Positions 1 to 64,000 of a DNA stretch of 64,000 nt are shown in pieces. The DNA comes from Chloroflexia bacterium. Its GTDB lineage: Bacteria > Chloroflexota > Chloroflexia > DTKN01. The stretch is from assembly GCA_034436115.1 (NCBI GenBank), contig DAOTVY010000015.1, forward strand, positions 19,276-83,275, read 5' to 3'. The translations under genes were made by a program, and so were the position numbers. The first letter of the stretch is position 1. The number at the start of each line of letters is the position of its first letter. The notes below the pieces were generated by a model, which saw nothing but the letters and a program-made list of their open reading frames with translations, was not told where the DNA came from and made no database searches.

Positions 1-731
1 AACCGTCCGTCCGGCCGGTGCATCGGGCCGGCGATGACCAGGCCGACATCCTCTCCTGGGTGACGCGCGTGCCAGCGGGCAAAGGCAGCGAACAATCCGG
101 GCAGTCCCTTGCGCCGGTCGGTATCTCCCAGGTACAGGATAAAACGCTTGGGCAGATGGTAGCGCGTTCGCACGGCCTCGATTGCTTCGGGCGCTGCCCG
201 ACGCATTTCCGGGCCGGCCGCCTCATAGGTCACACGAACGCGCTCACGCGGTATCTTGAGCCAGCGCACGATGTCCTGCGCGGTATGTTCGGACACCGCG
301 ATGAGCAAAGAGGCGCGGCGGGTCGCCTGGATATCGAGCCAGGTGTAGGCGCGCTTGCGCAGGTTGCCCCGGTAGGCAGGGAGAAGCCAGGGGATGAGGT
401 CGTGCACTGTGACCACCACCGGCACGGGCGAAAAGAGAGGAGGGGCCAGATACGGAACGTGCAGGAGGTCGATTCCCAGCCGTCGCGCAGCTACCGGCAG
501 CGCCACCTGCTCGAACCACAGCTTGGCCGGCCGGCCCGGTGGGAGGGCACGCAAGTTCAGCTCAACTGTCGGCAACGGGGGTCTTCGGCTGCCAAACGCC
601 CCCCTTTCGCCAATGAGCACAAAGTCGTGAGGGAAGGAAAGTTCGGCCAGCTCGGATACCAGATGCCTCAAGTACTGGCCCGACCCAGACGTGTAGAGGG
701 GCCAGAAGTGTGCACTGATGCCGATGCGCAT
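1..731 (-). CDS. Glycosyltransferase family 4 (GT-B), 3' end runs off the window
   Basis: Manual translation from ATG at 731: MRIGISAHFWPLYTSGSGQYLRHLV...DLLHVPY...VVTVHDLIP...LIAVSEHTAQDI...FILYLGDTDRRKGL, typical GT4 motifs. Absent from the ORF track because no stop falls inside the window. Confidence 0.9.
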   Translation of the reverse strand, partial: MRIGISAHFWPLYTSGSGQYLRHLVSELAELSFPHDFVLIGERGAFGSRRPPLPTVELNLRALPPGRPAKLWFEQVALPVAARRLGIDLLHVPYLAPPLFSPVPVVVTVHDLIPWLLPAYRGNLRKRAYTWLDIQATRRASLLIAVSEHTAQDIVRWLKIPRERVRVTYEAAGPEMRRAAPEAIEAVRTRYHLPKRFILYLGDTDRRKGLPGLFAAFARWHARHPGEDVGLVIAGPMHRPDGR

Positions 732-811
732 CCGCGCGTATCCTTCAGCGTGGTGTCCCAGATTCCCCCGCCCCCGCAGGGTGCGAGGGCAAGGGAATCC
801 CTCCCGGAGCG

Positions 812-3040
812 TCAACGGCGCGGTGGCCGGCGCCGTTCCCGCTCTGCGGGCGCGCGTGGGCGCGTCGGTGCCGGCCCGTGCTTGCGGGCGACCGCTTTGC
901 CCGGCGCTTCCCCGGTCAGGACCGCGCGGCGCGAGAGCGAGATCTTGCCATCGGGATCGATGTCGGTCACCATAACGTTGATTTCGTCCCCCACGCGCAC
1001 GACATCTTCGACGCGCTCTACCCGTTGTACGTCCAATTCGGAGACGTGCACCATGCCGTCCCGATTGGGCAGGATATTCACGAAAGCGCCATAAGGCATG
1101 ATCCGGACGACCTTGCCCAGGTATACGTCGCCAACCTTCGGCTCGCGGGTGAGCTGTTCGATCATGCGGATCGCCGTATGGGCACCCTGGGCGTCGGCCG
1201 TGGTGATAAAGACCGAACCATCGTCCTCGACGTCGATTTCTGCGCCCGAAGCCTCGATGATCGACCGGATCATCTTGCCACCCGGGCCGATGACGGCGCC
1301 GATCTTTTCGGGGTCGATATGCAGTTTCACGATGCGCGGCGCGTGGGGAGCCAGGTCGGGGCGCGGCCGGCTCAGCACCGCGTTCATCCTCTCCAACACC
1401 TTCAGGCGGGCCTCCCGAGCCTGAGCAAACGCTTCACCAAGGATCTGCAGTGGAAGCCCCTGGATCTTGAGGTCCATCTGGATGGCGGTTATGCCTTTCT
1501 CTGTGCCAGCGATCTTCAGGTCCATATCGCCCAGCGCGTCCTCCACCCCCTGAATGTCCGTCAAGATCACGTACCCGTCTTCGCCGCTGATCAAGCCCAG
1601 CGCGATCCCTGCTACCGGGGCACGGATTGGCACACCCGCATCCATCAAGGCGAGCGAGCTTCCGCACACGGACGCCATCGAGCTCGACCCGTTGCTCGAA
1701 AGCACTTCGGACACGACGCGGATCGCGTAAGGAAACTCGTCCTCGCTCGGCAACACGCCCATGAGCGCCCGTTCCGCCAGGGCGCCATGTCCGATGTCGC
1801 GCCGCCTGGGAGCCTGCATCGGGCGCACCTCGCCGGTGCAGTAGGGCGGGAAGTTGTAGTGGTGCATGTAGCGTTTCTCGGAGACGATCCCCAAATCGTC
1901 CAGGCTCTGCACATCCCCCGGGGCGCCCAACGTCGTCACCGAGAGCACCTGCGTCTGTCCACGCGTAAAGAGCGCCGAGCCGTGGGCCCGTGGCAACACC
2001 CCCACGAGCGCCGAAATCGGCCGAATGTCCCGGGGACCGCGACCGTCAGGGCGCTCGCCCGTTTCCAGGATGGATCGGCGCAGTTCGTCCTTTAGGAGAC
2101 GATCGAAGATCGCCGCGGCCTCACGCGCGTTACGCAGCGCTTCCGCTTCATCGGTTCCCTGACCGAAGGTGGCGATCGTCTCCTCGCGCAATGCGTTCGT
2201 CGCCGCTTCGCGTTCCTGTTTCACCTCGTGGTGGAGTGCGTCATAGATGCGAGAGCCCAGCCAAGCGCGGATCTCCTCGACGCGCTCCGGACGGATATCC
2301 TCCAGCACTACCGGACGCTTGGGCTTTCCGACGCGGGCCGCGATCTCCTTTTGCATCTGCAGGACCGGCTGCATCGCCTCGTGGGCCAGGCGGATTGCCT
2401 CCAGTACCTGATCCTCGGGCATCTGGTCCGCGTCGCCTTCGACCATCACCACGCTCTCTTCCACGCCCGCAACGACGAGGTCCAGGCTGCTTTCGTTCTC
2501 GACCTGCGGCATCGTGGGGTTGATTACGTAAGAGCCATCGATGTACCCGACACGCACTGCCGCAACGGGTCCGGCGAACGGCACGTCCGAGATCATCAGC
2601 GCGGTCGAAGCGGCGATCGTGCCCAGGGTATCGGGTGCATTCTGCTGATCGGCGGAAAGGACCGTGATCACCACCTGCACGTCGTTGCGGAACCCTTTCG
2701 GGAAAAGGGGGCGGAGGGGTCGGTCAGTCAGACGGGCAGCCAGAATGGCGGCCTCTCCGGGCCGTCCCTCGCGCCGGAAGAAGCTCCCGGGGATCTTGCC
2801 GGCGGCATACATCTTTTCCTCAAAGTCCACGAGCAATGGAAAAAAGTCGATCCCCTCCCGGGGCTGCTCCGAGGCGACAACGGTGGCCAAGACCACGGTG
2901 TCCCCGTAGCGAGCGAGGACCGCGCCGTTGGCCTGTTCGGCCACATGGCCCGTCTCGATGCGCAGGAGCCTTCCCGCCCATTGCAGGTCAAACCGGTGGG
3001 CGATCCGCTCGCCCACTGTGAACGTCTCGTACTCCAGCAT
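812..3040 (-). CDS. pnp: Polyribonucleotide nucleotidyltransferase (PNPase)
   Basis: 742 aa; two RNase PH domains (FFRREGRP, RRDIGHGALAERAL, SNGSSSMASVCG), then KH (IGAVIGPGGKMIR) and S1 domains; downstream of rpsO. Confidence 0.98.
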   Translation of the reverse strand: MLEYETFTVGERIAHRFDLQWAGRLLRIETGHVAEQANGAVLARYGDTVVLATVVASEQPREGIDFFPLLVDFEEKMYAAGKIPGSFFRREGRPGEAAILAARLTDRPLRPLFPKGFRNDVQVVITVLSADQQNAPDTLGTIAASTALMISDVPFAGPVAAVRVGYIDGSYVINPTMPQVENESSLDLVVAGVEESVVMVEGDADQMPEDQVLEAIRLAHEAMQPVLQMQKEIAARVGKPKRPVVLEDIRPERVEEIRAWLGSRIYDALHHEVKQEREAATNALREETIATFGQGTDEAEALRNAREAAAIFDRLLKDELRRSILETGERPDGRGPRDIRPISALVGVLPRAHGSALFTRGQTQVLSVTTLGAPGDVQSLDDLGIVSEKRYMHHYNFPPYCTGEVRPMQAPRRRDIGHGALAERALMGVLPSEDEFPYAIRVVSEVLSSNGSSSMASVCGSSLALMDAGVPIRAPVAGIALGLISGEDGYVILTDIQGVEDALGDMDLKIAGTEKGITAIQMDLKIQGLPLQILGEAFAQAREARLKVLERMNAVLSRPRPDLAPHAPRIVKLHIDPEKIGAVIGPGGKMIRSIIEASGAEIDVEDDGSVFITTADAQGAHTAIRMIEQLTREPKVGDVYLGKVVRIMPYGAFVNILPNRDGMVHVSELDVQRVERVEDVVRVGDEINVMVTDIDPDGKISLSRRAVLTGEAPGKAVARKHGPAPTRPRAPAERERRRPPRR

Positions 3041-3090
3041 GGTTGTTCCCTCCTATGGTTCCCTTCGTGGGCCGAAGCGGAAGTGGCGGG

Positions 3091-3224
3091 CTGGCAGGGG
3101 CTCCTGCCCCTCAAAGCGGTTGGGAGGGCGCGTCCGGGAGGTTAGGCACTGGGGACCGCCCCTCAGGGAATGCCCTGGGAAGCGCTCGCCAATCCCTAAC
3201 ACCCCCGGATCGAACCCCTGCCAG
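3091..3224 (-). promoter_or_regulatory. Long stem-loop in the rpsO-pnp intergenic leader (candidate RNase III / autoregulatory element)
   Basis: Perfect 10-bp inverted repeat CTGGCAGGGG (3091-3100) / CCCCTGCCAG (3215-3224) with a nested GTTAGG/CCTAAC pair. Confidence 0.5.
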
Positions 3225-3250
3225 ATGCTTTACGATGCCTCCGTTCGGCA

Positions 3251-3284
3251 AACAATAACCCCCACTGCACCTGCTGTGGGGGTT
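3251..3284 (-). terminator. Intrinsic terminator after rpsO
   Basis: 9-bp stem AACCCCCAC/GTGGGGGTT followed on the minus strand by ATTGTTT. Confidence 0.65.
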
Positions 3285-3307
3285 GCCCACTGCCTGTCTA
3301 TCCCGGC

Positions 3308-3577
3308 CTACTTGCGCAGGCCCAGCCGTGAGATGACATCCCGGTACCGTTCCAGGTTCCTCCGGCGCAAGTATGCCAAGAGCCGGCGTCGGCGGCCAAC
3401 CAGCTTCAAGAGCCCACGACGTGAATGGTGATCGTGGACATTTGCCTTCAAATGCTCTGTCAACTGGTTGATCCGTTCCGTCAACAGCGCAACCTGCACC
3501 TCAGGGGAACCGGTATCCGCACTATGAGTCTGAAACTGCTGAATGATCTGAGTTTTCTCCTCACGCTGCAAAGACAC
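3308..3577 (-). CDS. rpsO: 30S ribosomal protein S15
   Basis: 89 aa; [39 protein letters not shown]-terminal LGLRK; GTG start with GGAGG RBS. Confidence 0.99.
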
Positions 3578-3622
3578 CGCAAGCCTCCTCCGGCCAGTCC
3601 AGGGAACCCTTCTTTGCTAAAT

Positions 3623-3651
3623 ATTATACCACAGGCTCCAACGGAATGCAA
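3623..3651 (-). promoter_or_regulatory. sigma70-type promoter of rpsO
   Basis: TTGCAT-17 bp-TATAAT with extended -10 TG. Confidence 0.8.
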
Positions 3652-3813
3652 ATACGCGCCCCGGCGGCTCCCTTTGCCGGACCTAGACAGCCACGCCCCG
3701 CAGAGCGGCACACCCGTCCACAAGTGTGCAGAGGCCGTGACGACTCGGGGCTCGACCGACCAACCTGCAGGAACCGGTGGAATCGCACCCTATGGCCCCA
3801 GCGCGGGCGATCC

Positions 3814-5178
3814 TTACGGAACGCCCTCCTCCCGTCCCTGAGCCCGGGATCCGGTTTCGCGCGAAAGGATCCGCTCCGCGATGATTTCGGCGAGGCCGGG
3901 CCGGGTGAGTTCCTCCAGTTCGTAGCGCACCCGCACCGTTGGCTTGTCGACTTGGAGCAACCGGCCCAGGTTGATCGGCGTGGCAACGACCACCACGTCA
4001 CAGGGCACCGCGCGGATGGTCCGCTCGAGATCCCGGATCTGCCGCTCGCCGTACCCCATGGCGGGCAACAATGGCCCAATATGCGGGTACTTCAGGAAGG
4101 CCTCGGCGATGGAACCGGTGCCGTAAGGGCGCGGGTCGACGATTTCCGCGGCACCGAAGCGCCGCGCCGCCACGATCCCGGCACCGAAGCTCATCTCTCC
4201 GTGGGTCAGCGTGGGACCGTCCTCGACCACGAGCACCCGTCGTCCGCGGATACGCTCGGGATCGTCGACGATCACCGGCGAGTTCGCCTCGATGATCAGG
4301 GCTCGTGGGTTCACGCGGGCAATGTTGGCCCGCACCGTTTCCACGTCCTTCCGATCGGCCGTGTCCACCTTGTTGATGACAACGACATCGGCCAGGCGAA
4401 GGTTGGCCTCCCCAGGATGGTAGGTGAGTTCGTGACCGGCCCGGTGCGGGTCAGCCACGACGATGTGCAGATCGGGCCGAAAGAACGGCAGATCGTTGTT
4501 TCCCCCGTCCCACACGAGCACCTCGGCTTCTTCCTGTGCGCGCTCCAGGATTTCCTGATAGTCCACGCCGGCGTAGACGACCACACCACGGTCCAGATGG
4601 GGTTCGTATTCCTCGCGTTCCTCGATCGTGCAGCCGTAACGTGCCAGATCGTCGTAGCTGGCGAAACGCTGCCAGACCTGCTCCTCCAGCCGGCCGTAGG
4701 GCATCGGGTGGCGAACCACTACCGTGCGCTTCCCCGCCTGTCGGAGGATCTCGGTGACCCGGCGCGTCGTCTGACTCTTTCCACACCCAGTGCGCACCGC
4801 GCACACGGCGATGACGGGGCGAGCGGCCTGGAGCATGGTGTGCCGGCCCCCGAGTAAGCGAAAGTCTGCACCCGCAGCCAGAGCGAGCGAAGCGCGATGC
4901 ATGACGTATTCGTGAGAGACATCGCTGTAGGCAAAGACGACCTCGTCCGCCCGCGACTCCTGGATCAGACGCGGGAGCTCCTCTTCTGGAAAGATCGGGA
5001 TGCCCTGGGGGTAGAGCGGCCCGGCAAGCACCGGCGGATAGGTACGGCCCTCGATGTCCGGAATCTGGGCGGCGGTGAACGCGACCACCTCGTACTCCGG
5101 CCGGTTGCGGTAATAGGTGTTAAAGTTGTGAAAGTCACGCCCAGCGGCACCCAGGATGATCACACGCGTCCTTGCCAT
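3814..5178 (-). CDS. P-loop ligase of the cyclic 2,3-diphosphoglycerate synthetase / arginine synthetase (ArcE-like) family
   Basis: N-terminus MARTRVIILGAAGRDFHNFN, P-loop VRTGCGKSQTTR, VWDGGNNDLPF, EDGPTLTHGEM; ATG at 5178 behind GAGGAGGTG. Confidence 0.75.
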   Translation of the reverse strand: MARTRVIILGAAGRDFHNFNTYYRNRPEYEVVAFTAAQIPDIEGRTYPPVLAGPLYPQGIPIFPEEELPRLIQESRADEVVFAYSDVSHEYVMHRASLALAAGADFRLLGGRHTMLQAARPVIAVCAVRTGCGKSQTTRRVTEILRQAGKRTVVVRHPMPYGRLEEQVWQRFASYDDLARYGCTIEEREEYEPHLDRGVVVYAGVDYQEILERAQEEAEVLVWDGGNNDLPFFRPDLHIVVADPHRAGHELTYHPGEANLRLADVVVINKVDTADRKDVETVRANIARVNPRALIIEANSPVIVDDPERIRGRRVLVVEDGPTLTHGEMSFGAGIVAARRFGAAEIVDPRPYGTGSIAEAFLKYPHIGPLLPAMGYGERQIRDLERTIRAVPCDVVVVATPINLGRLLQVDKPTVRVRYELEELTRPGLAEIIAERILSRETGSRAQGREEGVP

Positions 5179-5246
5179 ACAGAACACCTCCTCGTGCCGG
5201 TTTCCCGGTTCGCCTGTCGTCCGAAGGAGCTTGGCGAAGCGCGCGT

Positions 5247-5275
5247 ATTATAGCACACCCCCCTACCTTCGGCAA
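5247..5275 (-). promoter_or_regulatory. sigma70-type promoter of the ArcE-like gene
   Basis: TTGCCG-17-TATAAT with extended TG. Confidence 0.7.
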
Positions 5276-5379
5276 AGCGGCCAGAGGCCAGCGACTGGAG
5301 GTACGGGGTAGTGCCGTGAGGCGGGCAAACGCTCCGATGGAGGACTGGCGGCGGCCCCCTATAGAGCAAGCACCGGGGT

Positions 5380-5408
5380 TTGCGCGGGCTAGCCTTTTGT
5401 GCTATGAT
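5380..5408 (+). promoter_or_regulatory. sigma70-type promoter of the AIM24-DUF4910 operon
   Basis: TTGCGC-17-TATGAT with extended TG; divergent from the previous promoter. Confidence 0.6.
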
Positions 5409-5532
5409 GCCTTCGGCCGCCAAGGCGAAAGATTCCCTTCTAGGTACCTCGACGTAACACGAGGCAGGCGGGAATGGTCCGGGAGCGTCTCGGGCCCTGT
5501 CGGGAGAGGGATTCGGGTGGCGGAGGATAGCG

Positions 5533-6405
5533 ATGCGGTGTCCAGTCTGCGGAACGGAAAACCAGGAAGAGGCGCGGTTCTGTGTCGGTTGCGGCAGGCC
5601 GCTTACGAGCTCTGGGCCGGCCGAAAGCAAAGCGGTGGTGGCTGAAGCCCCCGCTCCGCCCGAAACCGTGGAGGGGAGCAGCGCCGCTGGATTGCGATAC
5701 CGGATTTTGGGCACTACGCTCCAAGCCCTGATCCTGGAGCTACAGCCGGGGCAGATCGTCTACAGCGAGGCCGGCGCGCTATCCTGGATGAGCGGCAACG
5801 TACAGATGGAGGCTACCTCGGGCGGTGGCCTGGGCAAGATGCTCGGCCGGCTGGTGACCGGGGAGTCGCTCTTTGTCGTCGAGTACCGGGCGATGAATGG
5901 CCCGGGACTGCTGGCCTTCTCCAACGAATTCCCCGGGAAGATCCTGCCCATCGAACTGGCCCCGCAGCAATCGCTCATTCTGCAAAAGGATGCGTTCCTT
6001 TGCGCCGAACAATCGGTCCAGATGTCGGTGCACTGGCAGAAGCGGCTCGGCGCGGGCTTGTTCGGCGGGGAGGGGTTCCTCCTCCAACGCCTCACCGGCC
6101 CGGGGCTCTTTTTCGCCGAGCTGGACGGCGAAACGGTCGAGTACATGCTGCAACCTCAGCAGGTGCTCCTTGTCGACCCTGGACACGTGGCCATGTTCGA
6201 ACCCACCGTGGGCTTTGACATCCAGATGGTACGCGGCATCAAGACCATGCTCTTCGGCGGCGAGGGGCTTTTCTTGGCCCATCTGACTGGCCCGGGACGC
6301 GTGTGGCTCCAGACGATGCCGATGACCAACCTCGTGCAAGCAGTAGCCCGTTACCTGCCCCGAGAGGGCGGCAGTCGAGGTGTACAGATTCGCCTTGGAG
6401 GCTAG
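5533..6405 (+). CDS. Zinc-ribbon plus AIM24/TIGR00266-family protein
   Basis: N-terminal CPVC...CVGC ribbon; AIM24 repeats GESLFVVEY, LFGGEGFLLQRLTGPG, GPGRVWLQTMP; GGAGG RBS. Confidence 0.85.
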   Translation: MRCPVCGTENQEEARFCVGCGRPLTSSGPAESKAVVAEAPAPPETVEGSSAAGLRYRILGTTLQALILELQPGQIVYSEAGALSWMSGNVQMEATSGGGLGKMLGRLVTGESLFVVEYRAMNGPGLLAFSNEFPGKILPIELAPQQSLILQKDAFLCAEQSVQMSVHWQKRLGAGLFGGEGFLLQRLTGPGLFFAELDGETVEYMLQPQQVLLVDPGHVAMFEPTVGFDIQMVRGIKTMLFGGEGLFLAHLTGPGRVWLQTMPMTNLVQAVARYLPREGGSRGVQIRLGG

Positions 6406-6407
6406 GA

Positions 6408-8435
6408 ATGCTCGGGCCAACCATCCGACTTTTCCGCGAGGCAGTCTCGGGGAAGGCGGCCCTCCAGGATCTGGCGCAGATTGTCTCTTTCCACCGCATC
6501 CAGTCCAGCCCGGGGTTTCGGGAAGCCGCCCGTTTCTGCGCGAACCGCTTGCGCGACGCGGGCATCCCAGCGGAAATCGTCCCCTTCCCAGCCGATGGCG
6601 TGAGCGAGTTCTGGGGCTATCCGATCCCTCAGGAATGGAGCGCGCAATCGGCCGTCCTGCGCCTGGTATCCCCCAAGCAGGAGGCACGGGTGCTCGCCGA
6701 CTACCGGGAGGAGAAGATCGCCCTGATCCAACGGAGCTTGGGTACCCCCGCAGACGGGGTGGAAGCGGAGCTCGCCGTGCTGGAAGATGGTGAGGAAGAA
6801 GCCGAGTACGCAGGCCTGGACGTCCGAGGGAAGATCGTCCTCACGCGTGGAGATCTCGAGCGGGTGCGGGAGCTTGCCGTAGAGGCCTACGGCGCGGTCG
6901 GCATCGTCTACGATGGGATGCGGGAAGCCCCACCGGTGCGCCCGTGGATGAGCCTGGACGCGCGCCAGTATACCTCTTTCTGGTGGACTGAGGGGCAAAC
7001 CCGCTGCTTTGGCTTTGTCCTTTCCCCCCATCAGGGAGCCTGGTTGAGACGCCTGGCGAAAGCGGAAGCACAAGAAGGGCGGACCGTGCGGCTGCACGCG
7101 ACCGTGGACGCCTGCTTCTACGCGGGGCAGGCGGAAGTCGTGGAGGGGTTTCTTCCAGGCACGACGGACGAAGAAGTCTGGCTCGTCGCCCACCTGTGTC
7201 ATCCCCAGCCTTCGGCAAACGACAATGCTTCCGGGGTGGCAACGCTCCTGGAAGTCGCCCGCGCCCTCGCGTCACGGGTCGCCTCTGGAAAGCTCCCGCA
7301 GCCGCGGCGGGGACTGCGCTTTCTCCTGGTGCCGGAGATGACCGGGACGTACGCCTACCTGGCCAGCCACGAGGAGCTCATCCCGCGCGTGGTGGCCGCG
7401 CTGAACCTGGACATGGTCGGCGAGGACCAGGCCCAGTGCGGCAGCACGCTGAACCTGACGCAAGCGCCCCTCTCTGCCCCGAGCATCAGTGACGACTTGT
7501 TGGCGTTGATCTTGCAGGAAGTCGCGGTCGAAGGGGAAGGATTCATGGGCAGCACATCCTTCGCCCTTTTCCGCTGGACCGAGGCTGCGTTCTCCGCAGG
7601 GAGCGACCACTACATTCTCACCGACCCCACGGTGGGCATCCCCTGCCCGATGCTCCTCCAGTGGCCGGATCGCTTCTACCACACGAGCGCCGACACCATC
7701 GACAAGGTCGACCCGCAGATGTTGGCGCGCGTGGGCGTCGCGGCAGCGTGCTACCTGTGGTGGTTCGCGAGCGCAGGGCCGCGGGAAGCCACCTGGCTCG
7801 GGCATGCCATGCTGCGGCGGGCCGAGGCGCGGCTGGGGCAGATCGCCCAGAGATGGCTCGACCGGTTGCTCTCTGCCGACCCCCCGCCTTCGCAAGAGAC
7901 GCTCGCTGCGGAATGGATGCGGTTGCGCCGCAAGCTGGATCTGCTACTCGAGCACCGAATCGCTTCCTTCTCCCTCTTGGAGCGACTGGCGGACGGGCCG
8001 TTGCCTGGGCGTGCGGGTTGGGAACAGGACCTGACCGAGGCACGGCGCCGAGAAGAGGCCCGCGCCGAGGCGGCGTTGCGGGACCTTTTTCCGCACCTGC
8101 CTCTGGCGTCGTCCGAGCAGCCCCGCGACGAATGGGAAGGAAGAGCGGCCCGGATAGTGCCGCGCCGGCTACACCGGGGGCCGTTCTCGATCCGCAACCG
8201 CCTGCATCGACTCAGTCCCGAAGAACGCGAAAGCCTGCGCCCGCTGATGAAGGACCTCCGGAACTCCGTGGCGCCGACGCTTGCCCTGTACTGGGCGGAC
8301 GGGAAGCGCACGTTGTTGGAGATCGCGGACCGTGTGGAAGCCGAATGTGGGCAGCGGGACGTGCGGCGGTTGGTGGAGTACTTTGAACTCCTCTCACGGC
8401 TGGGTGGAGTCGCTTTGGAGGAGGTCCAGGAATAG
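6408..8435 (+). CDS. DUF4910 / M28-family peptidase-like protein with PA insert and C-terminal HTH-like tail
   Basis: AHLCHPQPSANDNASGVA, FLLVPEMTGT, LNLDMVG, GSDH, YHTSADT; C-terminal LYWADGKRTLLEIA; ATG 6408 two bases after the upstream stop. Confidence 0.8.
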   Translation: MLGPTIRLFREAVSGKAALQDLAQIVSFHRIQSSPGFREAARFCANRLRDAGIPAEIVPFPADGVSEFWGYPIPQEWSAQSAVLRLVSPKQEARVLADYREEKIALIQRSLGTPADGVEAELAVLEDGEEEAEYAGLDVRGKIVLTRGDLERVRELAVEAYGAVGIVYDGMREAPPVRPWMSLDARQYTSFWWTEGQTRCFGFVLSPHQGAWLRRLAKAEAQEGRTVRLHATVDACFYAGQAEVVEGFLPGTTDEEVWLVAHLCHPQPSANDNASGVATLLEVARALASRVASGKLPQPRRGLRFLLVPEMTGTYAYLASHEELIPRVVAALNLDMVGEDQAQCGSTLNLTQAPLSAPSISDDLLALILQEVAVEGEGFMGSTSFALFRWTEAAFSAGSDHYILTDPTVGIPCPMLLQWPDRFYHTSADTIDKVDPQMLARVGVAAACYLWWFASAGPREATWLGHAMLRRAEARLGQIAQRWLDRLLSADPPPSQETLAAEWMRLRRKLDLLLEHRIASFSLLERLADGPLPGRAGWEQDLTEARRREEARAEAALRDLFPHLPLASSEQPRDEWEGRAARIVPRRLHRGPFSIRNRLHRLSPEERESLRPLMKDLRNSVAPTLALYWADGKRTLLEIADRVEAECGQRDVRRLVEYFELLSRLGGVALEEVQE

Positions 8436-8478
8436 CGGACCCTCGGTTGCAGGCTTTGGACGAGTAGGCACGGGATGC

Positions 8479-10191
8479 CTACCGGCGGCCGAACTCGCGC
8501 AGGAGCTGCTGCTGGCTCAGGAGGATCATGGTCGGCCGGCCGTGGGGGCATGTACGTGGCGCGCGAGCCTTCTCCAGGAGGCGCACCAGCTCCCGCATCT
8601 CGTCCATGCTCAGTAACTGTCCGGCCCGCACCGCGCAGTGGCAGGCGATCGCGATCAACAGCTCCTCTTCCCAGGGGACACCGCGTCGCACCCCGTTGCT
8701 CCAGGTCTCGAGCAGGGGACCCAGGGTGTTCTGGAGATCCTTCCCGGCCAGGAGCGCGGGAACACCCCGCACGCGGTAGGCCCGCTCTCCGAACGGCTCC
8801 AGCAGAAATCCCCAGCGCTCCAGTTCCTCCGCCTGCTCCTCCAGGAAGGCTGCCTGAAGCGGCGTGACCTCGACGATGAGCGGATTCAGCAGTGCCTGTG
8901 TGCGTACGGCCCGTTGAGCGTGCTCTTGCAGGAGCTGTTCGTAGAGCACCCGCTCGTGTGCCGCGTGCTGGTCGATCACGTAGAGCCCGTCCGGCCCCTC
9001 CGCCAGGATATAGCTCGCGGCGAGCTGCCCCAGCACCCGCAGCGGCGGCAGTCCGGCTTCGGCAGTGCCTGTAGGAGGCACCGCTTCCTCAGGAAAGAGC
9101 TCAACGCCGCGTGCCGGGATCGGGGCCGGCGTGCGGCCAGCCCTGCGGACAGGCGCCTCGGCCGAGGCTACGCCAGCCACCCTGGGAATTGCCGTGTGCT
9201 CCTGGAGGGCCTTGCGGACAGCGCGTTGCACGGCGGCGAACACGCGATCCGGTTCGGCGAACTTGACCTCGCTCTTGGTCGGGTGAACGTTCACGTCTAC
9301 TTGGCCGGGATCGATCTCCACCCCAATCACCGCCAGCGGATGGCGGCCAGCCATCAAGAGGGTATGATAGGCTTCCTCCAGGGCAAAGGTGAGGCGAGTA
9401 TCCCGGATGCGCCTTCCGTTGACAAAGAAGGTAATCGCGCGCCGGCTCGCCCGGCTGAGCGAGGGCTGACCCACGTAGCCCGACACACGGACGGCGCCCA
9501 CCCCCTCGCCGAGTTCGTCCTCCACCGGGATCATCTGCCGCGCGCTCTCGAGGCCATAGACTTCGACCAGGGCGTCGAACAGCCGCCCGGTGCCGTTCGT
9601 CCGCAGGAGCGTCCGTCCATCGCTCAGCAGCTGGAAGGCGATCTCCGGGTGGGCCAACGCGTAATCGGCCACGAGGGCGTGGATATAGGCAGCCTCCGTC
9701 TGGGGCGTTTTCAGGAATTTCAGGCGTGCCGGGGTGTTGAAGAAGAGGTCGCGCACGACCACCACCGTCCCAACCGTGCAGGCACGCGGCGTGGGCCGCG
9801 AGATCTCCTCCCCATCGGCTCGAACCTCCATCCCCACGGCCTGCCCTGCCGGACGGGAAACCAACGTCAGATGAGAAACCGCGGCAATGCTCGCCAGGGC
9901 CTCACCCCGGAAGCCCAGGGTGCGGACGCGCGTGAGGTCCTCAGCAGAACGGATCTTGCTGGTCGCATGACGGCGGCAGGCCCGCTCGATCTCGTCGGCC
10001 GGGATCCCACATCCGTCGTCCACCACGCGGATCTCCTGGCGGCCGCCGCCGCGGATCTCCACGCGGATGTGGCGTGCCTGGGCGTCAATAGCGTTCTCGA
10101 CGAGCTCTTTGACCACCGAGGCCGGCCGCTCCACGACCTCGCCCGCAGCGATCTTGGCGACCACTTCCGGGGGAAGGATCTCGATCGGCAT
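8479..10191 (-). CDS. mutL: DNA mismatch repair endonuclease MutL
   Basis: IAAGEVVERPASVVKELVENAIDA, TLGFRGEALASI, DVNVHPTKSEVKF, DQHAAHER, CPHGRP. Start placed at ATG 10191 (MPIEILP). Confidence 0.97.
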   Translation of the reverse strand: MPIEILPPEVVAKIAAGEVVERPASVVKELVENAIDAQARHIRVEIRGGGRQEIRVVDDGCGIPADEIERACRRHATSKIRSAEDLTRVRTLGFRGEALASIAAVSHLTLVSRPAGQAVGMEVRADGEEISRPTPRACTVGTVVVVRDLFFNTPARLKFLKTPQTEAAYIHALVADYALAHPEIAFQLLSDGRTLLRTNGTGRLFDALVEVYGLESARQMIPVEDELGEGVGAVRVSGYVGQPSLSRASRRAITFFVNGRRIRDTRLTFALEEAYHTLLMAGRHPLAVIGVEIDPGQVDVNVHPTKSEVKFAEPDRVFAAVQRAVRKALQEHTAIPRVAGVASAEAPVRRAGRTPAPIPARGVELFPEEAVPPTGTAEAGLPPLRVLGQLAASYILAEGPDGLYVIDQHAAHERVLYEQLLQEHAQRAVRTQALLNPLIVEVTPLQAAFLEEQAEELERWGFLLEPFGERAYRVRGVPALLAGKDLQNTLGPLLETWSNGVRRGVPWEEELLIAIACHCAVRAGQLLSMDEMRELVRLLEKARAPRTCPHGRPTMILLSQQQLLREFGRR

Positions 10192-10207
10192 CCCACCCGC
10201 TCCAAAG

Positions 10208-10234
10208 AAAAAAGGGGGCAATTCCAATGCCCCT
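10208..10234 (-). terminator. Intrinsic terminator after tRNA-Arg
   Basis: GGGGCA/TGCCCC stem followed by a T6 tract on the minus strand. Confidence 0.7.
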
Positions 10235-10237
10235 GAG

Positions 10238-10310
10238 TGCCCCTGGACGGACTCGAACCGCCGACGCAGGGTTTAGGAAACCCTCGCTCTATCCACTGAG
10301 CTACAGGGGC
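10238..10310 (-). tRNA. tRNA-Arg (anticodon CCT)
   Basis: Acceptor GCCCCTG/CAGGGGC, D arm GCTCAGTGGATAGAGC, anticodon arm AGGGT-TTCCTAA-ACCCT, T loop TTCGAGT; CCA not encoded. Confidence 0.97.
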
Positions 10311-10320
10311 GATCAATTGT

Positions 10321-10349
10321 ATTATACCACGCGCCAGTGTATGGGACAA
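10321..10349 (-). promoter_or_regulatory. sigma70-type promoter of tRNA-Arg
   Basis: TTGTCC-17-TATAAT with extended TG, about 10 bp before the tRNA. Confidence 0.75.
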
Positions 10350-10350
10350 C

Positions 10351-10378
10351 TTGGCAGGGCGACAAAAGCAGGTATAAT
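10351..10378 (+). promoter_or_regulatory. Divergent promoter of the GT87-like gene
   Basis: TTGGCA-16-TATAAT. Confidence 0.55.
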
Positions 10379-10418
10379 TGTGCACAGGATGCCTCGGGAA
10401 TGCTCTTGGGAGGCTACA

Positions 10419-11714
10419 GTGTACAGGCGCCTCTTCCGTGTCCGAGCGGTTGCCTGTGTCGACCTGCTGCTTCTGGCTTTTGCGATCGCCTATGGAACGG
10501 CGCTCGGATACGAGCTATGGCAACAGGCACTTACGTGGAGAACTCGACACCAGGGCCTGGATTTCCCCTCGTATTACCTGGCCGCCCGACAGGTGGTAAG
10601 AGGCGCGGACCCTTACTCTGGGCTTCGGACCGAGGCCCGTCTTCTGCTGGGCATGGAGGACTATTTCATCGATAGCGCGGTCGGGCCGCCAGCGTTTGTC
10701 TTCGCTCTAACTCCGCTGGCGCTGCTCCCGTATCCAGCCGCTTGGGCTGTATGGCAGATCCTCTCCCTAGCCGCGCTCGTGGGTTCACTCCTCTGGATCC
10801 TCCACGCGCTGCGTCCGGGCCTGTCGACCTGGGAACGGATCCTCCTGGGGAGCGGTGTCGTCCTGTTTCCTCCGCTGACCTTTCACCTCGTGTATGCCCA
10901 CACGGAGTTGTTCTTGCTACTCACGCTGGTGGCCGCGTGGCTTTGCCTGCGGCGGGGAAAGCAGGCACCGGCCGGTATGCTTCTGGGGTTGGCGGTCTCA
11001 ACGCGCCTGTATCCGGCGCTCCTCCTCCTTTTCCTGGCCCAGCGCAAATTCTGGAAAGCGCTGGCAACGACGATCGGGACCGCCGCCGGCGTGTGTGTCC
11101 TCGCGGGGGCGATCATGGGTCCGACTTCGTACCTTCGGTACTGGGCGGTTCTGCGGGAGGTCATCCCAACGCTATATGCACGTCAGGGGAACTTTTCGCT
11201 TTGGGGAAGTGTGCATAAAGTCGCCGCCCTCTGGCCGCCCCTGTCGCAGCGGCCCTGGCTCCGAGATGGCCTGGCCTACCTGCTGTCCGTGGGGGTCGTT
11301 GCACTGACCTTTCTCCTCGGGGCACGCCACCACGAGCCGCCACCCCAGGGACCGTGCGTCGACCTGTTCTCGCTGGACTGGGGCTATGCGCTCTACATCG
11401 TTGCCTGTCTGCTCGCTTCGCCGCTTTCCTGGGCGAACTACCAGGTGCTACTTTACGGTCCGCTGATCCTCCTTTGGACAACCCTCAAGCGGCGTCCCAG
11501 CCGGCCTAGCCTTTGGGCGGCGGGAGCGGGTCTTGCCGCTTCTCTGGCACCCCTGTTGGACCTCTGGCCACACCACCCTCGGGGGATCACGTGGTTCCAA
11601 ACCTTTGGTCCTACGCTGACATTGGTAGGGATCTTCCTGGCGCTGGCGGTATTGCCGCGCGAGCGCGCGATGCTCCAGGATACGGCTCGGGCCCTGCCGC
11701 AAGGAACGGCCTAG
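10419..11714 (+). CDS. Glycosyltransferase family 87 / DUF2029-like polytopic membrane protein (GT-C)
   Basis: About 10 TM segments; GLDFPSYYLAARQVVRGADPY, PPAFVFALTPLALLPY, SPLSWANY. GTG 10419 behind GGGAGG; ATG 10389 is an alternative start. Confidence 0.75.
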   Translation: MYRRLFRVRAVACVDLLLLAFAIAYGTALGYELWQQALTWRTRHQGLDFPSYYLAARQVVRGADPYSGLRTEARLLLGMEDYFIDSAVGPPAFVFALTPLALLPYPAAWAVWQILSLAALVGSLLWILHALRPGLSTWERILLGSGVVLFPPLTFHLVYAHTELFLLLTLVAAWLCLRRGKQAPAGMLLGLAVSTRLYPALLLLFLAQRKFWKALATTIGTAAGVCVLAGAIMGPTSYLRYWAVLREVIPTLYARQGNFSLWGSVHKVAALWPPLSQRPWLRDGLAYLLSVGVVALTFLLGARHHEPPPQGPCVDLFSLDWGYALYIVACLLASPLSWANYQVLLYGPLILLWTTLKRRPSRPSLWAAGAGLAASLAPLLDLWPHHPRGITWFQTFGPTLTLVGIFLALAVLPRERAMLQDTARALPQGTA

Positions 11715-12475
11715 CCTTTTTCCAGGACCAGCATCCCGGCAGCGAGCAGCGCTTCGGTCAGTGCTGGTGCCGGGATCAGGCGCAACCGGTAGGTCTGCCA
11801 CAGGAAGCGCTCGAGGTGGACAAAGACCTCGCTTCGGGTCAAGTTGACCTTCCAGGCACGGCCCACATCGGCAAAGGCCAGGCTCCGCCGCCAGGCTGGA
11901 TGGCCGACGTAGCGTTCGCTCAAGGGGGCCACGGCTGGCAAGGGGAGCGGGCAGAGGGTCAAGACAAAAGCGTCAACCAGGGGGCCGAAGAGCACCGGAA
12001 ACGGCCGTACAAGCACGTAATGTTGCCGCTCGCCCGCACAGAAAGTTGCCCCGCCCCAGGTGGTTTCACCCACTGCGGCCCCTCCGGGACCCAGGCAAGA
12101 GATCTCCTGGAGGTAAATGCTAAACGCGGAAAGCAAGTCCGCGGCGGAAACCGTCCTGCCGGGGAGCGGCAACGGCCCCTCCAGGAGCGAGCGGCCGACC
12201 TGGTGGGCCAATTCGGCGCGGCGCTCCTGAGGCACGGCCCAGCGACCGACGCCGCAGCTCTCTAGAAGGCCTTCGTCGGCGAAGGTGGCCACCAGCTCGG
12301 CAAACGATGCCCCAGGATAGCACCAGTGGAAGAAGGGCTCGATCGCTTCCGAAGGCACCTCGCTCCATCCCAGGAGAAGATGGGCATCCAGCCAGGGAGC
12401 CAACAAGTGCAGCGGATCAGGAGCGAGCTGCCCCAGATCCCCATCCTGCTCTGGTCCTTGCTCAGAGCGGCTCAA
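11711..12475 (-). CDS. Hypothetical protein overlapping the end of the chlD-like ORF
   Basis: 254-aa ORF, TTG start behind AAGGAGG, overlapping the end of the upstream VWA ORF by 14 bp; no recognised motif. Confidence 0.65.
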   Translation of the reverse strand: MSRSEQGPEQDGDLGQLAPDPLHLLAPWLDAHLLLGWSEVPSEAIEPFFHWCYPGASFAELVATFADEGLLESCGVGRWAVPQERRAELAHQVGRSLLEGPLPLPGRTVSAADLLSAFSIYLQEISCLGPGGAAVGETTWGGATFCAGERQHYVLVRPFPVLFGPLVDAFVLTLCPLPLPAVAPLSERYVGHPAWRRSLAFADVGRAWKVNLTRSEVFVHLERFLWQTYRLRLIPAPALTEALLAAGMLVLEKG

Positions 12476-13400
12476 CCGGACCTCCTTTCGGGGGATTGCC
12501 CGGCCCAGTGCTACGGGCCTTTTCCAAATCCTTGAGGGCCTGCTGGAGGGCACGCCGTGTCAGGCGGGAAAGCGGAAGGTACCGGCCACGGCTCAAAGCG
12601 GCCATCTGGCGACAGTTGCTCCGGCCGGCCTCTTGTCCGGCGGGCTCGGTGTCGACGACCAGCGTGGCGATCCGTTCCCAGGCGAGCCTTCGGCACAAAC
12701 GCGCCACTTCGTCGTAGGGATCATCCCCCTGCCGGATGGCCACGTTCGGCAGACCATCGGTGACCACCACGAGCACTGGGATCGCGTTGCGATGCTTCAG
12801 CCGTTCCTGTGACAGCAGCCGATGCGCTTTCCAAATCGCATCCGGCAGCGGGGTCGAGCCACTTACCGGGATACGACGGAGCCGCGCCGCCGCGCGCGCC
12901 AGACTGCTCGTGGGAGGGAGAAAGACCGTTGCATCAGGCTTCCGACTGTGGCGGAAGGCCACCAGAGCCACCCGGTCATGGTGATGGTACGCGTCGCGCA
13001 ACAGGTCCAGCACGACCGCCTTCACGCGCTCCAGCGTCTTCTCCACGTGGATGGACCAGCTGTTGTCGACGATGAACGCGATCGCGTAGGGCGAGCGGTG
13101 CCGGCGCAGCCTTTCCCGAAGGTCCTCGGGCTGCACCTCCAGCTTGCCCCCTCCTTGTCCGACCGCACGTGCTGCTGCCGCGCGTAGCGTGGCATCCAGG
13201 GCAACATCCTCGATCCCGTTGTGAGGAAACCGCGGGCGCGTGTATTTTCCACGCCGCCGATGGACGATCGCCGTGTCCCGCAACCCGCTTGCTGCCCGCA
13301 ACTCTGGCGGCCGCCGCCGGGGGAAGCGAAAAACCTCCTGCGTCTCCGTTGTTTCTTCTCCGATGTCAGGCTCCGAAAGCGCCAAGCCCGCTAGCTCCAC
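12462..13400 (-). CDS. chlD: ChlD/CobT-like von Willebrand A domain (3' half of a frameshifted chlD-like gene)
   Basis: [51 protein letters not shown]; frame stays open upstream to the A9 run at 13428-13436. Confidence 0.85.
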
Positions 13401-14491
13401 GGGCTCTCCGCGCTCAGAGGGGTGGTCTTTTTTTTTACCTCCAAGGGGACACCCAGGATATCCTCAAGCCGACGCCGGATGGTCAGCGGGTCGAGTTGTG
13501 CCCCGACGGCGAAGGGATCGCGGGGCAGGCGATGCCCCAGCGCGAGCAGCGTCGCCTCGTACACGTCGCCGGGCTGTACCTCCAAACGCCCGTCCAGTGC
13601 GGCAAGGGTCTTGGCGCATTGGAGGATCGTGATATCCGCGCGGTGGCTACGTACCTCGGAGCGTACGGTGAGCTCGGCGATGGCACGGTATAAGCCATCG
13701 GGGACGTGGACGCGGGGAAGCCGCTCCACGGCTTCCTGGATGCGCTGCCGCAGTCGCTCCTGCGCATCCTGGTACCGTTGCAGGAAAGCGACCGGATTTG
13801 CGGCGAACGCCTCCCGCCGCCTCATGACCTCAACCCGTTCCTCCTCATCTAGGAGGGCATCGATCTCCACCTGCAGCCCGATCCGGTCGGCGATCTGCGG
13901 GCGAAGTTCCCCTTCCTCCGGGTTCATCGTCCCGACCAGGAGGAAACGAGCCGGATGGCTCACGGAGACCCCCTCGCGTTCCACGATGTTCACCCCGAGG
14001 GCGGCGGCATCCAGGAGAAGATCCACGATATGGTCGTCCAGGAGATTGATCTCGTCGATATACAGGATGCCACGATGGGCCTCGGCTAGCAGGCCAGGCT
14101 CCAACGCACGGACGCCTTCCCGCAAGGCCCGGGTAATGTCCAGAGTGCCGGCCACGCGGTCTTCGGTCGCATTGAGCGGCAGGTTGACCAGGCGGCGCGG
14201 CCGTACCAAGACAGGAAGCCTTTCCCCGCGAGCACTGCGTTCCTGGCAAGAAGCACACTGCGCCTGGGGATCGCGGGGGTCGCACTGGAAGGGACAGTCC
14301 GCGACCACCTCGATGGGTGGCAGGAGCGCGGCCAGACCGCGTACGGCGGTCGATTTGGCGGTGCCACTGGGACCACGGATCAGGACGCCCCCGATCTCGG
14401 GGTTCACCGCGTTCAGCACCAGCGCGGTCTTGAGCCTCTCCTGCCCGACAATCGCGGTGAAGGGATAGAGGATGGGGTAAATGTCCTGCAA
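13391..14491 (-). CDS. chlI: Magnesium/cobalt chelatase ChlI-like AAA+ ATPase (5' half of the chlD-like gene)
   Basis: [16 protein letters not shown], Walker [45 protein letters not shown]; TTG start behind GAGGTGA. Confidence 0.92.
13427..13442 (-). other. Programmed -1 frameshift / transcriptional slippage site
   Basis: Minus strand GGAGGT-AAAAAAAAA-G: nine A's containing the in-frame heptamer A-AAA-AAG; a -1 shift joins the ChlI ORF to the VWA ORF with no stop. Confidence 0.8.
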
Positions 14492-14504
14492 GTCTCACCT
14501 CGGT

Positions 14505-14545
14505 CCCGGGGACGAGCGCCGGGCGTCCCAGCGCTCGTCCCCGGG
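14505..14545. repeat. Perfect 15-bp inverted repeat between the ThDP enzyme and chlI
   Basis: CCCGGGGACGAGCGC (14505-14519) / GCGCTCGTCCCCGGG (14531-14545); no U tract. Confidence 0.9.
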
Positions 14546-14561
14546 TTGCAGCGGATCACAC

Positions 14562-16343
14562 CTATGTACGGACGCGCCGCTTGCCAAAGGTCGGTTCGGC
14601 GGGCGGGATGGGGGGCATCTGCCAGGTTCCGGTGATCGGCACGGGTGTGTCGCGGTTGATGATCACGTCGATCAGGGTCGGGCGTCCCGACTTCAGGGCG
14701 TGTTCGAATGCCGGAGCAAAATCGCCGGGACGCTCGATGCGGATCCCCTCGGCGCCCATCGCCTCGGCCATCTTGGCAAAGTCCGGGTTCCACAGCTCGC
14801 CGGTCTTGACCTTCATGAAGCTCGTACCGATCTCCCGGCCATCCAGGTAGAAGCGCTGGAGGTCGCGAATGCAACCAATGGAGTAGTTGTTAAAGACTAC
14901 CCAGACGACCGGGAGGTCGTACTCCACGGCGGTAGCCACCGCGTGGGGCGTCATCATGAAGCCACCGTCGCTGCAGACGTTCACGCACGGGGATTCGGGC
15001 CGGGCTAGCTTGGCGCCCAGGACGCCGCAGACCCCGAAGCCCATCGCGGCAAACCCGCCGGGGCTGATATGGGTCAGCGGTCGCGGCGTGTCCCAATACT
15101 GCTCGACCCATGCCTGGTTATTGCCCACATCGGCCACCAGGATGGTATCCGGCGGGGCAATGCGCCGCATATCCATCAGGATGCGCCGCGGGTCGATCGG
15201 CACTTCTTCGTTCGTCGCGTAAGGCCGGATAAAGTTCTCCCAGGCGGTCTTGTATTCGTAGATCTCCTCCAACCACGCCTTGCTGTCGCGCTGGATCCCT
15301 TTTGCCTTGGCCATTTCCAACATCTGCGCCAGGAAAGCCTTGGCATCGGCCACGATCCCCAGTTCGACGGGGTAGTTGCGGCCGATCTCGCTCGGGTCGA
15401 TATCGACGTGGATGAGTTTGGTCGGGGGGATGTTGTAGATATAGCCCGGCAGCCAGGAGGCGCAATGGAGGTCGGAGAAACGGGCTCCGATGGCCAGGAT
15501 GACGTCCGCGTTGCGGGCTGCCTCCGCCGCGGGGTAGTGGCCCCAGCACCCAGCGACGCCCAGGTAGAGCGGATCGCCCTCGGCCATGGCCCCTTTGCCC
15601 ATGAGCGTCGTGTAGACCGGGATTTCGAGATAGGTCGCGAGCGCTTTCAGCTCCTCAGTCGCCCCAGAGACCATGACGCCTCCGCCTGCCAGGATCAGCG
15701 GGCGTGCGGCCTTGGCCAGGAGGTCCAGCGCCTTTTCCACCGCCTCGGGCGAAGCGGGCGTGCGCCAGTGCATGGGGCGGGACCACTGTTCCGGATCTGG
15801 GATCTCGACGTCGGCCTTATGGATGTAGAGGTCGTAGGGGATGTCGAAATGACAGGGGCCTGGCCGGCCGGTGCGCATCAGCTTGAAGGCCTTGGGGAGG
15901 TAGCGCACCAGGTCCTCGACCTTGCGGATTTGCCAGGAGTGCTTGACGATCGGCTTGAGCACCGAGGGGAAGTCGCCGGGGAAGTACCGGTACTCCTCCT
16001 GCAGGGCCCCGGTATCGAACTGATCCGTGGTGACCTGTCCGGTTACCACCAGGAATGCCGAAGAATCGTAGAAAGCGTTGGCCACAGCGATGGTCAGGTT
16101 CATCGGGCCGGGCCCGGTGGAGGCATACACGAGCAGCGGGACGCCGGTCAGGCGGAAGTAGACGTCGGCAATGAACCCCGCCGCCTGCTCCACGCGCGGC
16201 CAGATGACACGGATCTTGTCCTGGCGGTCGTAAATGCCGTCCAGCAGGCCGATGGCCCCATGACCGGCATAGCCGATGACGTAGGGCACCTTCTCTTTGA
16301 TCAGGTACTCAGCGATGATCTCGCAGCCCCGATACTCCGCCAT
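14562..16343 (-). CDS. Thiamine diphosphate-dependent enzyme, acetolactate synthase-like superfamily
   Basis: IGYAGHG, RVEQAAGF (catalytic Glu), STGPGPMN, ADVGNNQ, GGFAAMGFG, SDGGFMM...FNN; ATG 16343 behind GGAGGT. Confidence 0.9.
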   Translation of the reverse strand: MAEYRGCEIIAEYLIKEKVPYVIGYAGHGAIGLLDGIYDRQDKIRVIWPRVEQAAGFIADVYFRLTGVPLLVYASTGPGPMNLTIAVANAFYDSSAFLVVTGQVTTDQFDTGALQEEYRYFPGDFPSVLKPIVKHSWQIRKVEDLVRYLPKAFKLMRTGRPGPCHFDIPYDLYIHKADVEIPDPEQWSRPMHWRTPASPEAVEKALDLLAKAARPLILAGGGVMVSGATEELKALATYLEIPVYTTLMGKGAMAEGDPLYLGVAGCWGHYPAAEAARNADVILAIGARFSDLHCASWLPGYIYNIPPTKLIHVDIDPSEIGRNYPVELGIVADAKAFLAQMLEMAKAKGIQRDSKAWLEEIYEYKTAWENFIRPYATNEEVPIDPRRILMDMRRIAPPDTILVADVGNNQAWVEQYWDTPRPLTHISPGGFAAMGFGVCGVLGAKLARPESPCVNVCSDGGFMMTPHAVATAVEYDLPVVWVVFNNYSIGCIRDLQRFYLDGREIGTSFMKVKTGELWNPDFAKMAEAMGAEGIRIERPGDFAPAFEHALKSGRPTLIDVIINRDTPVPITGTWQMPPIPPAEPTFGKRRVRT

Positions 16344-16560
16344 GGCAGCGACCTCCTTACAGTGAAAAAATTCCTTCCGGCGTTCGTCGCCAGATCTGCA
16401 CGGGCAACCTTCGTCCTGTGGCTCGACCACCTCCTTTCATGGACTGCGGACCGCCCTGTGTCCGCGACATCCTGCCCGGAAACAGGCGGAGATCCCTTGC
16501 GTGATCCTCTCGCCCCACGGCCTTGGGAAGCTGAACACCCCACCACGCATTCCCCATCTT

Positions 16561-16589
16561 ATTGTAACCGATTTCAGCCGGAAAATCAA
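16561..16589 (-). promoter_or_regulatory. Promoter of the ThDP enzyme operon
   Basis: TTGATT-17-TACAAT, implying a 5' UTR of about 210 nt. Confidence 0.6.
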
Positions 16590-16605
16590 GATCCCACGGC
16601 CCTGT

Positions 16606-16634
16606 TTGACAGACAAGCCACTCTTGGATAGGAT
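16606..16634 (+). promoter_or_regulatory. Promoter of the deoxynucleoside kinase
   Basis: TTGACA-17-TAGGAT. Confidence 0.7.
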
Positions 16635-16679
16635 GGATACAGCCCGATCGGGATGGGTAGGCCAGGCCAGGAGGAAGCC

Positions 16680-17321
16680 ATGCGTCAGCAGGAGCATCGC
16701 CGGATTTATGTCACCGTGGCCGGGAACATCGGCGTTGGGAAAAGCACCCTGGTCGAGCTCCTCTCCCGCGAATTCGGCTGGCAACCGTACTACGAGCTGG
16801 TCGCGGACCACCCTTACCTGGACGACTACTATCGGGACATGCATCGCTGGGGCTTCCATGCCCAGATCTACTTCCTCAGCCAGCGCTATGAGCAGCATCA
16901 GGAGATCTCGGACAACCCGCTTTCGGTGTGCCAGGATCGGAGCATGTACGAGGACTATGAGATCTTTGTCAAGGGGCTTCTGGAGCAAGGGATCCTCACC
17001 CCGCGCGACTTTCAGACCTACCGGCGTCTCTTCCTGGCACTCTCCCGGAGCGTCGATCGCCCGGACCTCCTGATCTACCTGAAGGCTTCCGTCTCGACCC
17101 TGCTTTCCCGCATCAACGGCCGGTCCCGCCCTTACGAGCGGGAGATCCCCGCGGAGTATCTGGCCACGCTGAACCGCCGCTATGACCTGTGGATCGACCG
17201 GTGGGAGCTCTGCCCCGTGATCACCTTCGACTGCGACCGGCTCGACTTTGTGCACCGCGAGGAAGATCGGCGGGAGGTGATCCACCGCCTGCGGGAGTAC
17301 CTGAACCTCCCCGAGGGGTGA
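16680..17321 (+). CDS. Deoxynucleoside kinase (Dgk/Dck family)
   Basis: P-loop VAGNIGVGKST, YELVADHPYLDDYY, QIYFLSQR, QDRSMYED, PDLLIYL; ATG 16680 behind GGAGG. Confidence 0.93.
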   Translation: MRQQEHRRIYVTVAGNIGVGKSTLVELLSREFGWQPYYELVADHPYLDDYYRDMHRWGFHAQIYFLSQRYEQHQEISDNPLSVCQDRSMYEDYEIFVKGLLEQGILTPRDFQTYRRLFLALSRSVDRPDLLIYLKASVSTLLSRINGRSRPYEREIPAEYLATLNRRYDLWIDRWELCPVITFDCDRLDFVHREEDRREVIHRLREYLNLPEG

Positions 17322-17469
17322 ATTCCCGGTACCGCTACATACCTCCGTGGGGAAGGCGTATGCCGGCCGTTGGCCGCGCGCGCCGCAGCCGACCATCCCT
17401 GGATCTCTGCATACGATAGAATCGGCCCGGAACAGTGGATGGAGGCAAACGCGGAGCGAGGGGTACGCC

Positions 17470-17649
17470 ATGGAAGCACCTCTGATCGCGATCTCTCTCC
17501 TGTTGCTCGTGGCCCTGGCCGTCAGCACCCCGGAACGGGACGACCAGGAAGAGCCGGACGAAGCCGGGGACGTGCGGAGCAGAGCCCGGGATCGCGCGCG
17601 GCTGGCCCTCGGTGTGCTCCGCCGTCAGCTGGACGAGCAGTCGCGGTAA
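17470..17649 (+). CDS. Small protein with N-terminal hydrophobic anchor (59 aa)
   Basis: ATG 17470 behind GAGGGG; MEAPLIAISLLLLVALAVST followed by an acidic and a basic stretch; a GC hairpin (17648-17670) follows the stop. Confidence 0.5.
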   Translation: MEAPLIAISLLLLVALAVSTPERDDQEEPDEAGDVRSRARDRARLALGVLRRQLDEQSR

Positions 17650-17696
17650 GGCGCCCCGTACGGGGGCCTTCCCGGCTGCGGCGACCGACGGGCCAT

Positions 17697-17725
17697 TTGC
17701 AGCGCTTCTCTCGATATGCTATACT
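17697..17725 (+). promoter_or_regulatory. Promoter of the glmS operon
   Basis: TTGCAG-17-TATACT with extended TG, about 45 nt before the ATG. Confidence 0.7.
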
Positions 17726-17774
17726 GGTGTTTGGTGCAGCTTAGCCTGCGCCACGCCCTTTTCGGGAGTTCAGC

Positions 17775-19619
17775 ATGTGCGGAATCGTCGGCTACGTGGG
17801 GCACCGACGGGCACTGCCCATCTTGCTCAGGAACTTGAACCTCCTGACCTACCGCGGGTACGACTCCGCCGGGATTTCGATTGCTTACGATAACCGGCTC
17901 TACATCGCCAAGACAGCCGGAAAGGTCAGCGATCTGGAAGCGCTCATCGGAGATACACCGGTCGAAGGTTCGATCGGGATCGGGCATACCCGCTGGGCTA
18001 CCCACGGTGCCCCGAGCCAGCGAAACGCCCACCCCCATACCGACTGCCGGGGAGAGATCTCCCTGGTGCACAATGGCATCATCGAGAACTACTACGCGTT
18101 GCGTGAGGAGCTCTCCGCGCGAGGACACACGTTCGTATCGGAAACGGACACGGAAGTTCTGGCCCACCTGATCGAGGAGTATTACGACGGTGACCTCACG
18201 GCCGCGGTGCGCCAGGCCATGCAGCGGGTTCGGGGCGCGCTGGCGATCGCGGTCATCAGCCGCCTTGAGGAAGACAAGATCGTCGCGGCCAAGCTAGATA
18301 CACCTCCCCTGATCATCGGCCTGGGGCGCGGCGAGAACTTTGTGGCCTCGGATATCCCTTGCCTGCTAGCGGACACGAACAAAGTGTACATCCTGGAGGA
18401 TGGCGAGATCGCCGAGGTGACCGCGGAAAACGTGCGCATCACCTCGTTCCTGGAGCGGCCCAAGCCCCGGGTATACGAGCGCCAGGTCACGGTGATCGAG
18501 TGGACCGCCGACATGGCGGAAAAGGGCGGCTATCCGCACTTCATGCTCAAAGAGATCCACGAACAACCGGCCACCATCCGCGATACCCTTCGCGGCCGGC
18601 TGGATCGCGAAAAACGCCGTGTACTGTTAGAAGGCTTTCCCCTTTCCCCGCGTCAGATCCAGCAGGCCCAACGGCTCACCATGGTGGCCTGTGGCACCGC
18701 ATACCACGCGGCCCTGGTGGGAAAGTACCTCTTTGAGGAACACCTGCGCATCCCCACCGAGGTGGACATCGGATCGGAATACCGTTACCGCCACCCGATC
18801 GTGCATCCAGGCGATATCGTGATCGCGATCAGCCAGTCGGGAGAGACCGCCGATACGATCGCCAGCGCGCGGGAGGCGCAGGCACAGGGCGCGACGGTCG
18901 TTGCTATCACCAACGTGGTGGGCAGTACCATCTCGCGGCTGGCGGACGCGACGCTCTATACGAGGGCCGGCCCCGAGATCGCCGTGGCTTCTACCAAGGC
19001 CTTCGTCGGCCAGCTGATCGCCCTCTACCTGCTTCTGCTCTACTTTGCCCAGTTCCGGTTGCCCCGCTGGACCCACGCGTTGGAAGAGATCTTCGAGGGC
19101 CTGCCGGATCTCGCGGCCAAGGCGCAGTGGCTCCTGGACGATGTCTCGGCCATCCAGGAGCTGGCGCGCGACATCAGCCGGGCGAGCGCCTGCTTCTTCC
19201 TGGGGCGGCATCTGGACGAGCCGATCGCCCGCGAGGGCTCTCTGAAGCTGAAGGAAATCTCCTACATCCACTCCCAGGGCTACGCAGCGGGCGAGCTGAA
19301 ACATGGTACCCTGGCATTGATGGAGCCGAACACTCCCGTGATCGCGTTGGCCACCCAATCCGCCCTCCGAGAAAAGATGCTCAACAACATCCAGGAAGTC
19401 CTGGCCCGTGGGGCACCGGTGATCCCGGTGGTACCCGAAGGCACCGACGAAGTCCGAGCACTCAGCGGGATGCGCATCGAGATCCCGCGCACCTGCGACG
19501 CCCTGGCGCCGGTGCTGGCCGTCATCCCGCTACAGCTGCTGGCCTACTACTGTGGGGTCGAAAGGGGATGCGATATCGATCAGCCCCGCAACCTGGCCAA
19601 GAGCGTAACCGTGGAGTAG
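17775..19619 (+). CDS. glmS: Glutamine--fructose-6-phosphate aminotransferase
   Basis: MCGIVG start, YRGYDSAG, IGHTRWATHG, HNGIIENY, ISQSGETADT, GELKHG, C-terminal PRNLAKSVTVE. Confidence 0.99.
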   Translation: MCGIVGYVGHRRALPILLRNLNLLTYRGYDSAGISIAYDNRLYIAKTAGKVSDLEALIGDTPVEGSIGIGHTRWATHGAPSQRNAHPHTDCRGEISLVHNGIIENYYALREELSARGHTFVSETDTEVLAHLIEEYYDGDLTAAVRQAMQRVRGALAIAVISRLEEDKIVAAKLDTPPLIIGLGRGENFVASDIPCLLADTNKVYILEDGEIAEVTAENVRITSFLERPKPRVYERQVTVIEWTADMAEKGGYPHFMLKEIHEQPATIRDTLRGRLDREKRRVLLEGFPLSPRQIQQAQRLTMVACGTAYHAALVGKYLFEEHLRIPTEVDIGSEYRYRHPIVHPGDIVIAISQSGETADTIASAREAQAQGATVVAITNVVGSTISRLADATLYTRAGPEIAVASTKAFVGQLIALYLLLLYFAQFRLPRWTHALEEIFEGLPDLAAKAQWLLDDVSAIQELARDISRASACFFLGRHLDEPIAREGSLKLKEISYIHSQGYAAGELKHGTLALMEPNTPVIALATQSALREKMLNNIQEVLARGAPVIPVVPEGTDEVRALSGMRIEIPRTCDALAPVLAVIPLQLLAYYCGVERGCDIDQPRNLAKSVTVE

Positions 19620-19623
19620 CACG

Positions 19624-20877
19624 ATGGGCTTCTGGAGATGGTTCGTCCCGGGTATGCACGTCAAGCGGTGGCTGGCGTGCCTCTTCCTGGGCATCCTGTG
19701 CCTCGCTTTGGGCGTGGCGTATATGCTGGTCCACTTGTACCGCACCGAGGCGTTCCCCGCGTGGACATACTATCTCACCCTCCAGTTTATCCCGCGGCTG
19801 TGGAGGGGCGCCCTGTTTCTGGCCGTCGGGTGTGTGCTGATCCTGATCGCGCTGCGCCAGCTCGCCCGCACACTGCTGCAGGCGCTGGCACCGGAGCCCC
19901 AAGAGAGCCTGGCCGAGCTCGTCTACCGCTACCAGCGAAGCGAACGGGGCAAGCGCGTCCTCGTCATCGGGGGCAGCACGGGCACGGTGTTGCTCCTCCG
20001 CGCCCTCCGGCGCCAGGGCCGCGATCTGAATGTCCAGGTGGTGACGACGGGCCTCGAGAGCAGCCGGGTCTTTTCCCGAATCGAGGAGGAGCTGCGCCTG
20101 TCCGGAGGGCGCGTGCTCTTCCCCACGCGGGAAGACGTCGCCGTTTATGCCGAACTGGAGGATGGCACGCTGGTCAGCGGCGTGGACGCGGTGGGCGCCC
20201 CCGGGAAGCCGGCCGCCATCCGCAGGGTATTTCTCGGGCGCAAGATCAAGGAGAGCGGGGTCCTCGGGGACGGCTTTCGGAACCTCGTGCTTCAGTCTCA
20301 AAGTGGGCTGGAGCCCTCTGCAGAAGTCCTGGACGCCATCGCTCGGGCCGAGTTGATCATCTTCGGGCCGGCCAGCCTCTATACCGGTATCCTTCCTTGC
20401 CTGACGCCACCGGTGGCCGAAGCAATCCGTCGTAGCCGGGCGGCCAAACTCTTCCTCTGCAACTTGATGACGGAGCCGGGCCAGACGGAGGGCTATTCGC
20501 TCTCCCGCCATCTCCGCGCCCTGTACGAGCACGGACAGATCGTGCCCGACTTTGTCCTGGTCAATAACGGGCCAATCACGGAGCGGGTGCTCGCCCGCTA
20601 CCGGGAAGATCGAGCCGAACCGGTGATGTACGATCCGACCGTTGACCACCCTTCCTCCAGCCTGTCCTTTAACGGGAACGCCGAAACGCTCCTGGTGGAA
20701 GGCGCCATCCTGCTCCAACGGGACCTGGTTGCCGAGATCCGCGACGACATCCCGGTCGAGGTGGACGGACGGGTCGAGTACCGCAGCATGGTGGTCATCC
20801 GGCACGACGACGAGAAGCTCGCTCGGGCCATTTCGGAACTGTTTGTCCGCCAGCTGGCGTGGGGGTATTCGGCCTGA
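19624..20877 (+). CDS. YvcK/GlmR (CofD-like) family protein with N-terminal TM helices, internally shortened
   Basis: WFVPGMHVKRWL and two TM helices; VLVIGGSTG, AELEDGT, LIIFGPASLYTGILP, CNLMTEPGQT, RHDDEKLA; the usual DDGGSSG...GHSFGN segment is missing. Confidence 0.8.
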   Translation: MGFWRWFVPGMHVKRWLACLFLGILCLALGVAYMLVHLYRTEAFPAWTYYLTLQFIPRLWRGALFLAVGCVLILIALRQLARTLLQALAPEPQESLAELVYRYQRSERGKRVLVIGGSTGTVLLLRALRRQGRDLNVQVVTTGLESSRVFSRIEEELRLSGGRVLFPTREDVAVYAELEDGTLVSGVDAVGAPGKPAAIRRVFLGRKIKESGVLGDGFRNLVLQSQSGLEPSAEVLDAIARAELIIFGPASLYTGILPCLTPPVAEAIRRSRAAKLFLCNLMTEPGQTEGYSLSRHLRALYEHGQIVPDFVLVNNGPITERVLARYREDRAEPVMYDPTVDHPSSSLSFNGNAETLLVEGAILLQRDLVAEIRDDIPVEVDGRVEYRSMVVIRHDDEKLARAISELFVRQLAWGYSA

Positions 20878-20888
20878 GGAGACCAGCG

Positions 20889-21452
20889 ATGGAAAAGATC
20901 GCCCTGTTCCGGCGCCTGGTGAAGTTGAACGATGGACAGAACGTCCTCCTGCGGCCGCTCGTTGCCGAGGATCGGGAGAACCTGGTCGCGCTGTTCCGCA
21001 CCGCCTCCGACGAGGACCGGCGCTTTCTGAGGCACGACGTCCACGACGCCGAGCTGGTCCGCTCCTGGGTCGACGGCCTGGACTACAACCGCGTGTTGCC
21101 CCTCGTTGCCGAGGCCGGGGGTAGGCTGGTCGGCGAGGCCACGCTCCACTTTGGCCGCCGCTCGACCCGGCACATCGGAGAGGTGCGGATCTACCTCGAG
21201 CCGGCCTACCGGGGGAAAGGGCTGGGCTCTCAAATGCTGAAGGAGCTGATCGGGTTAGCACGGCAGAGCGGTTTGCTCTACCTGCTGGCCCAGGTCGTCC
21301 TGGATCAGACCGACGTTATCCGGGCTTTCCAGAACCTGGGGTTCCGGATGGAAGCGTCGATCCGCGACTACTTTATGACCGAAGACGGTCGTACACACAA
21401 TGTCGTACTGCTGATGCTCCCCCTTCAGCAGGAAGCGCGCTACGAGTTCTAG
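20889..21452 (+). CDS. GNAT family N-acetyltransferase
   Basis: VLLRPL, GRLVGEA, YLEPAYRGKGLGSQML, FQNLGFRME; ATG 20889 behind GAGGAG. Confidence 0.88.
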   Translation: MEKIALFRRLVKLNDGQNVLLRPLVAEDRENLVALFRTASDEDRRFLRHDVHDAELVRSWVDGLDYNRVLPLVAEAGGRLVGEATLHFGRRSTRHIGEVRIYLEPAYRGKGLGSQMLKELIGLARQSGLLYLLAQVVLDQTDVIRAFQNLGFRMEASIRDYFMTEDGRTHNVVLLMLPLQQEARYEF

Positions 21453-22087
21453 CCCAAGGCGGCTTGCCCTGGCGCTCGATTCGCCGTCTCCAATCGCCGC
21501 AGGGCCTTCTTCCAGGCTTCCCGGACCTGCCTGCGTACGTCGTTCAGGGTCCCGGCGTTTTCGATCACCATATCGGCTCTCCGAGCCTTTTCCCATTGCG
21601 GCGGTTGCGCCCGGATCCGCCGCCAGGCCTGCTCCACCGTCAGGCCCCGGTATTCCACCAGGCGCCGGAGCTGCTCCTCTTCGGGGCAGGTCACGACCCA
21701 CACCTCATCGCACCAGTCGGCAATCCCTGCCTCGAAGAGCTTGATGGCGTCGATCACGGCCACACGTGCGGTCACCCCCTGGAGCCAGGCGCGCAGCCGC
21801 TCCAGCACGGCTGGATGGACGATCGCCTCCAGGCGCGCCAGGGCCACCGGATCGGCAAAGACGATTTCCCCCAGCACCCTCCGGTCGATCGCGCCGTCCG
21901 GCGTGAGCACCTGCGGGCCAAACGCCTCCACCACCGCGGCGTGAACCGGGGTTCCGGGGCACATGGCCTCGTGGGCAACCGCATCCGCATCCAGCACCGC
22001 CGCCCCCAGCCGACGCAGCTCACGCAAGACGGTGCTCTTGCCACAGGCGATGTTCCCCGTAAGGCCGATCAGATAGGGTCGCCGCAC
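21449..22087 (-). CDS. coaE: Dephospho-CoA kinase
   Basis: IGLTGNIACGKSTV, DADAVAH, IDRRVLGEIVF, LEAIVHP, DAIKLFE, RIRAQ; GTG start at 22087. Confidence 0.95.
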   Translation of the reverse strand: MRRPYLIGLTGNIACGKSTVLRELRRLGAAVLDADAVAHEAMCPGTPVHAAVVEAFGPQVLTPDGAIDRRVLGEIVFADPVALARLEAIVHPAVLERLRAWLQGVTARVAVIDAIKLFEAGIADWCDEVWVVTCPEEEQLRRLVEYRGLTVEQAWRRIRAQPPQWEKARRADMVIENAGTLNDVRRQVREAWKKALRRLETANRAPGQAALG

Positions 22088-22104
22088 CCTCTCCTCCACG
22101 CCGA

Positions 22105-23703
22105 TCAGGGGGAACCCCGGTCTGGCACATCGTGCACCCACGGGAGCAGGTGACCATCCCAGACCGAAAGAAGGCTCTGCAGAACCTCCGGATGGGTCAG
22201 CCAGGGGTTCACCACAACCTCCATCCCTCCGTTCCTTCGTCCCGCAAGGGCACAATAAGGGCCGTCGCTCCAGAACGTCGCCACATGGCCGCCGTAGGAG
22301 TGGCCCACCGCGACCGACTCTTCGGGCACCGGCCAGGTCAACGGGAGCGAAAGCAGTTCATCCAGGCGAGGATCGGGCTCCTTCAGGCTCAGGTAGAGCG
22401 TATAGGATCCCTCGAGCTGCGCGTTCGGGAGGACCCAAAACGGCCTGCCCGTGTCGTCGATCCGCTCTTCGGGCTGGGAAAAGATCCGCTCGAGTTCCGG
22501 AACGTCATACTCGTACAAAGCCCGTGCCAACCCTGCGACCACATCGGCCACAGTCACCTCGCGCACCCGCTGCACCGCCAGCGTCCCCGGGTCGCAGCGC
22601 ACCCAGAAGACCCCAGGGCGGATGCGGATCGTGTGCTGCCGCCCACCCTCGGAGACCTCCCAGGACTCCACCAGCACGGGAACGGCTGGACCTCCCTGGG
22701 GCGCGCGCATCCAAAGTCCCAGGAACAGTACCTGCTGGAGGGCGGGCAAATGCCCCAATCCAGCTGGATCGAACCCTAACCCCGCATTCGTCTCCGCCGC
22801 GATCACCCAGACGGGGATCGCCGCAGGCCAGGCCGTCCGCCGTTCCTCTTGGGCCGGCTGCAAGTCGGCCGGGAGCAGCGGGTTCCGGAGGAGCTCCGGG
22901 CCTCGCTGAGGATGCCAATCGCTCAGGCAATAAGGGCCGTTTCCCCAGATCGTGCCGGGCTCGGTCCACTGCTCGCCCTCCCGCTCCACCAGTTCGCGCG
23001 GCAGCGGCCAGGCCACCGGGTCGGCCAGCCGAGCGGGCAGGTCGGGCAACGGCGCCCGGAGCGTGAAGCGCACGGTGAAGGCATTCACCGCCTCGACGCC
23101 GAAGGGCACCGTAGCCTCCCCGCGGCGCCGCTCCGGCGCACCGACGATCGGATCCAGAAGGGAAGCGTTCGGGGCCGCGATCTCGGGGCGAAGCGCCCGT
23201 TCGATGGCAAAGACGACGTCATCCGCTGTCACCAGACGTACAGGCTGCACCGCGCCCGTGCCGGGATCGCACCGCACCCAGAAAACATCGCCCCGCAGGT
23301 AGAAGGTGTAGACGCGCCCTCCATCGGACACTTCCCACGAGTCGGCCAAAACGGGGACCGCTCCACTGGCCTCATCCGGGGCGCTGTGCGTCAGTCCCAA
23401 GAAGAGCGCCTGGAGCAACGTGGGGTCCCCGGCATGGCAGGCAGGATCGAGCGAGGCCTCCGCCGCGGGCGATTGCGGGAGGTACCAGCGAAGGGAGCTG
23501 CTCCCAACCTGTGTCGGAGGGATCGTCACGCCGAAGGAAGGGACCGCACGCGTCCCCTGAGGGCGGCGCACCCTTTCCGCCCGTCCCCTCCCCGTGATCC
23601 AGGCCGCGTATAGCGCCACGACGACCACCACCAAAGTGCCGACAAAAGCCAAGGTCTGCCCAATCCGCTCTCGGCGTTCCCGGTCCGTCTGGGGCTCCCT
23701 CAA
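22105..23703 (-). CDS. Membrane-anchored protein with two tandem copies of the N-terminal half of a family-5 (OppA/DppA) solute-binding domain
   Basis: N-terminal TM; copy 1 LFLGL...VPVLADSWEVSDGGRVYTFYLRGDVFWVRCDPGT...NGPY; copy 2 LFLGL...VPVLVESWEVSEGGRQHTIRIRPGVFWVRCDPGT...DGPY. TTG 23703 overlaps the upstream TGA. Confidence 0.75.
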   Translation of the reverse strand: MREPQTDRERRERIGQTLAFVGTLVVVVVALYAAWITGRGRAERVRRPQGTRAVPSFGVTIPPTQVGSSSLRWYLPQSPAAEASLDPACHAGDPTLLQALFLGLTHSAPDEASGAVPVLADSWEVSDGGRVYTFYLRGDVFWVRCDPGTGAVQPVRLVTADDVVFAIERALRPEIAAPNASLLDPIVGAPERRRGEATVPFGVEAVNAFTVRFTLRAPLPDLPARLADPVAWPLPRELVEREGEQWTEPGTIWGNGPYCLSDWHPQRGPELLRNPLLPADLQPAQEERRTAWPAAIPVWVIAAETNAGLGFDPAGLGHLPALQQVLFLGLWMRAPQGGPAVPVLVESWEVSEGGRQHTIRIRPGVFWVRCDPGTLAVQRVREVTVADVVAGLARALYEYDVPELERIFSQPEERIDDTGRPFWVLPNAQLEGSYTLYLSLKEPDPRLDELLSLPLTWPVPEESVAVGHSYGGHVATFWSDGPYCALAGRRNGGMEVVVNPWLTHPEVLQSLLSVWDGHLLPWVHDVPDRGSP

Positions 23704-24794
23704 TTTCCTTCCTCCAATCGGACCATCACCTCTTCTCCGAAGCCCAGCTGGCGAAGCAATTCGTTCCACGCCGCCGCAGGGATCGAGCCGCCGGAAGCCT
23801 GGTCGTGGCCGTAGCCGAAGTATCCCTCCGCGAGATCCAGGTCGATCGTGCGGAAGAAATCAAGCAAGTTGAACCGCTCGGAGGAACGGGCGCTGAAGGT
23901 CACCCAGCCGGGGATATACCCCTCGTTGGCCACGATCACGATGTACCGGGGCAACCGGGTACGCCAGACTTGCGCTACGAGGGGATGGATCAGGCATGCG
24001 CTCTTGACCCGCACCAGGGCAACATCCCCGCTGAAGACGGGAGCTGCTCGTTTCCCCTCCTCAAACGCCGCGTTCACTTCGCGGCGATAGGCCCAAAGGC
24101 GCGCCCCCTCTTCCCGATCGGCGTCGGCCACCTCCCGCGGATGGGAAGCCTTCAAGAGGGCCTGAAGCGCGGTCGCCGTGTCGTGGGCCGCAGCGCGGCG
24201 GGCGGCGTTCACCAGGGTGGTTGCTTCCCGCAGCCACTTCGCGGTATAGCGTTGCTTCACCTGAGGAAGGAGGGCGAATGGGGCACTGTCCCCCAGGTCG
24301 CTCAGCGTGCCCATGGCGGCCATCCAGTCGAGGTCCTCGACCGGTGCCACGGTCGAGGCGACCCACCAGACAAGCAAGGAGGAGTTCGGAGTCGGCTGCC
24401 AGCCGTAACTGCTGATCAGGATGCCATCCTCTGGGATCCCAAGGGGACGGTGGTGGTCGATGAAGAGCGTCGGGACGCCCGGCAGCACCGGCTCGGCCTT
24501 GCATCCCAGGTCTACGACCAAGAGCGCGCGCGGCTGGCGTGCTTCGAGCTCCTGGCGTGTTCCCCGGGTGTAGGCGTGCTCCCCCTTGCCCGTGATCAAC
24601 AGATCCACGGGCAGACCCGCCCGTTGCAGCGCCAGGTAGAGGATCGCCCCCGCGCAGATGCCGTCGGCGTCACTGTGAGAGAGAATCAGCGTGCCCGGCT
24701 CGCGCGGTAGGGTGCCCACGAACGCTCGCACTGTATGCCGCGCGGCCTCCAAAGCCGGGAAATGGCGCTCCTCGTAGAGCGATTCCTCTGGCAC
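23700..24794 (-). CDS. DHH/DHHA1 family phosphoesterase (RecJ-like catalytic core)
   Basis: HSDADGICA, LVVDLG, FIDHH, GTLSD, TFSARS, GYGHDQASGG. Confidence 0.88.
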   Translation of the reverse strand: MPEESLYEERHFPALEAARHTVRAFVGTLPREPGTLILSHSDADGICAGAILYLALQRAGLPVDLLITGKGEHAYTRGTRQELEARQPRALLVVDLGCKAEPVLPGVPTLFIDHHRPLGIPEDGILISSYGWQPTPNSSLLVWWVASTVAPVEDLDWMAAMGTLSDLGDSAPFALLPQVKQRYTAKWLREATTLVNAARRAAAHDTATALQALLKASHPREVADADREEGARLWAYRREVNAAFEEGKRAAPVFSGDVALVRVKSACLIHPLVAQVWRTRLPRYIVIVANEGYIPGWVTFSARSSERFNLLDFFRTIDLDLAEGYFGYGHDQASGGSIPAAAWNELLRQLGFGEEVMVRLEEGN

Positions 24795-24851
24795 GGTTTG
24801 CCTCCTCCGTTCGATGGGCGTGCCGAAGATGTCCGTAGGGGGGCCACAGCG

Positions 24852-26237
24852 CTACGGTGAACCTCCTTCTTCCGGAGGTTCCGCCATGCCCTGGGCCTCT
24901 TCTTCGAGCCGGCGCCGGATCTCCTCCATCCGCTGGCGGATGATCCGCTCGTAGCCCTGATCCCCCGGCTGGAACCAGCCTCCCTCTACCCCCTCGGGCA
25001 GGTACCGCTGGGCGACCCAGTGGTCGGGGAAGGCGTGTGGATAGCGGTAATCGCGCCCGTGGCCCAGGGCAGCCCCATCCCGGCTGGCATCCCGCAGGTA
25101 CAAGGGGACAGGACGCGCGCCGTGCTGTTCGATTTCCGCCAGCGCTTTCCAGTAGGCCCCAACGCTGTTCGCCTTGGGAGCGGTTGCCAGGTAGAGCGTG
25201 GCCTCGGCCAGGTGGTACTGGGCTTCCGGGAGGCCGCACCATTCCAGCGCCCGGGCGCAGGCCGCGGTGACCACGATCGCCTGCGGATCGGCCAGGCCGA
25301 TGTCCTCGGCGGCCAAGATGAGCAGGCGCCGCATGATGAACTTTGGATCTTCGCCCGCATAGAGCATCTTGGCCAGCCAGTAGAGGGCAGCATCGGGGTC
25401 GGACCCACGAACACTCTTGATGAACGCCGAGATCGTATCGTAATGCTCGTCCCCGGCGCGGTCGTAGCGCAGTGCCCGGCGCTGGATCGAATCCTGGGCG
25501 ATCTCCAGGTCGATACGGATGATGCCCTGTTCGTCTGGTGCTGTAGACTCTACAGCCAGCTCCAGAGCATTCAGGGCGGTGCGGGCATCTCCCCCAGCGA
25601 CGCGGGCCAGATGCCACAGGGCCTCCTCGGTCACCTCGATCGGCCGGCCGCCGTACCCCCGTTCCGGGTCGGCAAGCGCCCGCCGAAGCAGGCCCACGAT
25701 CTCCTCGTCCGTCAGCGGTCGGAGTTGGAAAATCCGCGAACGGGAGACGAGGGGGCCAATCACCTCGAAGTAGGGGTTTTCGGTGGTGGAACCGATCAGG
25801 ATGATGGTGCCGTCCTCGACGTGCGGAAGCAGGGCGTCTTGCTGGGCCTTGTTCCAGCGGTGAATCTCGTCGATCAGGACGATCGTACGCTGGCCGTAGA
25901 GGAGCCGTCGCTCGCGAGCAGCGGCGACCAGGTTGCGCAGGTCGGCTACTCCCGCCAGCACGGCGCTGATGGTCTCGAAGTGGGAGCGCGTGCGGTTGGC
26001 GATGATGTAAGCAAGGGTGGTCTTCCCGGTACCCGGAGGGCCCCAGAGGATGATCGAAGAAAAGAGGCGATCGGTCTCAATAGCACGTCGGAGCAGCTTG
26101 CCTGGCCCGATGATGTGCTCTTGTCCAACGAACTCCTCCAGGTCACGCGGCCGCATTCGCGCGGCCAGCGGGGCCTCGCGTCCCAGTTGCTCTTTCCGGC
26201 CGGCGGCGAAGAGGTCCACAACCTGCCTCCGCGGCAT
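24852..26237 (-). CDS. rarA: Replication-associated recombination protein A (RarA/MgsA)
   Basis: APLAARMRPRDLEEFVGQEH, Walker A WGPPGTGKTT, IDEIHRWNKAQQD, STTENPYF, HYDTISAFIKSVRGSDPDAALYWL, EDIGLAD. Confidence 0.97.
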   Translation of the reverse strand: MPRRQVVDLFAAGRKEQLGREAPLAARMRPRDLEEFVGQEHIIGPGKLLRRAIETDRLFSSIILWGPPGTGKTTLAYIIANRTRSHFETISAVLAGVADLRNLVAAARERRLLYGQRTIVLIDEIHRWNKAQQDALLPHVEDGTIILIGSTTENPYFEVIGPLVSRSRIFQLRPLTDEEIVGLLRRALADPERGYGGRPIEVTEEALWHLARVAGGDARTALNALELAVESTAPDEQGIIRIDLEIAQDSIQRRALRYDRAGDEHYDTISAFIKSVRGSDPDAALYWLAKMLYAGEDPKFIMRRLLILAAEDIGLADPQAIVVTAACARALEWCGLPEAQYHLAEATLYLATAPKANSVGAYWKALAEIEQHGARPVPLYLRDASRDGAALGHGRDYRYPHAFPDHWVAQRYLPEGVEGGWFQPGDQGYERIIRQRMEEIRRRLEEEAQGMAEPPEEGGSP

Positions 26238-26442
26238 CGCCCGATCGGATCGCGGGTCGCGCTGGGCTAAGAGGGTCCTCAGGCCTTGCTCCTTTCATCC
26301 TTACAACGGTTATCCTGGAGCAAGACCTCACCCCGTTGCTTCAGAAAGTGTTGGGCTTTCCGCGGGCGATGTTTCGTCCAAAATCGTTACCCGATGATCG
26401 CCCAATCCACGCCAGCGTCTCGAAGGAGATCCTGCCCTTGCC

Positions 26443-26591
26443 AAAAAAACCGCTTCCGAAAGCACGGGCATCCCATGTCACCCGACCAAAGGGCCAACAC
26501 GATGCGCCACCCGAGAGACGAGCGCAGAAGCTAAAGATCGACGGGCGGACGCAGCAGCGCATAGTTGCTCATACCTGTAACGGTCACCCAC
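26443..26591 (-). ncRNA. Candidate structured small RNA or leader upstream of rarA (identity unresolved)
   Basis: Begins just after a strong promoter; nested stems (ATGCGCTGCT/GGTGGCGCAT, CAAC/GTTG, GACC/GGTC); ends in GCTT-TCGG-AAGC plus a T7 tract. Confidence 0.35.
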
Positions 26592-26596
26592 TATCC

Positions 26597-26625
26597 ATTT
26601 TATCACGCGCGAAACAGCGGGTCAA
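26597..26625 (-). promoter_or_regulatory. Strong sigma70-type promoter about 360 bp upstream of rarA
   Basis: TTGACC-17-TAAAAT with extended TG. Confidence 0.75.
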
Positions 26626-27002
26626 CCGACGGGTCATCGCCCGCGCCGTCGCTGCGACGGCAGGGCATCGACTTGAAAGGCGATGCTCCTCCTTTGGGAT
26701 CGCTCGGGCACTTCATCGGGTGGGTGTACTGGGCCGAATCGGAGCGGGGTGGTCCCAGCCAATCCCCGGGAGACCGCACGTGTTTCACCGCGTTCCTCCT
26801 CCCGCCAGGAGAGGGGAACGACCCTTGGCCCCCTGCCGCCCGCAGAGGCCCGCAGCCGGACCACGCACCCGATTGCCCAGCGTGCGCACGCCGATTCCGC
26901 CACGCTACCCGGACGGGCAACGTCTGTGGAACGGCAGCCAAGGCCTTTTTGGGGCGAAGGCCGCTCACAGGCAACCTATACCCTCACCTCCCCCTCGCCC
27001 GG

Positions 27003-27464
27003 TCAACCGAGCAGGCCGGCGTGGCGGAGGGCTTTCCAGAGGCTCTCTTCCCAGCGATTACCATGGACCAAGTCCCGCAGCTCCCGTGCCTCGTACAGCC
27101 GGCCCAGGTGCGTGAGGATGAAAGCAAAGCGTCGCCATCTGCCACAGGCGATCGGGGGCTCCAGGCGCTCGAGCGGGCCCAAACCGAGGCGGTAATATGG
27201 CGCCTCTGCCCGCGGATGCGCAGCTTCTTCAGGCAGCAGCTCGCGGCGAAGGGCGATCCCCCAGGAAACGATCGGTGCAAAGTAGCGCACCACCCCTCCC
27301 TCGCCACCGAAAGACCGCGGTTGATAGAATGCGATGTAGCGCGCCTGTCTCGCGCGACTGGGCAAACGCTCCACCGGGATACGGTACCAGCCGGCCTGCG
27401 CAAAGGCCAGGTCTCGAGGTCCTTTCAGCACGCCCACGAGCACGGTTTCGTAGCGGTTCTGCAT
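27003..27464 (-). CDS. Conserved hypothetical protein with WYRIP...YIAFYQ motif (domain I recall N-terminal to DUF559 nucleases)
   Basis: VLVGVLKGPRDL..AGWYRIP, YIAFYQP, VRYFAP, RRELLPEE..HPRA..PYYRL.LGPL, RWRRFAFI; ATG 27464 behind GGAGGAAGG. No nuclease domain follows. Confidence 0.7.
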   Translation of the reverse strand: MQNRYETVLVGVLKGPRDLAFAQAGWYRIPVERLPSRARQARYIAFYQPRSFGGEGGVVRYFAPIVSWGIALRRELLPEEAAHPRAEAPYYRLGLGPLERLEPPIACGRWRRFAFILTHLGRLYEARELRDLVHGNRWEESLWKALRHAGLLG

Positions 27465-27552
27465 CCCTTCCTCCTTCCCCCACGTCGGCAACACCCGATA
27501 GCTCCCGTCTCTCCCCGACTGTACCACATTTTCGCACAGATGTACGCCTTTG

Positions 27553-28500
27553 TCAAGCGTGAGGCTGGCAATCCCCTACGTGGTCCTCTTCCAGTTCCTG
27601 GAGCCAACCGTTTTCCAGCCCCGCTGCCTCAAACGCGGCGATGGCTGCGTCGTACTCTTCCCACGTGAGCTTCCGGCCCAGCAGCGGATGTCCCAAAGCG
27701 CGGTGCGCCGGGAAGTATTGCGCCATCAGGCTCACGTGGATGGTGGGTGAGAGCGCGTGCGCGATCCAGTAGAGCACTTCGGCCGTCCCCGCTAACCCGC
27801 CCGGCAACACGAGATGGCGGACGATCATGCCCCGCACCGCGATCCCCTCCCCGTCCAGCTGGAGCTCGCCCACTTGGCGGTACATCTCGCGCAGGGCCGC
27901 ACGGTTCGTTTCCACGTATCTGGTGAACCCTGACACTTCCCGGGCAGCCTCGTCGCTGGCATACTTCGCATCCGGGAGATAGATGTCGATCACCCCATCC
28001 AGCAGCCGAAGTGTATCGACCTCCTCGTATCCGTGCGTATTATACACCAGGGGAATCGTCAGTCCTTTCCGGGCAGCAATGACCAGCGCCAATAGCACCT
28101 GGGGGACAAAGTGGGATGCGGTGACCAGGTTGATGTTGTGTACCCCGCGCTGCTGGAGATCCAACATCATCTCGGCCAGCTCTTCCACCTCTACCTCACG
28201 GCCAACGCCCAACTGGCTGATGGGATAGTTCTGGCAGAAGCGGCAGCGGCCGCTACAACCGCTGAAAAAGATGGTCCCAGACCCCCGGGTACCGCTGATC
28301 GGAGGCTCTTCCCAGGGATGCACATTCCAGGCGGCCACCTTGGGACGCAAGCCCGCCTGGCAGTACCCCCGCTCGTTTTCCAAGCGGTTCACCCCGCAGG
28401 CGCGGGGACAGATCCGACAGGAGGCCAACCGCAACAGGGCCGCTTCGGCGCGCTGCTCCAGCTCGCCGCTGCGAAAGAGGCGGAGGTACCCCGGCTCCAT
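27553..28500 (-). CDS. Radical SAM protein, PflX-like
   Basis: N-terminal CRICPRACGVNR, HPWEEPPISGTRGSGTIFFSG, CxxxCxxC (CSGRCRFC), NINLVT, IYLPDAKY, RHLVLPG; ATG overlaps the upstream TAA. Confidence 0.9.
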   Translation of the reverse strand: MEPGYLRLFRSGELEQRAEAALLRLASCRICPRACGVNRLENERGYCQAGLRPKVAAWNVHPWEEPPISGTRGSGTIFFSGCSGRCRFCQNYPISQLGVGREVEVEELAEMMLDLQQRGVHNINLVTASHFVPQVLLALVIAARKGLTIPLVYNTHGYEEVDTLRLLDGVIDIYLPDAKYASDEAAREVSGFTRYVETNRAALREMYRQVGELQLDGEGIAVRGMIVRHLVLPGGLAGTAEVLYWIAHALSPTIHVSLMAQYFPAHRALGHPLLGRKLTWEEYDAAIAAFEAAGLENGWLQELEEDHVGDCQPHA

Positions 28501-29756
28501 TACTCCCTCCCGGGGATATTGGCAAGCCAAACCGCGGGCCGTCCCTCAAACGGCTCCCCCTGCACGTAGATGCGCAGGGTGATCGCATCCGGGCTCACAG
28601 CCCGGGGCACCGTGCAAGTCCCTTCCACCCGTTCGCCGGACTGGGCGACCAGCACCCGGGGTTCCGAGAGGGCATCGTCGATCGGGTAGGTGTTCAGCAC
28701 ATTGTCTTCGATCGAGATGTTGTCGGCCGTCAGGGGAAAGCTCACACGCCGCACACCGTGGTTGAAGAGCGCCCAGTGCAGGATCATCCGATCCGGTAGG
28801 AACTCGACCGACCGGAGCACGACCTCCACCCGGCCCCCGGCATAGGCGCTCTCGCGCTCGACTGCCTGCTCGATCACCTCGATACGCACGGCGGGCGTTT
28901 GAATGCGGGGGTCCGGCACTGTGGGAAGGACTACCGGTGGCGAAGGCTCCTGGGTCGGAATGCCTCGGAGCTGCCGCCATAGCGCCGGCACGGCGCCCGA
29001 CCCAAACCCCACCACAAGCAGCACCAGAGCGATCACCAAAGCCACCCCTAGCCTTGCTGACCATGCCGGTACCGGCCCCGCGCGCGGTAGCGTCGGAGAA
29101 ACCGTGGGCTCGACGACTCGCCCCGGGGCCCGCCCATCGGGCACCCACGCTTCTCCGACCAGGAGGTTTACGTCGTGCCAAGGCTCACACCGAAGCACAC
29201 GGGGGATCGCGAGGAGCTCTTCTTCTGTCAGGTCGATTTCCGAGCTGGTTACCGTGACCAGGTAGGTCGGCAGTTCGTCCAGGCCCTTCAGGTCGACCTT
29301 CCAGTCGAGCACGACCTCCGACTCCGGGTGGATGAAAGGCGAGATGACCACCAGCCGCTTGCATGTGCGGAAATCGACCGCCTGGGCCCGATGTTCGGAT
29401 AAGAAATCGCGGCGATGCTGGTTCAGGTAGTTGCTGAGGCGGTAAAAGTACGAGATCACCTGGTTGTAGGGGTTCCGGCGATCCGGGTTCAGGATGTGGA
29501 CCTCGCCATTGGCGTCGATCACCTGCCACTTCCCGTTGACCCCGCCGATGACCTTCCCGTCGCAATGCTTGAGCTCGATCACAAAGCCCGCATTGCGCTT
29601 GAAAATGGCCAAGTCGATCGCCTGGCCCCCGACGGTGAAATTGGCCAAGATGAGGTAAAGGTCATCCAGGCGGGCCAACCCCCGGGCCAAGGCCACGATC
29701 GCTTCCCGCTCTTGCGCGTGCTCTGGAACCTCGCCTACCCATACTTGGACAGCCAC
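28500..29756 (-). CDS. NERD-type nuclease domain + TM helix + C-terminal extracytoplasmic beta-rich domain
   Basis: IDLAIF...VIELKH (PD-(D/E)xK-like), GGVNGKW, NPYNQ; Pro-rich linker; TM LGVALVIALVLLVVGFG; C-terminal beta-strand pattern. Confidence 0.75.
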   Translation of the reverse strand: MAVQVWVGEVPEHAQEREAIVALARGLARLDDLYLILANFTVGGQAIDLAIFKRNAGFVIELKHCDGKVIGGVNGKWQVIDANGEVHILNPDRRNPYNQVISYFYRLSNYLNQHRRDFLSEHRAQAVDFRTCKRLVVISPFIHPESEVVLDWKVDLKGLDELPTYLVTVTSSEIDLTEEELLAIPRVLRCEPWHDVNLLVGEAWVPDGRAPGRVVEPTVSPTLPRAGPVPAWSARLGVALVIALVLLVVGFGSGAVPALWRQLRGIPTQEPSPPVVLPTVPDPRIQTPAVRIEVIEQAVERESAYAGGRVEVVLRSVEFLPDRMILHWALFNHGVRRVSFPLTADNISIEDNVLNTYPIDDALSEPRVLVAQSGERVEGTCTVPRAVSPDAITLRIYVQGEPFEGRPAVWLANIPGRE

Positions 29757-29779
29757 GGTGCTGCTCCGCCCCTCCCGGG

Positions 29780-31867
29780 CTAGGCGGTGCCTTGCTTCCG
29801 CCGCCTGCGACCTCCGCTCGACGCCGAGACACCGTGCACGGGCGTTTCCAACGAGGAGCTATACAGTCCTTTGCGCTTCAGATGGGCCTCCACGGGGTCT
29901 TCTTCCAACAACGCACGTAGCTCAAAGATCTGATCCCGCAGGAGGGCCGCCTTCTCGAACTCCAGGCGGCGTGCCGCTTCGCGCATCTGCCGCTCCAGAT
30001 CCTGCAGCAGCCGCCGCGCCTCCGCCGCAGGTATCGCCGGAACGCCATACGGAACGGCTTCCTCAGCCACCCGCCGTACGCGGTCCGTAAGGTCCCGAAC
30101 CTCTTTGACAATGCTGGCCGGCGTGATGCCGTGCGCTTCGTTGTAGGCCATTTGAATCTGCCGACGACGGTTGGTCTCCTGGATCGCGCCCTCCATCGCA
30201 GGAGTGATCTGGTCGGCATACAGCAGCACAGTACCCTCCACGTGGCGGGCGGCGCGACCGATGGTCTGGATCAGCGAGGTCGTGGAGCGCAGGAAGCCCT
30301 CCTTGTCCGCATCGAGGATGGCCACCAACGAAACTTCGGGAAGGTCCAACCCTTCGCGCAACAGGTTGATGCCAACGACGACGTCATAGACGCCCAGCCG
30401 CAGATCCCGAAGGATCTCCACCCGCTCGATGGTTTCAATCTCGGAGTGCAGGTAGTGCGTGCGGATACCCATCTCCCGCAGGTAATCGGCGAGGTCTTCC
30501 GCCATTCGTTTCGTCAGCGTGGTGACGAGCGCACGCTGTCCCTTCTCGACGCGCTGACGGATCTCCCGGAGCAGGTCGTCCACCTGCCCCTTGGTCGGAC
30601 GCACCTCGACCCGTGGATCCACCAGGCCGGTAGGGCGGATGATCTGCTCCACGACCTGCTGTGAGTGCGCCAGCTCATAGGGGCCCGGCGTCGCGGAGGT
30701 AAAGATCACCTGGTGGATGCGCTCCTCAAACTCCTCGAAGGTCAGAGGACGGTTGTCGAGCGCGGAAGGCAACCGGAAGCCATACTCCACAAGGGTCTCC
30801 TTGCGCGAACGGTCCCCGTGGTACATCCCCCGGACTTGGGGCACGGCGATGTGCGATTCGTCAACGAACAGGAGAAAGTCATCGGGGAAATAGTCCAGGA
30901 GTGTCCAGGGCGCCTGCCCCGGCTTCCGGAACGAGAGATGGCGAGAGTAGTTCTCGATGCCGCTGCAGTAACCCGTTTCCCGCATCATCTCGATATCATA
31001 GCGGGTGCGTTGCTCCAACCGTTGCGCTTCGAGGAGCTTCCCTTGTTCCCGCAGTTCCTTCAGCCGCTCCTCCAGTTCTTCTTCGATCCGCACGAGCGCG
31101 GCTTCCAACTGCTCGCGGGGCGTAACAAAGTGGCGGGCTGGAAAGATCCGCACCTCTTCTGGCTCGGCGAGGACCTCACCCGTCAGGGGATCGATCTCCG
31201 CCAACCGATCGATTTCGTCTCCCCAAAACTCGATCCGAATGGCCGTGTCTCGATAGGCAGGGTAGATATCCACGGTGTCACCCCGGACGCGGAAGGTCCC
31301 GCGGCCGAAGGCATAGTCATTTCGCTCGTAGTAGATCCCGGCCAAGTGGCGCAAGATGCTGTCCCGTTTTCGCATCTCGCCCCGGCGCAGGGTCAGCACC
31401 TCCCGTCCGTATTCCTCCGGCGAGCCGATGGCGTAGATGCAGGAAACGCTGGCGACGATGATCACGTCGCGGCGCGTCAACACAGCCTCAGTCGCCGCCA
31501 GGCGCAGCTTCTCGATCTCCTCGTTGATGTCGGCATCTTTCTCGATATAGGTGTCCGTGCGCGGGATGTACGCTTCGGGCTGGTAGTAGTCGTAGTAGCT
31601 CACAAAGTACTCTACCGCATTATGGGGGAAAAAGTCGCGGAACTCGCTGTAGAGCTGTGCCGCCAGCGTCTTGTTCGGGGCCAGGACGAGCGTGGGACGC
31701 TGCACCTGCTCGATGACGGAAGCCATCACGAAGGTCTTGCCGGTCCCGGTTGCCCCGAGGAGGGTCTGCATCTTGTAGCCGCGCTTCAGCCCCTCAACGA
31801 GACGAGCGATCGCCTGGGGCTGATCTCCAGTGGGTCGGAAATCGGACACCAGATGGAACTGCGCCAT
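29780..31867 (-). CDS. uvrB: Excinuclease ABC subunit B
   Basis: [73 protein letters not shown]-terminal UVR domain; ATG 31867. Confidence 0.99.
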
Positions 31868-31993
31868 GGAAACACCCCGCCCCGGACGAGATGTATCCGG
31901 TTGATAGTTTATTATACCCGATTTCGCGCAAACGTGCGAATGCGGACGCAAGCCAGGGGGAAGAACTTGCTCAGCGGAGTGGGGGGCAATTGG

Positions 31994-32911
31994 TCAGATA
32001 CGCTTGTAGGCCTCGAGGAATCCTCTGCGGTTCATCTCGGCGATCTGGCGCCAGATCGCGGCTGGCTCCACGCCATCGGGGGGAAGATTGGCCCGAAACA
32101 CCGCCTCTGCGGCAAGCTCAGGACCTATGGAACGCGCCAAGCTGTCCCATTCCCGCAACGTCGCCTCCAGCCGTTCGAGCACGCTTTCGGGCTCCCACGA
32201 AACGCCGTAATGCGTGAAGCAGATGCCGCGTGGCCGGCGAGCCCGCAGGAATTCCAGGGACCAGAGCATCGCCGCTGGATCGAAGGCCGGAGGGACGGTG
32301 ACCGGACGCAGGAGGGAGCGATCCGGCAGGCGTACCCCGGCCGCATCTCCGGAGAACAGGAGGCCGGCGTGGGGAGCCTCATAGGCGACATGGTCTCGGG
32401 AATGGCCGGGCGTCGGGATCGCTTTCAGCCGTACGCCGCCTCCCAGGTCGAGCTCGATCTCCTCCGCTGCGAGCATCCGCTCGGGCGAGAGCGGCTCAAC
32501 GGTGCCGTACAGGGGAAAGAGTGTTCCCACCGCTTCGGAAACGCCCGCAAGCAACCGGGAAGGGTCCACCAGGTGACGATGGGAGCGGGAGTGGATCACC
32601 ACCTTGGCCCCGGGGAGGATCCGGGCCAGATGGCCGGCTGCGCCGGCGTGGTCCAGATGGACGTGCGTGCAGACGATGTAGCGCACGGCTTCGCGCGGGA
32701 TCCCCAGGCGGTCGAGGCCTTCCAGGATCCGGGGCACTGCGTGCGAGGTCCCCACCTCCACCAGCGCTACCGCATCCGCACCCTGCACGATATAGCAGGC
32801 GCCGTAACGCGGCAGACCCAAGAGGTGCAAATCCAATCCCTGAACGCCATCGGCAACCGGAAAGATCGATGCGGATTCATCCGGCTGCGAAGTCGCGCGA
32901 TCCGGTATCAT
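31994..32911 (-). CDS. MBL-fold metallo-hydrolase
   Basis: [33 protein letters not shown]; start overlaps the pcm stop. Confidence 0.9.
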
Positions 32912-33576
32912 TGGTGCACAACCCCTTCAGAGGAATCGGCGCGCCTGGCACGGGTGAGCGGAACAAAGAGGACCCCACCGTAATTGGTGCGAAACACCTT
33001 GCCTCCACGCTTTTCCAGCAACCACAAATCCTGGTAGCCCAGCGCGCTGCCCAGGGGCACCACCAGCCGACCTCCTTCCGCCAGCTGCTCGATCAGCGGC
33101 GGCGGTACCTCGGGCGCCGCGGCGGTCACGATGATCCCATCGTACGGCGCATGTTCCGGCCACCCATCGTAGCCATCCCCCTGACGGGTAAAGACGTTGC
33201 GATACCCCAGTTCGGCCAAGCGACGCGCTGCCTGCTCCGCCAGTTCGGGGATGATCTCGATCGTGTACACTTCGCGGACGATCTCGGCAAGCACTGCCGC
33301 CTGGTACCCGCAGCCCGTGCCAATCTCCAGCACGCGGTCTGTGGGCTCGGGATCGAGCAGCTCGGTCATCAGCGCCACGATGTAGGGCTGCGAAATCGTC
33401 TGACCATAACCGATGGGCAGCGGGTAATCCGCGTACGCTTGAGAGCGGTACTCCGGGGGAACGAATCGATGCCGGGGGACACGTTCCATCGCCCGCAGGA
33501 CGGCCGGATGGGAAATGCCCCGGCGGGCAATCTGTGTCTCCACCATGTGCTTGGCTTCCACCGGGTCGCTCCTCAT
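32908..33576 (-). CDS. pcm: Protein-L-isoaspartate O-methyltransferase
   Basis: [62 protein letters not shown]. Confidence 0.97.
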
Positions 33577-33619
33577 CCGGGCCGGGAAGCCCCGATGGTT
33601 GTCCTGCGCGACCGATCGC

Positions 33620-34471
33620 TCAGGGCTCCACCGGGTAGACGACGATGCCGATCGTGCCCGGGCCGGTGTGGGTGCCGATCACCGGGCTGAGCTCGGAAAC
33701 GATCAGCTGCCGACAATTCAGCTGTGCCCGCACCGCGGCCGCAACCTCTTCAGCTTCTTGTGGAGCCGCCGCATGGATCACCGCCGCATTGACCGGCCGG
33801 CCGGCCGCCTCCGCGACGAGAAGATCGATCGCGCGTTGAAGCGCGCGGCGCTTCAGGCGCACCCGTTCGACGGCGTCCACCCGCCCGTCCTTCAGGGTCA
33901 GAAGCGGCTTCAGGCTCAAGAGCGAACCGAGAAAGGCCTGCGCTCCCCCGATACGGCCACCGCGGTGCAGGAATTCGAGCGTGTCCACAACGAAGAGGAT
34001 CCGCAGGCGATCCCGCACCTGCTCCACGCGGCGAATCGCTTCTTCCACCGTCCGGCCGGCTTCTAATGCCCACGCGGCCTCGAGCACCTGGTATCCCAGG
34101 CCCATGGAGGTCGAGAGCGAGTCGATCACGTGGATGGGCACATCCGGAACCTGGTCCTGAGCCAGCAGCGCCGAGGCCACGGTGCCGCTCAACTTGCTGG
34201 AGATATGGGTGGAGAGGATTGCCGAAGCCCCCGCTTCGACACAGCGGCGATACGCCTCTACAAAGTCGCCCGCGGAAGGCTGTGACGTTGCTGGAAAGAC
34301 CGGGCTGCTCGGCAGTCGGGCGTAGAACTGCTCCGGGGTGATCTCGACCCCATCGCGGAAGACCTGGTCCCCAAAGCGCACATAGAGCGGAACGACTGTG
34401 ATCCGATAGCGCTCGATCAGGTCCGGTGGAAGGTACGCTGTGCTGTCGGTAACCAGGGCAACGGAACCCAT
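33620..34471 (-). CDS. DegV family fatty-acid-binding protein
   Basis: [55 protein letters not shown]; ATG 34471 behind AAGGAGG. Confidence 0.95.
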
Positions 34472-34641
34472 TGGGAATACCTCCTTTGTGCGCTCACACT
34501 CGCCTCGCACCTCGCGCGCGTTGCCCTGCCACGCCATTCACGGGCCGCCTTGGCCCAGGACAAGCTGCTTCTTCCCTGCCTAGCGCTCCCATCCCGCCTA
34601 CCACGCCGTCGTGGAAGAGGCGTTGGCGGCCGGGCATGCCC

Positions 34642-34671
34642 ATTATAGCCGGGGCCCGGTACCATTGTCAA
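34642..34671 (-). promoter_or_regulatory. Promoter of the degV-pcm-MBL genes
   Basis: TTGACA-18-TATAAT. Confidence 0.7.
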
Positions 34672-34849
34672 CCCGATGTGCGGAAAGCAGTACCGACCAT
34701 ACGAGTGCGATCGATCCGAAGCTCGTAGAGCAAATTCCTCCGCACCAGCAGGCTCCCACTTTGCCCTCTGTCCGAAGCCCTACCGGTGGAAGGAACAACG
34801 CATGCGTGCTATAATGACATCGGCCGTTCCCTGTGCGAGGCGTGTAGCG

Positions 34850-35467
34850 ATGGCAAACGTCATTACCATCAGCCGAATCGTCCCGCTTTTCGCGACCGTG
34901 CTGCTGCTCTACGTTGGTCCCCCTGCTGCCCAGGCGGGCGCCGTGCCGGTCATCCTTCTCCTGCTGGCGATGGACTTTTTCGACGGGCTTGTGGCGCGCC
35001 GCACTGGACGCGTGACAAAGCTTGGAAGCACCCTCGACATCGCGATGGACCGCCTGGTCGAATTCGTGCTGTGGGTATGTTTCTCGGACTTGCGGCTGAT
35101 CCCGATTTGGGTGCCGCTGGTCGTGATCACGCGTGGCATGATCGTCGACGCCGTGCGCGGTTATGCCCTGGCTTTCGGCCAAACGGCCTTCGGCATGATG
35201 CACTCGCGTCTGGGTCGTTTCCTGGTTTCTTCGCGCTTCATGCGGGACCTCTACGGCGTCACTAAGGTATGCGCGTTCCTGGCTCTGGCCCTGGTGCACG
35301 CCCTGCGCAGAGGTGCAGTTGCGCCGTTGCTGCCCGTCGGTCCGCAGATCTACGCCGCCGGCTACGCGCTCACGGTGTTTGCGGTGCTCCTGTGCCTCGC
35401 GCGAGGTGTGCCTGTATTGTTCGACGCTCGCGCCCTGTTCCGCCGAAGGCTGCCGGAGGAGCAGTGA
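34850..35467 (+). CDS. CDP-alcohol phosphatidyltransferase (PgsA-like)
   Basis: ANVITISRI and signature DFFDGLVARRTGRVTKLGSTLDIAMD; TG-TATAAT at 34810-34815 upstream. Confidence 0.92.
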   Translation: MANVITISRIVPLFATVLLLYVGPPAAQAGAVPVILLLLAMDFFDGLVARRTGRVTKLGSTLDIAMDRLVEFVLWVCFSDLRLIPIWVPLVVITRGMIVDAVRGYALAFGQTAFGMMHSRLGRFLVSSRFMRDLYGVTKVCAFLALALVHALRRGAVAPLLPVGPQIYAAGYALTVFAVLLCLARGVPVLFDARALFRRRLPEEQ

Positions 35468-35468
35468 C

Positions 35469-36182
35469 GTGGGGCAACCGGGCGCCTTCTTCGACATCGA
35501 CCGCACCCTGCTTGTCGGAACTTCCCTGGAGAGTTGCTTTCTCCGCGTGGCACTGCGCCGGCATCGCCTGGGTCCCCGCGCCTTGTTGCGGAACCTGGTC
35601 ACGGGTCTGCGGGCGCTTGGGTCGCGCGATCCAGCACAGGGCCTGGTGTTGCCCAGGGACCTTCCACCAACCGCCCGCCTTCGTTATGCGTTCTTCAGTG
35701 GAAATAAGGCTTACCTGCAAGGGCTTTCCCTCCAGGAGTGCCGAGCGCTCGCCCAGGCCTCCTTTGAAAGCGAGGTGCTGCCCCGCCTTAGCCCGCGGGG
35801 TGTCGCGTGCTTCTGCGAACACCGGAATGCAGGACGACGGGTGATCCTCTTGAGCGGTACGCTTGACTTCCTGGCGGAGCCACTCCAGGCCTACCTGCAG
35901 GCAGAACGCCTGCTGGCAGCGCGACCGGAGATCGACGGCGACCGTCTCACTGGCCGACTGGCCGAGCCCCACCCTTACGGGAGGCAAAAGCGCGAGCTGC
36001 TCCAACAGCTTGCTCTGGAAGAGGACATCGACCTCTCTTGCTCTTACGCCTACGCGGATCATTATACGGACCTGCCCTTCCTGGAAGCCGTTGGGCATCC
36101 GGTAGCGGTCAATCCAGACCGACGGCTGTACCGTGTGGCCCGGGCACGCGGCTGGGTGATCGAGCGGTTCGGAAAGGAGTAA
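35469..36182 (+). CDS. HAD-IB family phosphatase
   Basis: AFFDIDRT (motif I), LLSGT (II), GRQK (III), YAYADHYTDLPFLEAVGHPVAVNPD (IV); GTG 35469. Confidence 0.9.
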   Translation: MGQPGAFFDIDRTLLVGTSLESCFLRVALRRHRLGPRALLRNLVTGLRALGSRDPAQGLVLPRDLPPTARLRYAFFSGNKAYLQGLSLQECRALAQASFESEVLPRLSPRGVACFCEHRNAGRRVILLSGTLDFLAEPLQAYLQAERLLAARPEIDGDRLTGRLAEPHPYGRQKRELLQQLALEEDIDLSCSYAYADHYTDLPFLEAVGHPVAVNPDRRLYRVARARGWVIERFGKE

Positions 36183-36185
36183 GGT

Positions 36186-36308
36186 CTAGCGGCGGCGCCG
36201 GCTGTACAGGAAGGCGACCAGGAAGAGGAGTGCCCCGGCCAATACGAGCCCATAAAAGAGGGTGCTCCCTATCCCTGCCAGGTGGTTTTGCGGATCAAAA
36301 AGTCCCAC
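36186..36308 (-). CDS. 40-aa single-TM small protein ending in RRRR (not in the ORF track)
   Basis: GTG 36308 behind GGGAGG: MGLFDPQNHLAGIGSTLFYGLVLAGALLFLVAFLYSRRRR*; same frame as the upstream 740-aa ORF. Confidence 0.6.
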   Translation of the reverse strand: MGLFDPQNHLAGIGSTLFYGLVLAGALLFLVAFLYSRRRR

Positions 36309-36320
36309 CCTGTCCTCCCG

Positions 36321-38543
36321 TCAGCGCGGAATCCCCAAACTCGCGTGCCCGCCCTCGCGACCATGGAGGTACATGGCGCGCTCCACGACGATGGGTTCGT
36401 TGGCTTCCACGACCGTAGCGAGCGCAGCAGTCGATGGCAGGAGCTCGTTCAAAGGAATGGTCAGGCGGGAGCGCGCGGGCATACGGAAGCGATCGCTGGA
36501 GCGTTCTCCCTGGGTGCCCAGGAGCGTCACTGTCAGCTCCGCCGGTTCCCGGTTCGGATTCACCACCTGGAGCAGTGCCTCGAACGGCTCTGCCGTAGAG
36601 CCTTCCGCGAGATACCAGCGGCGTGCCGGGCGCGGTGCACCGAGGGTGGCATGGGCTGCCCGAAGCTCGTTGAAAAAGGTCACCCGTGCGACAGCGATCG
36701 GGTACGTGGCGGACACCTGCGCGGCAAGGGAAAGCCGGGGAAGGATGGTGTTCAGGTTCAGGCGCTGTTCGCCTGGCTGGATCGTGAGGAGCCGGCGAAG
36801 CGAGGTGCCATCGGTGGTCATCAGGGTCAAGGTAATGCCCACCGGATCCTCGCGGGGGTTCAGGAAGGCGAGGATGGTCCAGAAGGGCGCCTCTGTTTCC
36901 ACGCCCGGTATCGTCCAGGAACGGGAGAGAATAGGGGTGCCCGGCATCCCGTAGCCGCCCGTGCCGAACCGGACCTCCTGCTCCGCGACGATGGGGGCCC
37001 CCGCGCGCACGCGGCACCCTACGACCGTGCGCTCGGTATAGACACGGTGCAGGGGCAGCTCCAGACGCTCACCGGCAGGTGCCTGAAAAGCCTTCTCGAG
37101 AGCAACTCCGTTCGGCGCGAACACGGTCACGGTGATGGGAAGGTCCACAGGTTGTGGGTTCAGCAGCCAGAGGGTGGTGGTGAACCCGGCTTCCTGTGAA
37201 CCACCCGGCAGATACCATTCCTGCGAGAGCACATCCAGTCCCGCGCTGGCGTCGCTATCGGGGCCGTAATACAGGGCACGCTCGACGATCAGCGAGCTGG
37301 CCGGCGAAACCTTCGCCCAGAACCTGCCCTCCGGAAGCAGGCGGTTCACAAACAGGCTGGCCCGGGACCGAGCCGCCACCGACACGACCCCGCGCCGCGG
37401 AGCCCCCTGATCCGGGAAGAGCTCCCAGGTGGCTGCCGTGCGCCTCGGCCCGACGTTGGACAAAAGGAGCCACTCGTGTTCCTGGGACGCCGTTGCTCCT
37501 CGCACGAACCACCAGCGGTTCTGCCGCAGGGCGTGGGCCTCCAGCCGCGCAACGATCCGCTCTCCCAAAGCGGGGTCTCCTGGTGTCTCTAGATGCCAAG
37601 GCCCGGCCTCCGGAGGCCTGTCCTCCTGCCAGGCCTCGAGCAGCGCGACCAGGGCGTCCTCAGCGCTGGGCGGAAACGGTTCGCTCGGCGTCCCACCCAC
37701 CACACCGATGTGCAGCACATCCCCGCCGAGGATGTCACCCCCCTGATAGACGATCCCCTGCGCATCGACCAAGTACCCGTAGGCCAGTTGCGCAAAGCCA
37801 AGGGCTTCCCGCTGGAACCGCTGGATCGTCCGCAGGGCGGGTGCGGTTGGGGCAGCACCCGTAGCGAGCGCCGCTGGCCGTATTTCCACCCGTGTCACGG
37901 CCGACGTGCCAACGACGCCTTGAGGGGAGCTCACCTCCCCGCCCCAATCGGTCACAGGCACCGGGCGAGGTTGCCCGTCGGGCTCTTCCCATGGAGGGCG
38001 GCCCTGCGGCAACGGCCCCTCGTCGAAGGCCAGATAGACCAACACCACTTCCTCCACGGCTGGCCCGCCGCCTTCCCCAGCGAGGAACGTGATCCGATAC
38101 TGTAAGACATCGCTCTCTGCAGGAAAGAGGGCCAACGGTTCGCCCGCCGTCCGTCCTTCCGGGTCCATCCATGGGCCGGGAGCGATCGCTATCCACTCGC
38201 TCCATTCCCCAGAAACGCCGCGAGCCCGCACGGCGAAGGAAACGGAGGCCCCCTCAGGCACGCGCGCGCGGAATAGCACTCCCGCCGCCCGCGAGGGAAA
38301 AGGGAGCACGTGTTCTGCGGAGGTATAGCGCCCTTCTTTCTGCCCGTCGATGAGGCGCAGTTCGCCGTCCCCCACGGTCGCTACCACCGTGGCGTCCAGG
38401 ACGCCGGAAAGGAAATCCGCCACCGTAGTCTGTACCCACCTTCCCACGGGGGACGTCGGAGCCGCGCTCGTCACCGGCACCGCGGCAAGTCCGAGGCAAA
38501 CCAGGAACAGTACTGCCACAAACCGCGCAGGGAGGTTTCGCAT
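36321..38543 (-). CDS. Secreted protein with amidase_2/PGRP-like central region and four W(Y/W)-x-x-x-G repeats (DUF5719-like)
   Basis: Signal peptide; LAYGYLVDAQGIVYQG; repeats starting WWFVRGAT, WYLPGGSQ, WTIPGVET, WYLAEGST, each with an LxNP-type strand. Confidence 0.65.
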   Translation of the reverse strand: MRNLPARFVAVLFLVCLGLAAVPVTSAAPTSPVGRWVQTTVADFLSGVLDATVVATVGDGELRLIDGQKEGRYTSAEHVLPFPSRAAGVLFRARVPEGASVSFAVRARGVSGEWSEWIAIAPGPWMDPEGRTAGEPLALFPAESDVLQYRITFLAGEGGGPAVEEVVLVYLAFDEGPLPQGRPPWEEPDGQPRPVPVTDWGGEVSSPQGVVGTSAVTRVEIRPAALATGAAPTAPALRTIQRFQREALGFAQLAYGYLVDAQGIVYQGGDILGGDVLHIGVVGGTPSEPFPPSAEDALVALLEAWQEDRPPEAGPWHLETPGDPALGERIVARLEAHALRQNRWWFVRGATASQEHEWLLLSNVGPRRTAATWELFPDQGAPRRGVVSVAARSRASLFVNRLLPEGRFWAKVSPASSLIVERALYYGPDSDASAGLDVLSQEWYLPGGSQEAGFTTTLWLLNPQPVDLPITVTVFAPNGVALEKAFQAPAGERLELPLHRVYTERTVVGCRVRAGAPIVAEQEVRFGTGGYGMPGTPILSRSWTIPGVETEAPFWTILAFLNPREDPVGITLTLMTTDGTSLRRLLTIQPGEQRLNLNTILPRLSLAAQVSATYPIAVARVTFFNELRAAHATLGAPRPARRWYLAEGSTAEPFEALLQVVNPNREPAELTVTLLGTQGERSSDRFRMPARSRLTIPLNELLPSTAALATVVEANEPIVVERAMYLHGREGGHASLGIPR

Positions 38544-38552
38544 CTCGCCCTC

Positions 38553-40508
38553 CTAGTCCTGAGGGCTGTAGTCGACCCCGGGAGTGTAGACGTTGCCCGC
38601 GTTCCAAAGACACCACCCCCAGCCGCCTCCGTCCCAGACCGCGCGGATCTGCGCCGCAACCTCTTCCGGGCCGTAGGGTGGCGACCCGAGGTCAAAGTCC
38701 TGCAGCCAGGGCCGCACCAACGCACGCTGTGTCTCCGTCATCTGCGCATGGGCACGGATCACCGTTTCCCGTACGATCTCGTACGGGCAGGCATTCGGGT
38801 TGGCACACCCCAGCTCTCCAGGCGAGTAATGGGAAGGATAGGACATCGGGCAGAGATAATCCAAATAGTAGGTCATCCTGGAGATGTCCTGGCCCTGTTC
38901 CCACATCTTGCGCCAGGCGGCATAGCCGAACACATCGGCGGAGATGAAGGCGCCCGTAGGCGCGAGTTGCTCATAGGCGTACTGCACGAAAGAGGAAATC
39001 GCGTCGTACTGTCTCTCGATGCTCGTTTCCTCGGAGTAAGCGATGATGCTGGTGTCTCCGTCCGTGGGGAAACGGATGTAGTCGAACTGCACTTCGTCAA
39101 ATCCCAGCTCCGCCACCTCGCGCGCGATCGCGACGTTGTACTCCCAAACCTCGCGCCGGTAGGGATCGGTCCAGCGGAGGCCCGCGTGGTTTCGCCAGAG
39201 CCCTCCCCATTGGTTGTGGATCGCCCATTCGGGGCGGGCGTCGGCCAGGCGGCTGTCCTCGAACACGACGATATACGCGATGGTGTAGATCCCCCGCTCC
39301 TTGCATTGCCGTAGCACGTCACGAATATCGAAGCGGGGGTCGGCCAGACCAAGCTCCTGGGCCAACGGAACCTGCGTGTCGTAGGTCACCGCCCCGTAGG
39401 CATCCTTGACCTCGATCACGACGGCGTTCAGTTCGGTCTGATCCACCCAATCGAGCAGCCGGCCAAACCAATCCGGCGTGCCGGCCACAAACCCGGTGAT
39501 GTAGATCCCTTGCACCGCGAATGGGGAAAGGGTCACCGTCACGCTCGTCTGGTCGGTCACGGTGATCACAGCCCGGGAAAAGCCAGGCGCCAGCACCTTC
39601 AGTACCTCTGGTTCACCGATGTCTTCCAGATGGAAGCGTCCGGACTCGCCCGTGTGGACATACCCGCCGCTCCAGACGACGCGCGCCTGAGCAATCGGCC
39701 GGCCATCGCGGCCATCCCGCACCACCCCATCCAGGAAGGCGGGGCGCAGGCGGATGTCCAGGCGCGTTGTCGGGCCGGGCACGGTCTCCAGACTGCGGTA
39801 CCCTCGGGCGCGCACCAGGAGACGGAAATCCTCGGGCAATCCGGTCAGCCGGTAATGACCTGCGGCGTCGGTGGTCGCGGTCAGCGGGGTCGTGGCCAGC
39901 GCGGTAACGGTCGCCCCGCTGATGGGCCGATCGCTGTACTGGTCCTGCACCGTGCCCTCGAGCGTGTTCGGACGCAGGACGATGCCCACGGTGGTGGTGG
40001 CAAAAGAGCCGCGATAGGGCGCGTAACCCAGCGCCTGAACGGTCAGGGTGAACGGGAAGGAAGGGTTGAGGACCACGAACTCTCCCCTGGTACCGCTGGT
40101 CGCGCTCTGCCCACCCAGGCGCACCTCGGCGCCGGAGACCGGCTGGCCGGTATAGCGATCGGTGATGCTGCCCTGCACCCGATCCGGGTAGAGCTCCACC
40201 TCGGCACGGGCCTCGGGCGGTTCGCCGGCGGGAACCAGCCCCTCCAGGACACGCTCCACCGTCTGGTAGCCGCTCGCGCTCACACGCAGCACATCGCCAG
40301 GGGTCCAGCGCACCAGGCGGCAGAGCCCAGCTTCGTCGGTGCGTGCCTGATCCTTGGCCAGCGCACAGCGCGCTCCACGAATCGGGCGGCCGTTCAATCC
40401 ATCCCGCACCATGACCACCAGGACGGGATCATCGGGACGGCAGGCAACGAGGCTAGGCAGGAGAAAGAGAAAAAGGGCCAGGACCGTCAAGCACCTCATC
40501 CGGCACAT
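38553..40508 (-). CDS. Lipoprotein with several carboxypeptidase-regulatory-like Ig domains and a C-terminal putative glycoside hydrolase (DUF4015-like)
   Basis: Lipobox LVAC; repeated D..tG.PI.GA.V domains; LNAVVIEVKDAYG, GFDEVQFDYIRFPTDG, ISADVFG, PMSYPSHY, RPWLQDF, WNAGNVY. Confidence 0.85.
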   Translation of the reverse strand: MCRMRCLTVLALFLFLLPSLVACRPDDPVLVVMVRDGLNGRPIRGARCALAKDQARTDEAGLCRLVRWTPGDVLRVSASGYQTVERVLEGLVPAGEPPEARAEVELYPDRVQGSITDRYTGQPVSGAEVRLGGQSATSGTRGEFVVLNPSFPFTLTVQALGYAPYRGSFATTTVGIVLRPNTLEGTVQDQYSDRPISGATVTALATTPLTATTDAAGHYRLTGLPEDFRLLVRARGYRSLETVPGPTTRLDIRLRPAFLDGVVRDGRDGRPIAQARVVWSGGYVHTGESGRFHLEDIGEPEVLKVLAPGFSRAVITVTDQTSVTVTLSPFAVQGIYITGFVAGTPDWFGRLLDWVDQTELNAVVIEVKDAYGAVTYDTQVPLAQELGLADPRFDIRDVLRQCKERGIYTIAYIVVFEDSRLADARPEWAIHNQWGGLWRNHAGLRWTDPYRREVWEYNVAIAREVAELGFDEVQFDYIRFPTDGDTSIIAYSEETSIERQYDAISSFVQYAYEQLAPTGAFISADVFGYAAWRKMWEQGQDISRMTYYLDYLCPMSYPSHYSPGELGCANPNACPYEIVRETVIRAHAQMTETQRALVRPWLQDFDLGSPPYGPEEVAAQIRAVWDGGGWGWCLWNAGNVYTPGVDYSPQD

Positions 40509-40562
40509 GCGGCATCCATTCCTTTCCGATAGAGGGAGTCACCCAGCCTTCAACTCGGCCGG

Positions 40563-40591
40563 ATTATAACAAAAAAAGGCGCCGCTGTCCA
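40563..40591 (-). promoter_or_regulatory. Promoter of the DUF4015 gene, embedded in the upstream terminator
   Basis: TGGACA-17-TATAAT with extended TG. Confidence 0.6.
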
Positions 40592-40602
40592 CAAGCGGCG
40601 CC
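40571..40602 (-). terminator. Intrinsic terminator after the cbiM/nikM gene
   Basis: 9-bp stem GGCGCCGCT/AGCGGCGCC followed by T7 on the minus strand. Confidence 0.85.
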
Positions 40603-40645
40603 CTTTGCCGCGCAACGGGCGACGGGGACCGATGAAAGAGGCCCA

Positions 40646-41671
40646 TCAGCCCGCGGTCTCTTCCTGGCCCGTCCCTCGCCGTGGGGCCTCAAAAAGGCGT
40701 CCCAGCAGCCACAGCACCAAAACGGTGGCGCCCACCCCCAGAAGCGCCGACACGACATACCCCACCTTCTCCCCCAGGAAAGGCACGGCATAGTCGGGGA
40801 TCGGCGCCTGCCACAGTTCGCTCAGCCGTTCCATGCCGGCCGGGATGAAGCTCAGCCCCGGGATCTCGTCGAGCCCCCACTCGCCCCAGGCTGTACCGGT
40901 AGCGAGCAGCCCAAGGGGCGAAAGAAGGATCAGGAGACCGAGAATGCCCCAGAGGATGTAGACCGGCTTGCGGGCCTGCCCCTCGAGAACCGGCTGCGCC
41001 GCGGGGTCGAGCAATTCCCGGTGGGCCCGCTGCAAGTAGGCAACGACCAGCCCGGTGAGCACCGCCTCCACCGGGCCAGCGATCAGGAGATGCCCGCCCA
41101 TCATCGCAGGGATAGCCACCTCAAGGCCGTAGGGCGCATAGAGCGGGGTACCATCGGCCGCGTGGAACAGCAGGGGCTGGATGCCGAATTCGAGCGCGGT
41201 GAGGAACGCGGCCACGTTCAGCCCCACGTAGCCGGCGACGGCCGCCGCGACGATCCGCCTGGGCGCTTCGAGGGGCGAACGGCCGGCGATCGCCCGGTAG
41301 ACGGCATAGCCGACAAAGGGCATCACTACGGCCATATTGAAACAGTTCGCGCCGATCGCCAGGATACCCCCGTCTCCAAAGAAGAGGGCCTGGATGATCA
41401 GAGCTGCGGAAATCGCCAGCACCGCGTCCCAGGGTCCTAACACAATCGCCGCAATCACCGCGCCAACCGCATGGCCGGTGGTGCCGCCAGGCAACGGGAC
41501 GTTGAACATCATCACCACGAACGAGGCCGCCGCAAAGAGGGCGACGAGCGGCAGCCGCCGTCCGCGCACCCACCCCCGAACGCGCTGCAGCGCCCGAACC
41601 CAGAAAGGCGCCACAGCCGCGTACATCACAATGGAAGTGGATGGGCTCAAGTAGCCGTCCGGAATGTGCAT
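40646..41671 (-). CDS. cbiM: ECF-type Ni/Co transporter substrate component, CbiM/NikM fused to a PDGLE (NikN-like) domain
   Basis: N-terminal MHIPDGYLSP, FNVPLPGGTTGHAVG, QALFFGDGGILAIGAN; C-terminal WGEW...WQAPIPDY; ATG 41671. Confidence 0.9.
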   Translation of the reverse strand: MHIPDGYLSPSTSIVMYAAVAPFWVRALQRVRGWVRGRRLPLVALFAAASFVVMMFNVPLPGGTTGHAVGAVIAAIVLGPWDAVLAISAALIIQALFFGDGGILAIGANCFNMAVVMPFVGYAVYRAIAGRSPLEAPRRIVAAAVAGYVGLNVAAFLTALEFGIQPLLFHAADGTPLYAPYGLEVAIPAMMGGHLLIAGPVEAVLTGLVVAYLQRAHRELLDPAAQPVLEGQARKPVYILWGILGLLILLSPLGLLATGTAWGEWGLDEIPGLSFIPAGMERLSELWQAPIPDYAVPFLGEKVGYVVSALLGVGATVLVLWLLGRLFEAPRRGTGQEETAG

Positions 41672-41682
41672 AGGACACCTCC

Positions 41683-42117
41683 TTACGCCTCGCCTTTCGC
41701 CTGGCAATCTGCACAGACGCCCGTGACCGATAGGTGCTGGAGATCGGGTTCGAAACCGTAACGCGCGCGGCAGCGCTCGCCCAACGGCTCCAGCAAGTTT
41801 TCCTCCGCTTCGATCACCCGGCCACAGTGGCGACAGACGAGGTGGAGATGGGGGCCGTGGCGCGCTGTCGCGTAAACGATCCTCCCGCTCCCCAGGTCAT
41901 TCCGACTGGCCAGACCTTCGCTGACGAGAAAGTCCAGCGTCCGGTAGACGGTCGCCAGGTTGATGGAGCGCGTGCGGGCCTGCACCTGCGCGTAGACTTC
42001 TTCGGCCGTCACGTGCCGGCCGCTGTGGGCGATCGCCTCGATGACCATCTCCCGCTGGGGAGTGATTCGGTAGCCTTTTTGGCGCAGCGCGGCAATCAGT
42101 GTATGGCAATGGGGCAT
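41683..42117 (-). CDS. Fur family metalloregulator
   Basis: GYRITPQREMV, HVTAEEVY, INLATVYRTL, HLHLVCRHCG, GVCADC; ATG 42117 behind AAGGAG. Confidence 0.95.
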   Translation of the reverse strand: MPHCHTLIAALRQKGYRITPQREMVIEAIAHSGRHVTAEEVYAQVQARTRSINLATVYRTLDFLVSEGLASRNDLGSGRIVYATARHGPHLHLVCRHCGRVIEAEENLLEPLGERCRARYGFEPDLQHLSVTGVCADCQAKGEA

Positions 42118-42133
42118 TGCAACTCCTTGCTCT

Positions 42134-42179
42134 TGCAATTATTCGCACATATTCTACCATAGGGCTGTCCAAATGTCAA
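42134..42179 (-). promoter_or_regulatory. Promoter of fur-cbiM with a downstream near-palindromic candidate operator
   Basis: TTGACA-17-TAGAAT (42179-42151) with extended TG; TGCAATTATTCGCA (42134-42147) lies at the start-site/leader. Confidence 0.7.
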
Positions 42180-42274
42180 CTCCGCAGGGAACTACGCGCG
42201 CGCCACGTTCTTGGACAGCGACAAAGGATGGAGTATAATGGGTCCAGGAGTAGGAGCTCGTACAAGGAGGAACG

Positions 42275-43321
42275 ATGGGCCGCCGAATCGATCTGCGCAG
42301 CGATACCGTCACCCTGCCTACGCCCGCGATGCGCCGAGCGATGTACGAAGCCGAGGTGGGCGACGACGTCTGGGGCGAAGACCCGACCGTGATCCGGCTC
42401 CAGGAAATGGCCGCCGAGCGGATGGGAAAGGAAGCCGCGCTCTTTGTCGCAAGCGGCACGATGGGCAACCTGGTCTCTTTGCTCGCCCACTGCCGGCGCG
42501 GGGATGAGGTCATCCTGGGAAACGAATGCCATATCGTCCACTACGAAGTGGGAGCAGCAGCAGTGTTCGGCGGGCTGGTGTACCACACCGTTCCTACCAC
42601 GCGCTTTGGCGAACTCCCGTTGGAAGCAATCGAAGCGGCCATCCGGGGGCCGAATGTCCACTTTCCCCCAACCGGTTTGATCTGCCTGGAGAACACCCAT
42701 AACCGCTGCGGGGGAACTGTCATTGGCCCCGAGTACATGCGCCGGGTGCGCGAACTGGCCGACCGCTATCGGCTGCCCGTCCACCTCGACGGCGCACGCA
42801 TCTTTAACGCAGCCATCGCCCTCGGGGTCGACCCCCGGGAACTGGCCCGCCACGCGGACTCGGTGATGTTCTGCCTGTCCAAGGGGCTCTCTGCGCCGGT
42901 GGGTTCGCTCGTGTGTGGCACGAAAGAGTTCGTCGAGCGTGTCCACCGGATGCGCAAGATGGTCGGGGGAGGCATGCGCCAGGTCGGGGTCATCGCGGCC
43001 GCAGGGATCGTTGCCTTGCAGGAGATGGTGGACCGCCTGGCCGAGGACCACGAGAACGCCCGCCGGCTGGCCGAAGGCCTGGCGAACATCCCTGGATTGG
43101 CGGTCGACCTGGAAACGGTTCAGACCAACATGGTGATGTTCTACCCGACCGATCCGCGCTGGAGTACGGAGACCTTGAGCCAGGCACTCTGCTCGGAGGG
43201 AGTGCTCGTGTCCTACCTGGGGCGTACCAAGATCCGCGCCGTCACCCATTACGGCATCGAGCGGACGGACATCGAGGAGGCGCTGGAACGGATCTCCCAA
43301 GTGGTGCGGCGGGGGCCGTAA
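42275..43321 (+). CDS. ltaE: Low-specificity L-threonine aldolase
   Basis: DLRSDTVTLPT, VGDDVWGEDPT, SGTMGN, CLENTHNRCGG, HLDGARIFNA, CLSKGLSAPVGS, GGGMRQ; TATAAT at 42234-42239 upstream. Confidence 0.95.
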   Translation: MGRRIDLRSDTVTLPTPAMRRAMYEAEVGDDVWGEDPTVIRLQEMAAERMGKEAALFVASGTMGNLVSLLAHCRRGDEVILGNECHIVHYEVGAAAVFGGLVYHTVPTTRFGELPLEAIEAAIRGPNVHFPPTGLICLENTHNRCGGTVIGPEYMRRVRELADRYRLPVHLDGARIFNAAIALGVDPRELARHADSVMFCLSKGLSAPVGSLVCGTKEFVERVHRMRKMVGGGMRQVGVIAAAGIVALQEMVDRLAEDHENARRLAEGLANIPGLAVDLETVQTNMVMFYPTDPRWSTETLSQALCSEGVLVSYLGRTKIRAVTHYGIERTDIEEALERISQVVRRGP

Positions 43322-43423
43322 GTTACACGTCATACGGATGACAGGGAACGGCTACCGGCCAGGCGGTATGGAGGTCGTTTGCGCTAGAGCCCGTGCGCGC
43401 GGTGCACCGGCAGGGAGGTTGGG

Positions 43424-46303
43424 GTGAAAGCAGCCGGGGTGGTCGTACTCCTCGTCCTGCTGGGGGCGCTCGCGTTAGCCTGGGCAGCCGGTGATCTCGC
43501 GCCTCGTGCTCCAGCGGACACCCCTTGCGCCCCCCTGGAGCTTCCTACACCCCTTCCCAGCGACGAAGCCGCACTCCGGGCGGCGATGGAAGGGGCCCTC
43601 CGTGCTTGGGCAGCAGCCCATCCCCACAGCAAGCCCCTCCGCCTCGGCCTCGTCTGGGCAGAGGCGGACTGGGCCGCCGGGGAAGTGCACGTCGCTTTTC
43701 CCGACACGTATAGCAGCGAAGGGGCGCTGCTGTTGGCCGAAAGGGCGGCCGAAGGCTGGGAGGTACATTTCCCCGGGGAGCCGTCGTACCTAGCACTCCT
43801 GGAGCGTGGCCCTGCGCGCCACCTACCGCGCCCAGCGTTGGAGGCCCTGCGCGCACAGAGCGGGCCAGCCGTGGGGGACACGAGCGGCCTCTACTACCTC
43901 CCCTACTCCGCCGGTACCTCGGTGCTGGTCACCTGTGTCGATTGCTACCCCGGCCACTTTCCCAGCGTCGACCTGTATAGCTTGGGGGATCGCATCCTGC
44001 GCGCTGCCCGGGACGGGACGGTGGCTGCCTGGCGGGATGTGGGGGATTTCTGCTGCTGCCAGTCGGGCTGCGGCGTTTGCAACAGTTACCTCGTGTTGGA
44101 CCACGGGGATGGCGAATATTCCGCCTACCTCCACTTGGTTTCAGGGAGCATCCCCGAACCGCTCCGCCAGATCGGTGCCTTCGTACCACGCGCGACGGCC
44201 ATCGGCATCGAGGGCGATGTCGGCTATAGCTGCGGCAGCAACCGGCCGGAGGTGGGATGCGGCAGCTTTCTACCGACCCCGGGGCAGGGCTGCGGGCGCC
44301 ACGTGCACTTTGAGGTCCGCGATGCCCCGTACCCCTACGGCCAGCGCCTTCGACCGCGCTTTCAGGACGTTTACGAGCAGACAGAGCCACCCACCTACTA
44401 CCTGGAGGAAGGGCGGATTTATGTCTCGGGAAACCTTCCCCCCAGCCCAACCCCTCTCCCTACCCCAACACCGACCCCTGCGCCCACGCCGACCCCAGGG
44501 GCATGCAACCCGCCTGCCGGCAGCGAGGGGGTCTATCTCTTCAGCGAAGCGCGGTTCTGCGGGTATTTCCACCCGTACCTGGTTTCCGCCCCTGCGATCA
44601 CCACCCCATCTCCCCTGAATGAAGGCGTGTGGTCGATCTCCCTCTTCGGGCCCTATACCGCCACCCTCTTTACCGCGCCGGACTACCAGGGCATTCGGGA
44701 AACGTTCCTCGACGGCGACGAGGACCTTTCGGATAACCCCATCTCGACCGAGACCGCTTCCTTACGCGTGCAGCTGGCGGAATGCCCCGTGATCAGCCCA
44801 GGCCTCGTGCTCTATACCTCTTCCGGGTACAGCGGCGCCTGCCGGCGCTTCGGGGAAAGCGACCCGGACCTGGAAGACGATGGCTTGGCGGGGAGCGTGC
44901 GTTCGCTTCGGCTGGTCGGGCCTTATACCGTTACGCTCTACGCGGGCGCGGGGTATACCGGGCCGGCCGAGACGTTTGCCAGCGACGTCCCAGATCTCCT
45001 GGAGCATCCTCTCGGGCGCAACATCCGCTCCTTTCGCCTGGGCTCCCGCCTATGCAATCCTCAGGCCGAAGGGGTGACCGTATTCGCCTTGCCCAGCTAT
45101 GCCGGGGCCTGCCGGACGTTGGTTACCGCCACTGCGGACCTGTCCTCTACCTTGGGGATGATCCCTCGCTCGATCTGGCTGCAAGGCCCCTTTCACGCAG
45201 TCCAGTACGCGGCGCCCGGCTTTACCGGCACGCAGGAACTCCTGCTGGTGAGCGACCCAGACCTGACCGACAACCCGGCCTTTCCGGCGCGCTCGCTGCA
45301 GGTGGTGGGCGGTTCGTGCCTGCCGTGGCGTGAAGGGGTCACGCTCTTTGCGGGATCGGGGTTTAGCGGCGGCTGTCTCACCTTGCGCACAAGCGATCCA
45401 GACCTCTCCGCGAGCGGGTTGGCGGGACATGTGGGATCGATCCGGATCCGTGGACCATACCGGCTGACGCTTTACGCCCTTCCCGGGTTCGCGGGACCCG
45501 CGGAGCAGATCGACCGCTCGGACCCCGACCTTTCGGACAATCCGGTGGGCGTGCAGGCGGCATCCGTGCAACTGGAGCGGATCCCCTGCAACGCTGGTCA
45601 CGGCGGGGTCACTCTCTGGGCACAGCCCGGTTACGACGGCGTTTGCACCACGCTTCGCAGCGACGACGCCGATCTCGGGAACGATGGAATCGGCCGGGAG
45701 AACGCCTTCTCCTTGCGCATCATCGGTCCCTATAGCGTAACCCTGTATTCCGGCGTGGGCTTTACGGGAACACCGGCGGTTGCGCTGGGTGACCTCCCGG
45801 ACCTGGGCAACACCCCGTTCGCCGGTTCCGTCGCCTCCGCGCGCGTACGGCCACTCGGCGTGACACCGCGCCTATGGAACGACCTGCGCCCGTTTGCGCT
45901 CCCGCTTCAGGTTTCCACCCATCCGGCTTGGTATCTCCAGGAAACTGGATATACCTCCAGCAGCCCCGACGACCCCGTGTTGAGCTGCACGGGCAGCAGC
46001 GGGACCCGCACCCTTTGGTATCGGGTATCGGGGAACCAGAGCGCGGTGTTGCACGCGCAAGGCATGGGCCTTGCCGGTCTGGCCCTAGCCCTGTGGACGG
46101 AAGGGCCGGCCGGCCTGCGGGAACTCGCTTGTGGGTCGGGCGAAACGCCCACCCTGCAAGCCGTGATGCTCGCGGGAAGGCCCGTATGGCTCGAGGCCAG
46201 TATTGCTGGGCCTGGAAGCGGCACCCTCGCGCTCCAGGTGTGGCAGAGCCGCCCGTTCGCGATCTACCTGCCCCTGGTCGTACGCGGCCCATCGAGCCCC
46301 TGA
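43424..46303 (+). CDS. Secreted M23 peptidase with five beta/gamma-crystallin-like domains and a C-terminal YLPLV motif
   Basis: Signal peptide; GHFPSVD, LDHGDG..SAYLHL, HVHFEVR; PT-rich linker; ten repeats of G/Y-V-T-L-Y/F...Y/F-x-G...D-P-D-L...S-x-R; ends IYLPLVVRGPSSP. Confidence 0.85.
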   Translation: MKAAGVVVLLVLLGALALAWAAGDLAPRAPADTPCAPLELPTPLPSDEAALRAAMEGALRAWAAAHPHSKPLRLGLVWAEADWAAGEVHVAFPDTYSSEGALLLAERAAEGWEVHFPGEPSYLALLERGPARHLPRPALEALRAQSGPAVGDTSGLYYLPYSAGTSVLVTCVDCYPGHFPSVDLYSLGDRILRAARDGTVAAWRDVGDFCCCQSGCGVCNSYLVLDHGDGEYSAYLHLVSGSIPEPLRQIGAFVPRATAIGIEGDVGYSCGSNRPEVGCGSFLPTPGQGCGRHVHFEVRDAPYPYGQRLRPRFQDVYEQTEPPTYYLEEGRIYVSGNLPPSPTPLPTPTPTPAPTPTPGACNPPAGSEGVYLFSEARFCGYFHPYLVSAPAITTPSPLNEGVWSISLFGPYTATLFTAPDYQGIRETFLDGDEDLSDNPISTETASLRVQLAECPVISPGLVLYTSSGYSGACRRFGESDPDLEDDGLAGSVRSLRLVGPYTVTLYAGAGYTGPAETFASDVPDLLEHPLGRNIRSFRLGSRLCNPQAEGVTVFALPSYAGACRTLVTATADLSSTLGMIPRSIWLQGPFHAVQYAAPGFTGTQELLLVSDPDLTDNPAFPARSLQVVGGSCLPWREGVTLFAGSGFSGGCLTLRTSDPDLSASGLAGHVGSIRIRGPYRLTLYALPGFAGPAEQIDRSDPDLSDNPVGVQAASVQLERIPCNAGHGGVTLWAQPGYDGVCTTLRSDDADLGNDGIGRENAFSLRIIGPYSVTLYSGVGFTGTPAVALGDLPDLGNTPFAGSVASARVRPLGVTPRLWNDLRPFALPLQVSTHPAWYLQETGYTSSSPDDPVLSCTGSSGTRTLWYRVSGNQSAVLHAQGMGLAGLALALWTEGPAGLRELACGSGETPTLQAVMLAGRPVWLEASIAGPGSGTLALQVWQSRPFAIYLPLVVRGPSSP

Positions 46304-46511
46304 TCCGGCGGCACCGAGGAGAGAGGTGTCTGCGCCCAGGCAGCTGCTGGGAGAGCTTTTGACAGAGGGTGCCCGTTCTAACGGCAAGCGGATCTTTTTG
46401 CGGGCTCAGCCTGCCGTGAGCTTCCGCCCGCCTGGGAACACCGGGTGACGGAGGACAGGCACGGGTCAACGAGGAGCATCGGGTTAGACAGCACCTGCAT
46501 CGCGCACGCGT

Positions 46512-46540
46512 TTGACAGCGGGCAAAGCCTGTGATATCAT
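46512..46540 (+). promoter_or_regulatory. Promoter of tRNA-Asp
   Basis: TTGACA-17-TATCAT with extended TG. Confidence 0.85.
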
Positions 46541-46550
46541 ACGCGGTGCT

Positions 46551-46624
46551 GGGGCCGTGGTGTAGAGGCCTAACATGCAGCCCTGTCAAGGCTGAGATCG
46601 GGGGTTCGAATCCCCTCGGCCCCG
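46551..46624 (+). tRNA. tRNA-Asp (anticodon GTC)
   Basis: Acceptor GGGGCCG/CGGCCCC, anticodon arm CAGCC-CTGTCAA-GGCTG, T arm GGGGG-TTCGAAT-CCCCT; CCA not encoded. Confidence 0.97.
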
Positions 46625-46625
46625 C

Positions 46626-46657
46626 AAGGGCGGGCCTTTATGGCTCAGCCCTTTTTT
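46626..46657 (+). terminator. Terminator after tRNA-Asp, overlapping the citE stop
   Basis: AAGGGCGGGCC/GGCTCAGCCCTT hairpin followed by a T tract. Confidence 0.6.
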
Positions 46658-47522
46658 CTTCCTCCAGTTGCTCGGCCAGCGCCAGGAGCCGCCGCGCGCG
46701 CTCGACGATCGGCCGATCGATCATCTTGCCGTCGAGCGCGATTGCCCCGCGTCCCTCGCGCTCGGCCTCCTCAAACGCCGCCAACACGCGACGCGCCTCC
46801 GCGACCTCCGCTTCGCTTGGGGAAAGCAGGCGGTTCACCACCGGGACCTGTCGAGGATGGATCACCTGCTTGGCCCGATACCCCAGCTGCCGCCCGACGG
46901 TCGTGTTGTGCACCAGGCCTGCCTCGTCGTCGATCCGCGGATAGACCATGTCGATCGGCTGCACCCCAGCGGCGCGGGCCGCAAGGACCACCAGTTGCCG
47001 TGCCACCAGCAACTCCGTGGCTTCCTCGGTACGCATCATCCCGGCATCGAGCGAGAGATCCTCCCCGCCGAAGATCAGCCCGACCACCCGCGGATCCGCT
47101 GAGGCGATGGCGTAAGCATTCAGTACGCCCAGCGCGGTCTCGATCGTCGCCAGGATCCCCAGCGGCTCGGCGATCCCGCGTTCCTTCTCTGCCTCGGCCA
47201 GCCACGCGATCACCGTCCGCAACCCCTCGGCATCCTGCACCTTGGGAAGGCAAAGCCCGGCCAAGCCCGGCTGCACGACGGCCGCGATGTCCTCCTGGGC
47301 AAGTCCGCTGCCGTGGGCGTTCACGCGGACAAAAACGGTCCGCGCACCCTCGAGGATCTGTGGCAGCATCTCGCGCACCAGGCTGCGCGCGGCCGCCTTT
47401 TCGGGAAGGGGGACCGAGTCCTCCAGGTCAAGGATTAGCGCATCCGCACCGAGGCTGGGTGCCTTGGCGAGCATGTTAGGCCGGTTTCCCGGGACATACA
47501 GGAGCGTTCGCAGCAGGCGCAT
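46638..47522 (-). CDS. citE: CitE-family (citryl-/malyl-/citramalyl-CoA) lyase
   Basis: RTLLYVPGNR, DALILDLEDSV, FVRVN, LPKV, TIETALG, FGGED, IHPRQV, GKMIDRP; ATG 47522. Confidence 0.92.
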   Translation of the reverse strand: MRLLRTLLYVPGNRPNMLAKAPSLGADALILDLEDSVPLPEKAAARSLVREMLPQILEGARTVFVRVNAHGSGLAQEDIAAVVQPGLAGLCLPKVQDAEGLRTVIAWLAEAEKERGIAEPLGILATIETALGVLNAYAIASADPRVVGLIFGGEDLSLDAGMMRTEEATELLVARQLVVLAARAAGVQPIDMVYPRIDDEAGLVHNTTVGRQLGYRAKQVIHPRQVPVVNRLLSPSEAEVAEARRVLAAFEEAEREGRGAIALDGKMIDRPIVERARRLLALAEQLEEEKRAEP

Positions 47523-47526
47523 GGGG

Positions 47527-47745
47527 CTACTCCTCGTAGAGCTTGTGCAGGCGCAGCGCGCCCGATGGGCACTGCTCCAGGCACAAACCACACAGCGTGC
47601 ACTCGTCCTCGTTCGCCGGATCGGTCAGGAGTTCGTTTCCCTCCAGACGGAAAACGTCCACCGGGCAAACGCGCACGCAAGTTCCACAAGCGTCTGGCCG
47701 GGGGCAGCGCGCGTGGTCCACTTCCAGGCGGATGAACAGGCCCAC
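47527..47745 (-). CDS. 2x[4Fe-4S] ferredoxin
   Basis: GTG 47745: CPRPDACGTCVRVCP and CTLCGLCLEQCP; 72 aa. Confidence 0.9.
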   Translation of the reverse strand: MGLFIRLEVDHARCPRPDACGTCVRVCPVDVFRLEGNELLTDPANEDECTLCGLCLEQCPSGALRLHKLYEE

Positions 47746-47746
47746 T

Positions 47747-48661
47747 TCAGACCTCCTTGGCTGCCCGATCGAGGGCCTCGCGTACGAGCGCGGGCACCTC
47801 CGAGAGGCGCTGAGCCACGAGCACCCCGGCCGCGCGCAGAGCACGCTCCTTGCTCTCCACCCGGCCACGGTCCCCTTCCACGAGCACCGCGGCGTGCCCG
47901 AAGCGTTGTCCGGGCATCCGGTCCACAAATCGGCCAGCCAGGAAGGCCACGACCGGCAACCGAGGACGGTGGGTAGCCACATACTCGGCCAGCGCTTCTT
48001 CCTGCACACCGCCCGGTTCTCCGAACACAACCACGGCTCTTGTGTCGGGGTCGCCCTCCAAGAGGGGCATCAGGTCGACGAAGGTGGTCCCGACGAGTGG
48101 GTCTCCTCCGATGCTCACGCAGATGCTCTGGCCAAGGCCCGACTGCGTGAGGAGGCTCGCCAGTTCGGTGGTCATCCCGCCGCTTCGGGAAAGCACTGCC
48201 ACGGGGCCCGGGGTATAAGCGCGTCGTACATCTTGCGCCGGGCCCCCGACCATGCCGATCTTGACCTTGCCCGGAAGGAGGATTCCCAAGCTGTTGGGGC
48301 CGATGATCCGGGCACCTCGGTGCCGCGCCCAGGCGATGACCTCGGCAACATCTCGCCGGGGAATGCGCTCCGTGACGATGACCAGCAGCCTCAGCCCGTG
48401 TTCCAGCGCCTCCAGCGCCGCTTCCCGAACGGCCGCCGGCGGGACGCTGATTACGGATGCCTCAGCCGGGTGCTCCCGAAGCGCCTGCGCCAGGCTATCG
48501 TACACCGGTACGCCGTAGACCGTGGTACCGCCCTTACCCGGGGTTACCCCGGCAACCACCTGGGACCCATAGTCCAGCATGTGCCGGGTAAAGGTCACGG
48601 CTTCGCGCCCGGTGATCCCTTGGACGACGATACGGGTGGATGGATCGGCCAGAACGGTCAT
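47747..48661 (-). CDS. ADP-forming acid--CoA ligase alpha subunit (SucD/CcsB family)
   Basis: IVVQGITGRE, VAGVTPGKGG, IIGPNSLG, LSRSGGMTTE, SIGGDP, phospho-His FGHAA; ATG 48661 overlaps the beta-subunit stop. Confidence 0.9.
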   Translation of the reverse strand: MTVLADPSTRIVVQGITGREAVTFTRHMLDYGSQVVAGVTPGKGGTTVYGVPVYDSLAQALREHPAEASVISVPPAAVREAALEALEHGLRLLVIVTERIPRRDVAEVIAWARHRGARIIGPNSLGILLPGKVKIGMVGGPAQDVRRAYTPGPVAVLSRSGGMTTELASLLTQSGLGQSICVSIGGDPLVGTTFVDLMPLLEGDPDTRAVVVFGEPGGVQEEALAEYVATHRPRLPVVAFLAGRFVDRMPGQRFGHAAVLVEGDRGRVESKERALRAAGVLVAQRLSEVPALVREALDRAAKEV

Positions 48662-49860
48662 GCCGAACGACTCCTTTCCACCGCCAGGCGTGCCGCCTCG
48701 TCGATGGAAACGCTGCGGTCGCAGAAAGCGATCCCATAGCGGCGCAGGATCTTGGTGCCCTCGTCTTCCCACGCGCCCGGGATGCGAAAGACGGCGATCG
48801 TTTCGCTCGGATCGAGGCCCAGATCCACGATTCCGGCGATGACGCCGCGTGCCACCAAGTCAACCCGCGTGTTGCTGACCACGTTCATGATGACGGCCAG
48901 GCGACGCACGCCAGGTTTGGAGAGGATGTGGCGCGTCAGCGCACGGATCTTGCGCACGCTCGGGTTGCCTCCGATCTCGCAGTAGTTCGCCGGCCGGCCC
49001 CCATGGGCCAGGATCGCGTCGAACACTGTCAGGCTCGCACCGCCTCCTCCGATGAGCAAGCCCAGGTTGCCATCGAACTCGACCACCCGCCCGGCCACAC
49101 CCCGGTGGTCCATCGCATCGATCTCCGCCGCCGCCTGCTCGAAGGGGGTCGGAGGGCGGACAGCCGTGGGCCGCGGGACAATGCCATAGACCTTGCTGAG
49201 CTCCGGATGGCGCCCGAGCGCTTCATCCTCCAGCTCGATGTGGGCGTCGAGCGCAAGGAGCTTCCCCTCGCCCATCCGTCGCAGCGGGTTGACTTCTGCT
49301 ACGGTGGCGTCGAAGCGATAGAACAGCTCGTAGAGCCGGCGAACTGCGTCCCCGAAAGCGAGCAGGTCCGGGCCCTGCAGCGACAGGGCGGCTGCGACCT
49401 CCCGGCCCTTGTAGCCGCCGAACGGCCAAGCCATGTCGACCGGGATACGCACCAGGCCCGTGGGTGCCTCCGCGGCTGCCTGCTCGACGTCCACGCCACC
49501 CTCCAGACTGGCCAGGATGACGGGCGACCGGAGGTACGAGTCGTAGGTCACCGCGAGGAACCACTCCGGCCCGTCCGGCACCGCGGCCTCGACCAGCAGC
49601 TCCTCCACGCGATAACCCAGGAGCTCCGCGCCGAGGAGCTCCGCCGCGACCTGCCCCGCCTCCGTAGCCGTGTGGGCGGAGCGCACACCGCCGGCTTTCA
49701 TGCGCCCACCGCGAGGCACCTGGATTTTGAGCACCACCGGCAAACCCAGGCGCTCCGACGCTTCCTGGGCTGCCTCGGGTGTGCGCACACGCACGCCTTC
49801 AGGGACAGGGATCCCTTGCTCCTTCAACAGCACTTTCGCTTCCCATTCACACAACCGCAT
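48658..49860 (-). CDS. ADP-forming acid--CoA ligase beta subunit (SucC/CcsA family, citryl-CoA-synthetase-like)
   Basis: MRLCEWEAKVLL, KIQVPRGGRMKAGGV, EVNPL, ALDA; substrate loop IGGGGASL, ANYCEIGGNP, ILSKPGV, NTRVD; ATG 49860. Confidence 0.88.
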   Translation of the reverse strand: MRLCEWEAKVLLKEQGIPVPEGVRVRTPEAAQEASERLGLPVVLKIQVPRGGRMKAGGVRSAHTATEAGQVAAELLGAELLGYRVEELLVEAAVPDGPEWFLAVTYDSYLRSPVILASLEGGVDVEQAAAEAPTGLVRIPVDMAWPFGGYKGREVAAALSLQGPDLLAFGDAVRRLYELFYRFDATVAEVNPLRRMGEGKLLALDAHIELEDEALGRHPELSKVYGIVPRPTAVRPPTPFEQAAAEIDAMDHRGVAGRVVEFDGNLGLLIGGGGASLTVFDAILAHGGRPANYCEIGGNPSVRKIRALTRHILSKPGVRRLAVIMNVVSNTRVDLVARGVIAGIVDLGLDPSETIAVFRIPGAWEDEGTKILRRYGIAFCDRSVSIDEAARLAVERSRSA

Positions 49861-49862
49861 CT

Positions 49863-50579
49863 TCACGCTCCGAGGCTTCCAGACTTGCCCTGGACAGCCG
49901 GACGATCCCCCAGCAGCTCGCGCCCCCGCGCCACAAGGCGGGTCAGCGGGATCTGCTTGGGGCAGCTGGCCTCCCACCGCTGGGCAGCCTCTGGGGAAAG
50001 GAGGCCTGCCTGCTCCAGGACCCACAGGCGCACCGGACCGAGGAGATCCCTGGGATCCAGAGCAAAGCGGACGCCCTGGGCCAGCGCCGCCGGATTGGGC
50101 GCCGTGCTGCCACCGGCACCGGCCTGGCATGCCCCGCACAGGATGCACAACGCCCCATCCATGGCCGCTTCCACCGTCGTTTGCTCCATCGTTCCGCCAT
50201 AGTCGGGACGGCGCAGAAGCCAGGGGAGAAAAGCGCGCAGCGATTCGAAAAACGGGTCGATGTCCACCACCAGGTCTCGCAGGACAGGAAAGCCCGGAAG
50301 AGGGCCGATGGAAAGGGAGCCCGAAGGATCGAGGACTTCCGGCACCCGGGTCATACAGGCGAGGCGGGGATGGCCGTTGATGGCGACGGCGCAGGAACCG
50401 CAGATGCCGCTGCGACAGGATCGACGAAAGGCCAGGGTGGCGTCGTGCAGGTCCCGGACCTCGAGCAAGAGATCGAGCACGGTCGAGGTCGGGGAGATCG
50501 TCAACCGGAAGCATTGCCAGTACGGCTCGCGGTCCCGGGTGGGGTCAAAGCGTTGTACCAGGAGGTCGAGCGGGGTCAT
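49863..50579 (-). CDS. sdhB: Succinate dehydrogenase/fumarate reductase iron-sulfur subunit, atypical
   Basis: FRRSCRSGICGSCA...LAC ([2Fe-2S]), VLRDLVVD, CILCGAC, SCPKQIP; [3Fe-4S] cysteines absent; ATG 50579. Confidence 0.88.
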   Translation of the reverse strand: MTPLDLLVQRFDPTRDREPYWQCFRLTISPTSTVLDLLLEVRDLHDATLAFRRSCRSGICGSCAVAINGHPRLACMTRVPEVLDPSGSLSIGPLPGFPVLRDLVVDIDPFFESLRAFLPWLLRRPDYGGTMEQTTVEAAMDGALCILCGACQAGAGGSTAPNPAALAQGVRFALDPRDLLGPVRLWVLEQAGLLSPEAAQRWEASCPKQIPLTRLVARGRELLGDRPAVQGKSGSLGA

Positions 50580-50580
50580 C

Positions 50581-52260
50581 TCAGTACTTCCTCCCTGCCG
50601 GCAGGAAACGGGTGATCGACACCGGTCGTTTTTCCAGCACGGGGCCAGCGGGCGAACGACGCGCGATGGTGTGGACCAGCCAGTGCTCGTCGGCGCGCTC
50701 CGGCCAGTCGGTGCGACAGTGGGCCCCGCGGCTCTCGCAACGGTAGAGCGCGCTCGCGGCAATGACTCGGGCAATCTCCAGCAGATGCCCGCACTCGAGG
50801 TACTCTACCACGGCATAGTTGAAACGGGGAGGCCCTGGATCGAGGCGGATTCCCTGGAAGGTTTGCTGGAGGCGTTCGATCTCCTGGCAGGCGGATTCCA
50901 ATCCAGAGGCATCCCGGAAAATCCCCACCTGGTCGGTCATCAGCTGGTTCAGCGCCTTGCGCACGGCGGCGACTGGCTCCCCACGGGCGCCGGAGCAGAT
51001 GCGCCGCAATTCCGACTCCCAGCGGTCGACCGCCCCCTGGATGCTCTCCGCACTCCCCCAAGGCCGTTCGCGGGCAATTTCGGCCGCCCGGCCCCCTGCA
51101 CGCTTGCCAAAGACCCAGGCATCGAGCAGCGAGTTTCCTCCGAGCCGGTTGGCGCCATGGACGCTGACATTGGCGCACTCCCCGGCGGCAAGCAGGCCCG
51201 GGATCTCCGTCTCTCCCCAGGTGTTGCAACGGATCCCGCCCATACTATAGTGCGCGGCCGGCTCGACCGGCAGGGGATGGTGCGCGATGTCAATGCCGGC
51301 GTAAGTGAGCGCCAGCTGCCGTACCTGAGGAAGACGGGCATCGATCTGATCCGCACCCAGATGCGTGAGGTCGAGGGCGACGTAGCCTTCCCCCAACCCA
51401 CGCCCTTCCAGGATCTCGCGGGCGATCGCCCGCGAGACAACATCCCGGGGGGCGAGTTCCATCGCCTCAGGCGCATAGCGCGCCATGAAGCGCTCCCCAT
51501 TGCGGTTCCGAAGGTAGCCTCCCTCTCCCCGGGCCGCCTCGGAGATCAGGATGTTCTTACCGTATAGGCTTGTCGGATGGAACTGCACGAACTCCATGTC
51601 CGCCAGGGGCGCCCCGGCGCGGTAGGCGATGGCCACCCCATCGCCGGTGCAGGCATGGGCGTTGGTCGTCTTGGCATAGACCCGACCATAACCGCCTGTC
51701 GCGAGCACAACTGCTTTGGCGCGGAACCCGTCCAAACGGCCGTTCGCCAGATCCAGGACGACCACACCTTGACAGCCCCGGTCGTCCACCACGAGATCGA
51801 GCAGATGTTGCTCGGGGTAAACGCGTACGCCCCGGCAAAGCAGCTGCTGGTAGAGGCTATGAAGCGCCAGGTGCCCGGTGTAGTCGGCCGCAAAGCAGGT
51901 ACGCGGGAAGCCGGCACCACCGAGGGAGCGCTGGGCGATCCGGCCATCCGGCGTGCGGGAGAAGAGCACGCCCATCTCCTCCAGCTCGGCGATCGCCGCA
52001 GGCCCTTCCTGGCAGAGGATCTCAATCGCTTCCTGATCTCCCAGGTAATCGCTTCCTTTCACCGTGTCCAGGATATGGCGCTCGATGCTGTCGTCCGCCC
52101 CCAACGCGGCGTTGATCCCGCCCTGGGCGGCGCCGCTGTGGGAACGGGTGGGATAGAGCTTGGAGACGACGCCGACGTCCGCGCCGGCACGCAGTGCCTC
52201 CAGTGCTGCCCGCAGGCCGGCCAACCCGGCACCGATGATCAGCACCTCGTGGTGATGCAT
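50581..52260 (-). CDS. sdhA: Succinate dehydrogenase/fumarate reductase flavoprotein subunit
   Basis: [22 protein letters not shown] (covalent-FAD His), [46 protein letters not shown]. Confidence 0.93.
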
Positions 52261-52385
52261 ATGCCCTCCTGACGCGCGTTGGAAGCCGGTGACCCCCTTG
52301 CACGCACGCGCCCGAGGAGCTCAAGCAGTGGAGGGCGGCCAGGACCCCGGCCACCCGGGAGCCTCAAAGCCGCCCTCCACAGCGA

Positions 52386-52424
52386 CCCCGCAACCCTGCC
52401 CCGCGTGGGCGGATGCTTGCGGGG
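52386..52424. repeat. GC-rich inverted repeat after the lactonase gene
   Basis: CCCCGCAA (52386-52393) / TTGCGGGG (52417-52424); no U tract on the minus strand. Confidence 0.75.
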
Positions 52425-52427
52425 ATC

Positions 52428-53213
52428 CTACTCGTAGTACTCCGGCGCGTGCTTCAGCTTCGGCCAGGAATCGGGGTCGTGGCTGGTAATCACCTTCACC
52501 CCGTAGACCCGGCGCAGGTTCCGGATCCGCTTGACCGACTTGACCACATCCGGCGGGCTGTAGACCAACCCCGGCAGGACATCCTCGTTCAGGATCTCCT
52601 CGGTGTAGATCAGGTCGCCGGTCAGGAGCATCGGGCCGCTCTTCTCGAGGTTCACCAGGAGCGACTGGTGGCCCGGAGTATGGCCCGGGGTAAAGAGGAT
52701 CTTGATCTTCCCGTCGCCGAAGACGTCGTACTCGTCCTCCTGGAAGCCCTCGAGCAGGTACCAGTTCAGGTAAGGCTTGTCAAAGTCGGCGCGGATGTAA
52801 GCCCCCCTCTGGTAAAAGTCCGGCACGTAGGCGTACTGCAGCTCGGCCCGCTGCACAAAGTAGATGGCGTTCGGGAACGCACCGCAGCCGCCGGCGTGGT
52901 CCAAATGCAGATGGGAGAAGATGACGTGGGTGATGTCCTCCGGCTTGACCCCGATCTTGGCGAGCTGGTTAACCACATACTCGTCTTCCCGCATCACGGG
53001 GTCGTAGGCCGCGACTACCGCCGCGCCCCAGTGCTTGATCTTGTCGCGGGCAACTTCCAGCGCATTGCCCGTGTCGAAGAGCACCTTGCCCTTTTCGTGC
53101 TCGATGAGATAGAAGGGCACCGGGACGTCGAACGGCACGCCGACTCCGCGGCCCATGGTGAAGAGGTGTTTCTGGCTCTTGAGGATCCCGCACTGGAACA
53201 TGTAGAGCTTCAT
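52428..53213 (-). CDS. Lactonase of the AiiA/AttM(BlcC) metallo-beta-lactamase family
   Basis: VLFDTG, SHLHLDHAGG (HxHxDH), TPGHTPGHQS, LLTGDLIY (AiiA-type Asp and Tyr), VITSHDP; ATG 53213 behind AGGAG. Confidence 0.88.
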   Translation of the reverse strand: MKLYMFQCGILKSQKHLFTMGRGVGVPFDVPVPFYLIEHEKGKVLFDTGNALEVARDKIKHWGAAVVAAYDPVMREDEYVVNQLAKIGVKPEDITHVIFSHLHLDHAGGCGAFPNAIYFVQRAELQYAYVPDFYQRGAYIRADFDKPYLNWYLLEGFQEDEYDVFGDGKIKILFTPGHTPGHQSLLVNLEKSGPMLLTGDLIYTEEILNEDVLPGLVYSPPDVVKSVKRIRNLRRVYGVKVITSHDPDSWPKLKHAPEYYE

Positions 53214-53306
53214 CGCACTCCTCCTTCTCGCATCCGCCGGGTCTTCCCCGGGGCAACCGGGAAACTGCCACCGGGTTGCCACCCCATTGTCAGCCTCCAG
53301 ACCTCC

Positions 53307-53798
53307 TTACGCCTTCTTGGGCGCGAGCCACGCGGGGATCATGACCGACACGTAGCCGAGCAGGATACCGACAAAGAGCCCGATCAGCGTGTAGAGGATG
53401 TTCTGGAAGGAGAAGAAATTGTCGGTCTTGAACTGGCCGAAGGTGAACGCGAAGAAGGCGGCGAAAGCACAGAAGGCAGCACTGGCCAGTTCCAGAGGCT
53501 TCCAGTTCATGAGGAGCACGAGCACCAGGGCGCAGATCCCCACGAGGATCGAGATGCCTACGAAGCCAAGTTCGCCTCCGAGCTTGAGCCCGTAGAGCGC
53601 CACGTGCCCGAGAAGCACACCGAGGAGCATGGGGAAGCCGGCCTTGAGGATCGCCGCGGCGTTGCTGCCCGCGACGAAGAAGAAGGCCCACCCGATAAAG
53701 CCCGCCCACGTGGGGAGCTTCAGTTTGATGGACACGTAAGTCCACAGGGCGGCCAGGATACCGATGCTGATGGACAGCGCCACGTACTTGAGGCGCAT
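53307..53798 (-). CDS. DUF1097-like membrane protein
   Basis: 163 aa, five to six TM helices; ALSISIGILAALW, WAGFIGWAFFF, LIGLFVGILLGYVS. Confidence 0.7.
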   Translation of the reverse strand: MRLKYVALSISIGILAALWTYVSIKLKLPTWAGFIGWAFFFVAGSNAAAILKAGFPMLLGVLLGHVALYGLKLGGELGFVGISILVGICALVLVLLMNWKPLELASAAFCAFAAFFAFTFGQFKTDNFFSFQNILYTLIGLFVGILLGYVSVMIPAWLAPKKA

Positions 53799-53822
53799 CT
53801 CTCCTCCTCCTTGCGCTGAGAA

Positions 53823-55106
53823 CTACCAGAGCACCATCGACTCGCGGAAGATCCGGGCCAGGTCCTCCTTCGTCACCGGGCGCGGGCAGCCAACCAGCAA
53901 ACGCTGCTGTTTCCAGCCGCCTTCTACCAGGCCAGGGATATCGTCCTCCGTATATCCCAACGCCGCAAGGCCGTTCGGGCATCCGATGTCCCGCATCAGC
54001 TGGATCAGCGCCTCGGGTAGCTTCATCGCGGCCTCCATCGGCGAAAGCCCGGAGATGTTGGCTCCAAGCAGCTCGGCGATGCGGGCGTGCTTCTCCGGGT
54101 TCGTCGGAGCCGTGAAGCGGAACGCCGCGGGCGCGGTCAGCACGACGGACAGCCCGTGCGGAACCAGGGCTTCCTCTACGGGGTACTCGCTCGGCTTCCA
54201 CTCACGGATCATGCCCGCGATCGGGTAGCCCAGGGCGTGCGGGATGTGAACCCCTGCGTTCCCGAAGCCGATGCCCGCAAAGGTCGCTGCCATAGCCATG
54301 TAGCTGCGCGCCTCGAGGTCATTGCCATTGTAGCAGGCCCGGCGCAGGTACTTCCCGACCCACTCGATCGCCTTCTCGCTCCAAAGGTCCGCGATCGGGT
54401 TCGACCCCACATAGGCCGGCCGCAAGCTTGGATCCTCTGGTTTCGGCCGCGTGTTGTAGGGTTTGCTCGTGAACGACTCGGCAGCGTGGGTCAGCACATC
54501 CAGCCCGGTAAAGGCCGTGACCTGAGGCGATTGCGTGATCGCGTTCAGCGGGTCGACGATGGCCATTGTCGGGCGGATGTTCACGTGCGAGATGCCCGTT
54601 TTCACCTTCAGCTGGAGGAGGTCCAACACGATCACCGGTGTCGTTTCGCTGCCGGTGCCGGTGGTTGTGGGAAGCGCAAAGTGGGGCTTTAGCGGACCGG
54701 GAACGAGCTTTCCCTGGCCGATCGGTTTGTTGATATAATCGAAAAGATCGGCGGGGTAGGTGTTGAAGAGGTTCATCGCCTTGGCGGTATCGATCGTGCT
54801 CCCGCCGCCCAGGGAGACGAAGGCGTCGTAGACCTCGTCCCCGACCGCCTGGATCGCCGCGCGGAAGGAGACGTCTGTGGGCTCGATGTGCACCTCATCG
54901 TAGATGCGCAGCTGGATCCCCTCGCGCTCGATGATCTGCTTCACGCGGTCGATCAGCCCATACTGCCAGAGGTTCTTATCGGCCACGAGCAGCACTTTCT
55001 TGGCGCCGAGGATCCGCAGTTCGTAGCCCAGTTCCTCGGTAGCCCCGATCCCAAACTTGAGCTTGCCCATGGAGAGAGGGATGACGGTTTCTAGCTCGAC
55101 GGACAT
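53823..55106 (-). CDS. Hydroxyacid-oxoacid transhydrogenase (ADHFE1/HOT-type Fe-alcohol dehydrogenase)
   Basis: KFGIGATEELGY, EPTDVSF, GGGSTIDTAKA, PTTTGTGSETT, GLDVLTHAAES, RPAYVGSNPIAD, GNAGVHIPHALGYPIAG, VPHGLSV, QQRLL. Confidence 0.88.
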   Translation of the reverse strand: MSVELETVIPLSMGKLKFGIGATEELGYELRILGAKKVLLVADKNLWQYGLIDRVKQIIEREGIQLRIYDEVHIEPTDVSFRAAIQAVGDEVYDAFVSLGGGSTIDTAKAMNLFNTYPADLFDYINKPIGQGKLVPGPLKPHFALPTTTGTGSETTPVIVLDLLQLKVKTGISHVNIRPTMAIVDPLNAITQSPQVTAFTGLDVLTHAAESFTSKPYNTRPKPEDPSLRPAYVGSNPIADLWSEKAIEWVGKYLRRACYNGNDLEARSYMAMAATFAGIGFGNAGVHIPHALGYPIAGMIREWKPSEYPVEEALVPHGLSVVLTAPAAFRFTAPTNPEKHARIAELLGANISGLSPMEAAMKLPEALIQLMRDIGCPNGLAALGYTEDDIPGLVEGGWKQQRLLVGCPRPVTKEDLARIFRESMVLW

Positions 55107-55231
55107 CGCTGCACCTCCTGACTGGAGCTTATATCCGCGTGCGATGCCCCAACGGCACCGCCCCGAGCTTGCCGGGCTCCTGAACCATCGGGCACCTGCC
55201 TCCTTCCGGCTCCTCAGCCCTGAAACTCAGG

Positions 55232-55292
55232 GCACCTATCGATCACCGCAGACACTCGTGCCACGCCGATTGCCGCGACGCACCTATCGATC
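55232..55292. repeat. 13-bp direct repeat upstream of the transhydrogenase gene
   Basis: GCACCTATCGATC at 55232-55244 and 55280-55292 (48-bp period). Confidence 0.9.
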
Positions 55293-55365
55293 CATTCTCC
55301 CTTGGGGCTCCCTGGAGGCATCCACCAGGGTCTGCCCGGCGGCCATACCTGCAAAGGGATATAGG

Positions 55366-57111
55366 TTAGGACGATGGCCTCTCCCAGCCACGCCGGTCAT
55401 AGTACTCGCGGACCATTTTCTCCAGTTCCTCGGGGGTCAAGCGCTCGCCGCTGGGCTGGATCGGTTCACGCAAGAGGCGCTCCGGGAGCGTGTCGTCGGC
55501 CGGAACCATGCCCTCACGCAGGTTGTAGGATCGGATCAGGTTGGCGATGCGCGCCGAAAGGGCCTGCAACCCAGCCTTGTCGAGCTCCAACCCCGTCAAG
55601 CCCCGGATGATGCGGGGCAGGTCGTCCCAGCCGATCATATCCCGGTAAAAGCGGCAGAAGATCAGCGTATCAAAGACCGTGTGGCGGTCTTCAAAGTCGA
55701 GCACCAAGTCCGCCTTGCCCTCAGCCGTCGTCCGATCGACCCAACCGGCCAGCTCGGCCTTGTACACGGTAGCCCGCAGATGACAGGCACCGCGATCCGA
55801 GATCGCATAGGCCAGGCCCATGCCTTTGAGCCCACGGGGGTCATACCCAGCCGGCTCGAGCCCCTTGACGTGGATCGCCAGTTCCTCCAGCCCCAGCTGC
55901 CGCGCGGCCGAACGCACGCCTCCGGCAAAGATTTCCCCTATGCCCTCGCGCGCGGCGACCTTCCGCAGCAACTCGGCGATCCCGTCCACATCTCCATAAT
56001 CCAGCCCGAGGTCGAGGACACCCCGACGACAAGCCTCGATTGCCAGGCCCGCGACGTTGCCCCCGGTGATCGTGTCCAGCCCCAGGCGGTCGCACAAGTC
56101 GTTCAGGTAGAGGATTTCGGCGAGGTCGTCCACCCCGCACAGGCCGCCGAACGCGTAGATGGTCTCGTATTCCGGGCCCTCGACCGTCAGCCCGGCGTGC
56201 CGACCGTCCGGAACCGTAACCAGCTTGCCACAGGCAAAGAAGCAGCGGTAGCAGGCCTTGGGACGAGGCTGGAAACGCTCGACCAGTGCATCGCCGCTGA
56301 TCTGCGCCCAGTGGGGAACCGTGCCCGCAGACCAGTAGTAGCTGGGGAAAGCACCGGCGCGGTTCGTGAGCGCCACCACCATCGGTGTCCCGAACTTCCG
56401 GTAGTTGGCCGCGCCGGCGTCCGTCTTGCCCCGTTCCCGCAGTTCGCGGTCGTAGGCGGCGATGTCCTCAGGGTCGAAAAGCTGGCACTCTGCCCGGCCG
56501 TGGAAGACGATGCCCTTGACCTTCTTCGAGCCGAGCACGGCCCCCATACCGACGCGCCCGGCCTGCCGGCCGCGGTCGTTTCCCACCAGGGCAAAGCGCA
56601 CCAGGCGCTCGCCGGCGGGCCCGATGACCATCGCCTTCGCGCCGGGGATCCCCACATCCTTCTCCAGTGCCTCCTCCGCCGCATAGGCGTCCAACCCCCA
56701 GAATGGCCGCGCATCGTGAAAGGTTACCCCAGCGTCCGAGATCTCCAGATAGATGGGGTCGCTCGATGCCCCCCGGATGACGATCGCGTCGTAACCCGTC
56801 GCCTTGATCTGGGGAGCAATGTGGCCGCCAGAAGCCGACTCGCCAAAGATGCCCGTCTGCGGGGATTTGCTGATCAGGATGTAGCGGCTTGCCGGAGCCA
56901 GGACCGTGCCGGTGGCAGGACCGGTGGTGACGATGAGCGGGTTTTCGGGGGAAAGGGGATCCACTCCACGAGGGGCATACTGGGAAAGGAGATACGCACC
57001 GAGGCCCTTCCCACCCAGGTAGTCTCTCAGCACCTCCTCCGCCACGGCCTCCGCCCGAAAGTTCCGTTCCGACACGTCCACGTGCAGGATCCGTCCGTGG
57101 AAGCCCAGCAT
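55366..57111 (-). CDS. Aldehyde:ferredoxin oxidoreductase (tungstopterin AOR family)
   Basis: GGKGLG, KSPQTG, ESASGG, IGPAGE, GMGAVLGSKKVKG, CYRCFFAC, EGPEYET, GLDTI, RGACHL; ATG 57111 behind GGAGG. Confidence 0.93.
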   Translation of the reverse strand: MLGFHGRILHVDVSERNFRAEAVAEEVLRDYLGGKGLGAYLLSQYAPRGVDPLSPENPLIVTTGPATGTVLAPASRYILISKSPQTGIFGESASGGHIAPQIKATGYDAIVIRGASSDPIYLEISDAGVTFHDARPFWGLDAYAAEEALEKDVGIPGAKAMVIGPAGERLVRFALVGNDRGRQAGRVGMGAVLGSKKVKGIVFHGRAECQLFDPEDIAAYDRELRERGKTDAGAANYRKFGTPMVVALTNRAGAFPSYYWSAGTVPHWAQISGDALVERFQPRPKACYRCFFACGKLVTVPDGRHAGLTVEGPEYETIYAFGGLCGVDDLAEILYLNDLCDRLGLDTITGGNVAGLAIEACRRGVLDLGLDYGDVDGIAELLRKVAAREGIGEIFAGGVRSAARQLGLEELAIHVKGLEPAGYDPRGLKGMGLAYAISDRGACHLRATVYKAELAGWVDRTTAEGKADLVLDFEDRHTVFDTLIFCRFYRDMIGWDDLPRIIRGLTGLELDKAGLQALSARIANLIRSYNLREGMVPADDTLPERLLREPIQPSGERLTPEELEKMVREYYDRRGWERPSS

Positions 57112-57166
57112 CGTTGCCTCCTGTTGTTCAGGGCAGCCAGAAACCGGAAGGTGCTTAACGGCTTTA

Positions 57167-57195
57167 AATATAGCACAGGAGGCGGAGAAAAGCAA
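57167..57195 (-). promoter_or_regulatory. Promoter of the AOR cluster
   Basis: TTGCTT-17-TATATT with extended TG. Confidence 0.65.
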
Positions 57196-57381
57196 CCGCC
57201 AGGATGATCGAGCAAGCGCCTGCGTCGGCGTTGCTTTCCGAAAACGTTTGCACTGCGGGATATTTCTCACACTTTTTCGTGCTTTCCGCGGATCTTTCAC
57301 CGGCCCGTGACCCGCTCGTTCCGAAGACAGGATCTCGCCCTGGCCGGCCCGCGCAACCGGTCCGTGCCACAGGCTGTGCCG

Positions 57382-57413
57382 TTGCACGAGCCTTGTCGCA
57401 GTGCTATACTGCG
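57382..57413 (+). promoter_or_regulatory. Promoter of the XPB-like helicase with an inverted repeat over the -10
   Basis: TTGCAC-17-TATACT with extended TG; CGCAGT-N5-ACTGCG at 57397-57413. Confidence 0.7.
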
Positions 57414-57448
57414 TGCGCAATCGGACTCTGCCTGAAGTCCGGGGGGAC

Positions 57449-59164
57449 GTGTTGAGCGCGCCGCTCATCCTACAGCCGGACCGGACCATCCTACTGGATA
57501 TGGGCCACCCGCTCGCACACGAATTGCGGGATCGACTCGCCTCTTTTGCGGATCTGGAGCAGAGCCTTCAGCACCTCTGCCTCTATCGGCTCACCCGGCT
57601 TTCCCTATGGAATGCGGCTGCTGCCGGCCTGCAGCCCGAGCCCCTCGTGGAAATGCTCGCAGCGAACAGTCGCTACGGCATCCCACCGGAGGTCGAGGCC
57701 TGGATCCGCGAGACCATGGCACGCTACGGCCGGCTGTTGCTTTTGCGGGAAGGGGAAATGCTGCTGCTGCAAGCAGACGACGCCGCATTGATCGCCCGAC
57801 TCGCGCGGAGTCGCGCCATCCAGGAGTTCCTGTGCGGGCAACGGGACCCGAAAAGCCTGCTCGTGCATCCTGAGGCCCGGGGCCTCCTCAAGCAACGCCT
57901 GCGGCAGCTGGGGTATCCGCCCGCGGACCACGCGGGTTATATGCCGGGTGCGCCGCTGCCGATCTCGCTACGCGCCTGGACCCGAAGCGGTCGGCGCCTG
58001 GTGCTTCGGCCCTACCAGGAAGCCGCTGCGGCGGCCTTTATGCGGGAAGGGATGCACGGCGGAAGCGGGGTCATCGTGCTTCCGTGCGGCGCCGGGAAGA
58101 CGATCGTCGGCCTGGCCGTGATGGCCCGGTTGCGCACGCATACGCTGATCCTGTGCCCTCACGCGACCGCCGTGCGCCAATGGCGCGAGGAGCTCCTGGA
58201 CAAGACCACCCTCGAAGCGGAGGACATTGCCGAGTACACCGGAGAGGCCAAGAGAATGGCCCCCGTCACCTTGGCCACATACCAGATCCTGACCCATCGT
58301 CCCGCCCCGTGTGGCCAGCGGCAGGCGCCGTTCTTTCCCCACCTAGCCCTCTTCGAGCAGCGGAACTGGGGCCTGATCATCTACGATGAGGTGCACCTGC
58401 TCCCCGCACCCGTGTTCCGGATCACGGCGCACCTGCAGAGCCGGCGACGCCTGGGGTTGACCGCCACGCTGGTACGCGAGGATGGGCGCCAGGGGGACGT
58501 CTTTTCCCTCGTCGGGCCCAAAGTGTACGAAGCGCCGTGGAAACAGCTGGAGGCCCAGGGGTGGCTGGCCCAGGTCGAGTGCTTGGAGGTGCGGGTCACC
58601 GTCCCGGATGCGCTACGCCTCGACTATGCTTGCGCACCCAGGAACCACGTCCGCTCCCGCTTGGCTGCAGAGAACCAGCGCAAAGAGGCCGTGGTCCATC
58701 GACTGGTCCGGCGGCATCAGGGGGAGCAAACGTTGATCATCGGTCGATACCTGACCCAATTGCGGGCCCTCGCAGCTTCCCTGGGCGCGCCCCTGATCAC
58801 CGGGCACACGCCCCTGGAGGAGCGGGAACGGCTTTACGCCGCCTTTCGCCGGGGCGAGCAACCGGTGCTGATCGTCTCTAACGTGGCAAACTACGCACTT
58901 GATCTCCCGGAAGCTAGCGTGGCGATCCAGGTATCGGGCACTTACGGTTCCCGGCAGGAAGAAGCCCAGCGGTTGGGCCGCATCCTGCGTCCCAAGCCCG
59001 ATGGGCGGCCCGCACGCTTCTATACGTTGGTGTCGCAGGGTACCAACGACCAGGAGTACGCCTTGCGCCGTCAGCGCTTCTTGGTCGAGCAGGGCTACCG
59101 CTATACGATCCTGAGCGAGGACGCGCTGGAGGAGGGAGACGCAGATCCCCTGCCAGCGGGCTAA
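57449..59164 (+). CDS. XPB/Ssl2/Rad25-like superfamily 2 helicase
   Basis: N-terminal PLILQPDRTILL...YRLTRLSLWNAAAAG; LRPYQ, VLPCGAGKT, DEVH, LGLTATLVREDG, LDLPEA, SRQEEAQRLGRILRPK. Start placed at GTG 57449 because the longer ORF start overlaps the promoter. Confidence 0.93.
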   Translation: MLSAPLILQPDRTILLDMGHPLAHELRDRLASFADLEQSLQHLCLYRLTRLSLWNAAAAGLQPEPLVEMLAANSRYGIPPEVEAWIRETMARYGRLLLLREGEMLLLQADDAALIARLARSRAIQEFLCGQRDPKSLLVHPEARGLLKQRLRQLGYPPADHAGYMPGAPLPISLRAWTRSGRRLVLRPYQEAAAAAFMREGMHGGSGVIVLPCGAGKTIVGLAVMARLRTHTLILCPHATAVRQWREELLDKTTLEAEDIAEYTGEAKRMAPVTLATYQILTHRPAPCGQRQAPFFPHLALFEQRNWGLIIYDEVHLLPAPVFRITAHLQSRRRLGLTATLVREDGRQGDVFSLVGPKVYEAPWKQLEAQGWLAQVECLEVRVTVPDALRLDYACAPRNHVRSRLAAENQRKEAVVHRLVRRHQGEQTLIIGRYLTQLRALAASLGAPLITGHTPLEERERLYAAFRRGEQPVLIVSNVANYALDLPEASVAIQVSGTYGSRQEEAQRLGRILRPKPDGRPARFYTLVSQGTNDQEYALRRQRFLVEQGYRYTILSEDALEEGDADPLPAG

Positions 59165-60432
59165 GGCCGCTCGTGGTCCTGGGGAGCAAGCTTCGGCAGG
59201 TGCCAGGAAAGGATGTGGGACGCCGCCACGGCCGCGCCAGCGAGGCCAAACAACACTCCATAAGACGTGCTTTGGAGGATGGCCCCGCCTAGCGTCGGCA
59301 GAACGACCAGGAGGCCCCCTGCCGTGTTGAACAGGCCCACATAGGTTGGGCGATCGTGGGCTGGGGACAGGCGAAGGACATAGTTCACGTAACCCAGCAT
59401 GTAAGCGCTCCCCACGGCACCGACCACTAGGAAAACCAGCGCATACACCACCAGGAGTCCGGTCCCTCCACGCACGCGCAGGAGGAAAAGGATCAGCCCG
59501 GTCAGCGGGGCAATCAATCCGATCGCCGTTGCCACTTGGATCACGCGCTGGCTTCCTGCCCTCTCACTGAGCGCCCCGAAAGCGACGCTGGCGAGAATGG
59601 TTCCCGCCGTTTGTACCGCTGCGTAAAGGCCCACCGTGGAAGAAGGCAGCCCAAGTTCTCTGGTCGCAAAGAGGATATAGAAGCCGCTCGCCAGGAGGTC
59701 AAAGCCAGCTAGCAACCTGACGCCAATGACCCGCCGGAACAGGCGATCTTCGACCAGGGTGCGGCGCAGGTGCGCGAGATAGCTTCCCCAGGACGGCCGC
59801 TCCTCCGCGACCGGTTCTTCCGGCTCGACCACAAAGCAAAGGGACGCGAACGAAAACAGCAGGAAGAAGCCCGCCAAGGCAAAGATCACCGCATAGTTCA
59901 GGGGGAAGGGCGGACCCTGGTCCCCGAGCAGCCGCGCAATCACGGCGCCAGCGCCGATTGCCAGAAGGCCGTTCAGTCCCTGGCCAAGGCCGATGAGCCG
60001 CCCGCGCCGTTCTTCCGGCATGGCCTTGGCCAGCACGTCGAACCAGGCGACCGCGGCGAGGGCGTCGCTTCCCAGGAAGACCGCCTCCGCGGCAAACAGC
60101 AGGCCCAACGCCAGGCTCGGGGAACGCCCCAGTCCCAGCGCCAGCGCCAGTGCGTAGAAGAGAATCCATGGCCGGCCGATCGCCGACCCCAGCAGGATGT
60201 ATGGCTTCTTGCGCCGTTTGTTCAACAGGAAATTGGCAAAGAAAATCTGCGGAAGGAGCCAGGCTCCGTCGCTTGCGGTAGTAAAAAGCCCCACGACCAC
60301 TTTGCTAGGCGTCAGGTGGGCGATGTAGGCCGGGAGGGTCGTGGTGATCCCCGCGAAGGTCATCGCCAGCCCGAAGCCGATATAGTCACCCAGCAGAGCG
60401 AGGAAGTTGCGTCGGTAGTGGGCGGTTGCCAC
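59161..60432 (-). CDS. Major facilitator superfamily transporter
   Basis: About 12 TM helices; RRNFLALLGD, WLLPQIF, ERRGRLIG, GALSERAG, DRPTYVGLFNT; GTG 60432. Confidence 0.9.
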   Translation of the reverse strand: MATAHYRRNFLALLGDYIGFGLAMTFAGITTTLPAYIAHLTPSKVVVGLFTTASDGAWLLPQIFFANFLLNKRRKKPYILLGSAIGRPWILFYALALALGLGRSPSLALGLLFAAEAVFLGSDALAAVAWFDVLAKAMPEERRGRLIGLGQGLNGLLAIGAGAVIARLLGDQGPPFPLNYAVIFALAGFFLLFSFASLCFVVEPEEPVAEERPSWGSYLAHLRRTLVEDRLFRRVIGVRLLAGFDLLASGFYILFATRELGLPSSTVGLYAAVQTAGTILASVAFGALSERAGSQRVIQVATAIGLIAPLTGLILFLLRVRGGTGLLVVYALVFLVVGAVGSAYMLGYVNYVLRLSPAHDRPTYVGLFNTAGGLLVVLPTLGGAILQSTSYGVLFGLAGAAVAASHILSWHLPKLAPQDHERP

Positions 60433-60564
60433 GATGCGCCCTTCCTTTCCCCGAGCCTGGATACAGCCACTAAGGCCGCGGCAGCCCGACAAGCGCTTCG
60501 GTCACCGCGGCCCCTGGCGTTCAGGGGAGTGCGCCCAAGTTCGGTCACCTAGACTTGGCCGCCC

Positions 60565-61569
60565 TCAAGGAAGGGTTTGGAAAAAGGTGACCGGTTCGAT
60601 GTCCGCCATCGTGCGCAGTCCTGGGCGCGCGCGCATCACCACCGGGAGGGCGTTCACGGTGATCGCGCAGGTAGCGATATCCCCATTGACCCCGCCCGGG
60701 ATGACCGAATCGATCGTCGGGGTGCCCTCGATGCGGATACGGTCACGCGGCTCTGGCTCTCCGATCGTCGCCCGGAAGCGCAGGGTGATGACCTCGCGGC
60801 CGTTCCGGTAGGCGTGGCCAGTCTGGTTCACCCCCAGGCAGTAGCCGGGTTCGATGACGATCTCTCCGGCTACCACACGTTCCGTAGCCACCACAGGTTC
60901 GATGATGTCCTCGGTGCGGTCCAGATTCCAGCCCATTCGGGAGGCGATCATGTGCATCGACTCTGTTAAGCCGACGTGACGGAGCGTCCCCCCGCGCACC
61001 TTTTCCTGAAACTCCTGGACCGTCAGTCCGGCCCCGATCTTGCGCTGGAACGGAAGGCGGCGGTACTGGGCGTCCTGGAAGCGCTCCACGAGGATCGAGC
61101 GCACGTCCTGGCAGATAGCAGTCAAGACGATCGGCAGGAGATCCATCAGGAAGCCCGGATTCACCCCGGTTCCCAGCACGGCCACCCCCCTTTCCCGCGC
61201 GGCCCGGTCGATCTGCTCAGCGATGGCCGGCTGGGTGTGCCAGGGATACGAGAGCTCCTCGCAGGTCGAAACCACGGGGAGCCCGTGGGAGACGACCCGC
61301 AGGATCTGCTCTTTTGCCTTTTCCAGACTGGAGGTTGTGGTGAGGACCACCACATCTGCACCCTCCCGTAGCACCGTATCGGCATCGGCGCAGACGGTGG
61401 TCCCGAGCGGGGGCAGGCCGGCCAGCTCGCCAACGTCGCGGCCCACTTTCCCCGGATCGATATCGATGGCCCCTACGATGCGAAAGGTTGGCCGCTCACA
61501 AAGGTACCGCGTGACCCGGTTGCCAATCGGCCCGAGCCCATACTGGATCACCCGGATGGGATGTGCCAT
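60565..61569 (-). CDS. NAD(P)-dependent dehydrogenase, DapB-like / 2,4-diaminopentanoate dehydrogenase family
   Basis: IQYGLGPIG, VGAIDID, VVSTCEEL, GTGVNPGF, HVGL.ES, GGVNGDIATCA; ATG 61569 behind GGAGGAGG. Confidence 0.8.
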   Translation of the reverse strand: MAHPIRVIQYGLGPIGNRVTRYLCERPTFRIVGAIDIDPGKVGRDVGELAGLPPLGTTVCADADTVLREGADVVVLTTTSSLEKAKEQILRVVSHGLPVVSTCEELSYPWHTQPAIAEQIDRAARERGVAVLGTGVNPGFLMDLLPIVLTAICQDVRSILVERFQDAQYRRLPFQRKIGAGLTVQEFQEKVRGGTLRHVGLTESMHMIASRMGWNLDRTEDIIEPVVATERVVAGEIVIEPGYCLGVNQTGHAYRNGREVITLRFRATIGEPEPRDRIRIEGTPTIDSVIPGGVNGDIATCAITVNALPVVMRARPGLRTMADIEPVTFFQTLP

Positions 61570-61626
61570 GGCTCCTCCTCCTTGAGGTTGCTGCTCGACT
61601 CGCACCGACCCAATGCACAACGAAAG

Positions 61627-61697
61627 CTGCCGGGCCAGGATTCGAACCTGGGTCAAAGGATCCAAAGTCCCCCGTGCTACCGCTGCACCACCCGGCA
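61627..61697 (-). tRNA. tRNA-Gln (anticodon TTG)
   Basis: U1-A72 acceptor TGCCGGG/CCCGGCA, anticodon arm GGGGA-CTTTGGA-TCCTT, T arm CCAGG-TTCGAAT-CCTGG. Confidence 0.96.
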
Positions 61698-61708
61698 GCG
61701 CATGGATA

Positions 61709-61737
61709 AGTGTACAGGATGTTTCTCAGGCTGTCAA
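61709..61737 (-). promoter_or_regulatory. Promoter of tRNA-Gln
   Basis: TTGACA-17-TACACT. Confidence 0.8.
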
Positions 61738-61754
61738 ACGGCCGGCCGGACCTC

Positions 61755-62399
61755 CTACAGCTGCACTCGCCTGGGATGGACGCGCATCTTTTCCGCGCGG
61801 AGGATGGTCAGGATGGCATCCACCGTTTCGTCTAAGCAGCCCTGGTAGTTCACCACCACATAGTCGAAGAGCGGGAGCGCATCCATCTCCCGGCGCGCAG
61901 CCTCGAGCCTTCGCTGCAGGGCTTGTTCGGATTCGGTACGCCGCTGGCGCAGCCGGGCGGCCAGGTCCTCCATGCTGGGCGGGGCGAGGAAAATGAGCAG
62001 CGCGTCAGGCGCCAGTTTCCGCACCGTGGCTGCCCCCTGCACGTCGATGCGCAGGATCACGTCCTTCCCCTCGGCCAAGGCCTGGCGCACTTGCTCGCGA
62101 GGGATCCCCTTGTAGTCCCCGTAGACCAGTGCCCACTCCAACAGTTCCCCCTGCTCGATCAGCCGCTGGAACTCGGCCACGGAGACGAAGTAATAGTCCT
62201 TACCGTTCACCTCGGTGGGGCGGGGAGGGCGAGTCGTAGCCGTGACGGTGTAGTGCAGCGGAATGCCGCGCTCCTTCATGCGGGCCATCGTGGCGTCTTT
62301 CCCCACGCCCGAGGGTCCCGAAAGCACGATGAGCAGCGGGGGCGGGTTGCCCAGCCAACGGGCGATCTCCTCGTCCAGGGTGCCCGGGCATTCACTCAT
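61755..62399 (-). CDS. gmk: Guanylate kinase
   Basis: VLSGPSGVGKD, TTRPPRPTEVNGKDYYF, LEWALVYGDYKG, IDVQGA, IFLAPPS, FDYVVVN. Confidence 0.97.
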   Translation of the reverse strand: MSECPGTLDEEIARWLGNPPPLLIVLSGPSGVGKDATMARMKERGIPLHYTVTATTRPPRPTEVNGKDYYFVSVAEFQRLIEQGELLEWALVYGDYKGIPREQVRQALAEGKDVILRIDVQGAATVRKLAPDALLIFLAPPSMEDLAARLRQRRTESEQALQRRLEAARREMDALPLFDYVVVNYQGCLDETVDAILTILRAEKMRVHPRRVQL

Positions 62400-62664
62400 C
62401 CTGACGCCTCCCCGGGAACTCGCCCGAGCGCAGGCGACGGGCGATCGTCTGCGGGTGCAGCGCCGAGGTGATCACGTAGCCGTTATCCATCACAATGGCC
62501 GACTTGACCTTGCGCCCACGGCTGGCATCGACCAGGGTCCCCCGCTCCCGCGCTTCCCGAAGCAACCGGCGCACAGGCAGAGAATCGGGTGCCACGATCG
62601 CCAGCACGCGGCCGGCGGCCACCATGTTCCCGAAGCCGATATGGAACAGTTCCGTAGGTGCCAT
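62392..62664 (-). CDS. DUF370 / RemA family protein
   Basis: LFHIGFGNMV..RVLAIV.PDS.P.RRL, LVDASRGRKVKS, VITSALHPQTI; sits directly before gmk, the usual position. Confidence 0.92.
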   Translation of the reverse strand: MAPTELFHIGFGNMVAAGRVLAIVAPDSLPVRRLLREARERGTLVDASRGRKVKSAIVMDNGYVITSALHPQTIARRLRSGEFPGRRQDE

Positions 62665-62739
62665 AGCGTTCCCCTTTCACGTGTTGTCCGTCTATGTTAT
62701 ACTAACTCGCAGAAGCGATCTCTTACCCAGGAGGAAGGC

Positions 62740-64000
62740 TTGCTTTACGATGCTCTGACGGCCCACGCAGTGGCCGCGGAATTGCGACAGACGATCCTGG
62801 GTGGTCGTGTGCAACACGTCTTGCAAAGCGGGCCGCTCACCATCGGCCTCGAGATCTACGCCCATCGGCAGCGTCACTACTTGGTCGCCTCCGCTCACCC
62901 GGAGCATGCGCGTGTCCACCTTGTGCGCGACAAGCCGACCCGAGATCCCCGGATCCAGAGCCCGTTTCTCCTCCACCTGCGCAAGCGACTCGTCGGGGCG
63001 CGCCTGGAAGAAGTGGCCGCTTGGCCCCTGGAGCGGGTGCTCGAGATGCGCTTTCGCCATCCGGCATCGCCTCCGCAGGAACAGGGCAACCGCTTGCTCG
63101 TCGAGGTGATGGGGCGACAGAGCAACATCCTCCTGGTCGATGCCGAGCAACGGATCGTCGATGCGATCAAGCGGGTCACGCCCCGCATGAGCCCAACGCG
63201 TCCTGTTTTGCCCCGGTTGCCCTACCGGCCGCCGCCTCCGCAGTTGAAGCTGGACCCTCGGAACGTCACCCCAGCCGCGCTTCGAGGCGCTTTGGTGGGC
63301 CTGCAAGGAGATCTCCCGCTGTGGCAGGCGCTGGTAAACCTGTTTCGAGGCGTTTCTCCCTTGCTGGCACGCGAGCTTTCCCACCGTGCCGGCATCGATC
63401 TGGAAGCGCCCCTCTCTGCTCTCAGCCACTTGGAAGAGCTCGCCGCAGTCCTGCGGTCGGCCTGGAGCCTGGTCGAAAGTGGCGAATGGGAACCGTGCCT
63501 GGCCGTGGAACCGGCGGATCCCCAGAAGGGCGACCGCCCCAGGTTGCTGGCCTACGCGCCCTATCGCCTCACCCACCGGAAGGACTGGCAGATCGAAGCG
63601 GTGCCTTCCATCTCCGAAGCGCTGGAGCGCTATTACGCGCTCCAGGAACCGCTGGCCGATCACGAGCCTTCCCGCAGGGCGCTTCTGGAGGCGATCGCAC
63701 GCCGGCGCGAGAAAGTGGAAGGTCGACTGGAAGCGCTGCGTAAGGAGCAGGCGCGGGAGAGCGAGGCCGACCGCCTCTTGAGGATGGGCCAGTTGCTCCT
63801 TGCCTACCCGCAATGTGTCATCCCCGGCCAGGAGACGGTGCAGATCGAGGGACAGGAGATTCGGTTGGACCCGCATCTCACGCCGGTGCAGAACGCCCAG
63901 GCCTATTTCCGCGCCTACCGTAAGGCGCGCCAGGCCGGTGAAAAAACCGTTACCCTGGTGCAAAGCGCCGTGCTCGAACTCGACTGGCTGGCCCAAATGG
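62740..64000 (+). CDS. NFACT family protein (Rqc2/RqcH/FbpA-like), 3' end runs off the window
   Basis: Manual translation from TTG 62740 behind GGAGG: MLYDALTAHAVAAEL..ILGGRV, ASAHPEHARVHL, FLLHLRK, ERVLEMRF, LLVEVMGRQSNILLVD, LDPHLTPVQNAQAYFRAYRKA. Confidence 0.93.
   Translation, partial: MLYDALTAHAVAAELRQTILGGRVQHVLQSGPLTIGLEIYAHRQRHYLVASAHPEHARVHLVRDKPTRDPRIQSPFLLHLRKRLVGARLEEVAAWPLERVLEMRFRHPASPPQEQGNRLLVEVMGRQSNILLVDAEQRIVDAIKRVTPRMSPTRPVLPRLPYRPPPPQLKLDPRNVTPAALRGALVGLQGDLPLWQALVNLFRGVSPLLARELSHRAGIDLEAPLSALSHLEELAAVLRSAWSLVESGEWEPCLAVEPADPQKGDRPRLLAYAPYRLTHRKDWQIEAVPSISEALERYYALQEPLADHEPSRRALLEAIARRREKVEGRLEALRKEQARESEADRLLRMGQLLLAYPQCVIPGQETVQIEGQEIRLDPHLTPVQNAQAYFRAYRKARQAGEKTVTLVQSAVLELDWLAQM

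Follow-up and report, generated by a model that had tools for sequence, protein, structure and literature searches.

On the minus strand of the window, the 64-kb stretch of DNA analysed here, a reading frame for a ChlI-like ATPase stops shortly after a run of nine adenines, and a second frame runs on from the same point into a VWA domain. The locus raises the question of whether this is a damaged gene, two adjacent genes, or one recoded ChlI/ChlD gene with two products. A preliminary description, made from the sequence of the window, had proposed the last of these, with a -1 change of frame giving both the ChlI and the ChlD form. This proposal is strongly supported by the comparative evidence presented below, namely the run at the same junction in all split relatives, the conservation of the -1-frame peptide and the closely related locus L088.

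Two frames that meet at a run of nine adenines

The 0-frame ORF (Table 1) starts with a TTG at 14491, with GAGGTG 4 nt upstream of the start, and both its Walker A (GPSGTAKS, from residue 40) and Walker B (LYIDE) motifs are intact. It matches TIGR02030 (BchI-ChlI) over residues 9-328 (423 bits, E = 6e-127), aligns to positions 1-319 of TIGR02442 and contains the Pfam domains Mg_chelatase and AAA_lid_2. Its codons at the junction are GAG GTA AAA AAA AAG ACC; these codons and the length of the product had been read correctly in the preliminary description. The -1 frame is open from the run to a TGA at 12462-12464, and the MIDAS motif of its VWA domain is intact (DNSWS, at residue 476 of the fusion). 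Computed from the two frames, the fusion is a ChlD-like protein of 355+321 = 676 aa (75.1 kDa). It aligns to the ChlD-type model TIGR02442 end to end (positions 1-640 of 641, 679 bits), in keeping with the full ChlD size suggested earlier, and to TIGR02031 over positions 1-603 of 608.

Table 1. Positions of the recoded gene, its junction elements and its neighbours in the window.
Feature	Position	Strand	Basis or remark
0-frame ORF, ChlI/BchI-like AAA+ ATPase, 366 aa, 40.5 kDa	13391..14491	-	TIGR02030, TIGR02442, Pfam
0-frame stop TAG, 11 sense codons past the AAG codon	13391..13393	-	
A9 slippery run, exactly nine A's (T9 on the plus strand), frame-change site	13428..13436	-	
In-phase heptamer A_AAA_AAG, possible -1 ribosomal shift site	13427..13433	-	codon phasing
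-1-frame continuation, acidic linker and VWA domain	12462..13428	-	Pfam VWA_2, VWA
Third-frame TGA (frame -1 relative to the fusion), 4 codons past the run	13414..13416	-	
GGAGGT abutting the run 5', encodes part of L-E-V	13437..13442	-	not conserved
49-nt hairpin (predicted), beginning 8 nt past the run and 7 nt past the heptamer	13371..13419	-	folding
ALS-like TPP-dependent enzyme gene, upstream	14562..16430	-	Pfam TPP_enzyme_N, _M, _C
P0121, gene for an uncharacterised ~254-aa protein, downstream	11711..12475	-	orthologues downstream in relatives
19-bp inverted repeat without U-tract, between TPP gene stop and ChlI start	14505..14545	.	

We use 'chelatase' as the family name of this ChlI/ChlD gene; judged by its sequence, a chelatase function is only putative. 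The predicted proteins share with BchI/BchD and the CobN-associated ChlI/ChlD proteins an AAA+ domain, an AAA lid, an acidic/Pro linker and a VWA domain with MIDAS. They differ from them in the Walker A motif (GTAKS vs GTGKS) and in scoring below all three curated NCBIfam cut-offs (679 vs 779 for TIGR02442, 421-423 vs 467 for TIGR02030 and 372 vs 500 for TIGR02031), and the gene has no adjoining B12 or chlorophyll gene. The earlier designation as a chelatase gene therefore stands at the level of the ChlI/ChlD family, but is weakened beyond it by these scores and by the absence of a large-subunit gene from the window.

The run lies exactly at the ChlI/VWA junction. As previously noted, it has nine A's and holds the dnaX-type heptamer; the count is exactly nine, and the heptamer is in phase. 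It is the sole homopolymer of at least 8 bases on either strand of the window, which has 65% GC. In 64 kb of this composition, A/T runs of at least nine bases are expected 0.016-0.033 times, and AAA makes up only 26% of the lysine codons in the window's genes. The presence of the A9 run is beyond chance. The third frame also closes nearby, and its TGA would halt the translation of transcripts with A8 or A11 just after ...KK(K)RPPL, with predicted products of 358 or 359 aa.

The run and the split in related loci

Homopolymers are prone to error, and the true genome might have ten A's and thus a plain in-frame chlD, like that of the orthologue L001, which differs from the window at this site by about one A (GTA AAA AAA AAA G.. 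vs GTA AAA AAA AAG). The relatives argue against this. A run of A7-A10 is found at the same junction in 25/25 relatives with a -1 split, as well as in the window; these comprise 18 of 80 GTDB-representative loci and seven further close relatives (A9 in L084, L085, L086, L088 and L090; A10 in L087 and in L083, which is on the same contig as L003). Orthologues thus keep both the A run and the frame break in place, which the preliminary description had suggested checking. In two further loci, L035 (A10) and L056 (A9), the run is present but the contig breaks off ahead of the VWA region.

The closest syntenic relative, L088, has 79% nucleotide identity to the window and the same full gene order. 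Its A9, the phase of the run and the spacing to the 0-frame stop are all identical to those of the window. L088 is a MAG labelled Chloroflexia. The arrangement GTA AAA AAA AAG is also present in L088, L090, L085, L008, L018, L026, L040 and L071, and L088 and L090 are independent assemblies that share A9, its phase and the need for a -1 shift. Since the A9 is kept in relatives including L088, we take the split for neither a pseudogene nor an error of assembly, and we give a sequencing or assembly artefact very little credence. Overall, 25/28 run-bearing relatives are -1-split, and the run is retained in the in-frame relatives L001 (A10, 67% GC), L057 (A9, 57%) and L091 (A10, 71%). Such retention in in-frame, GC-rich relatives makes sense if the run itself yields a second product.

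The same loci could also be read as two ordinary genes, a ChlI-like ATPase followed by a VWA protein translated from a GTG at 13400 by translational coupling, without any fusion. This GTG overlaps the 0-frame TAG and has an SD-like GGAGAG 3 nt upstream, and gene callers favour such a reading: all the split relatives we fetched are annotated as two genes, which was one of the two outcomes, two genes or a pseudogene, anticipated for automated annotation. However, L088 has GTC in place of the GTG, and no conserved start codon is found near the junction in the -1 frame of the relatives compared. Conservation of the -1-frame peptide sets in with the first codon past the run, and hence upstream of the GTG, while the 0-frame tail diverges; judged by this comparison of relatives, selection is shown to act on the -1 frame. 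Orthologues with in-frame fusions exist, the fusion aligns to TIGR02442 through the linker, and two separate genes would leave the conserved A run unexplained. We therefore find it extremely improbable that the VWA part is an independent gene.

A third possibility is DNA phase variation, in which replication slippage would toggle A9 (split) and A10 (fused) within a population and so turn the long form on and off. Both A9 (-1) and A10 (in-frame) are indeed represented among close relatives whose flanks are the same. Against this, the out-of-frame relatives are always of the -1 type, with no +1 type found among them, and species-level relatives are fixed in the same state. Simultaneous production accounts better for the near stops in both off frames and for purifying selection on the two products, and a switch of this kind has almost no probability in our estimation.

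The gene instead resembles frameshifted chlD (fs-chlD), a published 'magnesium chelatase' recoding class (Antonov 2013 PMC3711429; Kuznetsov 2022 PMC9227772), as had been proposed. It has in common with this class a ChlI-like ORF overlapped by a VWA ORF in the -1 frame, a poly-A slippery site that is conserved at the junction, a fusion that corresponds to the full-length medium subunit, an annotation that splits the gene in two, and occurrence in Chloroflexi. Herpetosiphon and Anaerolineae are named among Chloroflexi fs-chlD (PMC3711429, PMC9227772), whereas the window's lineage is unnamed in these two papers. On its sequence features, we consider the gene a new example of the class, in a Chloroflexota genome, that very probably makes both proteins. 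In annotation, 13391-14491 and 12462-13400 would accordingly be a single recoded gene that has two products, instead of a gene pair or a pseudogene.

Probable slippage of RNA polymerase, or of the ribosome

We think it likely that this one gene gives a short ChlI-like and a long ChlD-like protein by -1 recoding, mainly through RNA-polymerase slippage. Standard expression of the A9 (template-length) mRNA would yield the 366-aa ChlI-like AAA+ ATPase. A fraction of expression events would shift to -1 within the run and yield the 676-aa ChlD-like protein, which would carry the same AAA+ module as the short form, followed by the acidic linker and the VWA/MIDAS domain. Together the two products may form an AAA+ motor complex of the usual I/D type. 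Reiterative slippage of RNA polymerase on A9 would produce a mixed mRNA population in which A10 encodes the fusion. Because both non-fusion frames close quickly, A8, A11 and A12 transcripts would give short forms (358-367 aa). The ribosome may contribute by -1 frameshifting on the in-phase A_AAA_AAG. The production of both proteins, their ratio and which machine slips are all things we infer from the sequences.

RNA-polymerase slippage, which the preliminary description had raised as an option, is in our judgement the most likely main mechanism, since the non-fusion frames close within a few codons, as in Thermus dnaX, since A9 is the modal run length and occurs in all three codon phases among the relatives, and since the dnaX-like accessory signals are unconserved. 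A third-frame stop lies within 5 codons in 23/26 run-bearing loci (loci counted regardless of relatedness); at control positions in the same genes such stops occur in about 5-15% (mean ~12%). The near stop is missing from L004 and from the in-frame relative L091. Neither this closure near the run nor the retention of the run in in-frame relatives was found in the two fs-chlD papers (PMC3711429, PMC9227772).

Thermus thermophilus dnaX undergoes transcriptional slippage on a 9-base A/T run (PMC5009743, PMC3711429). The window's gene is similar in that its genome is GC-rich and its homopolymer nine bases long, that its two predicted products have a common N-terminal AAA+ module, and that stops are near in both alternative frames (11 and 4 codons after the run). 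AAG is the preferred lysine codon, as in Thermus, and so a tightly pairing tRNA-Lys(CUU) is likely, which would argue against efficient ribosomal slippage and counts for RNA-polymerase slippage; the same argument has been made for Thermus (PMC5009743). The protein family is different, and the polarity is reversed: the Thermus frame encodes the long form, with the short one arising by slippage, whereas the window's 0 frame encodes the short form and slippage would give the long one. L001, L057 and L091, being in frame, match the Thermus polarity.

The Escherichia coli dnaX -1 PRF cassette consists of A_AAA_AAG, an SD-like element ~10 nt 5' and a stem-loop 3'. The window has the identical in-phase heptamer and a predicted hairpin 7 nt 3' of it, and its shift might then be purely translational, stimulated by the hairpin and perhaps by GGAGG, with polymerase slippage insignificant. 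The literature describes the class as PRF (PMC9227772, PMC5009743). Judged by sequence, the two mechanisms look alike: each run in the relatives holds an in-phase A_AAA_AAA or A_AAA_AAG heptamer, and it is exactly in phase even in the A7 and A8 cases; in all A9 phase-2 relatives the run is followed by G, which gives A_AAA_AAG. However, the modal run is nine A's rather than seven, and longer than the bare heptamer of E. coli dnaX, where the shift also shortens the product rather than lengthening it. The occurrence of the run in all three phases and the inferred tRNA-Lys(CUU) also speak against a purely ribosomal shift, which does not require the third frame to be closed near the run. In E. coli reporters carrying chelatase cassettes of other members of the class, the efficiency climbs with run length: the shifted product amounted to 63% with 11 A's, 40% with 9 and 10% with 7 (PMC3711429).

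The accessory signals of a dnaX-type cassette are not conserved. The GGAGGT pointed out earlier is indeed present and abuts the run. However, GGAGG is specific to the window, as the upstream 9-mers of the relatives differ (gattgaagt, gatcgagtt, ggtgactcg, gctggacgt and others), and it lies only 2-3 nt from the heptamer. This short spacing had already been given as a caveat. With the wrong spacing for the dnaX type and no conservation in relatives, we reject it as an SD-like stimulator.

The 3' hairpins described earlier (CTCT/AGAG and AGCCCG/CGGGCT) turned out to be parts of one predicted 49-nt hairpin, at a spacing suited to frameshift stimulation, with a dG of -28.6 kcal/mol and z = -3.5, although its bounds were chosen after folding; the 88-nt stretch 3' of the run has z = -0.57, and the window's 3' fold is at the 7th percentile of local windows. 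The hairpin is specific to this lineage, and even the closest relatives do not keep it. In L088, L090 and L001 the corresponding stretches are unstable (z +0.4 to +0.9), RNAalifold on nine close relatives gives a 3' consensus structure of 0 pairs, and per-locus 3' folds show no general excess over the local background. We therefore reject a 3' stimulatory structure as a conserved element, while the window's own predicted hairpin stands. An A8 subclade (L051, L052 and L072) has a different, conserved hairpin with a compensatory change, which would suit ribosomal frameshifting there. Taken together, we regard an exclusively ribosomal shift in the window as unlikely, and continue to favour slippage of RNA polymerase.

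Two other roles for sequences around the run were rejected. A 5' hairpin promoting RNA-polymerase slippage is not indicated, as in the window, L001 and L003 the sequence 5' of the run folds less stably than the local background. An antisense intrinsic terminator is not indicated either: only a weak hairpin (13404-13424) precedes the plus-strand T9, terminator-like matches are not enriched (5 found vs 3.6 expected), no plus-strand gene ends at T9, and the run is conserved with differing flanks.

The comparative set forms a natural series, from A7 to A10, in three codon phases and with split and in-frame polarity. With such a series, slippage by RNA polymerase can be told apart from frameshifting by the ribosome in a lineage of high GC.

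Neighbouring genes and a putative role

The gene for the acetolactate-synthase-like (ALS-like) TPP-dependent enzyme (Table 1) probably has its real start internally, near 16343, and its product stays below all NCBIfam cut-offs. The gene is found immediately upstream of ChlI/D in L001, L084-L088, L090, L091 and the P0007 contig. On the other side, the start of P0121 overlaps the ChlD stop by 14 nt, and P0121 orthologues are directly downstream in L001, L083, L084, L085, L086, L088, L090 and L091. Neither P0121 nor 28 homologues have a Pfam or NCBIfam match, and the homologues make up only 76 representative clusters among 1.84 billion proteins. The AF2 model of P0121 has a pLDDT of 91; searched against the PDB with Foldseek, it had no counterpart at E <= 0.001, and the similarities seen were just local and of the winged-helix kind. 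This conserved cluster of TPP enzyme, ChlI/D and ~255-aa protein is a further difference from fs-chlD as published, as it is not described in PMC3711429 or PMC9227772.

Chloroflexi fs-chlD members without a large subunit or a B12/chlorophyll pathway have been termed 'stage 1' (PMC9227772). In the 64-kb window there is no cobN, chlH or second chlI, and no large-subunit or tetrapyrrole-pathway gene was found there or within 6-10 kb of the ChlI/D gene in L001, L083, L084, L085, L088 and L091. The only Rfam families in the window are three tRNAs, with no cobalamin riboswitch. Lacking a riboswitch, cobN and chlH in the window, a link to cobalamin was rejected. Antonov, writing on fs-chlD in 2020, reportedly set out a cobaltochelatase scenario marked by the absence of a separate small-subunit gene and the presence of cobN. 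A gene for a CbiM cobalt/nickel transporter is located 27 kb away from the ChlI/D gene, with nothing to tie the two together.

That the neighbours are conserved and a large subunit is missing suggests a ChlI/ChlD-type AAA+/VWA role outside tetrapyrrole metal insertion. The ChlI/D pair could be a chelatase motor, or it could act with the clustered TPP enzyme and P0121 in some other AAA+/VWA role. More speculatively, the A run may be a two-way RNA-polymerase slippage device, kept either in-frame (L001 and L091 with A10, L057 with A9) or split (A9), while ChlI/D may not be a CobN/ChlH motor at all but part of an undescribed three-gene module (TPP enzyme, ChlI/D and the P0121 family) with a new function. 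This combined reading is tentative, and we hold it to be rather less probable than its converse.

Between the TPP-enzyme gene and the ChlI start, the position of the inverted repeat (Table 1) is occupied in L088, L090, L001 and L085 by strong, GC-rich hairpins of different sequence.

Reading frames and domains of the gene

The preliminary description had proposed a single chelatase gene that probably makes ChlI and ChlD products by -1 recoding at a run of nine A's, and frame translation of the minus strand bears out its observations. The 366-aa ChlI-like frame (0 frame) ends GAG GTA AAA AAA AAG ACC ACC CCT CTG AGC GCG GAG AGC CCG TGG AGC TAG, while the -1 frame runs on without a stop, a shift after the AAG codon giving 355+321 = 676 aa. 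The run has exactly nine A's, GGAGGT adjoins it on the 5' side, and the 3' pairings previously listed are parts of one predicted 49-nt hairpin. Across both strands of the 64-kb window (65.2% GC), this A9 run is the sole homopolymer to reach eight bases; base or dinucleotide composition predicts 0.016-0.033 A/T runs of nine or more. AAG is the preferred lysine codon in the window's genes, with AAA accounting for only 26%.

Features of the ChlI/ChlD locus and of the rest of the window
Feature	Position	Strand	Remarks
ChlI-like ORF	TTG 14491 to TAG 13391-13393	minus	366 aa; 0 frame
A9 run	13436..13428	minus	exactly nine A's
VWA continuation	from inside the run to TGA 12462-12464	minus	-1 frame; open
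Predicted 49-nt hairpin	13419..13371	minus	dG -28.6 kcal/mol
Terminator-like T9	13404-13436	plus	antisense; follows a weak hairpin
Inverted repeat	14505-14545		19 bp, 95% complementary; between TPP gene stop and ChlI start; no U-tract
Acetolactate-synthase-like TPP enzyme	14562-16430	minus	directly upstream of ChlI/D; under all NCBIfam cut-offs
Promoter-like site	16589-16561	minus	upstream of TPP gene
Uncharacterised ~254-255-aa protein	11711-12475	minus	directly downstream of ChlD; 14-nt overlap
tRNA-Arg(CCT)	10227-10310	minus	between mutL and GT87 glycosyltransferase ORF
CbiM-PDGLE fusion	40646-42138	minus	NF005598, 402.6 bits (cut-off 401)
959-aa protein	43424-46303	plus	
Three carbon-metabolism genes	46638-52260	minus	clustered

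The fusion (the -1-shift product) scores 679 bits against the NCBIfam model TIGR02442 ('putative cobaltochelatase', a ChlD-type medium subunit), with an alignment spanning model positions 1-640 of 641, and also matches the BchI-ChlI and BchD-ChlD models; all three scores lie under the NCBIfam curated cut-offs. It contains the Pfam domains Mg_chelatase, AAA_lid_2 and VWA, with intact Walker A (GPSGTAKS), Walker B (LYIDE) and MIDAS (DNSWS) motifs. Since the motifs are intact and the scores fall below the cut-offs, we place the gene in the ChlI/ChlD AAA+/VWA superfamily as a member that looks functional, but it does not qualify as an equivalog of a named chelatase subunit.

According to the title of a 2020 report by Antonov, one chlD gene reportedly yields two cobalt chelatase subunits. 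A reporter-tested cluster of 23 'magnesium chelatase' genes, Herpetosiphon among them, was described as having conserved -1 recoding at poly-A (Antonov et al., 2013; PMC3711429). E. coli reporters of other class members with 11, 9 and 7 A's gave 63, 40 and 10% shifted product, respectively (PMC3711429), and the recoding site has been treated as A_AAA_AAR under purifying selection (Atkins et al., 2016; PMC5009743). In Chloroflexi, such frameshifted chlD (fs-chlD) genes occur in genomes without the large subunit or the B12 or chlorophyll pathways, and their role there is unknown (Kuznetsov et al., 2022; PMC9227772). The window gene has the sequence-level characters of the fs-chlD class and is a new member rather than a new kind; the recoding itself is of low novelty. 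What it adds is modest: in-frame relatives that bear the run, closure of the third frame, and a conserved gene cluster of non-chelatase type.

Conservation of the run and the frame break

We compared 80 loci from GTDB species representatives. The VWA part is in the -1 frame in 18 of these, all with 7 to 10 A's at the junction (A7-A10) and most frequently A9. Two further loci, ended by a contig edge, have A9/A10 at the same place, and none of the 80 calls for +1 shifting at a run of this kind. The closest clade, collected via short ChlI-like matches and the downstream protein, is -1-split throughout (A9 in L084, L085, L086, L088 and L090; A10 in L087 and L003/L083; A7 in L004). Of these loci, L088 comes from a MAG labelled Chloroflexia; across the gene its nucleotide sequence is 79% identical to the window's, and the surrounding genes follow in the same order (dNK, TPP enzyme, ChlI, VWA, unknown protein, GT87, MutL, M28 peptidase, AIM24). 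Its junction (GAC GTA AAA AAA AAG ACC ACC, -1 shift, 0-frame stop 11 codons on) is arranged identically to that of the window, which rules out assembly artefact and recent decay as reasonable explanations. Run and frame break are kept at the same place in L088, as in all 18 split loci, and gene callers annotate every split relative as two genes, as had been anticipated.

Past the run, the 0-frame tails diverge among relatives and stop after 6-11 codons. The -1-frame peptides directly 3' of the run are conserved across the clade (window, L088, L084, L003 and the in-frame L001 compared), reading TDHSDDESIELIASVLQPA in L084, TADTDGQPVELAVLASQAP in L003 and AAEDGGQIVDVAIALAQPP in L001. The locus could instead hold two translationally coupled genes, the VWA part starting at GTG 13400; however, this codon is GTC in L088, and a conserved start near the junction is absent. 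Peptide conservation points to translation in the -1 frame starting at the run. The conserved run and -1-frame peptide support one gene with both products, best annotated as a recoded gene predicted to give a ChlI-like protein of 40.5 kDa and a ChlD-like one of 75.1 kDa.

The best full-length homologue, P0001 (68% identity), is in frame and lies in a region syntenic with the window, with ten A's at its junction (GAA GTA AAA AAA AAA GCC) on a 67% GC contig, found in two assemblies. In all, three in-frame full-length relatives retain the run: L001 (A10, 11059-11068), L057 (A9) and L091 (A10, CAA AAA AAA AAC, 71% GC), from genomes of 57-71% GC. This implies that slippage in these ChlD relatives would yield the short form, the polarity of Thermus dnaX.

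Flanking signals and probable mechanism

The dnaX-type accessories of the preliminary description are present in the window, but do not hold up when relatives are compared. Relatives lack the window's GGAGG, which stands 2-3 nt away from the heptamer, as opposed to about 10 in dnaX. The hairpin has z = -3.5 with bounds chosen after folding (z = -0.57 for an 88-nt stretch) and falls in the 7th percentile of local windows. Equivalent segments in L088, L090 and L001 are unstable (z +0.4 to +0.9), and RNAalifold predicted zero pairs across nine close relatives. Only in the A8 subclade (L051, L052 and L072, Anaerolineae-type MAGs) is a different hairpin, GCUGACCG-N7-CGGUCAGC, conserved about 7 nt after the run, with a compensatory C-G to U-A change (GAUCG/CGAUC in L072). 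In that shorter-run subclade it looks like a true stimulator of -1 PRF. The terminator-like antisense site was judged a by-product of the sense-strand signal.

RNA-polymerase slippage on A9 is the most likely mechanism. It is favoured because the modal run is nine in all three codon phases, not a bare heptamer, because AAG is the preferred lysine codon, and because the GC-rich in-frame relatives (L001, L057, L091) retain the run, as would be expected if the run itself generated a second product in either polarity. It is also favoured by closure of the third frame (fusion frame -1) near the run. Within five codons past the run, 23/26 loci have a third-frame stop, against some 5-15% at control positions of these genes (uncorrected for relatedness of the loci), and closure is often by a T-ending codon preceding GAx, which is unusual at this GC3. 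Given this closure, A8, A9 (template), A11 and A12 transcripts are predicted to encode short forms (358, 366, 359 and 367 aa, respectively), and A10 transcripts the 676-aa fusion, a layout like that of Thermus dnaX (PMC5009743). Ribosomal -1 frameshifting is a possible contributor: a heptamer (A_AAA_AAA or A_AAA_AAG) lies in phase in every run, and the window's hairpin is suitably spaced. In Thermus, a dedicated AAG-reading tRNA-Lys has been argued to disfavour ribosomal slippage on A_AAA_AAG (PMC5009743).

Gene neighbourhood and other features of the window

The genes for the TPP enzyme and the ~255-aa protein flank the locus here and in all close relatives whose contigs extend far enough. 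The TPP enzyme precedes ChlI/D directly in at least nine related contigs, including those of the high-GC in-frame relatives L091 and P0007. The family of the downstream protein is rare, with only 76 representative clusters in a set of 1.84 billion proteins, and no Pfam or NCBIfam model covers it. Its AF2 model is confident (pLDDT 91.3, pTM 0.88) and has no PDB match at E <= 0.001, showing only local winged-helix-like similarities; the protein may act as a partner of the AAA+/VWA motor or as its substrate adaptor. The promoter-like site and the conserved TPP-ChlI hairpin together suggest a single operon. In L088, L090, L001 and L085 this intergenic position also holds strong GC-rich hairpins, which differ in sequence, and the window's repeat may act in mRNA processing, stability or attenuation. 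We found no cobN/chlH, second chlI or cobalamin riboswitch in the 64-kb window, nor any tetrapyrrole genes adjoining the locus.

Elsewhere in the window, the CbiM-PDGLE fusion is a cobalt/nickel ECF transporter substrate component, preceded and overlapped by a Fur-family regulator gene; no connection between it and the ChlI/D locus was found. The listed ATG of the GT87 ORF (10227) overlaps the tRNA gene, and the true start therefore lies further downstream. The 959-aa protein has an N-terminal hydrophobic segment and repeated beta/gamma-crystallin and peptidase-inhibitor I36-like domains. Of the three carbon-metabolism genes, one encodes an aldolase/lyase of the HpcH/HpaI type, one a protein with ATP-grasp_2 and citrate-binding domains that resembles the beta subunit of succinyl-CoA synthetase or ATP-citrate lyase, and one a flavoprotein of the succinate dehydrogenase/fumarate reductase type.

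Follow-up and report, generated by a model that had tools for sequence, protein, structure and literature searches.

The reductive TCA cycle is diagnosed by two enzyme systems whose origin is debated, ATP-citrate lyase and the CCS/CCL pair. Within citrate lyase, the citryl-thioester is cleaved by CitE. In a gene cluster of the Leptospirillum type the CCS/CCL genes are arranged in the order ccsA-ccsB-acn-ccl...frdBA. The Chloroflexota DNA analysed here (the window, 64,000 nucleotides) carries on its minus strand a six-gene operon in which a ligase resembling these enzymes stands between sdhA-like and sdhB-like genes on one side and genes for a ferredoxin and a CitE-like lyase on the other:

50581..52260, minus strand: sdhA/frdA-like flavoprotein, 559 amino acids, first gene of the operon (TIGR01812, conserved motifs)
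49863..50579, minus strand: sdhB-like iron-sulfur subunit, 238 amino acids (Pfam Fer2_3 only)
48658..49860, minus strand: ligase beta (large, ATP-grasp) subunit, 400 amino acids, ATG at 49860 (Pfam, NCBIfam, tree)
47747..48661, minus strand: ligase alpha (CoA-binding, phosphohistidine) subunit, 304 amino acids (Pfam CoA_binding and Ligase_CoA)
47527..47745, minus strand: 2x[4Fe-4S] ferredoxin, 72 amino acids, GTG start, eight cysteines (Pfam Fer4)
46638..47522, minus strand: CitE/CLYBL-type acyl-CoA lyase, 294 amino acids, last gene of the operon (Pfam HpcH_HpaI)

The six genes are regarded as one operon because their intergenic gaps are at most 4 nt or the genes overlap. The sdhA-like and sdhB-like genes lie immediately upstream of the ligase beta gene with 1-2 nt between neighbours, and the alpha start overlaps the beta end by ATGA. 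A first-pass annotation of this DNA had assigned ligase, ferredoxin and citE to 46638-49860; this span proved exact at single-base level, with all its genes on the minus strand and within one operon.

The ligase is a phosphohistidine-type, ADP-forming acid-CoA ligase. Its beta subunit contains LLIGGGGASLTVFD, ANYCEIGGNP, ILSKPGV and NTRVD, and its alpha subunit contains SRSGGMTTE and retains the catalytic histidine in FGHAA; all motif strings previously quoted for the two subunits were found in the translations. Where SucC of E. coli and Thermus has NGAGLAM/NGAGLVM, ANFLD(V/I)GGGA and NIFGGI(V/T)R(C/A)D and SucD of E. coli has SRSGTLTYE, the succinate-site positions of the window read GGGGASL and NVVSNTRVD (beta) and SRSGGM (alpha), and NGAGLAM, NIFGGIVRCD and SRSGTL do not occur there. 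The window shares with CcsA and CcsB the signatures GGGG(S/A), IGGNP, ILSKPG, NTRxD and a DHRG insertion as well as the SGG and two insertions of the alpha subunit; SRSGGM and both insertions are common to CcsB and missing from SucD and MtkB. Hydrogenobacter CcsA (6hxq_B) reads FGGGGST, IGGNP, ILSKPG and NNTRID. Chlorobium AclB (6hxj_A) has AGGGAS and ANYAEYSGDP, yet ICRLPN and ANFTDV, and because of the latter two ILSKPG...NTRID is a mark of CcsA but not of AclB. The marker motifs that the first-pass annotation named for both proteins are only partly right; they apply to CcsA and, as far as GGGAS is concerned, to AclB, whereas ILSKPG...NTRID does not extend to AclB. Pfam detects ATP-grasp_2 and Citrate_bind (PF16114, 30.7 bits, cut-off 26.8) in the beta subunit and no match to Ligase_CoA. 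On the NCBIfam models for SucC (NF001913) and MtkA (NF010647) the beta subunit reaches 243 bits, below the equivalog cut-off of 370, and 177 bits against a cut-off of 604, respectively; the alpha subunit scores 293 bits on the SucD model (cut-off 353) and 288 bits on NF004230, used as a SucC/SucD test (equivalog cut-off 336). The C-terminal domain of the beta subunit matches CcsA (6hxq_B, 94 bits) better than it matches any SucC (61 bits or less).

Phylogenetic trees place CcsA and AclB as the sister of the window ligase family (bootstrap 98-99). The family, CcsA and AclB group together at 98/100, CcsA and AclB at 87/100, and the family plus CcsA is split from SucC and MtkA at 99/100, with MtkA falling beside SucC and not beside the family. 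CcsA is monophyletic at 100 and the window family at 93-99, and in these trees the window ligase does not lie inside the CcsA clade of Aquificae and Leptospirillum. NCBIfam scores, common indels and trees agree that both subunits are, as had been proposed, of the CCS/ACL type and are neither SucCD nor MtkAB; in the trees with SucC, MtkA, CcsA and AclB the family does not group with SucC (98-99). The ligase is not a member of the CcsA/AclB clade itself but its sister. Judged by its sequences, it belongs to a large, so far undescribed ligase family, the sister of citryl-CoA synthetase and ATP-citrate lyase, with members in at least 577 species genomes. Aerobic Solirubrobacterales are rich in members of the family, which also occurs commonly in aerobic soil Actinomycetota. 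The family comprises subfamily A, with the motif GGGGAS and including the window, and subfamily B, with the motif GAGGGS. The two differ at only a few positions, but GGGGAS versus GAGGGS amounts to two changes in the acid-binding glycine-rich loop, which suggests a different acid.

The gene neighbourhood was compared at 164 loci from several phyla (41 of subfamily A, 123 of subfamily B), many of which are phylogenetically redundant (Solirubrobacterales, Desulfobacterales). Of 81 genome loci, 58 have a CitE-superfamily gene within 10 kb, and these cover six or more lineages and gene orders. The recurrence of this pairing in varied gene orders over the 164 loci supports the earlier assumption that the ligase is functionally tied to a CitE-superfamily lyase. 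The partners of subfamily A are CitE-type (21/41) or Ccl-type lyases (2/41), Sdh and MmgE/PrpD-like genes; a MaoC or Mch hydratase gene was found at none of its 41 loci. Subfamily B is accompanied by itaconate-type hydratase and lyase genes, with RipC/Mcl-like lyases at 81 and RipB/Ich- or Mch-like hydratases at 79 of the 123 loci. At one subfamily-A locus (L028) the glutamate mutase S and E subunits and methylaspartate ammonia-lyase follow; another locus (L011) carries both subunits (alpha and beta) of a class I fumarase, SdhCAB and a DctPQ (TRAP-Dct) transporter. The ferredoxin gene stands directly after the alpha gene, or after the lyase gene, in about 120 of the 164 loci, and its cysteine pattern co-varies with the ligase subfamily. 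A dedicated small ferredoxin is a hallmark of the whole ligase family and no incidental member of the operon. To our knowledge an Fe-S subunit is without precedent in the SCS/ACL superfamily. The 2x[4Fe-4S] protein may transfer electrons as a soluble partner, belong to the ligase as a permanent third subunit, or do both.

The lyase matches Pfam PF03328 (HpcH_HpaI) with 194 bits over profile positions 1-221 of 221 and is thus a member of the CitE-like superfamily. It scores 258 bits on TIGR01588 (citE; equivalog cut-off 443), and the RipC model NF038242 gives it 167 bits (cut-off 375). Its top PDB match is human CLYBL (5vxc), a citramalyl-CoA lyase, with 180 bits; the identities are 41% to E. 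coli CitE, 37% to CLYBL and 34% to Mcl. In the tree it falls into the CitE/CLYBL group (94), within which the branching is poorly separated. It lies outside the Mcl branch and does not group with the Mcl malyl-CoA lyases of the serine cycle or the 3-HP bicycle. The window contains none of citD, citF, citC, citX and citG.

The flavoprotein is a member of the SdhA/FrdA family (731 bits on TIGR01812, cut-off 567), is 45% identical to E. coli SdhA and keeps the histidine for covalent FAD attachment (TRSHS), HPT, RGEGG and HYSMGG and with them every residue of the succinate/fumarate site. In comparison to E. coli SdhB, the iron-sulfur subunit retains the cysteines of the 2Fe-2S and 4Fe-4S clusters, but has other residues at the positions of C159, C206 and C212; this pattern, in which the three [3Fe-4S] cysteines are missing, is common to all of its 120 closest homologues. 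No match to an SdhC/SdhD membrane anchor was found in the window. The missing [3Fe-4S] ligands and the lack of anchor subunits in the window set the two proteins apart from quinone-linked Complex II (SdhABCD/FrdABCD).

That ligase and lyase would together split a malate-like acid and give acetyl-CoA is well supported. We propose that the anchorless SdhAB, devoid of a [3Fe-4S] cluster, would convert (methyl)succinate to fumarate/mesaconate and back, and that a fumarase or mesaconase, for which the window has no gene, would be supplied from another part of the genome. The ligase would then use ATP and CoA to convert a 2-substituted malate to its CoA thioester, which the CitE/CLYBL-type lyase would cleave to acetyl-CoA and a 2-oxo acid; in the reverse direction the energy of the thioester would be stored in ATP. 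If Sdh takes the first step and ligase and lyase the third and fourth, as presumed, the operon would represent a nearly consecutive pathway. The likeliest acid would be (S)-citramalate, yielding pyruvate, or (S)-malate, yielding glyoxylate, and citrate would be less likely. For citramalate or malate we see about an even chance, an assignment that draws on gene context and a few residues. The proposal as a whole, comprising a 2-hydroxy-dicarboxylate ligase, a CitE/CLYBL-type lyase, SdhAB and the ferredoxin, is tentative, and our confidence in it stays slightly short of even.

The residues concerned were tentatively numbered after ACLY by way of its sequence and of alignments to CcsA and AclB; Asn330 and Thr331 then presumably correspond to ACLY N346 and T348. 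The arginine pair VRR(G/N)G of CcsA, AclB and ACLY is FRIPG in the window, a string that does not vary within the family. In place of the second arginine the whole family has Ile, and SucC and MtkA have Leu. In ACLY this residue, R379, is a citrate ligand, and R379A serves as citrate-binding mutant (PMC11365397, PMC10593830). Replacement of the second arginine by Ile makes citrate less favoured as the substrate. The hedge 'citrate (or malate/citramalate)' in the first-pass annotation was apt. Subfamily A has no extra basic residue relative to the C5-linked subfamily B, and the gene contexts of the relatives, with methylaspartate genes, class I fumarase and a TRAP-Dct transporter, favour C4/C5 dicarboxylates no less than citrate. 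The same direction is indicated by CLYBL as the best solved relative of the lyase and by the complete succinate/fumarate site of SdhA. It speaks against a dicarboxylate that CcsA and AclB, the nearest characterised relatives, activate citrate, that GGGAS and the SRSGGM of the alpha subunit are ACL-like, and that Asn330 and Thr331 agree with the ACLY residues.

If citrate is nevertheless the acid, the operon would encode a citryl-CoA synthetase with a CitE-type lyase in place of Ccl, converting citrate and ATP to acetyl-CoA and oxaloacetate as in the reductive TCA cycle or, in reverse, acting as an ATP-conserving citrate synthase, with SdhAB as a ferredoxin-linked fumarate reductase. We consider this unlikely, but it deserves serious consideration: the sister relationship to CcsA and AclB with motifs and indels shared with them in both subunits, the Citrate_bind match above cut-off and the action of CitE on a citryl-thioester, together with the similarity of the window lyase to it, all fit citrate. 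Ccl-type lyases adjoin family members in L004/L005 and L028, the L004 Ccl lies above the NCBIfam 'citryl-CoA lyase' cut-offs, and Iso_dh and Ldh genes are found near L004; MmgE/PrpD-family neighbours are typical of tricarboxylate metabolism, and the Leptospirillum-type cluster likewise includes fumarate reductase. These points are opposed by the Ile at the R379 position, by the placement of the family outside CcsA, by the sub-threshold citE score of the lyase and by the Ccl-linked locus L028, which lies in a methylaspartate (C5) gene cluster. Furthermore, the window has no match to aconitase or Ccl, and a scan of 10 otherwise unidentified ORFs of the window found no OGOR-, POR- or ICDH-like domain. 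For the aerobic Solirubrobacterales a reductive TCA cycle is implausible, and the signature of this cycle that the first-pass annotation saw in the operon does not follow, because the family occurs commonly in aerobic soil Actinomycetota and these searches of the window found none of the genes named. It is rather improbable that a CCS-like ligase, a [4Fe-4S] subunit and a CitE-type lyase constitute a third, ferredoxin-containing system of ATP-dependent citrate cleavage older than the CcsA/AclB split. If this were true, Chloroflexota, NC10, Desulfobacterales and others would harbour cryptic citrate cleavage (reductive TCA) or ATP-conserving citrate synthesis, a route missed by present marker-gene surveys.

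As subfamily B seems to do, the ligase might instead activate itaconate, mesaconate or citraconate, which are unsaturated C5 acids; a hydratase from another locus would add water to the CoA ester before the CitE-type lyase splits it. This would be in line with the RipB/Ich-like or mesaconyl-CoA-hydratase-like genes and RipC/Mcl-like lyases of subfamily B and with the few positions at which the subfamilies differ; it is very unlikely in view of the complete lack of MaoC/Mch hydratase genes at the subfamily-A loci and of the changed glycine-rich loop. The least probable explanation, which we hardly credit, is a divergent but ordinary succinyl-CoA synthetase beside succinate dehydrogenase, with the CitE-like gene and the ferredoxin as unrelated passengers. 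Thermus SCS is indeed the best whole-length PDB match (178 bits), SCS beta chains come first in the Foldseek ranking and sdh-suc clustering is common, for example in E. coli. However, both subunits remain under the SucC/SucD cut-offs, the succinate-site motifs are replaced, the trees exclude the family from SucC and MtkA (98-99), and lyase and ferredoxin are conserved partners across phyla.

Should the preferred acids, citramalate or malate, apply, many uncultured lineages would possess an ATP-coupled breakdown of C4/C5 dicarboxylates or an ATP-yielding condensation with glyoxylate or pyruvate; should it be citrate, a third citrate-cleaving system would result. Present database labels of the family proteins ('succinyl-CoA synthetase / citryl-CoA synthetase' or 'acetate--CoA ligase family') can cause false reductive-TCA calls in metagenome surveys. 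A sister family with an Fe-S subunit that switches between CitE-, Ccl- and Mcl/RipC-type lyases also offers an outgroup for tracing citrate cleavage from dicarboxylate thiokinases.

Among known systems, CcsAB with Ccl (Hydrogenobacter thermophilus, 6hxq; Leptospirillum/Nitrospirota clusters) resembles the window in that its ADP-forming ligase has two subunits and a separate lyase follows, with GGGG(A/S), IGGNP, ILSKPG, NTR(I/V)D and the DHRG insertion in CcsA and SGG and two insertions in CcsB. The window beta subunit is about 31% identical to 6hxq_B, forms a sister clade and has FRIPG instead of VRRNG; its lyase is of the CitE type, whereas Ccl is citrate-synthase-like, and canonical ccs loci lack the dedicated ferredoxin gene. 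AclBA (Chlorobium, 6hxj; human ACLY) shares GGGAS, ANY.E, the Asn/Thr of the citrate loop and a common superclade (98/100), but the window has no fused citrate-synthase-homology (CCL) module, uses a separate CitE-type lyase and has Ile as R379 equivalent. The logic proposed here is that of MtkAB and Mcl (serine cycle; Paracoccus and Aminobacter plasmid clusters L090 and L091), in which a 2-hydroxy-dicarboxylate is first activated by an SCS-like ligase and then broken down to acetyl-CoA and a 2-oxo acid by a lyase of the CitE superfamily; unlike the window ligase, MtkA and MtkB group with SucC and SucD, have SGT and lack the CCS-type indels. The RipABC and mammalian SCS-AUH-CLYBL routes include CLYBL (5vxc), the best solved relative of the window lyase, and subfamily B loci resemble Rip operons with a ligase in place of the CoA transferase; in contrast to RipABC, no hydratase is encoded in the window operon. 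The CitE fold links the window lyase to citrate lyase CitDEF (E. coli citCDEFXG), but there the thioester is formed on an ACP prosthetic group and here by an ATP-dependent ligase on free CoA. The uncharacterised SdhAB-1 and SdhAB-2 of Syntrophobacter fumaroxidans (PMC5947623) also consist of a flavoprotein and an Fe-S subunit without anchor, and the window differs from their clusters in that its SdhAB genes are joined in one operon with ligase, ferredoxin and lyase.

Six genes run head-to-tail on the minus strand with intergenic gaps of 1, 2, -4 (an ATGA overlap), 1 and 4 nt and therefore form one operon, closed at the end of the CitE-like gene by a convergent tRNA gene:

52428-57111, minus, upstream of the operon: metallo-beta-lactamase-fold gene, DUF1097 membrane protein, Fe-alcohol dehydrogenase, aldehyde:ferredoxin oxidoreductase
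50581-52260, minus, sdhA-like (gene 1)
49863-50579, minus, sdhB-like (gene 2)
48658-49860, minus, ligase beta subunit (gene 3)
47747-48661, minus, ligase alpha subunit (gene 4)
47527-47745, minus, ferredoxin, 72 aa (gene 5)
46638-47522, minus, CitE-like lyase (gene 6)
46551-46625, plus, tRNA-Asp (GTC)

The first-pass annotation had proposed ATP-dependent cleavage of citrate (or malate/citramalate) by the ligase and the CitE-like protein; it spanned exactly the last four of these genes, and all motifs that it quoted are present in the sequence. No clear promoter or terminator bounding the operon was found, and tRNA-Asp was the only Rfam match in the window (G+C ~65%), with no riboswitch. The tRNA is preceded by a sequence that matches a sigma-70 promoter at 11 of 12 positions (TTGACA, 17 nt, TATCAT, TG extension); promoter match and tRNA together span 46512-46625 (plus). 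The closest locus to that of the window, L006 of a Chloroflexia MAG, has 85% identity and the same sdhA-sdhB-beta-alpha-fdx-citE order, which assigns the window to Chloroflexota; there the aldehyde:ferredoxin oxidoreductase and Fe-alcohol dehydrogenase genes are syntenic upstream (L006 2806-6068), and they are a further ferredoxin-using module adjoining the operon. Beyond the tRNA, 43424-46303 (plus) encodes a predicted secreted protein of 959 aa, in which a Pro/Thr linker is combined with roughly eight tandem copies of a ~45-residue module (…GY.G….F…DPDL.DN…S.R…). About 30 kb from the operon lies the gene of a 622-aa thiamine-diphosphate enzyme of the acetolactate-synthase/glyoxylate-carboligase type (14562-16430, minus), which might be relevant if the operon yields glyoxylate or pyruvate.

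The ligase stays below the NCBIfam cut-offs of its known relatives, with beta scoring 243 bits for SucC (cut-off 370) and 177 bits for MtkA (cut-off 604), and alpha 288-293 bits for SucD (cut-offs 336 and 353). Pfam identified ATP-grasp_2 and Citrate_bind (30.7 bits, cut-off 26.8) in beta and no Ligase_CoA domain. Over its whole length, beta matches succinyl-CoA synthetase (SCS) of Thermus (178 bits) and citryl-CoA synthetase subunit CcsA of Hydrogenobacter (6hxq_B, 161 bits) about equally among PDB entries; the C-terminal acid-binding half alone reaches 94 bits with CcsA, at most 61 with any SucC and 49 with the ATP-citrate lyase subunit AclB, and by this comparison is clearly CcsA-like. An AlphaFold model of beta (pLDDT 88.6) gave Foldseek TMq values of 0.56-0.58 for SCS and CCS alike, so that the fold is uninformative on specificity.

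A search of 5.8 billion proteins returned thousands of relatives of 48-85% identity from Chloroflexota, NC10, Tectomicrobia, Desulfobacterales, Nitrospinae and others, named only as 'acetate--CoA ligase family', 'ATP-grasp domain-containing' or 'succinyl-CoA synthetase beta / citryl-CoA synthetase large subunit'. Pattern scans located the family in no fewer than 577 species genomes and no fewer than 562 metagenome contigs. Its position was analysed in a neighbour-joining tree of beta (48 sequences, 399 columns, 100 bootstraps), with CcsA of Aquificae and Leptospirillum/Nitrospirota from a second protein search, SucC of E. coli and Thermus, and serine-cycle MtkA from two plasmids as references. 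The family (99) and CcsA (100) were each monophyletic, and together were separated from SucC, MtkA and an Azospirillum protein at 99. After addition of the C-terminal domain of Chlorobium AclB, taken from the PDB alignment, the family, CcsA and AclB grouped at 98, CcsA and AclB at 87, and the family with CcsA alone at 0. These distance trees place beta outside SucC and MtkA and indicate that the family is the sister of both known citrate-activating lineages and a member of neither. The alpha subunit agrees with the beta tree: its SRSGGM motif, invariant in the family, corresponds to SKSGGL in CcsB, SRSGTL in SucD and GRSGTL in MtkB, and two insertions are common to the family and CcsB only. 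The Azospirillum protein belongs to another divergent SucCD-like pair on plasmid p3 of A. brasilense (L092 5001-7030; 'ATP-grasp domain protein' and 'CoA-binding protein'), flanked by genes for an aldehyde dehydrogenase and a molybdopterin oxidoreductase and adjoining a TctABC transporter; the pair branches outside SucC, MtkA and the window's family.

Genes at the compared loci were called with a frame-composition caller trained on each locus's beta and alpha, and then clustered. The 81 non-redundant genome loci comprised beta in all 81, alpha in 75, a ferredoxin in 70 and a lyase of the CitE superfamily in 58; ligase and lyase are paired in at least six lineages with differing gene orders. 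The closest metagenomic relatives (L096, L110, L125, L163) mostly show the beta-alpha-ferredoxin trio alone. Two residues in the glycine-rich loop of the acid site split the family cleanly into subfamily A (IGGGGAS, the window included) and subfamily B (IGAGGGS), which were compared after adding 80 metagenome loci; the following neighbour counts overstate independence because many loci come from the same orders. Subfamily A (41 loci) is accompanied by a CitE-type lyase 21 times, a short citrate-synthase-like Ccl twice, sdhA seven times and MmgE/PrpD-like genes nine times, and at none of its loci by a hydratase, PEPCK or mutase. Among the 123 loci of subfamily B, Pfam and NCBIfam models identified a RipB/Ich-like MaoC hydratase at 63, mesaconyl-CoA-hydratase-like genes at 16, PEPCK at 42 and methylmalonyl-CoA-mutase-like genes at 16, and RipC/Mcl-like lyases are present at 81.

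The ferredoxin gene follows alpha or the lyase in about three quarters of the loci, the remainder being mostly truncated contigs, and is absent from canonical ccs loci. Its cysteine pattern co-varies with the ligase subfamily (loci L006-L085): 14 of 15 subfamily-A ferredoxins have all eight cysteines, enough for two clusters, and all 55 of subfamily B only C27, C49, C52 and C55, enough for one. The FI, CPVxIF, NxDEC and KLY motifs are kept in both. The ferredoxin belongs to the ligase, which it may serve as a bound subunit, as a redox sensor or by carrying electrons; PDB searches returned generic polyferredoxin domains only. Ferredoxin fusions were not found among over-long homologues; the homologue P0006 is a chimeric assembly.

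As each of the three acids citrate, citramalate and malate is a 2-substituted malate, the reaction chemistry does not differ between them. We consider the chances about even that the ligase activates a hydroxy-dicarboxylate, citramalate or malate, and regard citrate as possible yet rather doubtful. Citrate is suggested by the family's sister position to CCS and ACL, GGGAS in beta as in AclB, SGG in alpha, the PrpD-family neighbours, and the Ccl partners, of which that of L004 passes the NCBIfam citryl-CoA lyase models; a Leptospirillum-type cluster likewise unites ccsAB, acn and ccl with frd. Residue numbers of human ATP-citrate lyase (ACLY) were placed on the family via the ACLY sequence and alignments to CcsA and AclB; by this mapping, Asn330/Thr331 of beta would match the ACLY citrate loop. 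In ACLY, citrate is contacted by residues 280-281, 307-310, 343-348, 379, 626 and 664-665 (PMC11365397), and R379A is in use as a citrate-binding mutant (PMC10593830). The equivalent arginine is kept in CcsA (VRRNG) and AclB (VRRGG), whereas the whole family has FRIPG, resembling SucC (VRLEG) and MtkA (VRLAG), which speaks against citrate and for a dicarboxylate. Nor does subfamily A carry any basic residue beyond those of subfamily B, which plainly occurs in a C5-dicarboxylate context. Succinate itself seems highly improbable for a ligase that branches apart from SucC, and an unsaturated C5 acid is very unlikely too.

The gene context and the lyase also speak against citrate. One of the two Ccl-linked loci, L028 of an Aerophobetes MAG (3885-7920; beta-alpha-fdx-Ccl-like and a 290-aa gene), runs on into glutamate mutase S and E and methylaspartate ammonia-lyase, which make up the route from glutamate to mesaconate; the cluster may represent a variant form of glutamate fermentation via methylaspartate. 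L011 combines the ligase with a class I fumarase/mesaconase-type hydratase, SdhCAB and a TRAP DctPQ transporter, and L038 with a GlcD/GlcF-like dehydrogenase. The window's lyase (HpcH_HpaI 194 bits; CitE 258, cut-off 443; RipC 167, cut-off 375) has as its best solved relative CLYBL, a citramalyl-CoA lyase; E. coli CitE (41% identity) is equally close, and the lyase tree does not separate CitE, CLYBL and PA0883-type branches (supports 11-45).

The SdhA-like protein passes TIGR01812 (731 bits, cut-off 567), shares 45% identity with E. coli SdhA and keeps all catalytic and covalent-FAD residues. In the SdhB-like protein, for which Pfam matched the 2Fe-2S domain only, the 2Fe-2S and 4Fe-4S ligands are kept and all three 3Fe-4S cysteines are gone. 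The same pattern recurs in 120 of the 120 closest homologues (P0241-P0360), with SdhA and without an anchor, and the window holds no membrane anchor gene. The pair looks like one of a class of soluble Sdh/Frd enzymes that have two subunits and are widespread; in Desulfobacterales, by contrast, the ligase-linked Sdh is a normal anchored enzyme. Uncharacterised anchorless SdhAB clusters are present in Syntrophobacter genomes (PMC5947623). MmgE/PrpD-family genes recur beside anchorless SdhAB (two of the 120: L176 3861-7693; L177 5314-7687 and 13596 onward) and beside subfamily-A ligases, which suggests that the same pathway network includes a step catalysed by a (de)hydratase, a decarboxylase or an isomerase. 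A role in the 2-methylcitrate cycle is unlikely because these PrpD-like neighbours reach only ~50 bits on PrpD models (cut-off 950), and one as tricarballylate dehydrogenase is less likely since the canonical succinate site of SdhAB is intact.

Ligase, lyase and the fumarate-reductase-like enzyme had also been read as the signature of a reductive TCA cycle. Across the 64-kb window, tblastn detected neither an aconitase nor Ccl, citDFCXG or another sucCD, and a Pfam scan of its 10 unidentified ORFs showed no OGOR-, POR- or ICDH-like domain. Among the pattern-scan matches listed, the family is common in Solirubrobacterales, which are aerobic. This claim is therefore not supported, although it may still hold for this lineage. 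Our literature search found no description of the ligase family, no pairing of CCS with CitE or CitE-like citryl-CoA lyase in autotrophs, and no SCS/ACL-type ligase with an Fe-S subunit or ferredoxin. The combination of a thiokinase with a CitE-type or Ccl-type lyase, as at the family loci, is of a kind already known from malate thiokinase with malyl-CoA lyase (MtkAB/Mcl) and from CcsAB/Ccl; what is new is the lineage of the ligase, together with its ferredoxin and the swapping of its lyase partners.

What the first reader, a model, noticed from the sequence alone, without database searches (positions are those of the whole stretch)
46638..57111. The two modules may form one 10.5-kb, ten-gene redox-balanced catabolic system
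Seen: all ten genes are on the minus strand, bounded by a promoter at 57167-57195 and by tRNA-Asp; the 167-bp gap before sdhA has a U-less hairpin and no clear promoter. Inference: the upper module makes a di- or tricarboxylate plus reduced ferredoxin; the lower module oxidises or reduces it (SdhAB), activates it (ligase) and cleaves it (CitE), with the encoded ferredoxin linking AOR to SdhAB. Candidate substrates include butyrolactone, methyl-butyrolactones (via citramalyl-CoA) or carboxy-lactones such as paraconate or isocitrate lactone. No hydratase is in the window.
Basis: inference. Interest (0 to 1): 0.7.

Follow-up and report, generated by a model that had tools for sequence, protein, structure and literature searches.

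The report
Two catabolic modules fused in Chloroflexia
Ten same-strand genes are really there, but they are two separable units (a lactone-to-dicarboxylate module and a dicarboxylate-splitting module) that lie side by side only in two related hot-spring Chloroflexia, so a single integrated pathway is plausible but unproven.

Summary
Ten minus-strand genes lie at 46638-57111, with one recognisable promoter (57167-57195), a convergent tRNA-Asp, and a 167-nt gap before sdhA that holds a U-less hairpin.

Upper module: AOR, a HOT-like Fe-ADH, a DUF1097 membrane protein and an AttM-like lactonase. It is an analogue of the Agrobacterium blcABC route (gamma-butyrolactone to succinate), with a tungsten-type AOR in place of the NAD-dependent semialdehyde dehydrogenase.

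Lower module: six genes packed within -4 to +4 nt. They encode a soluble SdhAB whose SdhB has lost all three [3Fe-4S] ligands, a CcsA-like ADP-forming CoA ligase, a ligase-associated ferredoxin-like protein, and a CitE/CLYBL-like lyase.

The modules are independently distributed. The upper one stands alone in an Anaerolineae MAG. The ligase-Fdx-CitE core occurs in about 80 genomes across several phyla without it. There its usual neighbours are RipB/Ich-like hydratases, acyl-CoA dehydrogenases and MmgE/PrpD proteins, which suggests branched C5-dicarboxylate (itaconate/methylsuccinate-type) catabolism.

All ten genes are joined only here and in one related Chloroflexia MAG. The ferredoxin belongs to the ligase unit and is not an evident AOR-SdhAB link.

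Verdict: partly supported. This is a new variant of known pathways, of moderate interest.

The parts
57167..57195 (-). Sigma-70-type promoter TTGCTT-N17-TATATT upstream of the AOR gene. It is the only recognisable promoter for the cluster.
   Evidence: Sequence read; coordinates. The -35 and extended -10 are conserved (TTGACC ... TGTTATAAT) in L018. The scanner did not flag it because the -35 matches 3 of 6.
57240..57249 (-). Conserved AAACGTTTTC block containing the palindrome AAACGTTT, about 45 nt upstream of the -35. Candidate regulator site.
   Evidence: Conserved between the window and L018 inside otherwise diverged DNA. It is unique in the cluster, and no copy lies before sdhA. Absent upstream of the AOR gene in L178.
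55366..57111 (-). Aldehyde:ferredoxin oxidoreductase (581 aa), tungsten/molybdopterin AOR family. Proposed semialdehyde-to-carboxylate step that reduces ferredoxin.
   Evidence: PF02730 and PF01314 at E 1e-71 and 6e-114. Full-length match to P. furiosus AOR 1aor (E 2e-111) and to 9mqx. 90% identical in L018 and 77% in L178.
55107..55365 (-). 259-nt AOR-ADH spacer with a 13-nt direct repeat GATCGATAGGTGC (55232-55244 and 55280-55292). No ORF and no Rfam family.
   Evidence: Fold not significant (z = -1.6). In L178 an acyl-CoA dehydrogenase gene occupies this position, but no remnant of it is detectable here.
53823..55106 (-). Iron-containing alcohol dehydrogenase (427 aa) of the HOT-like (hydroxyacid-oxoacid transhydrogenase) subfamily. 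Proposed 4-hydroxy-acid to semialdehyde step.
   Evidence: PF00465 and PF25137. 48-51% identical over the full length to proteins annotated 'hydroxyacid-oxoacid transhydrogenase' on Rhodococcus, Mycobacterium and Deinococcus plasmids. Only 31% identical to Agrobacterium BlcB. HOT oxidises 4-hydroxybutyrate to succinate semialdehyde (PMC7801405).
53307..53798 (-). DUF1097 membrane protein (163 aa). A conserved member of the upper module and a possible substrate permease (inference).
   Evidence: PF06496, E 4e-25. Same position in L018 (94% identical) and in L178 (70%).
52428..53213 (-). AttM/BlcC-like metallo-beta-lactamase-fold lactonase (261 aa). Proposed ring-opening step.
   Evidence: NF045700 AttM family at 334.7 bits, below the 390 cut-off, covering 1-257 of 257 positions. 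48.5% identical over the full length to A. tumefaciens AttM. The HLHLDHAGG metal motif is invariant in the family alignment.
52261..52427 (-). 167-nt junction between the modules. It forms three hairpins; the central 13-bp GC stem is at 52328-52380 and is not followed by a U-tract. Probably an attenuator/terminator or an mRNA-stability element.
   Evidence: MFE -102.9 kcal/mol, z = -4.0. A hairpin in the same position but of different sequence in L018 ends about 20 nt before the sdhA ribosome-binding site. A comparable U-less hairpin ends the stand-alone module in L178.
50581..52260 (-). SdhA/FrdA-type flavoprotein (559 aa), cytoplasmic, with the dicarboxylate-binding and covalent-FAD residues present.
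   Evidence: TIGR01812 at 731 bits, above the 567 cut-off. The motifs RSHS..AAQGG, HPT, RDVVSR, HYSMGG and [11 protein letters not shown] are read directly in the sequence.
49863..50579 (-). SdhB-like iron-sulfur subunit (238 aa). It keeps the [2Fe-2S] ligands and the four [4Fe-4S] ligands but lacks all three [3Fe-4S] ligands. No membrane-anchor gene is present.
   Evidence: Alignment to 6lum_B and 9fq7: CILCGACQAGA in place of CxxCxxCxxxCP, and only ...SCP in the third motif. About 97 database clusters share the trait, whereas canonical SdhBs keep CxxCxxCxxxCP.
48658..49860 (-). Large (ATP-grasp) subunit of an ADP-forming dicarboxylate-CoA ligase (400 aa). It is CcsA-like (citryl-CoA synthetase-like) rather than SucC-like in its C-terminal domain.
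   Evidence: PF08442 plus PF16114 (Citrate_bind), with no PF00549. Below the cut-offs for SucC and MtkA. The family profile shares an insert and motifs with H. thermophilus CcsA 6hxq_B that are absent from SCS 3ufx_B.
47747..48661 (-). Small (CoA-binding, phosphohistidine) subunit of the ligase (304 aa). Its start overlaps the LigB stop by 4 nt.
   Evidence: PF02629, PF00549 and PF13607. sucD models score 288-293 bits, below the cut-offs of 336-353. The motif FGHAA, the counterpart of the catalytic GHAGA histidine, is read.
47527..47745 (-). 72-aa 2x[4Fe-4S] ferredoxin-like protein belonging to a ligase-associated family.
   Evidence: Fer4 Pfam hits. Homologues follow LigA, or CitE, in 54-69 of 80 LigB loci across several phyla. 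Motifs are conserved; 8 Cys here, 4 Cys in 51 of 69 homologues.
46638..47522 (-). CitE/HpcH-family acyl-CoA C-C lyase (294 aa). Closest solved relative is human CLYBL, a citramalyl-CoA lyase.
   Evidence: PF03328. TIGR01588 at 258 bits (cut-off 443) and RipC at 167 (cut-off 375). PDB 5vxc CLYBL at E 6e-52, and 1sgj.
46551..46625 (+). tRNA-Asp(GTC), convergent with the cluster, marking its downstream boundary. Synteny with L018 ends here.
   Evidence: ARAGORN and Rfam. In L018, MTTB genes follow CitE instead. The blastn alignment ends at 46668.

Best explanation
The locus is a composite of two evolutionarily separable catabolic modules. They sit head-to-tail in a narrow Chloroflexia lineage and most likely work in series.

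Upper module (inferred from homology):
1. An AttM-like lactonase opens a gamma-butyrolactone-type lactone.
2. A HOT-like Fe-ADH oxidises the resulting primary omega-hydroxy acid to a semialdehyde.
3. A tungsten-type AOR oxidises the semialdehyde to a succinate-type dicarboxylate and reduces cellular ferredoxin.
4. DUF1097 may import the substrate.

Lower module (a tight six-gene operon):
1. A soluble, anchor-less SdhAB with only [2Fe-2S] and [4Fe-4S] clusters interconverts the (alkyl)succinate and the corresponding (alkyl)fumarate.
2. A CcsA-like ADP-forming ligase makes a dicarboxyl-CoA thioester.
3. A hydratase encoded elsewhere supplies the 2-hydroxyacyl-CoA.
4. A CitE/CLYBL-like lyase splits it into acetyl-CoA plus a 2-oxo acid: pyruvate if the substrate is methyl-branched, glyoxylate if unbranched, oxaloacetate if carboxymethyl.

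Gene neighbourhoods of relatives tie the ligase/lyase core to branched C5-dicarboxylate (itaconate, mesaconate, methylsuccinate) catabolism. A methyl-substituted lactone giving methylsuccinate is therefore as likely a substrate as plain GBL giving succinate.

Transcription probably starts at the single promoter upstream of the AOR gene. It is attenuated, not necessarily stopped, at the conserved junction hairpin.

Shown: gene content, family membership, loss of the cluster ligands, and distribution. Inferred: substrates, the direction of SdhAB, co-transcription, and carbon flow between the modules.
For: - Gene calls and families.
- The lactonase is 48.5% identical to AttM, whose operon converts GBL to succinate via GHB and SSA (PMC3907764).
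- An Fe-ADH gene sits directly upstream of the lactonase gene in many relatives, as in attL-attM.
- The ADH is HOT-like (PMC7801405). The AOR is full-length and 1aor-like.
- An independent metagenomic locus (L100) joins ADH, AttM-like lactonase and AOR to a CoA-transferase, a GABA aminotransferase-type enzyme and SucCD. This ties the trio to C4 metabolism and to CoA activation of the product.
- In L178 the stand-alone upper module carries an acyl-CoA dehydrogenase, which is another desaturation function attached to the lactone genes.
- The lower six genes are spaced -4 to +4 nt apart.
- SdhA passes TIGR01812. SdhB lacks the [3Fe-4S] ligands, a trait shared by the whole subfamily.
- The LigB family has CcsA-type motifs.
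- In 80 LigB loci the common neighbours are CitE (56), a RipB/Ich-like MaoC hydratase (46), acyl-CoA dehydrogenase (24) and MmgE/PrpD proteins (7). This mirrors the Ict/Ich/Ccl/Mcd/Msi itaconate-methylsuccinate cluster (PMC12290011).
- All ten genes are retained in the same order in L018/L011 at dS of about 1, while downstream synteny is lost.
- No promoter-like site lies in the junction, and in L018 the hairpin ends about 20 nt before the sdhA ribosome-binding site.
Against: - The modules occur apart in every other genome examined. Their adjacency could simply be inherited synteny between two fairly close genomes, whose upstream flanks are also syntenic.
- The junction hairpin resembles the hairpin that ends the stand-alone module in L178, so it may be a terminator.
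- No hydratase is encoded in the cluster or in the window.
- Succinate needs no special pathway in an organism with a TCA cycle.
- None of the specific equivalog models (AttM, 4-hydroxybutyrate dehydrogenase, SucC/D, MtkA, CitE, RipC, malyl-CoA lyase) reaches its curated cut-off. Substrates are therefore not established.
- The electron partner of the two-cluster SdhAB is unknown.
- The role of the ligase-associated ferredoxin-like protein is unexplained.
Confidence: 0.4

Rival explanations
1. There are two functionally independent operons that merely lie next to each other. The lactone module ends at its own U-less hairpin terminator. The SdhAB-ligase-Fdx-CitE operon has an unrecognised promoter and serves a different substrate, for example environmental itaconate, mesaconate or methylsuccinate.
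For: - Each module is found alone elsewhere.
- A hairpin of the same kind ends the stand-alone module in L178.
- The two genomes that share the fusion also share upstream flanks, so synteny alone could explain the adjacency.
- No shared operator motif precedes sdhA.
- GC content differs between the modules: about 0.61-0.66 upper against 0.65-0.68 lower.
Against: - No promoter-like site lies in the 167-nt gap.
- In L018 only about 20 nt separate the hairpin from the sdhA ribosome-binding site.
- The junction survived at dS of about 1 while synteny immediately downstream of CitE was lost.
- L100 and L178 independently attach CoA-activation or desaturation genes to the lactone genes.
Confidence: 0.3
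2. The link between the modules is redox rather than carbon. SdhAB works as a soluble, ferredoxin-dependent fumarate, mesaconate or itaconate reductase. It re-oxidises the ferredoxin reduced by AOR, acting as a fermentative electron sink. The ligase and lyase supply or process the ene-dicarboxylate.
For: - A low-potential 2x[4Fe-4S] ferredoxin can donate to the fumarate/succinate couple (+30 mV; quoted in PMC3578206) but cannot accept from it (established thermodynamics).
- SdhB lacks the quinone-proximal [3Fe-4S] cluster, and there is no membrane anchor.
- Relatives of the two-cluster SdhAB sit next to a small ferredoxin (L016/17) or a flavin-reductase-domain protein.
- Itaconate reduction to methylsuccinate as an anaerobic electron sink is documented (PMC12290011 discussion).
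- AOR implies an oxygen-limited lifestyle.
Against: - The ferredoxin in this cluster belongs to the ligase-associated family. That family is also present in aerobic Actinomycetota and in loci without SdhAB or AOR.
- The flavin-site residue is Gln (AAQGG), as in E. coli SdhA rather than FrdA. This is recalled from memory and is a weak indicator.
- No source of the ene-dicarboxylate is encoded in the cluster.
Confidence: 0.15
3. The lower module is a two-step ATP-dependent citrate-cleavage system. A CcsA/B-like citryl-CoA synthetase works with CitE, which replaces the citrate-synthase-like lyase Ccl. This is paired with a fumarate reductase (a reductive TCA branch or citrate fermentation), or it follows SdhAB-catalysed tricarballylate-to-aconitate oxidation. 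Either way it is unrelated to lactones.
For: - The LigB family shares CcsA-specific motifs and has a PF16114 citrate-binding hit.
- A 56%-identical LigBA pair in a Tectomicrobia MAG is followed by a short citrate-synthase-like Ccl (L009).
- The best NCBIfam hit of CitE is citrate lyase beta.
- PEPCK is a frequent neighbour, in 29 of 80 loci.
- A TctC/TctB tricarboxylate transporter lies near one two-cluster SdhAB.
Against: - No Ccl gene is present in any of the 80 best genome loci.
- The commonest neighbours are RipB/Ich-like hydratases and acyl-CoA dehydrogenases, which point to C5 CoA esters.
- The MmgE/PrpD neighbours score far below the PrpD cut-offs.
- CitE is below the CitE cut-off, and its closest solved relative is the citramalyl-CoA lyase CLYBL.
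Confidence: 0.1

Closest known systems
Agrobacterium tumefaciens blcABC (attKLM) gamma-butyrolactone catabolic operon
   Same: An AttM-type Zn lactonase (48.5% identical) sits immediately downstream of an iron-containing alcohol dehydrogenase gene. The overall logic is the same: lactone to 4-hydroxy acid to semialdehyde to succinate (PMC3907764; operon map).
   Different: The semialdehyde step uses a tungsten-type aldehyde:ferredoxin oxidoreductase in place of the NAD-dependent aldehyde dehydrogenase BlcA. The ADH belongs to the HOT-like subfamily and is only 31% identical to BlcB. A DUF1097 membrane protein is inserted. There is no IclR/BlcR repressor gene nearby.
Itaconate/methylsuccinate degradation cluster of Pseudomonas and Cupriavidus (Ict, Ich, Ccl, Mcd, Msi) and Yersinia RipABC
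   Same: Both combine CoA activation of a C5 dicarboxylate with a CitE/HpcH-family lyase. In relatives of the lower-module core the neighbours are RipB/Ich-like hydratases, acyl-CoA dehydrogenases and MmgE/PrpD proteins, which matches the five-gene cluster (PMC12290011).
   Different: Activation is by an ATP-dependent CcsA-like ligase instead of a CoA transferase. In this window, desaturation would occur on the free acid, by a soluble SdhAB, instead of on the CoA ester. No hydratase is encoded here. A ferredoxin-like protein is part of the unit. The RipC and RipB models are matched below their cut-offs.
Citryl-CoA synthetase / citryl-CoA lyase (CcsAB + Ccl) of Hydrogenobacter thermophilus
   Same: A two-subunit ADP-forming ligase whose large subunit shares the CcsA-specific insert and motifs, followed by a separate lyase. 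A 56%-identical relative is followed by a Ccl-type lyase.
   Different: The lyase here is CitE/HpcH-type, not citrate-synthase-like. The small ferredoxin-like gene has no counterpart. The substrate has not been shown to be citrate.
Complex II (succinate:quinone oxidoreductase / quinol:fumarate reductase) and soluble relatives such as methanogen TfrAB
   Same: An SdhA flavoprotein that passes the family cut-off and keeps the dicarboxylate-site residues, and an SdhB N-terminal [2Fe-2S] domain.
   Different: SdhB has lost the three [3Fe-4S] ligands. There is no membrane anchor and no TfrB-type heterodisulfide-reductase extension. The enzyme is therefore soluble and must use another redox partner. 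Relatives pair with MmgE/PrpD proteins, a small ferredoxin or a flavin-reductase domain.
Mammalian itaconate route (succinyl-CoA synthetase, hydratase, CLYBL). This rests on my own knowledge and was not checked here.
   Same: An ADP/GDP-forming SCS-type ligase activates the dicarboxylate, and a CLYBL-type lyase cleaves citramalyl-CoA. CLYBL is the closest solved relative of this CitE.
   Different: This is a bacterial operon with a dedicated CcsA-like ligase, an Fe-S protein and SdhAB.

Membership tests
blcABC/attKLM gamma-butyrolactone operon | AttM/BlcC-type metallo-beta-lactamase-fold lactonase | tested here: inconclusive
   NF045700 at 334.7 bits against a cut-off of 390, with full-length coverage. 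48.5% identical to A. tumefaciens AttM. The HxHxDH motif is present.
blcABC/attKLM gamma-butyrolactone operon | Adjacent iron-containing 4-hydroxybutyrate dehydrogenase (BlcB/AttL) | tested here: inconclusive
   An Fe-ADH is present two genes upstream of the lactonase gene, with DUF1097 between them. It is only 31% identical to BlcB. NF058672 (4-hydroxybutyrate dehydrogenase) scores 167 against a cut-off of 500. It groups with proteins annotated as HOT, at 48-51% identity.
blcABC/attKLM gamma-butyrolactone operon | NAD-dependent succinate-semialdehyde dehydrogenase (BlcA/AttK, ALDH family) | tested here: not met
   There is no ALDH gene in the cluster. An AOR-family enzyme occupies the first position.
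blcABC/attKLM gamma-butyrolactone operon | IclR-type repressor BlcR next to the operon | tested here: not met
   The flanking genes are an XPB-like helicase and an MFS transporter upstream, and tRNA-Asp and a 959-aa crystallin-repeat protein downstream.
Aldehyde:ferredoxin oxidoreductase (AOR) family | AFOR_N plus AFOR_C domains over the full length, with the [4Fe-4S] Cys motif | tested here: met
   PF02730 and PF01314. 1aor at E 2e-111 over residues 1-578. CxxCxxxC...C is read in the sequence. Substrate specificity was not tested.
Complex II (SQR/QFR) | SdhA/FrdA flavoprotein | tested here: met
   TIGR01812 at 731 bits, above the 567 cut-off.
Complex II (SQR/QFR) | Iron-sulfur subunit with [2Fe-2S], [4Fe-4S] and [3Fe-4S] clusters | tested here: not met
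   The fourth Cys of motif II and the first two Cys of motif III are absent. There are no Fer4-type Pfam hits.
Complex II (SQR/QFR) | Membrane anchor subunit(s) SdhC/D or SdhE | tested here: not met
   No such gene is in the cluster or in the scanned window.
Citryl-CoA synthetase / citryl-CoA lyase (CCS/CCL) | CcsA-like large subunit and CcsB-like small subunit with the catalytic histidine | tested here: inconclusive
   CcsA-specific insert and motifs are shared, but overall scores to SCS-beta and to CcsA are similar. LigA has FGHAA.
Citryl-CoA synthetase / citryl-CoA lyase (CCS/CCL) | Citrate-synthase-like lyase Ccl | tested here: not met
   The lyase is HpcH/CitE family. Ccl is seen only in the more distant L009.
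Citrate lyase complex CitDEF | CitE beta subunit at equivalog level, together with CitD (ACP) and CitF | tested here: not met
   TIGR01588 at 257.9 bits against a cut-off of 443.4. No CitD or CitF is in the cluster or window.
Succinyl-CoA synthetase SucCD / malate thiokinase MtkAB | Equivalog-level match of both subunits | tested here: not met
   SucC scores 243 against 370, MtkA 177 against 604, and SucD 288-293 against 336-353. The C-terminal domain of LigB matches PF16114, not PF00549.
Itaconate degradation (RipABC / Ict-Ich-Ccl) | Citramalyl-CoA lyase RipC/Ccl | tested here: inconclusive
   NF038242 at 167 bits against a cut-off of 375. The closest solved relative is the citramalyl-CoA lyase CLYBL.
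Itaconate degradation (RipABC / Ict-Ich-Ccl) | Itaconyl-CoA hydratase (MaoC) and a CoA transferase in the cluster | tested here: not met
   Neither is present in the cluster or window. A RipB/Ich-like MaoC gene is present in 46 of 80 related LigB loci.
Serine-cycle / 3-HP-bicycle malyl-CoA lyase | Mcl-type L-malyl-CoA/beta-methylmalyl-CoA lyase | tested here: not met
   NF041626 at 56.6 bits against a cut-off of 500. The PDB malyl-CoA lyases are weaker matches than CLYBL.

The most novel reading that the evidence does not exclude
The lower module encodes two uncharacterised enzyme forms.

1. A cytoplasmic, anchor-less, two-cluster SdhAB that exchanges electrons with ferredoxin-type carriers. 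It would act as an (alkyl)fumarate/itaconate reductase or an (alkyl)succinate dehydrogenase.
2. A three-component dicarboxylate-CoA ligase in which a dedicated small Fe-S protein is an obligatory subunit or redox switch.

Fused to the AOR-containing lactone module, the ten genes would then carry out a ferredoxin-mediated internal redox coupling. Lactone oxidation would drive ene-dicarboxylate reduction without the respiratory chain.
Probability: 0.12. Interest if true: 0.7.

Novelty: new variant of a known kind. Interest (0 to 1): 0.45.

Why it matters
If the reading is right, three things follow.

- Thermophilic Chloroflexota degrade butyrolactone-type compounds by a ferredoxin-linked (AOR) version of the classical blc pathway.
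- Branched or unbranched C4-C6 dicarboxylates are then split by a ligase-based counterpart of the itaconate/methylsuccinate pathway.
- Two widespread but unstudied protein groups are brought into view. One is an SdhB subfamily that has lost the [3Fe-4S] cluster, which implies a soluble enzyme. The other is a small Fe-S protein tightly linked to a CcsA-like CoA ligase in many phyla.

Both groups are directly testable with purified proteins. They could correct routine annotation of these genes as 'succinate dehydrogenase', 'succinyl-CoA/citryl-CoA synthetase' or reductive-TCA markers in metagenome surveys.

Tried and rejected
- **Rfam over the whole window:** only the three tRNAs were found. No riboswitch or known RNA lies in the 259-nt or 167-nt gaps.
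- **Consensus promoter and terminator scan:** no minus-strand promoter was found inside the cluster.
- **Is the 259-nt AOR-ADH spacer a decayed acyl-CoA dehydrogenase gene, as in L178?** No tblastn remnant was found, and the fold is not significant.
- **Is a shared operator present before both modules?** The conserved AAACGTTTTC block is unique to the AOR promoter region and is absent from L178.
- **Do the modules have different evolutionary ages?** dS is near saturation (1.0-1.3) for nearly all genes, so higher identity of the upper module is mostly stronger purifying selection. Only the MBL gene (dS 0.38) stands out. This gives no clear evidence of separate acquisition.
- **Metagenome scan with the lactonase alignment:** it returned mostly short contigs and showed only recurrent ADH-lactonase pairs plus the L100 locus.
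- **Is the L178 acyl-CoA dehydrogenase methylsuccinyl-CoA-dehydrogenase-like?** No. Its best matches are generic short-chain ACADs.
- **Literature searches:** AOR plus lactonase plus succinic semialdehyde, SdhAB lacking [3Fe-4S], and CCS plus CitE plus ferredoxin found no description of this arrangement.
- **Assigning the ligase substrate from binding-loop residues by eye:** rejected as unreliable.
- **Membership rejected at curated cut-offs:** malate thiokinase/malyl-CoA lyase, the citrate lyase complex and canonical SucCD.

Full report
**Observation.** The window is about 65% G+C. Six-frame ORF listing and manual choice of start codons give ten minus-strand genes between 46638 and 57111, each preceded by a GGAGG-like ribosome-binding site. 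In order they are AOR (55366-57111), Fe-ADH (53823-55106), DUF1097 (53307-53798), MBL-fold lactonase (52428-53213), SdhA (50581-52260), SdhB (49863-50579), LigB (48658-49860), LigA (47747-48661), a 72-aa ferredoxin (47527-47745) and CitE (46638-47522).

The promoter TTGCTT-17-TATATT lies at exactly 57167-57195. tRNA-Asp is at 46551-46625 on the opposite strand. The gap before sdhA is 167 nt and folds into three hairpins (z = -4.0). Its central 13-bp stem (52328-52380) has no U-tract after it. About 40 other ORFs of the window are housekeeping genes (PNPase, MutL, GlmS, UvrB, MgsA and others), with no hydratase and no nearby regulator.

**Operon anatomy.** Gaps inside the lower module are +1, +2, -4, +1 and +4 nt, which is the signature of a translationally coupled operon. 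The upper module has gaps of 259, 24 and 93 nt. No sigma-70-like site was found on the minus strand inside the cluster. No Rfam family matches either long gap.

**Upper module.** The lactonase scores 334.7 bits on the AttM equivalog model, just under the 390 cut-off. It is 48.5% identical over its full length to A. tumefaciens AttM/BlcC. In Agrobacterium, blcABC converts gamma-butyrolactone to succinate through gamma-hydroxybutyrate and succinic semialdehyde (PMC3907764). The annotated operon order there is SSADH, Fe-ADH, AttM, with a divergent BlcR.

An Fe-ADH gene directly upstream of an AttM-like lactonase gene recurs in many metagenomic and genomic loci. The ADH here is only 31% identical to BlcB. 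It is 48-51% identical to proteins annotated 'hydroxyacid-oxoacid transhydrogenase' on Rhodococcus, Mycobacterium and Deinococcus plasmids. That enzyme class oxidises 4-hydroxybutyrate to succinate semialdehyde (PMC7801405). The AOR aligns end to end with P. furiosus AOR (E 2e-111).

The module is therefore best read as a blc-type pathway in which an aldehyde:ferredoxin oxidoreductase replaces the NAD-dependent semialdehyde dehydrogenase. DUF1097 is a conserved membrane component of unknown role. I found no paper describing this AOR-containing version.

**Lower module.**
- *SdhA.* It passes the SdhA/FrdA subfamily cut-off (731 bits against 567). It keeps the covalent-FAD histidine and the dicarboxylate-binding residues (read).
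- *SdhB.* It aligns with solved SdhBs but has CILCGACQAGA where they have CxxCxxCxxxCP, and it retains only the final Cys-Pro of the third motif. The four [4Fe-4S] ligands are kept and all three [3Fe-4S] ligands are lost. About 97 database clusters (Bacillota, Limnochordales, Anaerolineae, Acidobacteriota and others) share exactly this pattern, whereas more distant canonical SdhBs keep all motifs. With no anchor gene, this is a soluble two-subunit enzyme. In other genomes it sits beside an MmgE/PrpD-family protein (L014, L181), an MmgE/PrpD protein plus a small ferredoxin (L016/17), or a flavin-reductase-domain protein and an MFS transporter.
- *LigB and LigA.* They fall below the SucC, SucD and MtkA cut-offs. 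The LigB C-terminal half matches the ATP-citrate-lyase citrate-binding Pfam model rather than PF00549. A profile of 52 family members shares with H. thermophilus CcsA an insert and several motifs (TE.E..A.ID..DHRG.AG, GGNP, SKPG, NTR.D) that Thermus SCS-beta lacks.
- *CitE.* It is below the citE and RipC cut-offs. Its closest solved relative is human CLYBL.

**Distribution.** The exact LigB protein occurs only in metagenome contigs of the same organism. A scan of one genome per GTDB species with the LigB alignment returned 80 loci.
- Only one carries all ten genes in the same order: a 'Chloroflexia bacterium' MAG (JBDOIE010000089; L018, the same contig as L011). Amino-acid identities are AOR 90%, ADH 93%, DUF1097 94%, MBL 98%, SdhA 82%, SdhB 78%, LigB 85%, LigA 89%, Fdx 75% and CitE 82%.
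- The next relative, an Anaerolineales MAG at 72% LigB identity, has only LigB-LigA-Fdx-CitE, inside a sugar-utilisation cluster.
- Across the 80 loci, LigA is present in 75, the small Fe-S protein in 54-69, CitE in 56, a MaoC hydratase in 46, PEPCK in 29, an acyl-CoA dehydrogenase in 24, MmgE/PrpD proteins in 7, and SdhA in 6. Outside L018 the Sdh genes examined, in Desulfobacterales, are canonical and membrane-anchored. Upper-module genes appear in one locus only.
- The best NCBIfam match of the MaoC hydratase is RipB/Ich.
- Conversely, an Anaerolineae contig (L178) carries AOR-ACAD-ADH-DUF1097-MBL at 77, 82, 70 and 82% identity (the ACAD has no counterpart here). It is followed by unrelated genes on the other strand.
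- A further locus (L100) joins ADH, lactonase and AOR to a CoA-transferase, a 3-hydroxyisobutyrate-dehydrogenase-type reductase, a class-III aminotransferase, canonical SucCD and a thiolase.

The two modules are therefore independent evolutionary units. Their fusion is confined to a small Chloroflexia clade.

**Is the fusion meaningful?** Between the window and L011, the flanks and the lower module are 75-76% identical in DNA, ADH-DUF1097-MBL 86% and AOR 81%. dS is near saturation (1.0-1.3) for most genes, so the upper module is mainly under stronger purifying selection. Only MBL (dS 0.38) stands out. Upstream synteny (MFS transporter, XPB-like helicase) is shared, and downstream synteny ends at CitE. 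The promoter hexamers upstream of the AOR gene are conserved.

At the junction, L018 has a 114-nt gap. It holds a different-sequence hairpin in the same place, ending about 20 nt before the sdhA ribosome-binding site. That leaves no room for a downstream promoter. However, the stand-alone module in L178 also ends with a perfect U-less hairpin. Such hairpins may therefore be the terminators of these organisms. Co-transcription, probably attenuated, is plausible but undecided.

**Function of the lower module.** The neighbourhoods of the ligase/lyase core are a RipB/Ich-like hydratase, a CitE-family lyase, an acyl-CoA dehydrogenase and MmgE/PrpD proteins. The MmgE/PrpD proteins score far below the true PrpD cut-offs. 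This set mirrors the five-gene itaconate/methylsuccinate cluster of pseudomonads. There, the MmgE/PrpD protein is a methylsuccinate isomerase and the ACAD is a methylsuccinyl-CoA dehydrogenase (PMC12290011). Here an ATP-dependent ligase stands where that cluster has the CoA transferase.

This favours branched C5-dicarboxylates for the family. The generic chemistry is the same whatever the substituent: a substituted succinate is desaturated, hydrated, thioesterified, and cleaved to acetyl-CoA plus a 2-oxo acid. Counter-indications for citrate (the CcsA motifs, and a Ccl-linked relative) are kept as a rival explanation.

**The ferredoxin.** It is 62% identical to the protein at the same position in the SdhAB-less, AOR-less Anaerolineales locus. 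It belongs to a family with conserved MFI.VEVD, CPV(D/N)IF, DEC.LC.LC and KLY motifs. That family follows LigA or CitE in most of the 80 loci, including aerobic Actinomycetota. In 51 of 69 members it has only four cysteines, enough for one cluster. It is thus a component of the ligase unit, not an obvious AOR-to-SdhAB wire. Thermodynamically, a low-potential ferredoxin can only feed fumarate-type reduction; it cannot accept electrons from succinate oxidation (+30 mV; quoted). The 'redox-balanced' idea therefore survives only in its reductive form (second rival).

**Verdict.** The claim of one ten-gene system is only partly supported. These are two modular pathways, each a variant of a known kind, juxtaposed and possibly co-transcribed in one lineage. 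The most interesting by-products are the [3Fe-4S]-less soluble SdhAB subfamily and the ligase-associated Fe-S protein. I found neither described in the searched literature. Substrates, the direction of SdhAB, and transcription across the hairpin all need experiments.

Noticed in passing
window 49863-50579, and about 97 related protein clusters (P0121-P0218): There is a whole SdhB subfamily (about 210-245 aa, with only PF13085) that keeps the [2Fe-2S] and [4Fe-4S] ligands but has lost all three [3Fe-4S] ligands. It is usually encoded next to SdhA and an MmgE/PrpD-family protein, sometimes with a small ferredoxin or a flavin-reductase-domain protein.
   Followed up: partly
window 47527-47745; homologues in L018-L097: A ferredoxin-like protein of about 75 aa is tightly linked to the CcsA-like ligase genes across Chloroflexota, Actinomycetota, Desulfobacterota and Binatota. 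Most members have four cysteines (one cluster). The window, L018, L019 and the Desulfobacterales have eight. No role is known for it beside a ligase and a lyase.
   Followed up: partly
window 55107-55365: The 259-nt non-coding spacer between the AOR and ADH genes carries a 13-nt direct repeat, GATCGATAGGTGC (55232-55244 and 55280-55292). In the Anaerolineae relative L178 an acyl-CoA dehydrogenase gene occupies this position. No remnant of that gene and no Rfam family was found here.
   Followed up: partly
window 57240-57249: The block AAACGTTTTC, which contains the palindrome AAACGTTT, lies about 45 nt upstream of the -35 of the AOR promoter. It is conserved in L018 inside otherwise diverged DNA. 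It may be a regulator binding site, but no regulator gene is nearby.
   Followed up: partly
window 52428-53213 against L011 7422-8207: The lactonase gene is 98% identical in protein and has a dS of only 0.38 between the two Chloroflexia genomes, where neighbouring genes show dS of 1.0-1.3. Its GC3 is 0.90. Strong codon bias or a recent exchange of this gene could explain it.
   Followed up: partly
window 52261-52320: In the predicted fold of the junction, the sdhA ribosome-binding site (CAGGAGG) pairs with an upstream CUCCUCGG segment. This third hairpin is deleted in L018, so its significance is doubtful.
   Followed up: no
window 43424-46303: A 959-aa protein with weak beta/gamma-crystallin and Inhibitor_I36 repeats lies just beyond tRNA-Asp. 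The related genome L018 has MTTB-family methyltransferase and peptide ABC transporter genes at this position instead.
   Followed up: no
window 46512-46540: A near-consensus promoter, TTGACA-17-TATCAT with an extended TG, lies directly upstream of tRNA-Asp. A bidirectional hairpin at 46632-46646 lies between the tRNA and the end of CitE.
   Followed up: no
L100 1236-13110: An anaerobic-community contig encodes Fe-ADH, an AttM-like lactonase, AOR, an acetyl-CoA hydrolase/transferase-family protein, a 3-hydroxyisobutyrate-dehydrogenase-type reductase, a class-III aminotransferase, SucC, SucD and a thiolase. This is an independent assembly of lactone, GABA and 4-hydroxybutyrate genes with an AOR.
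   Followed up: partly
L009 10001-13048: A Tectomicrobia MAG has a LigB/LigA pair (56% and 62% identical) followed by a 261-aa citrate-synthase-like protein. That is a CCS/CCL-type arrangement inside the same ligase family, and it has no ferredoxin-like gene.
   Followed up: partly
window 31994-32911: This is a second, unrelated metallo-beta-lactamase-fold protein (ODP-family hit). It lies among housekeeping genes next to a protein-L-isoaspartate methyltransferase.
   Followed up: no
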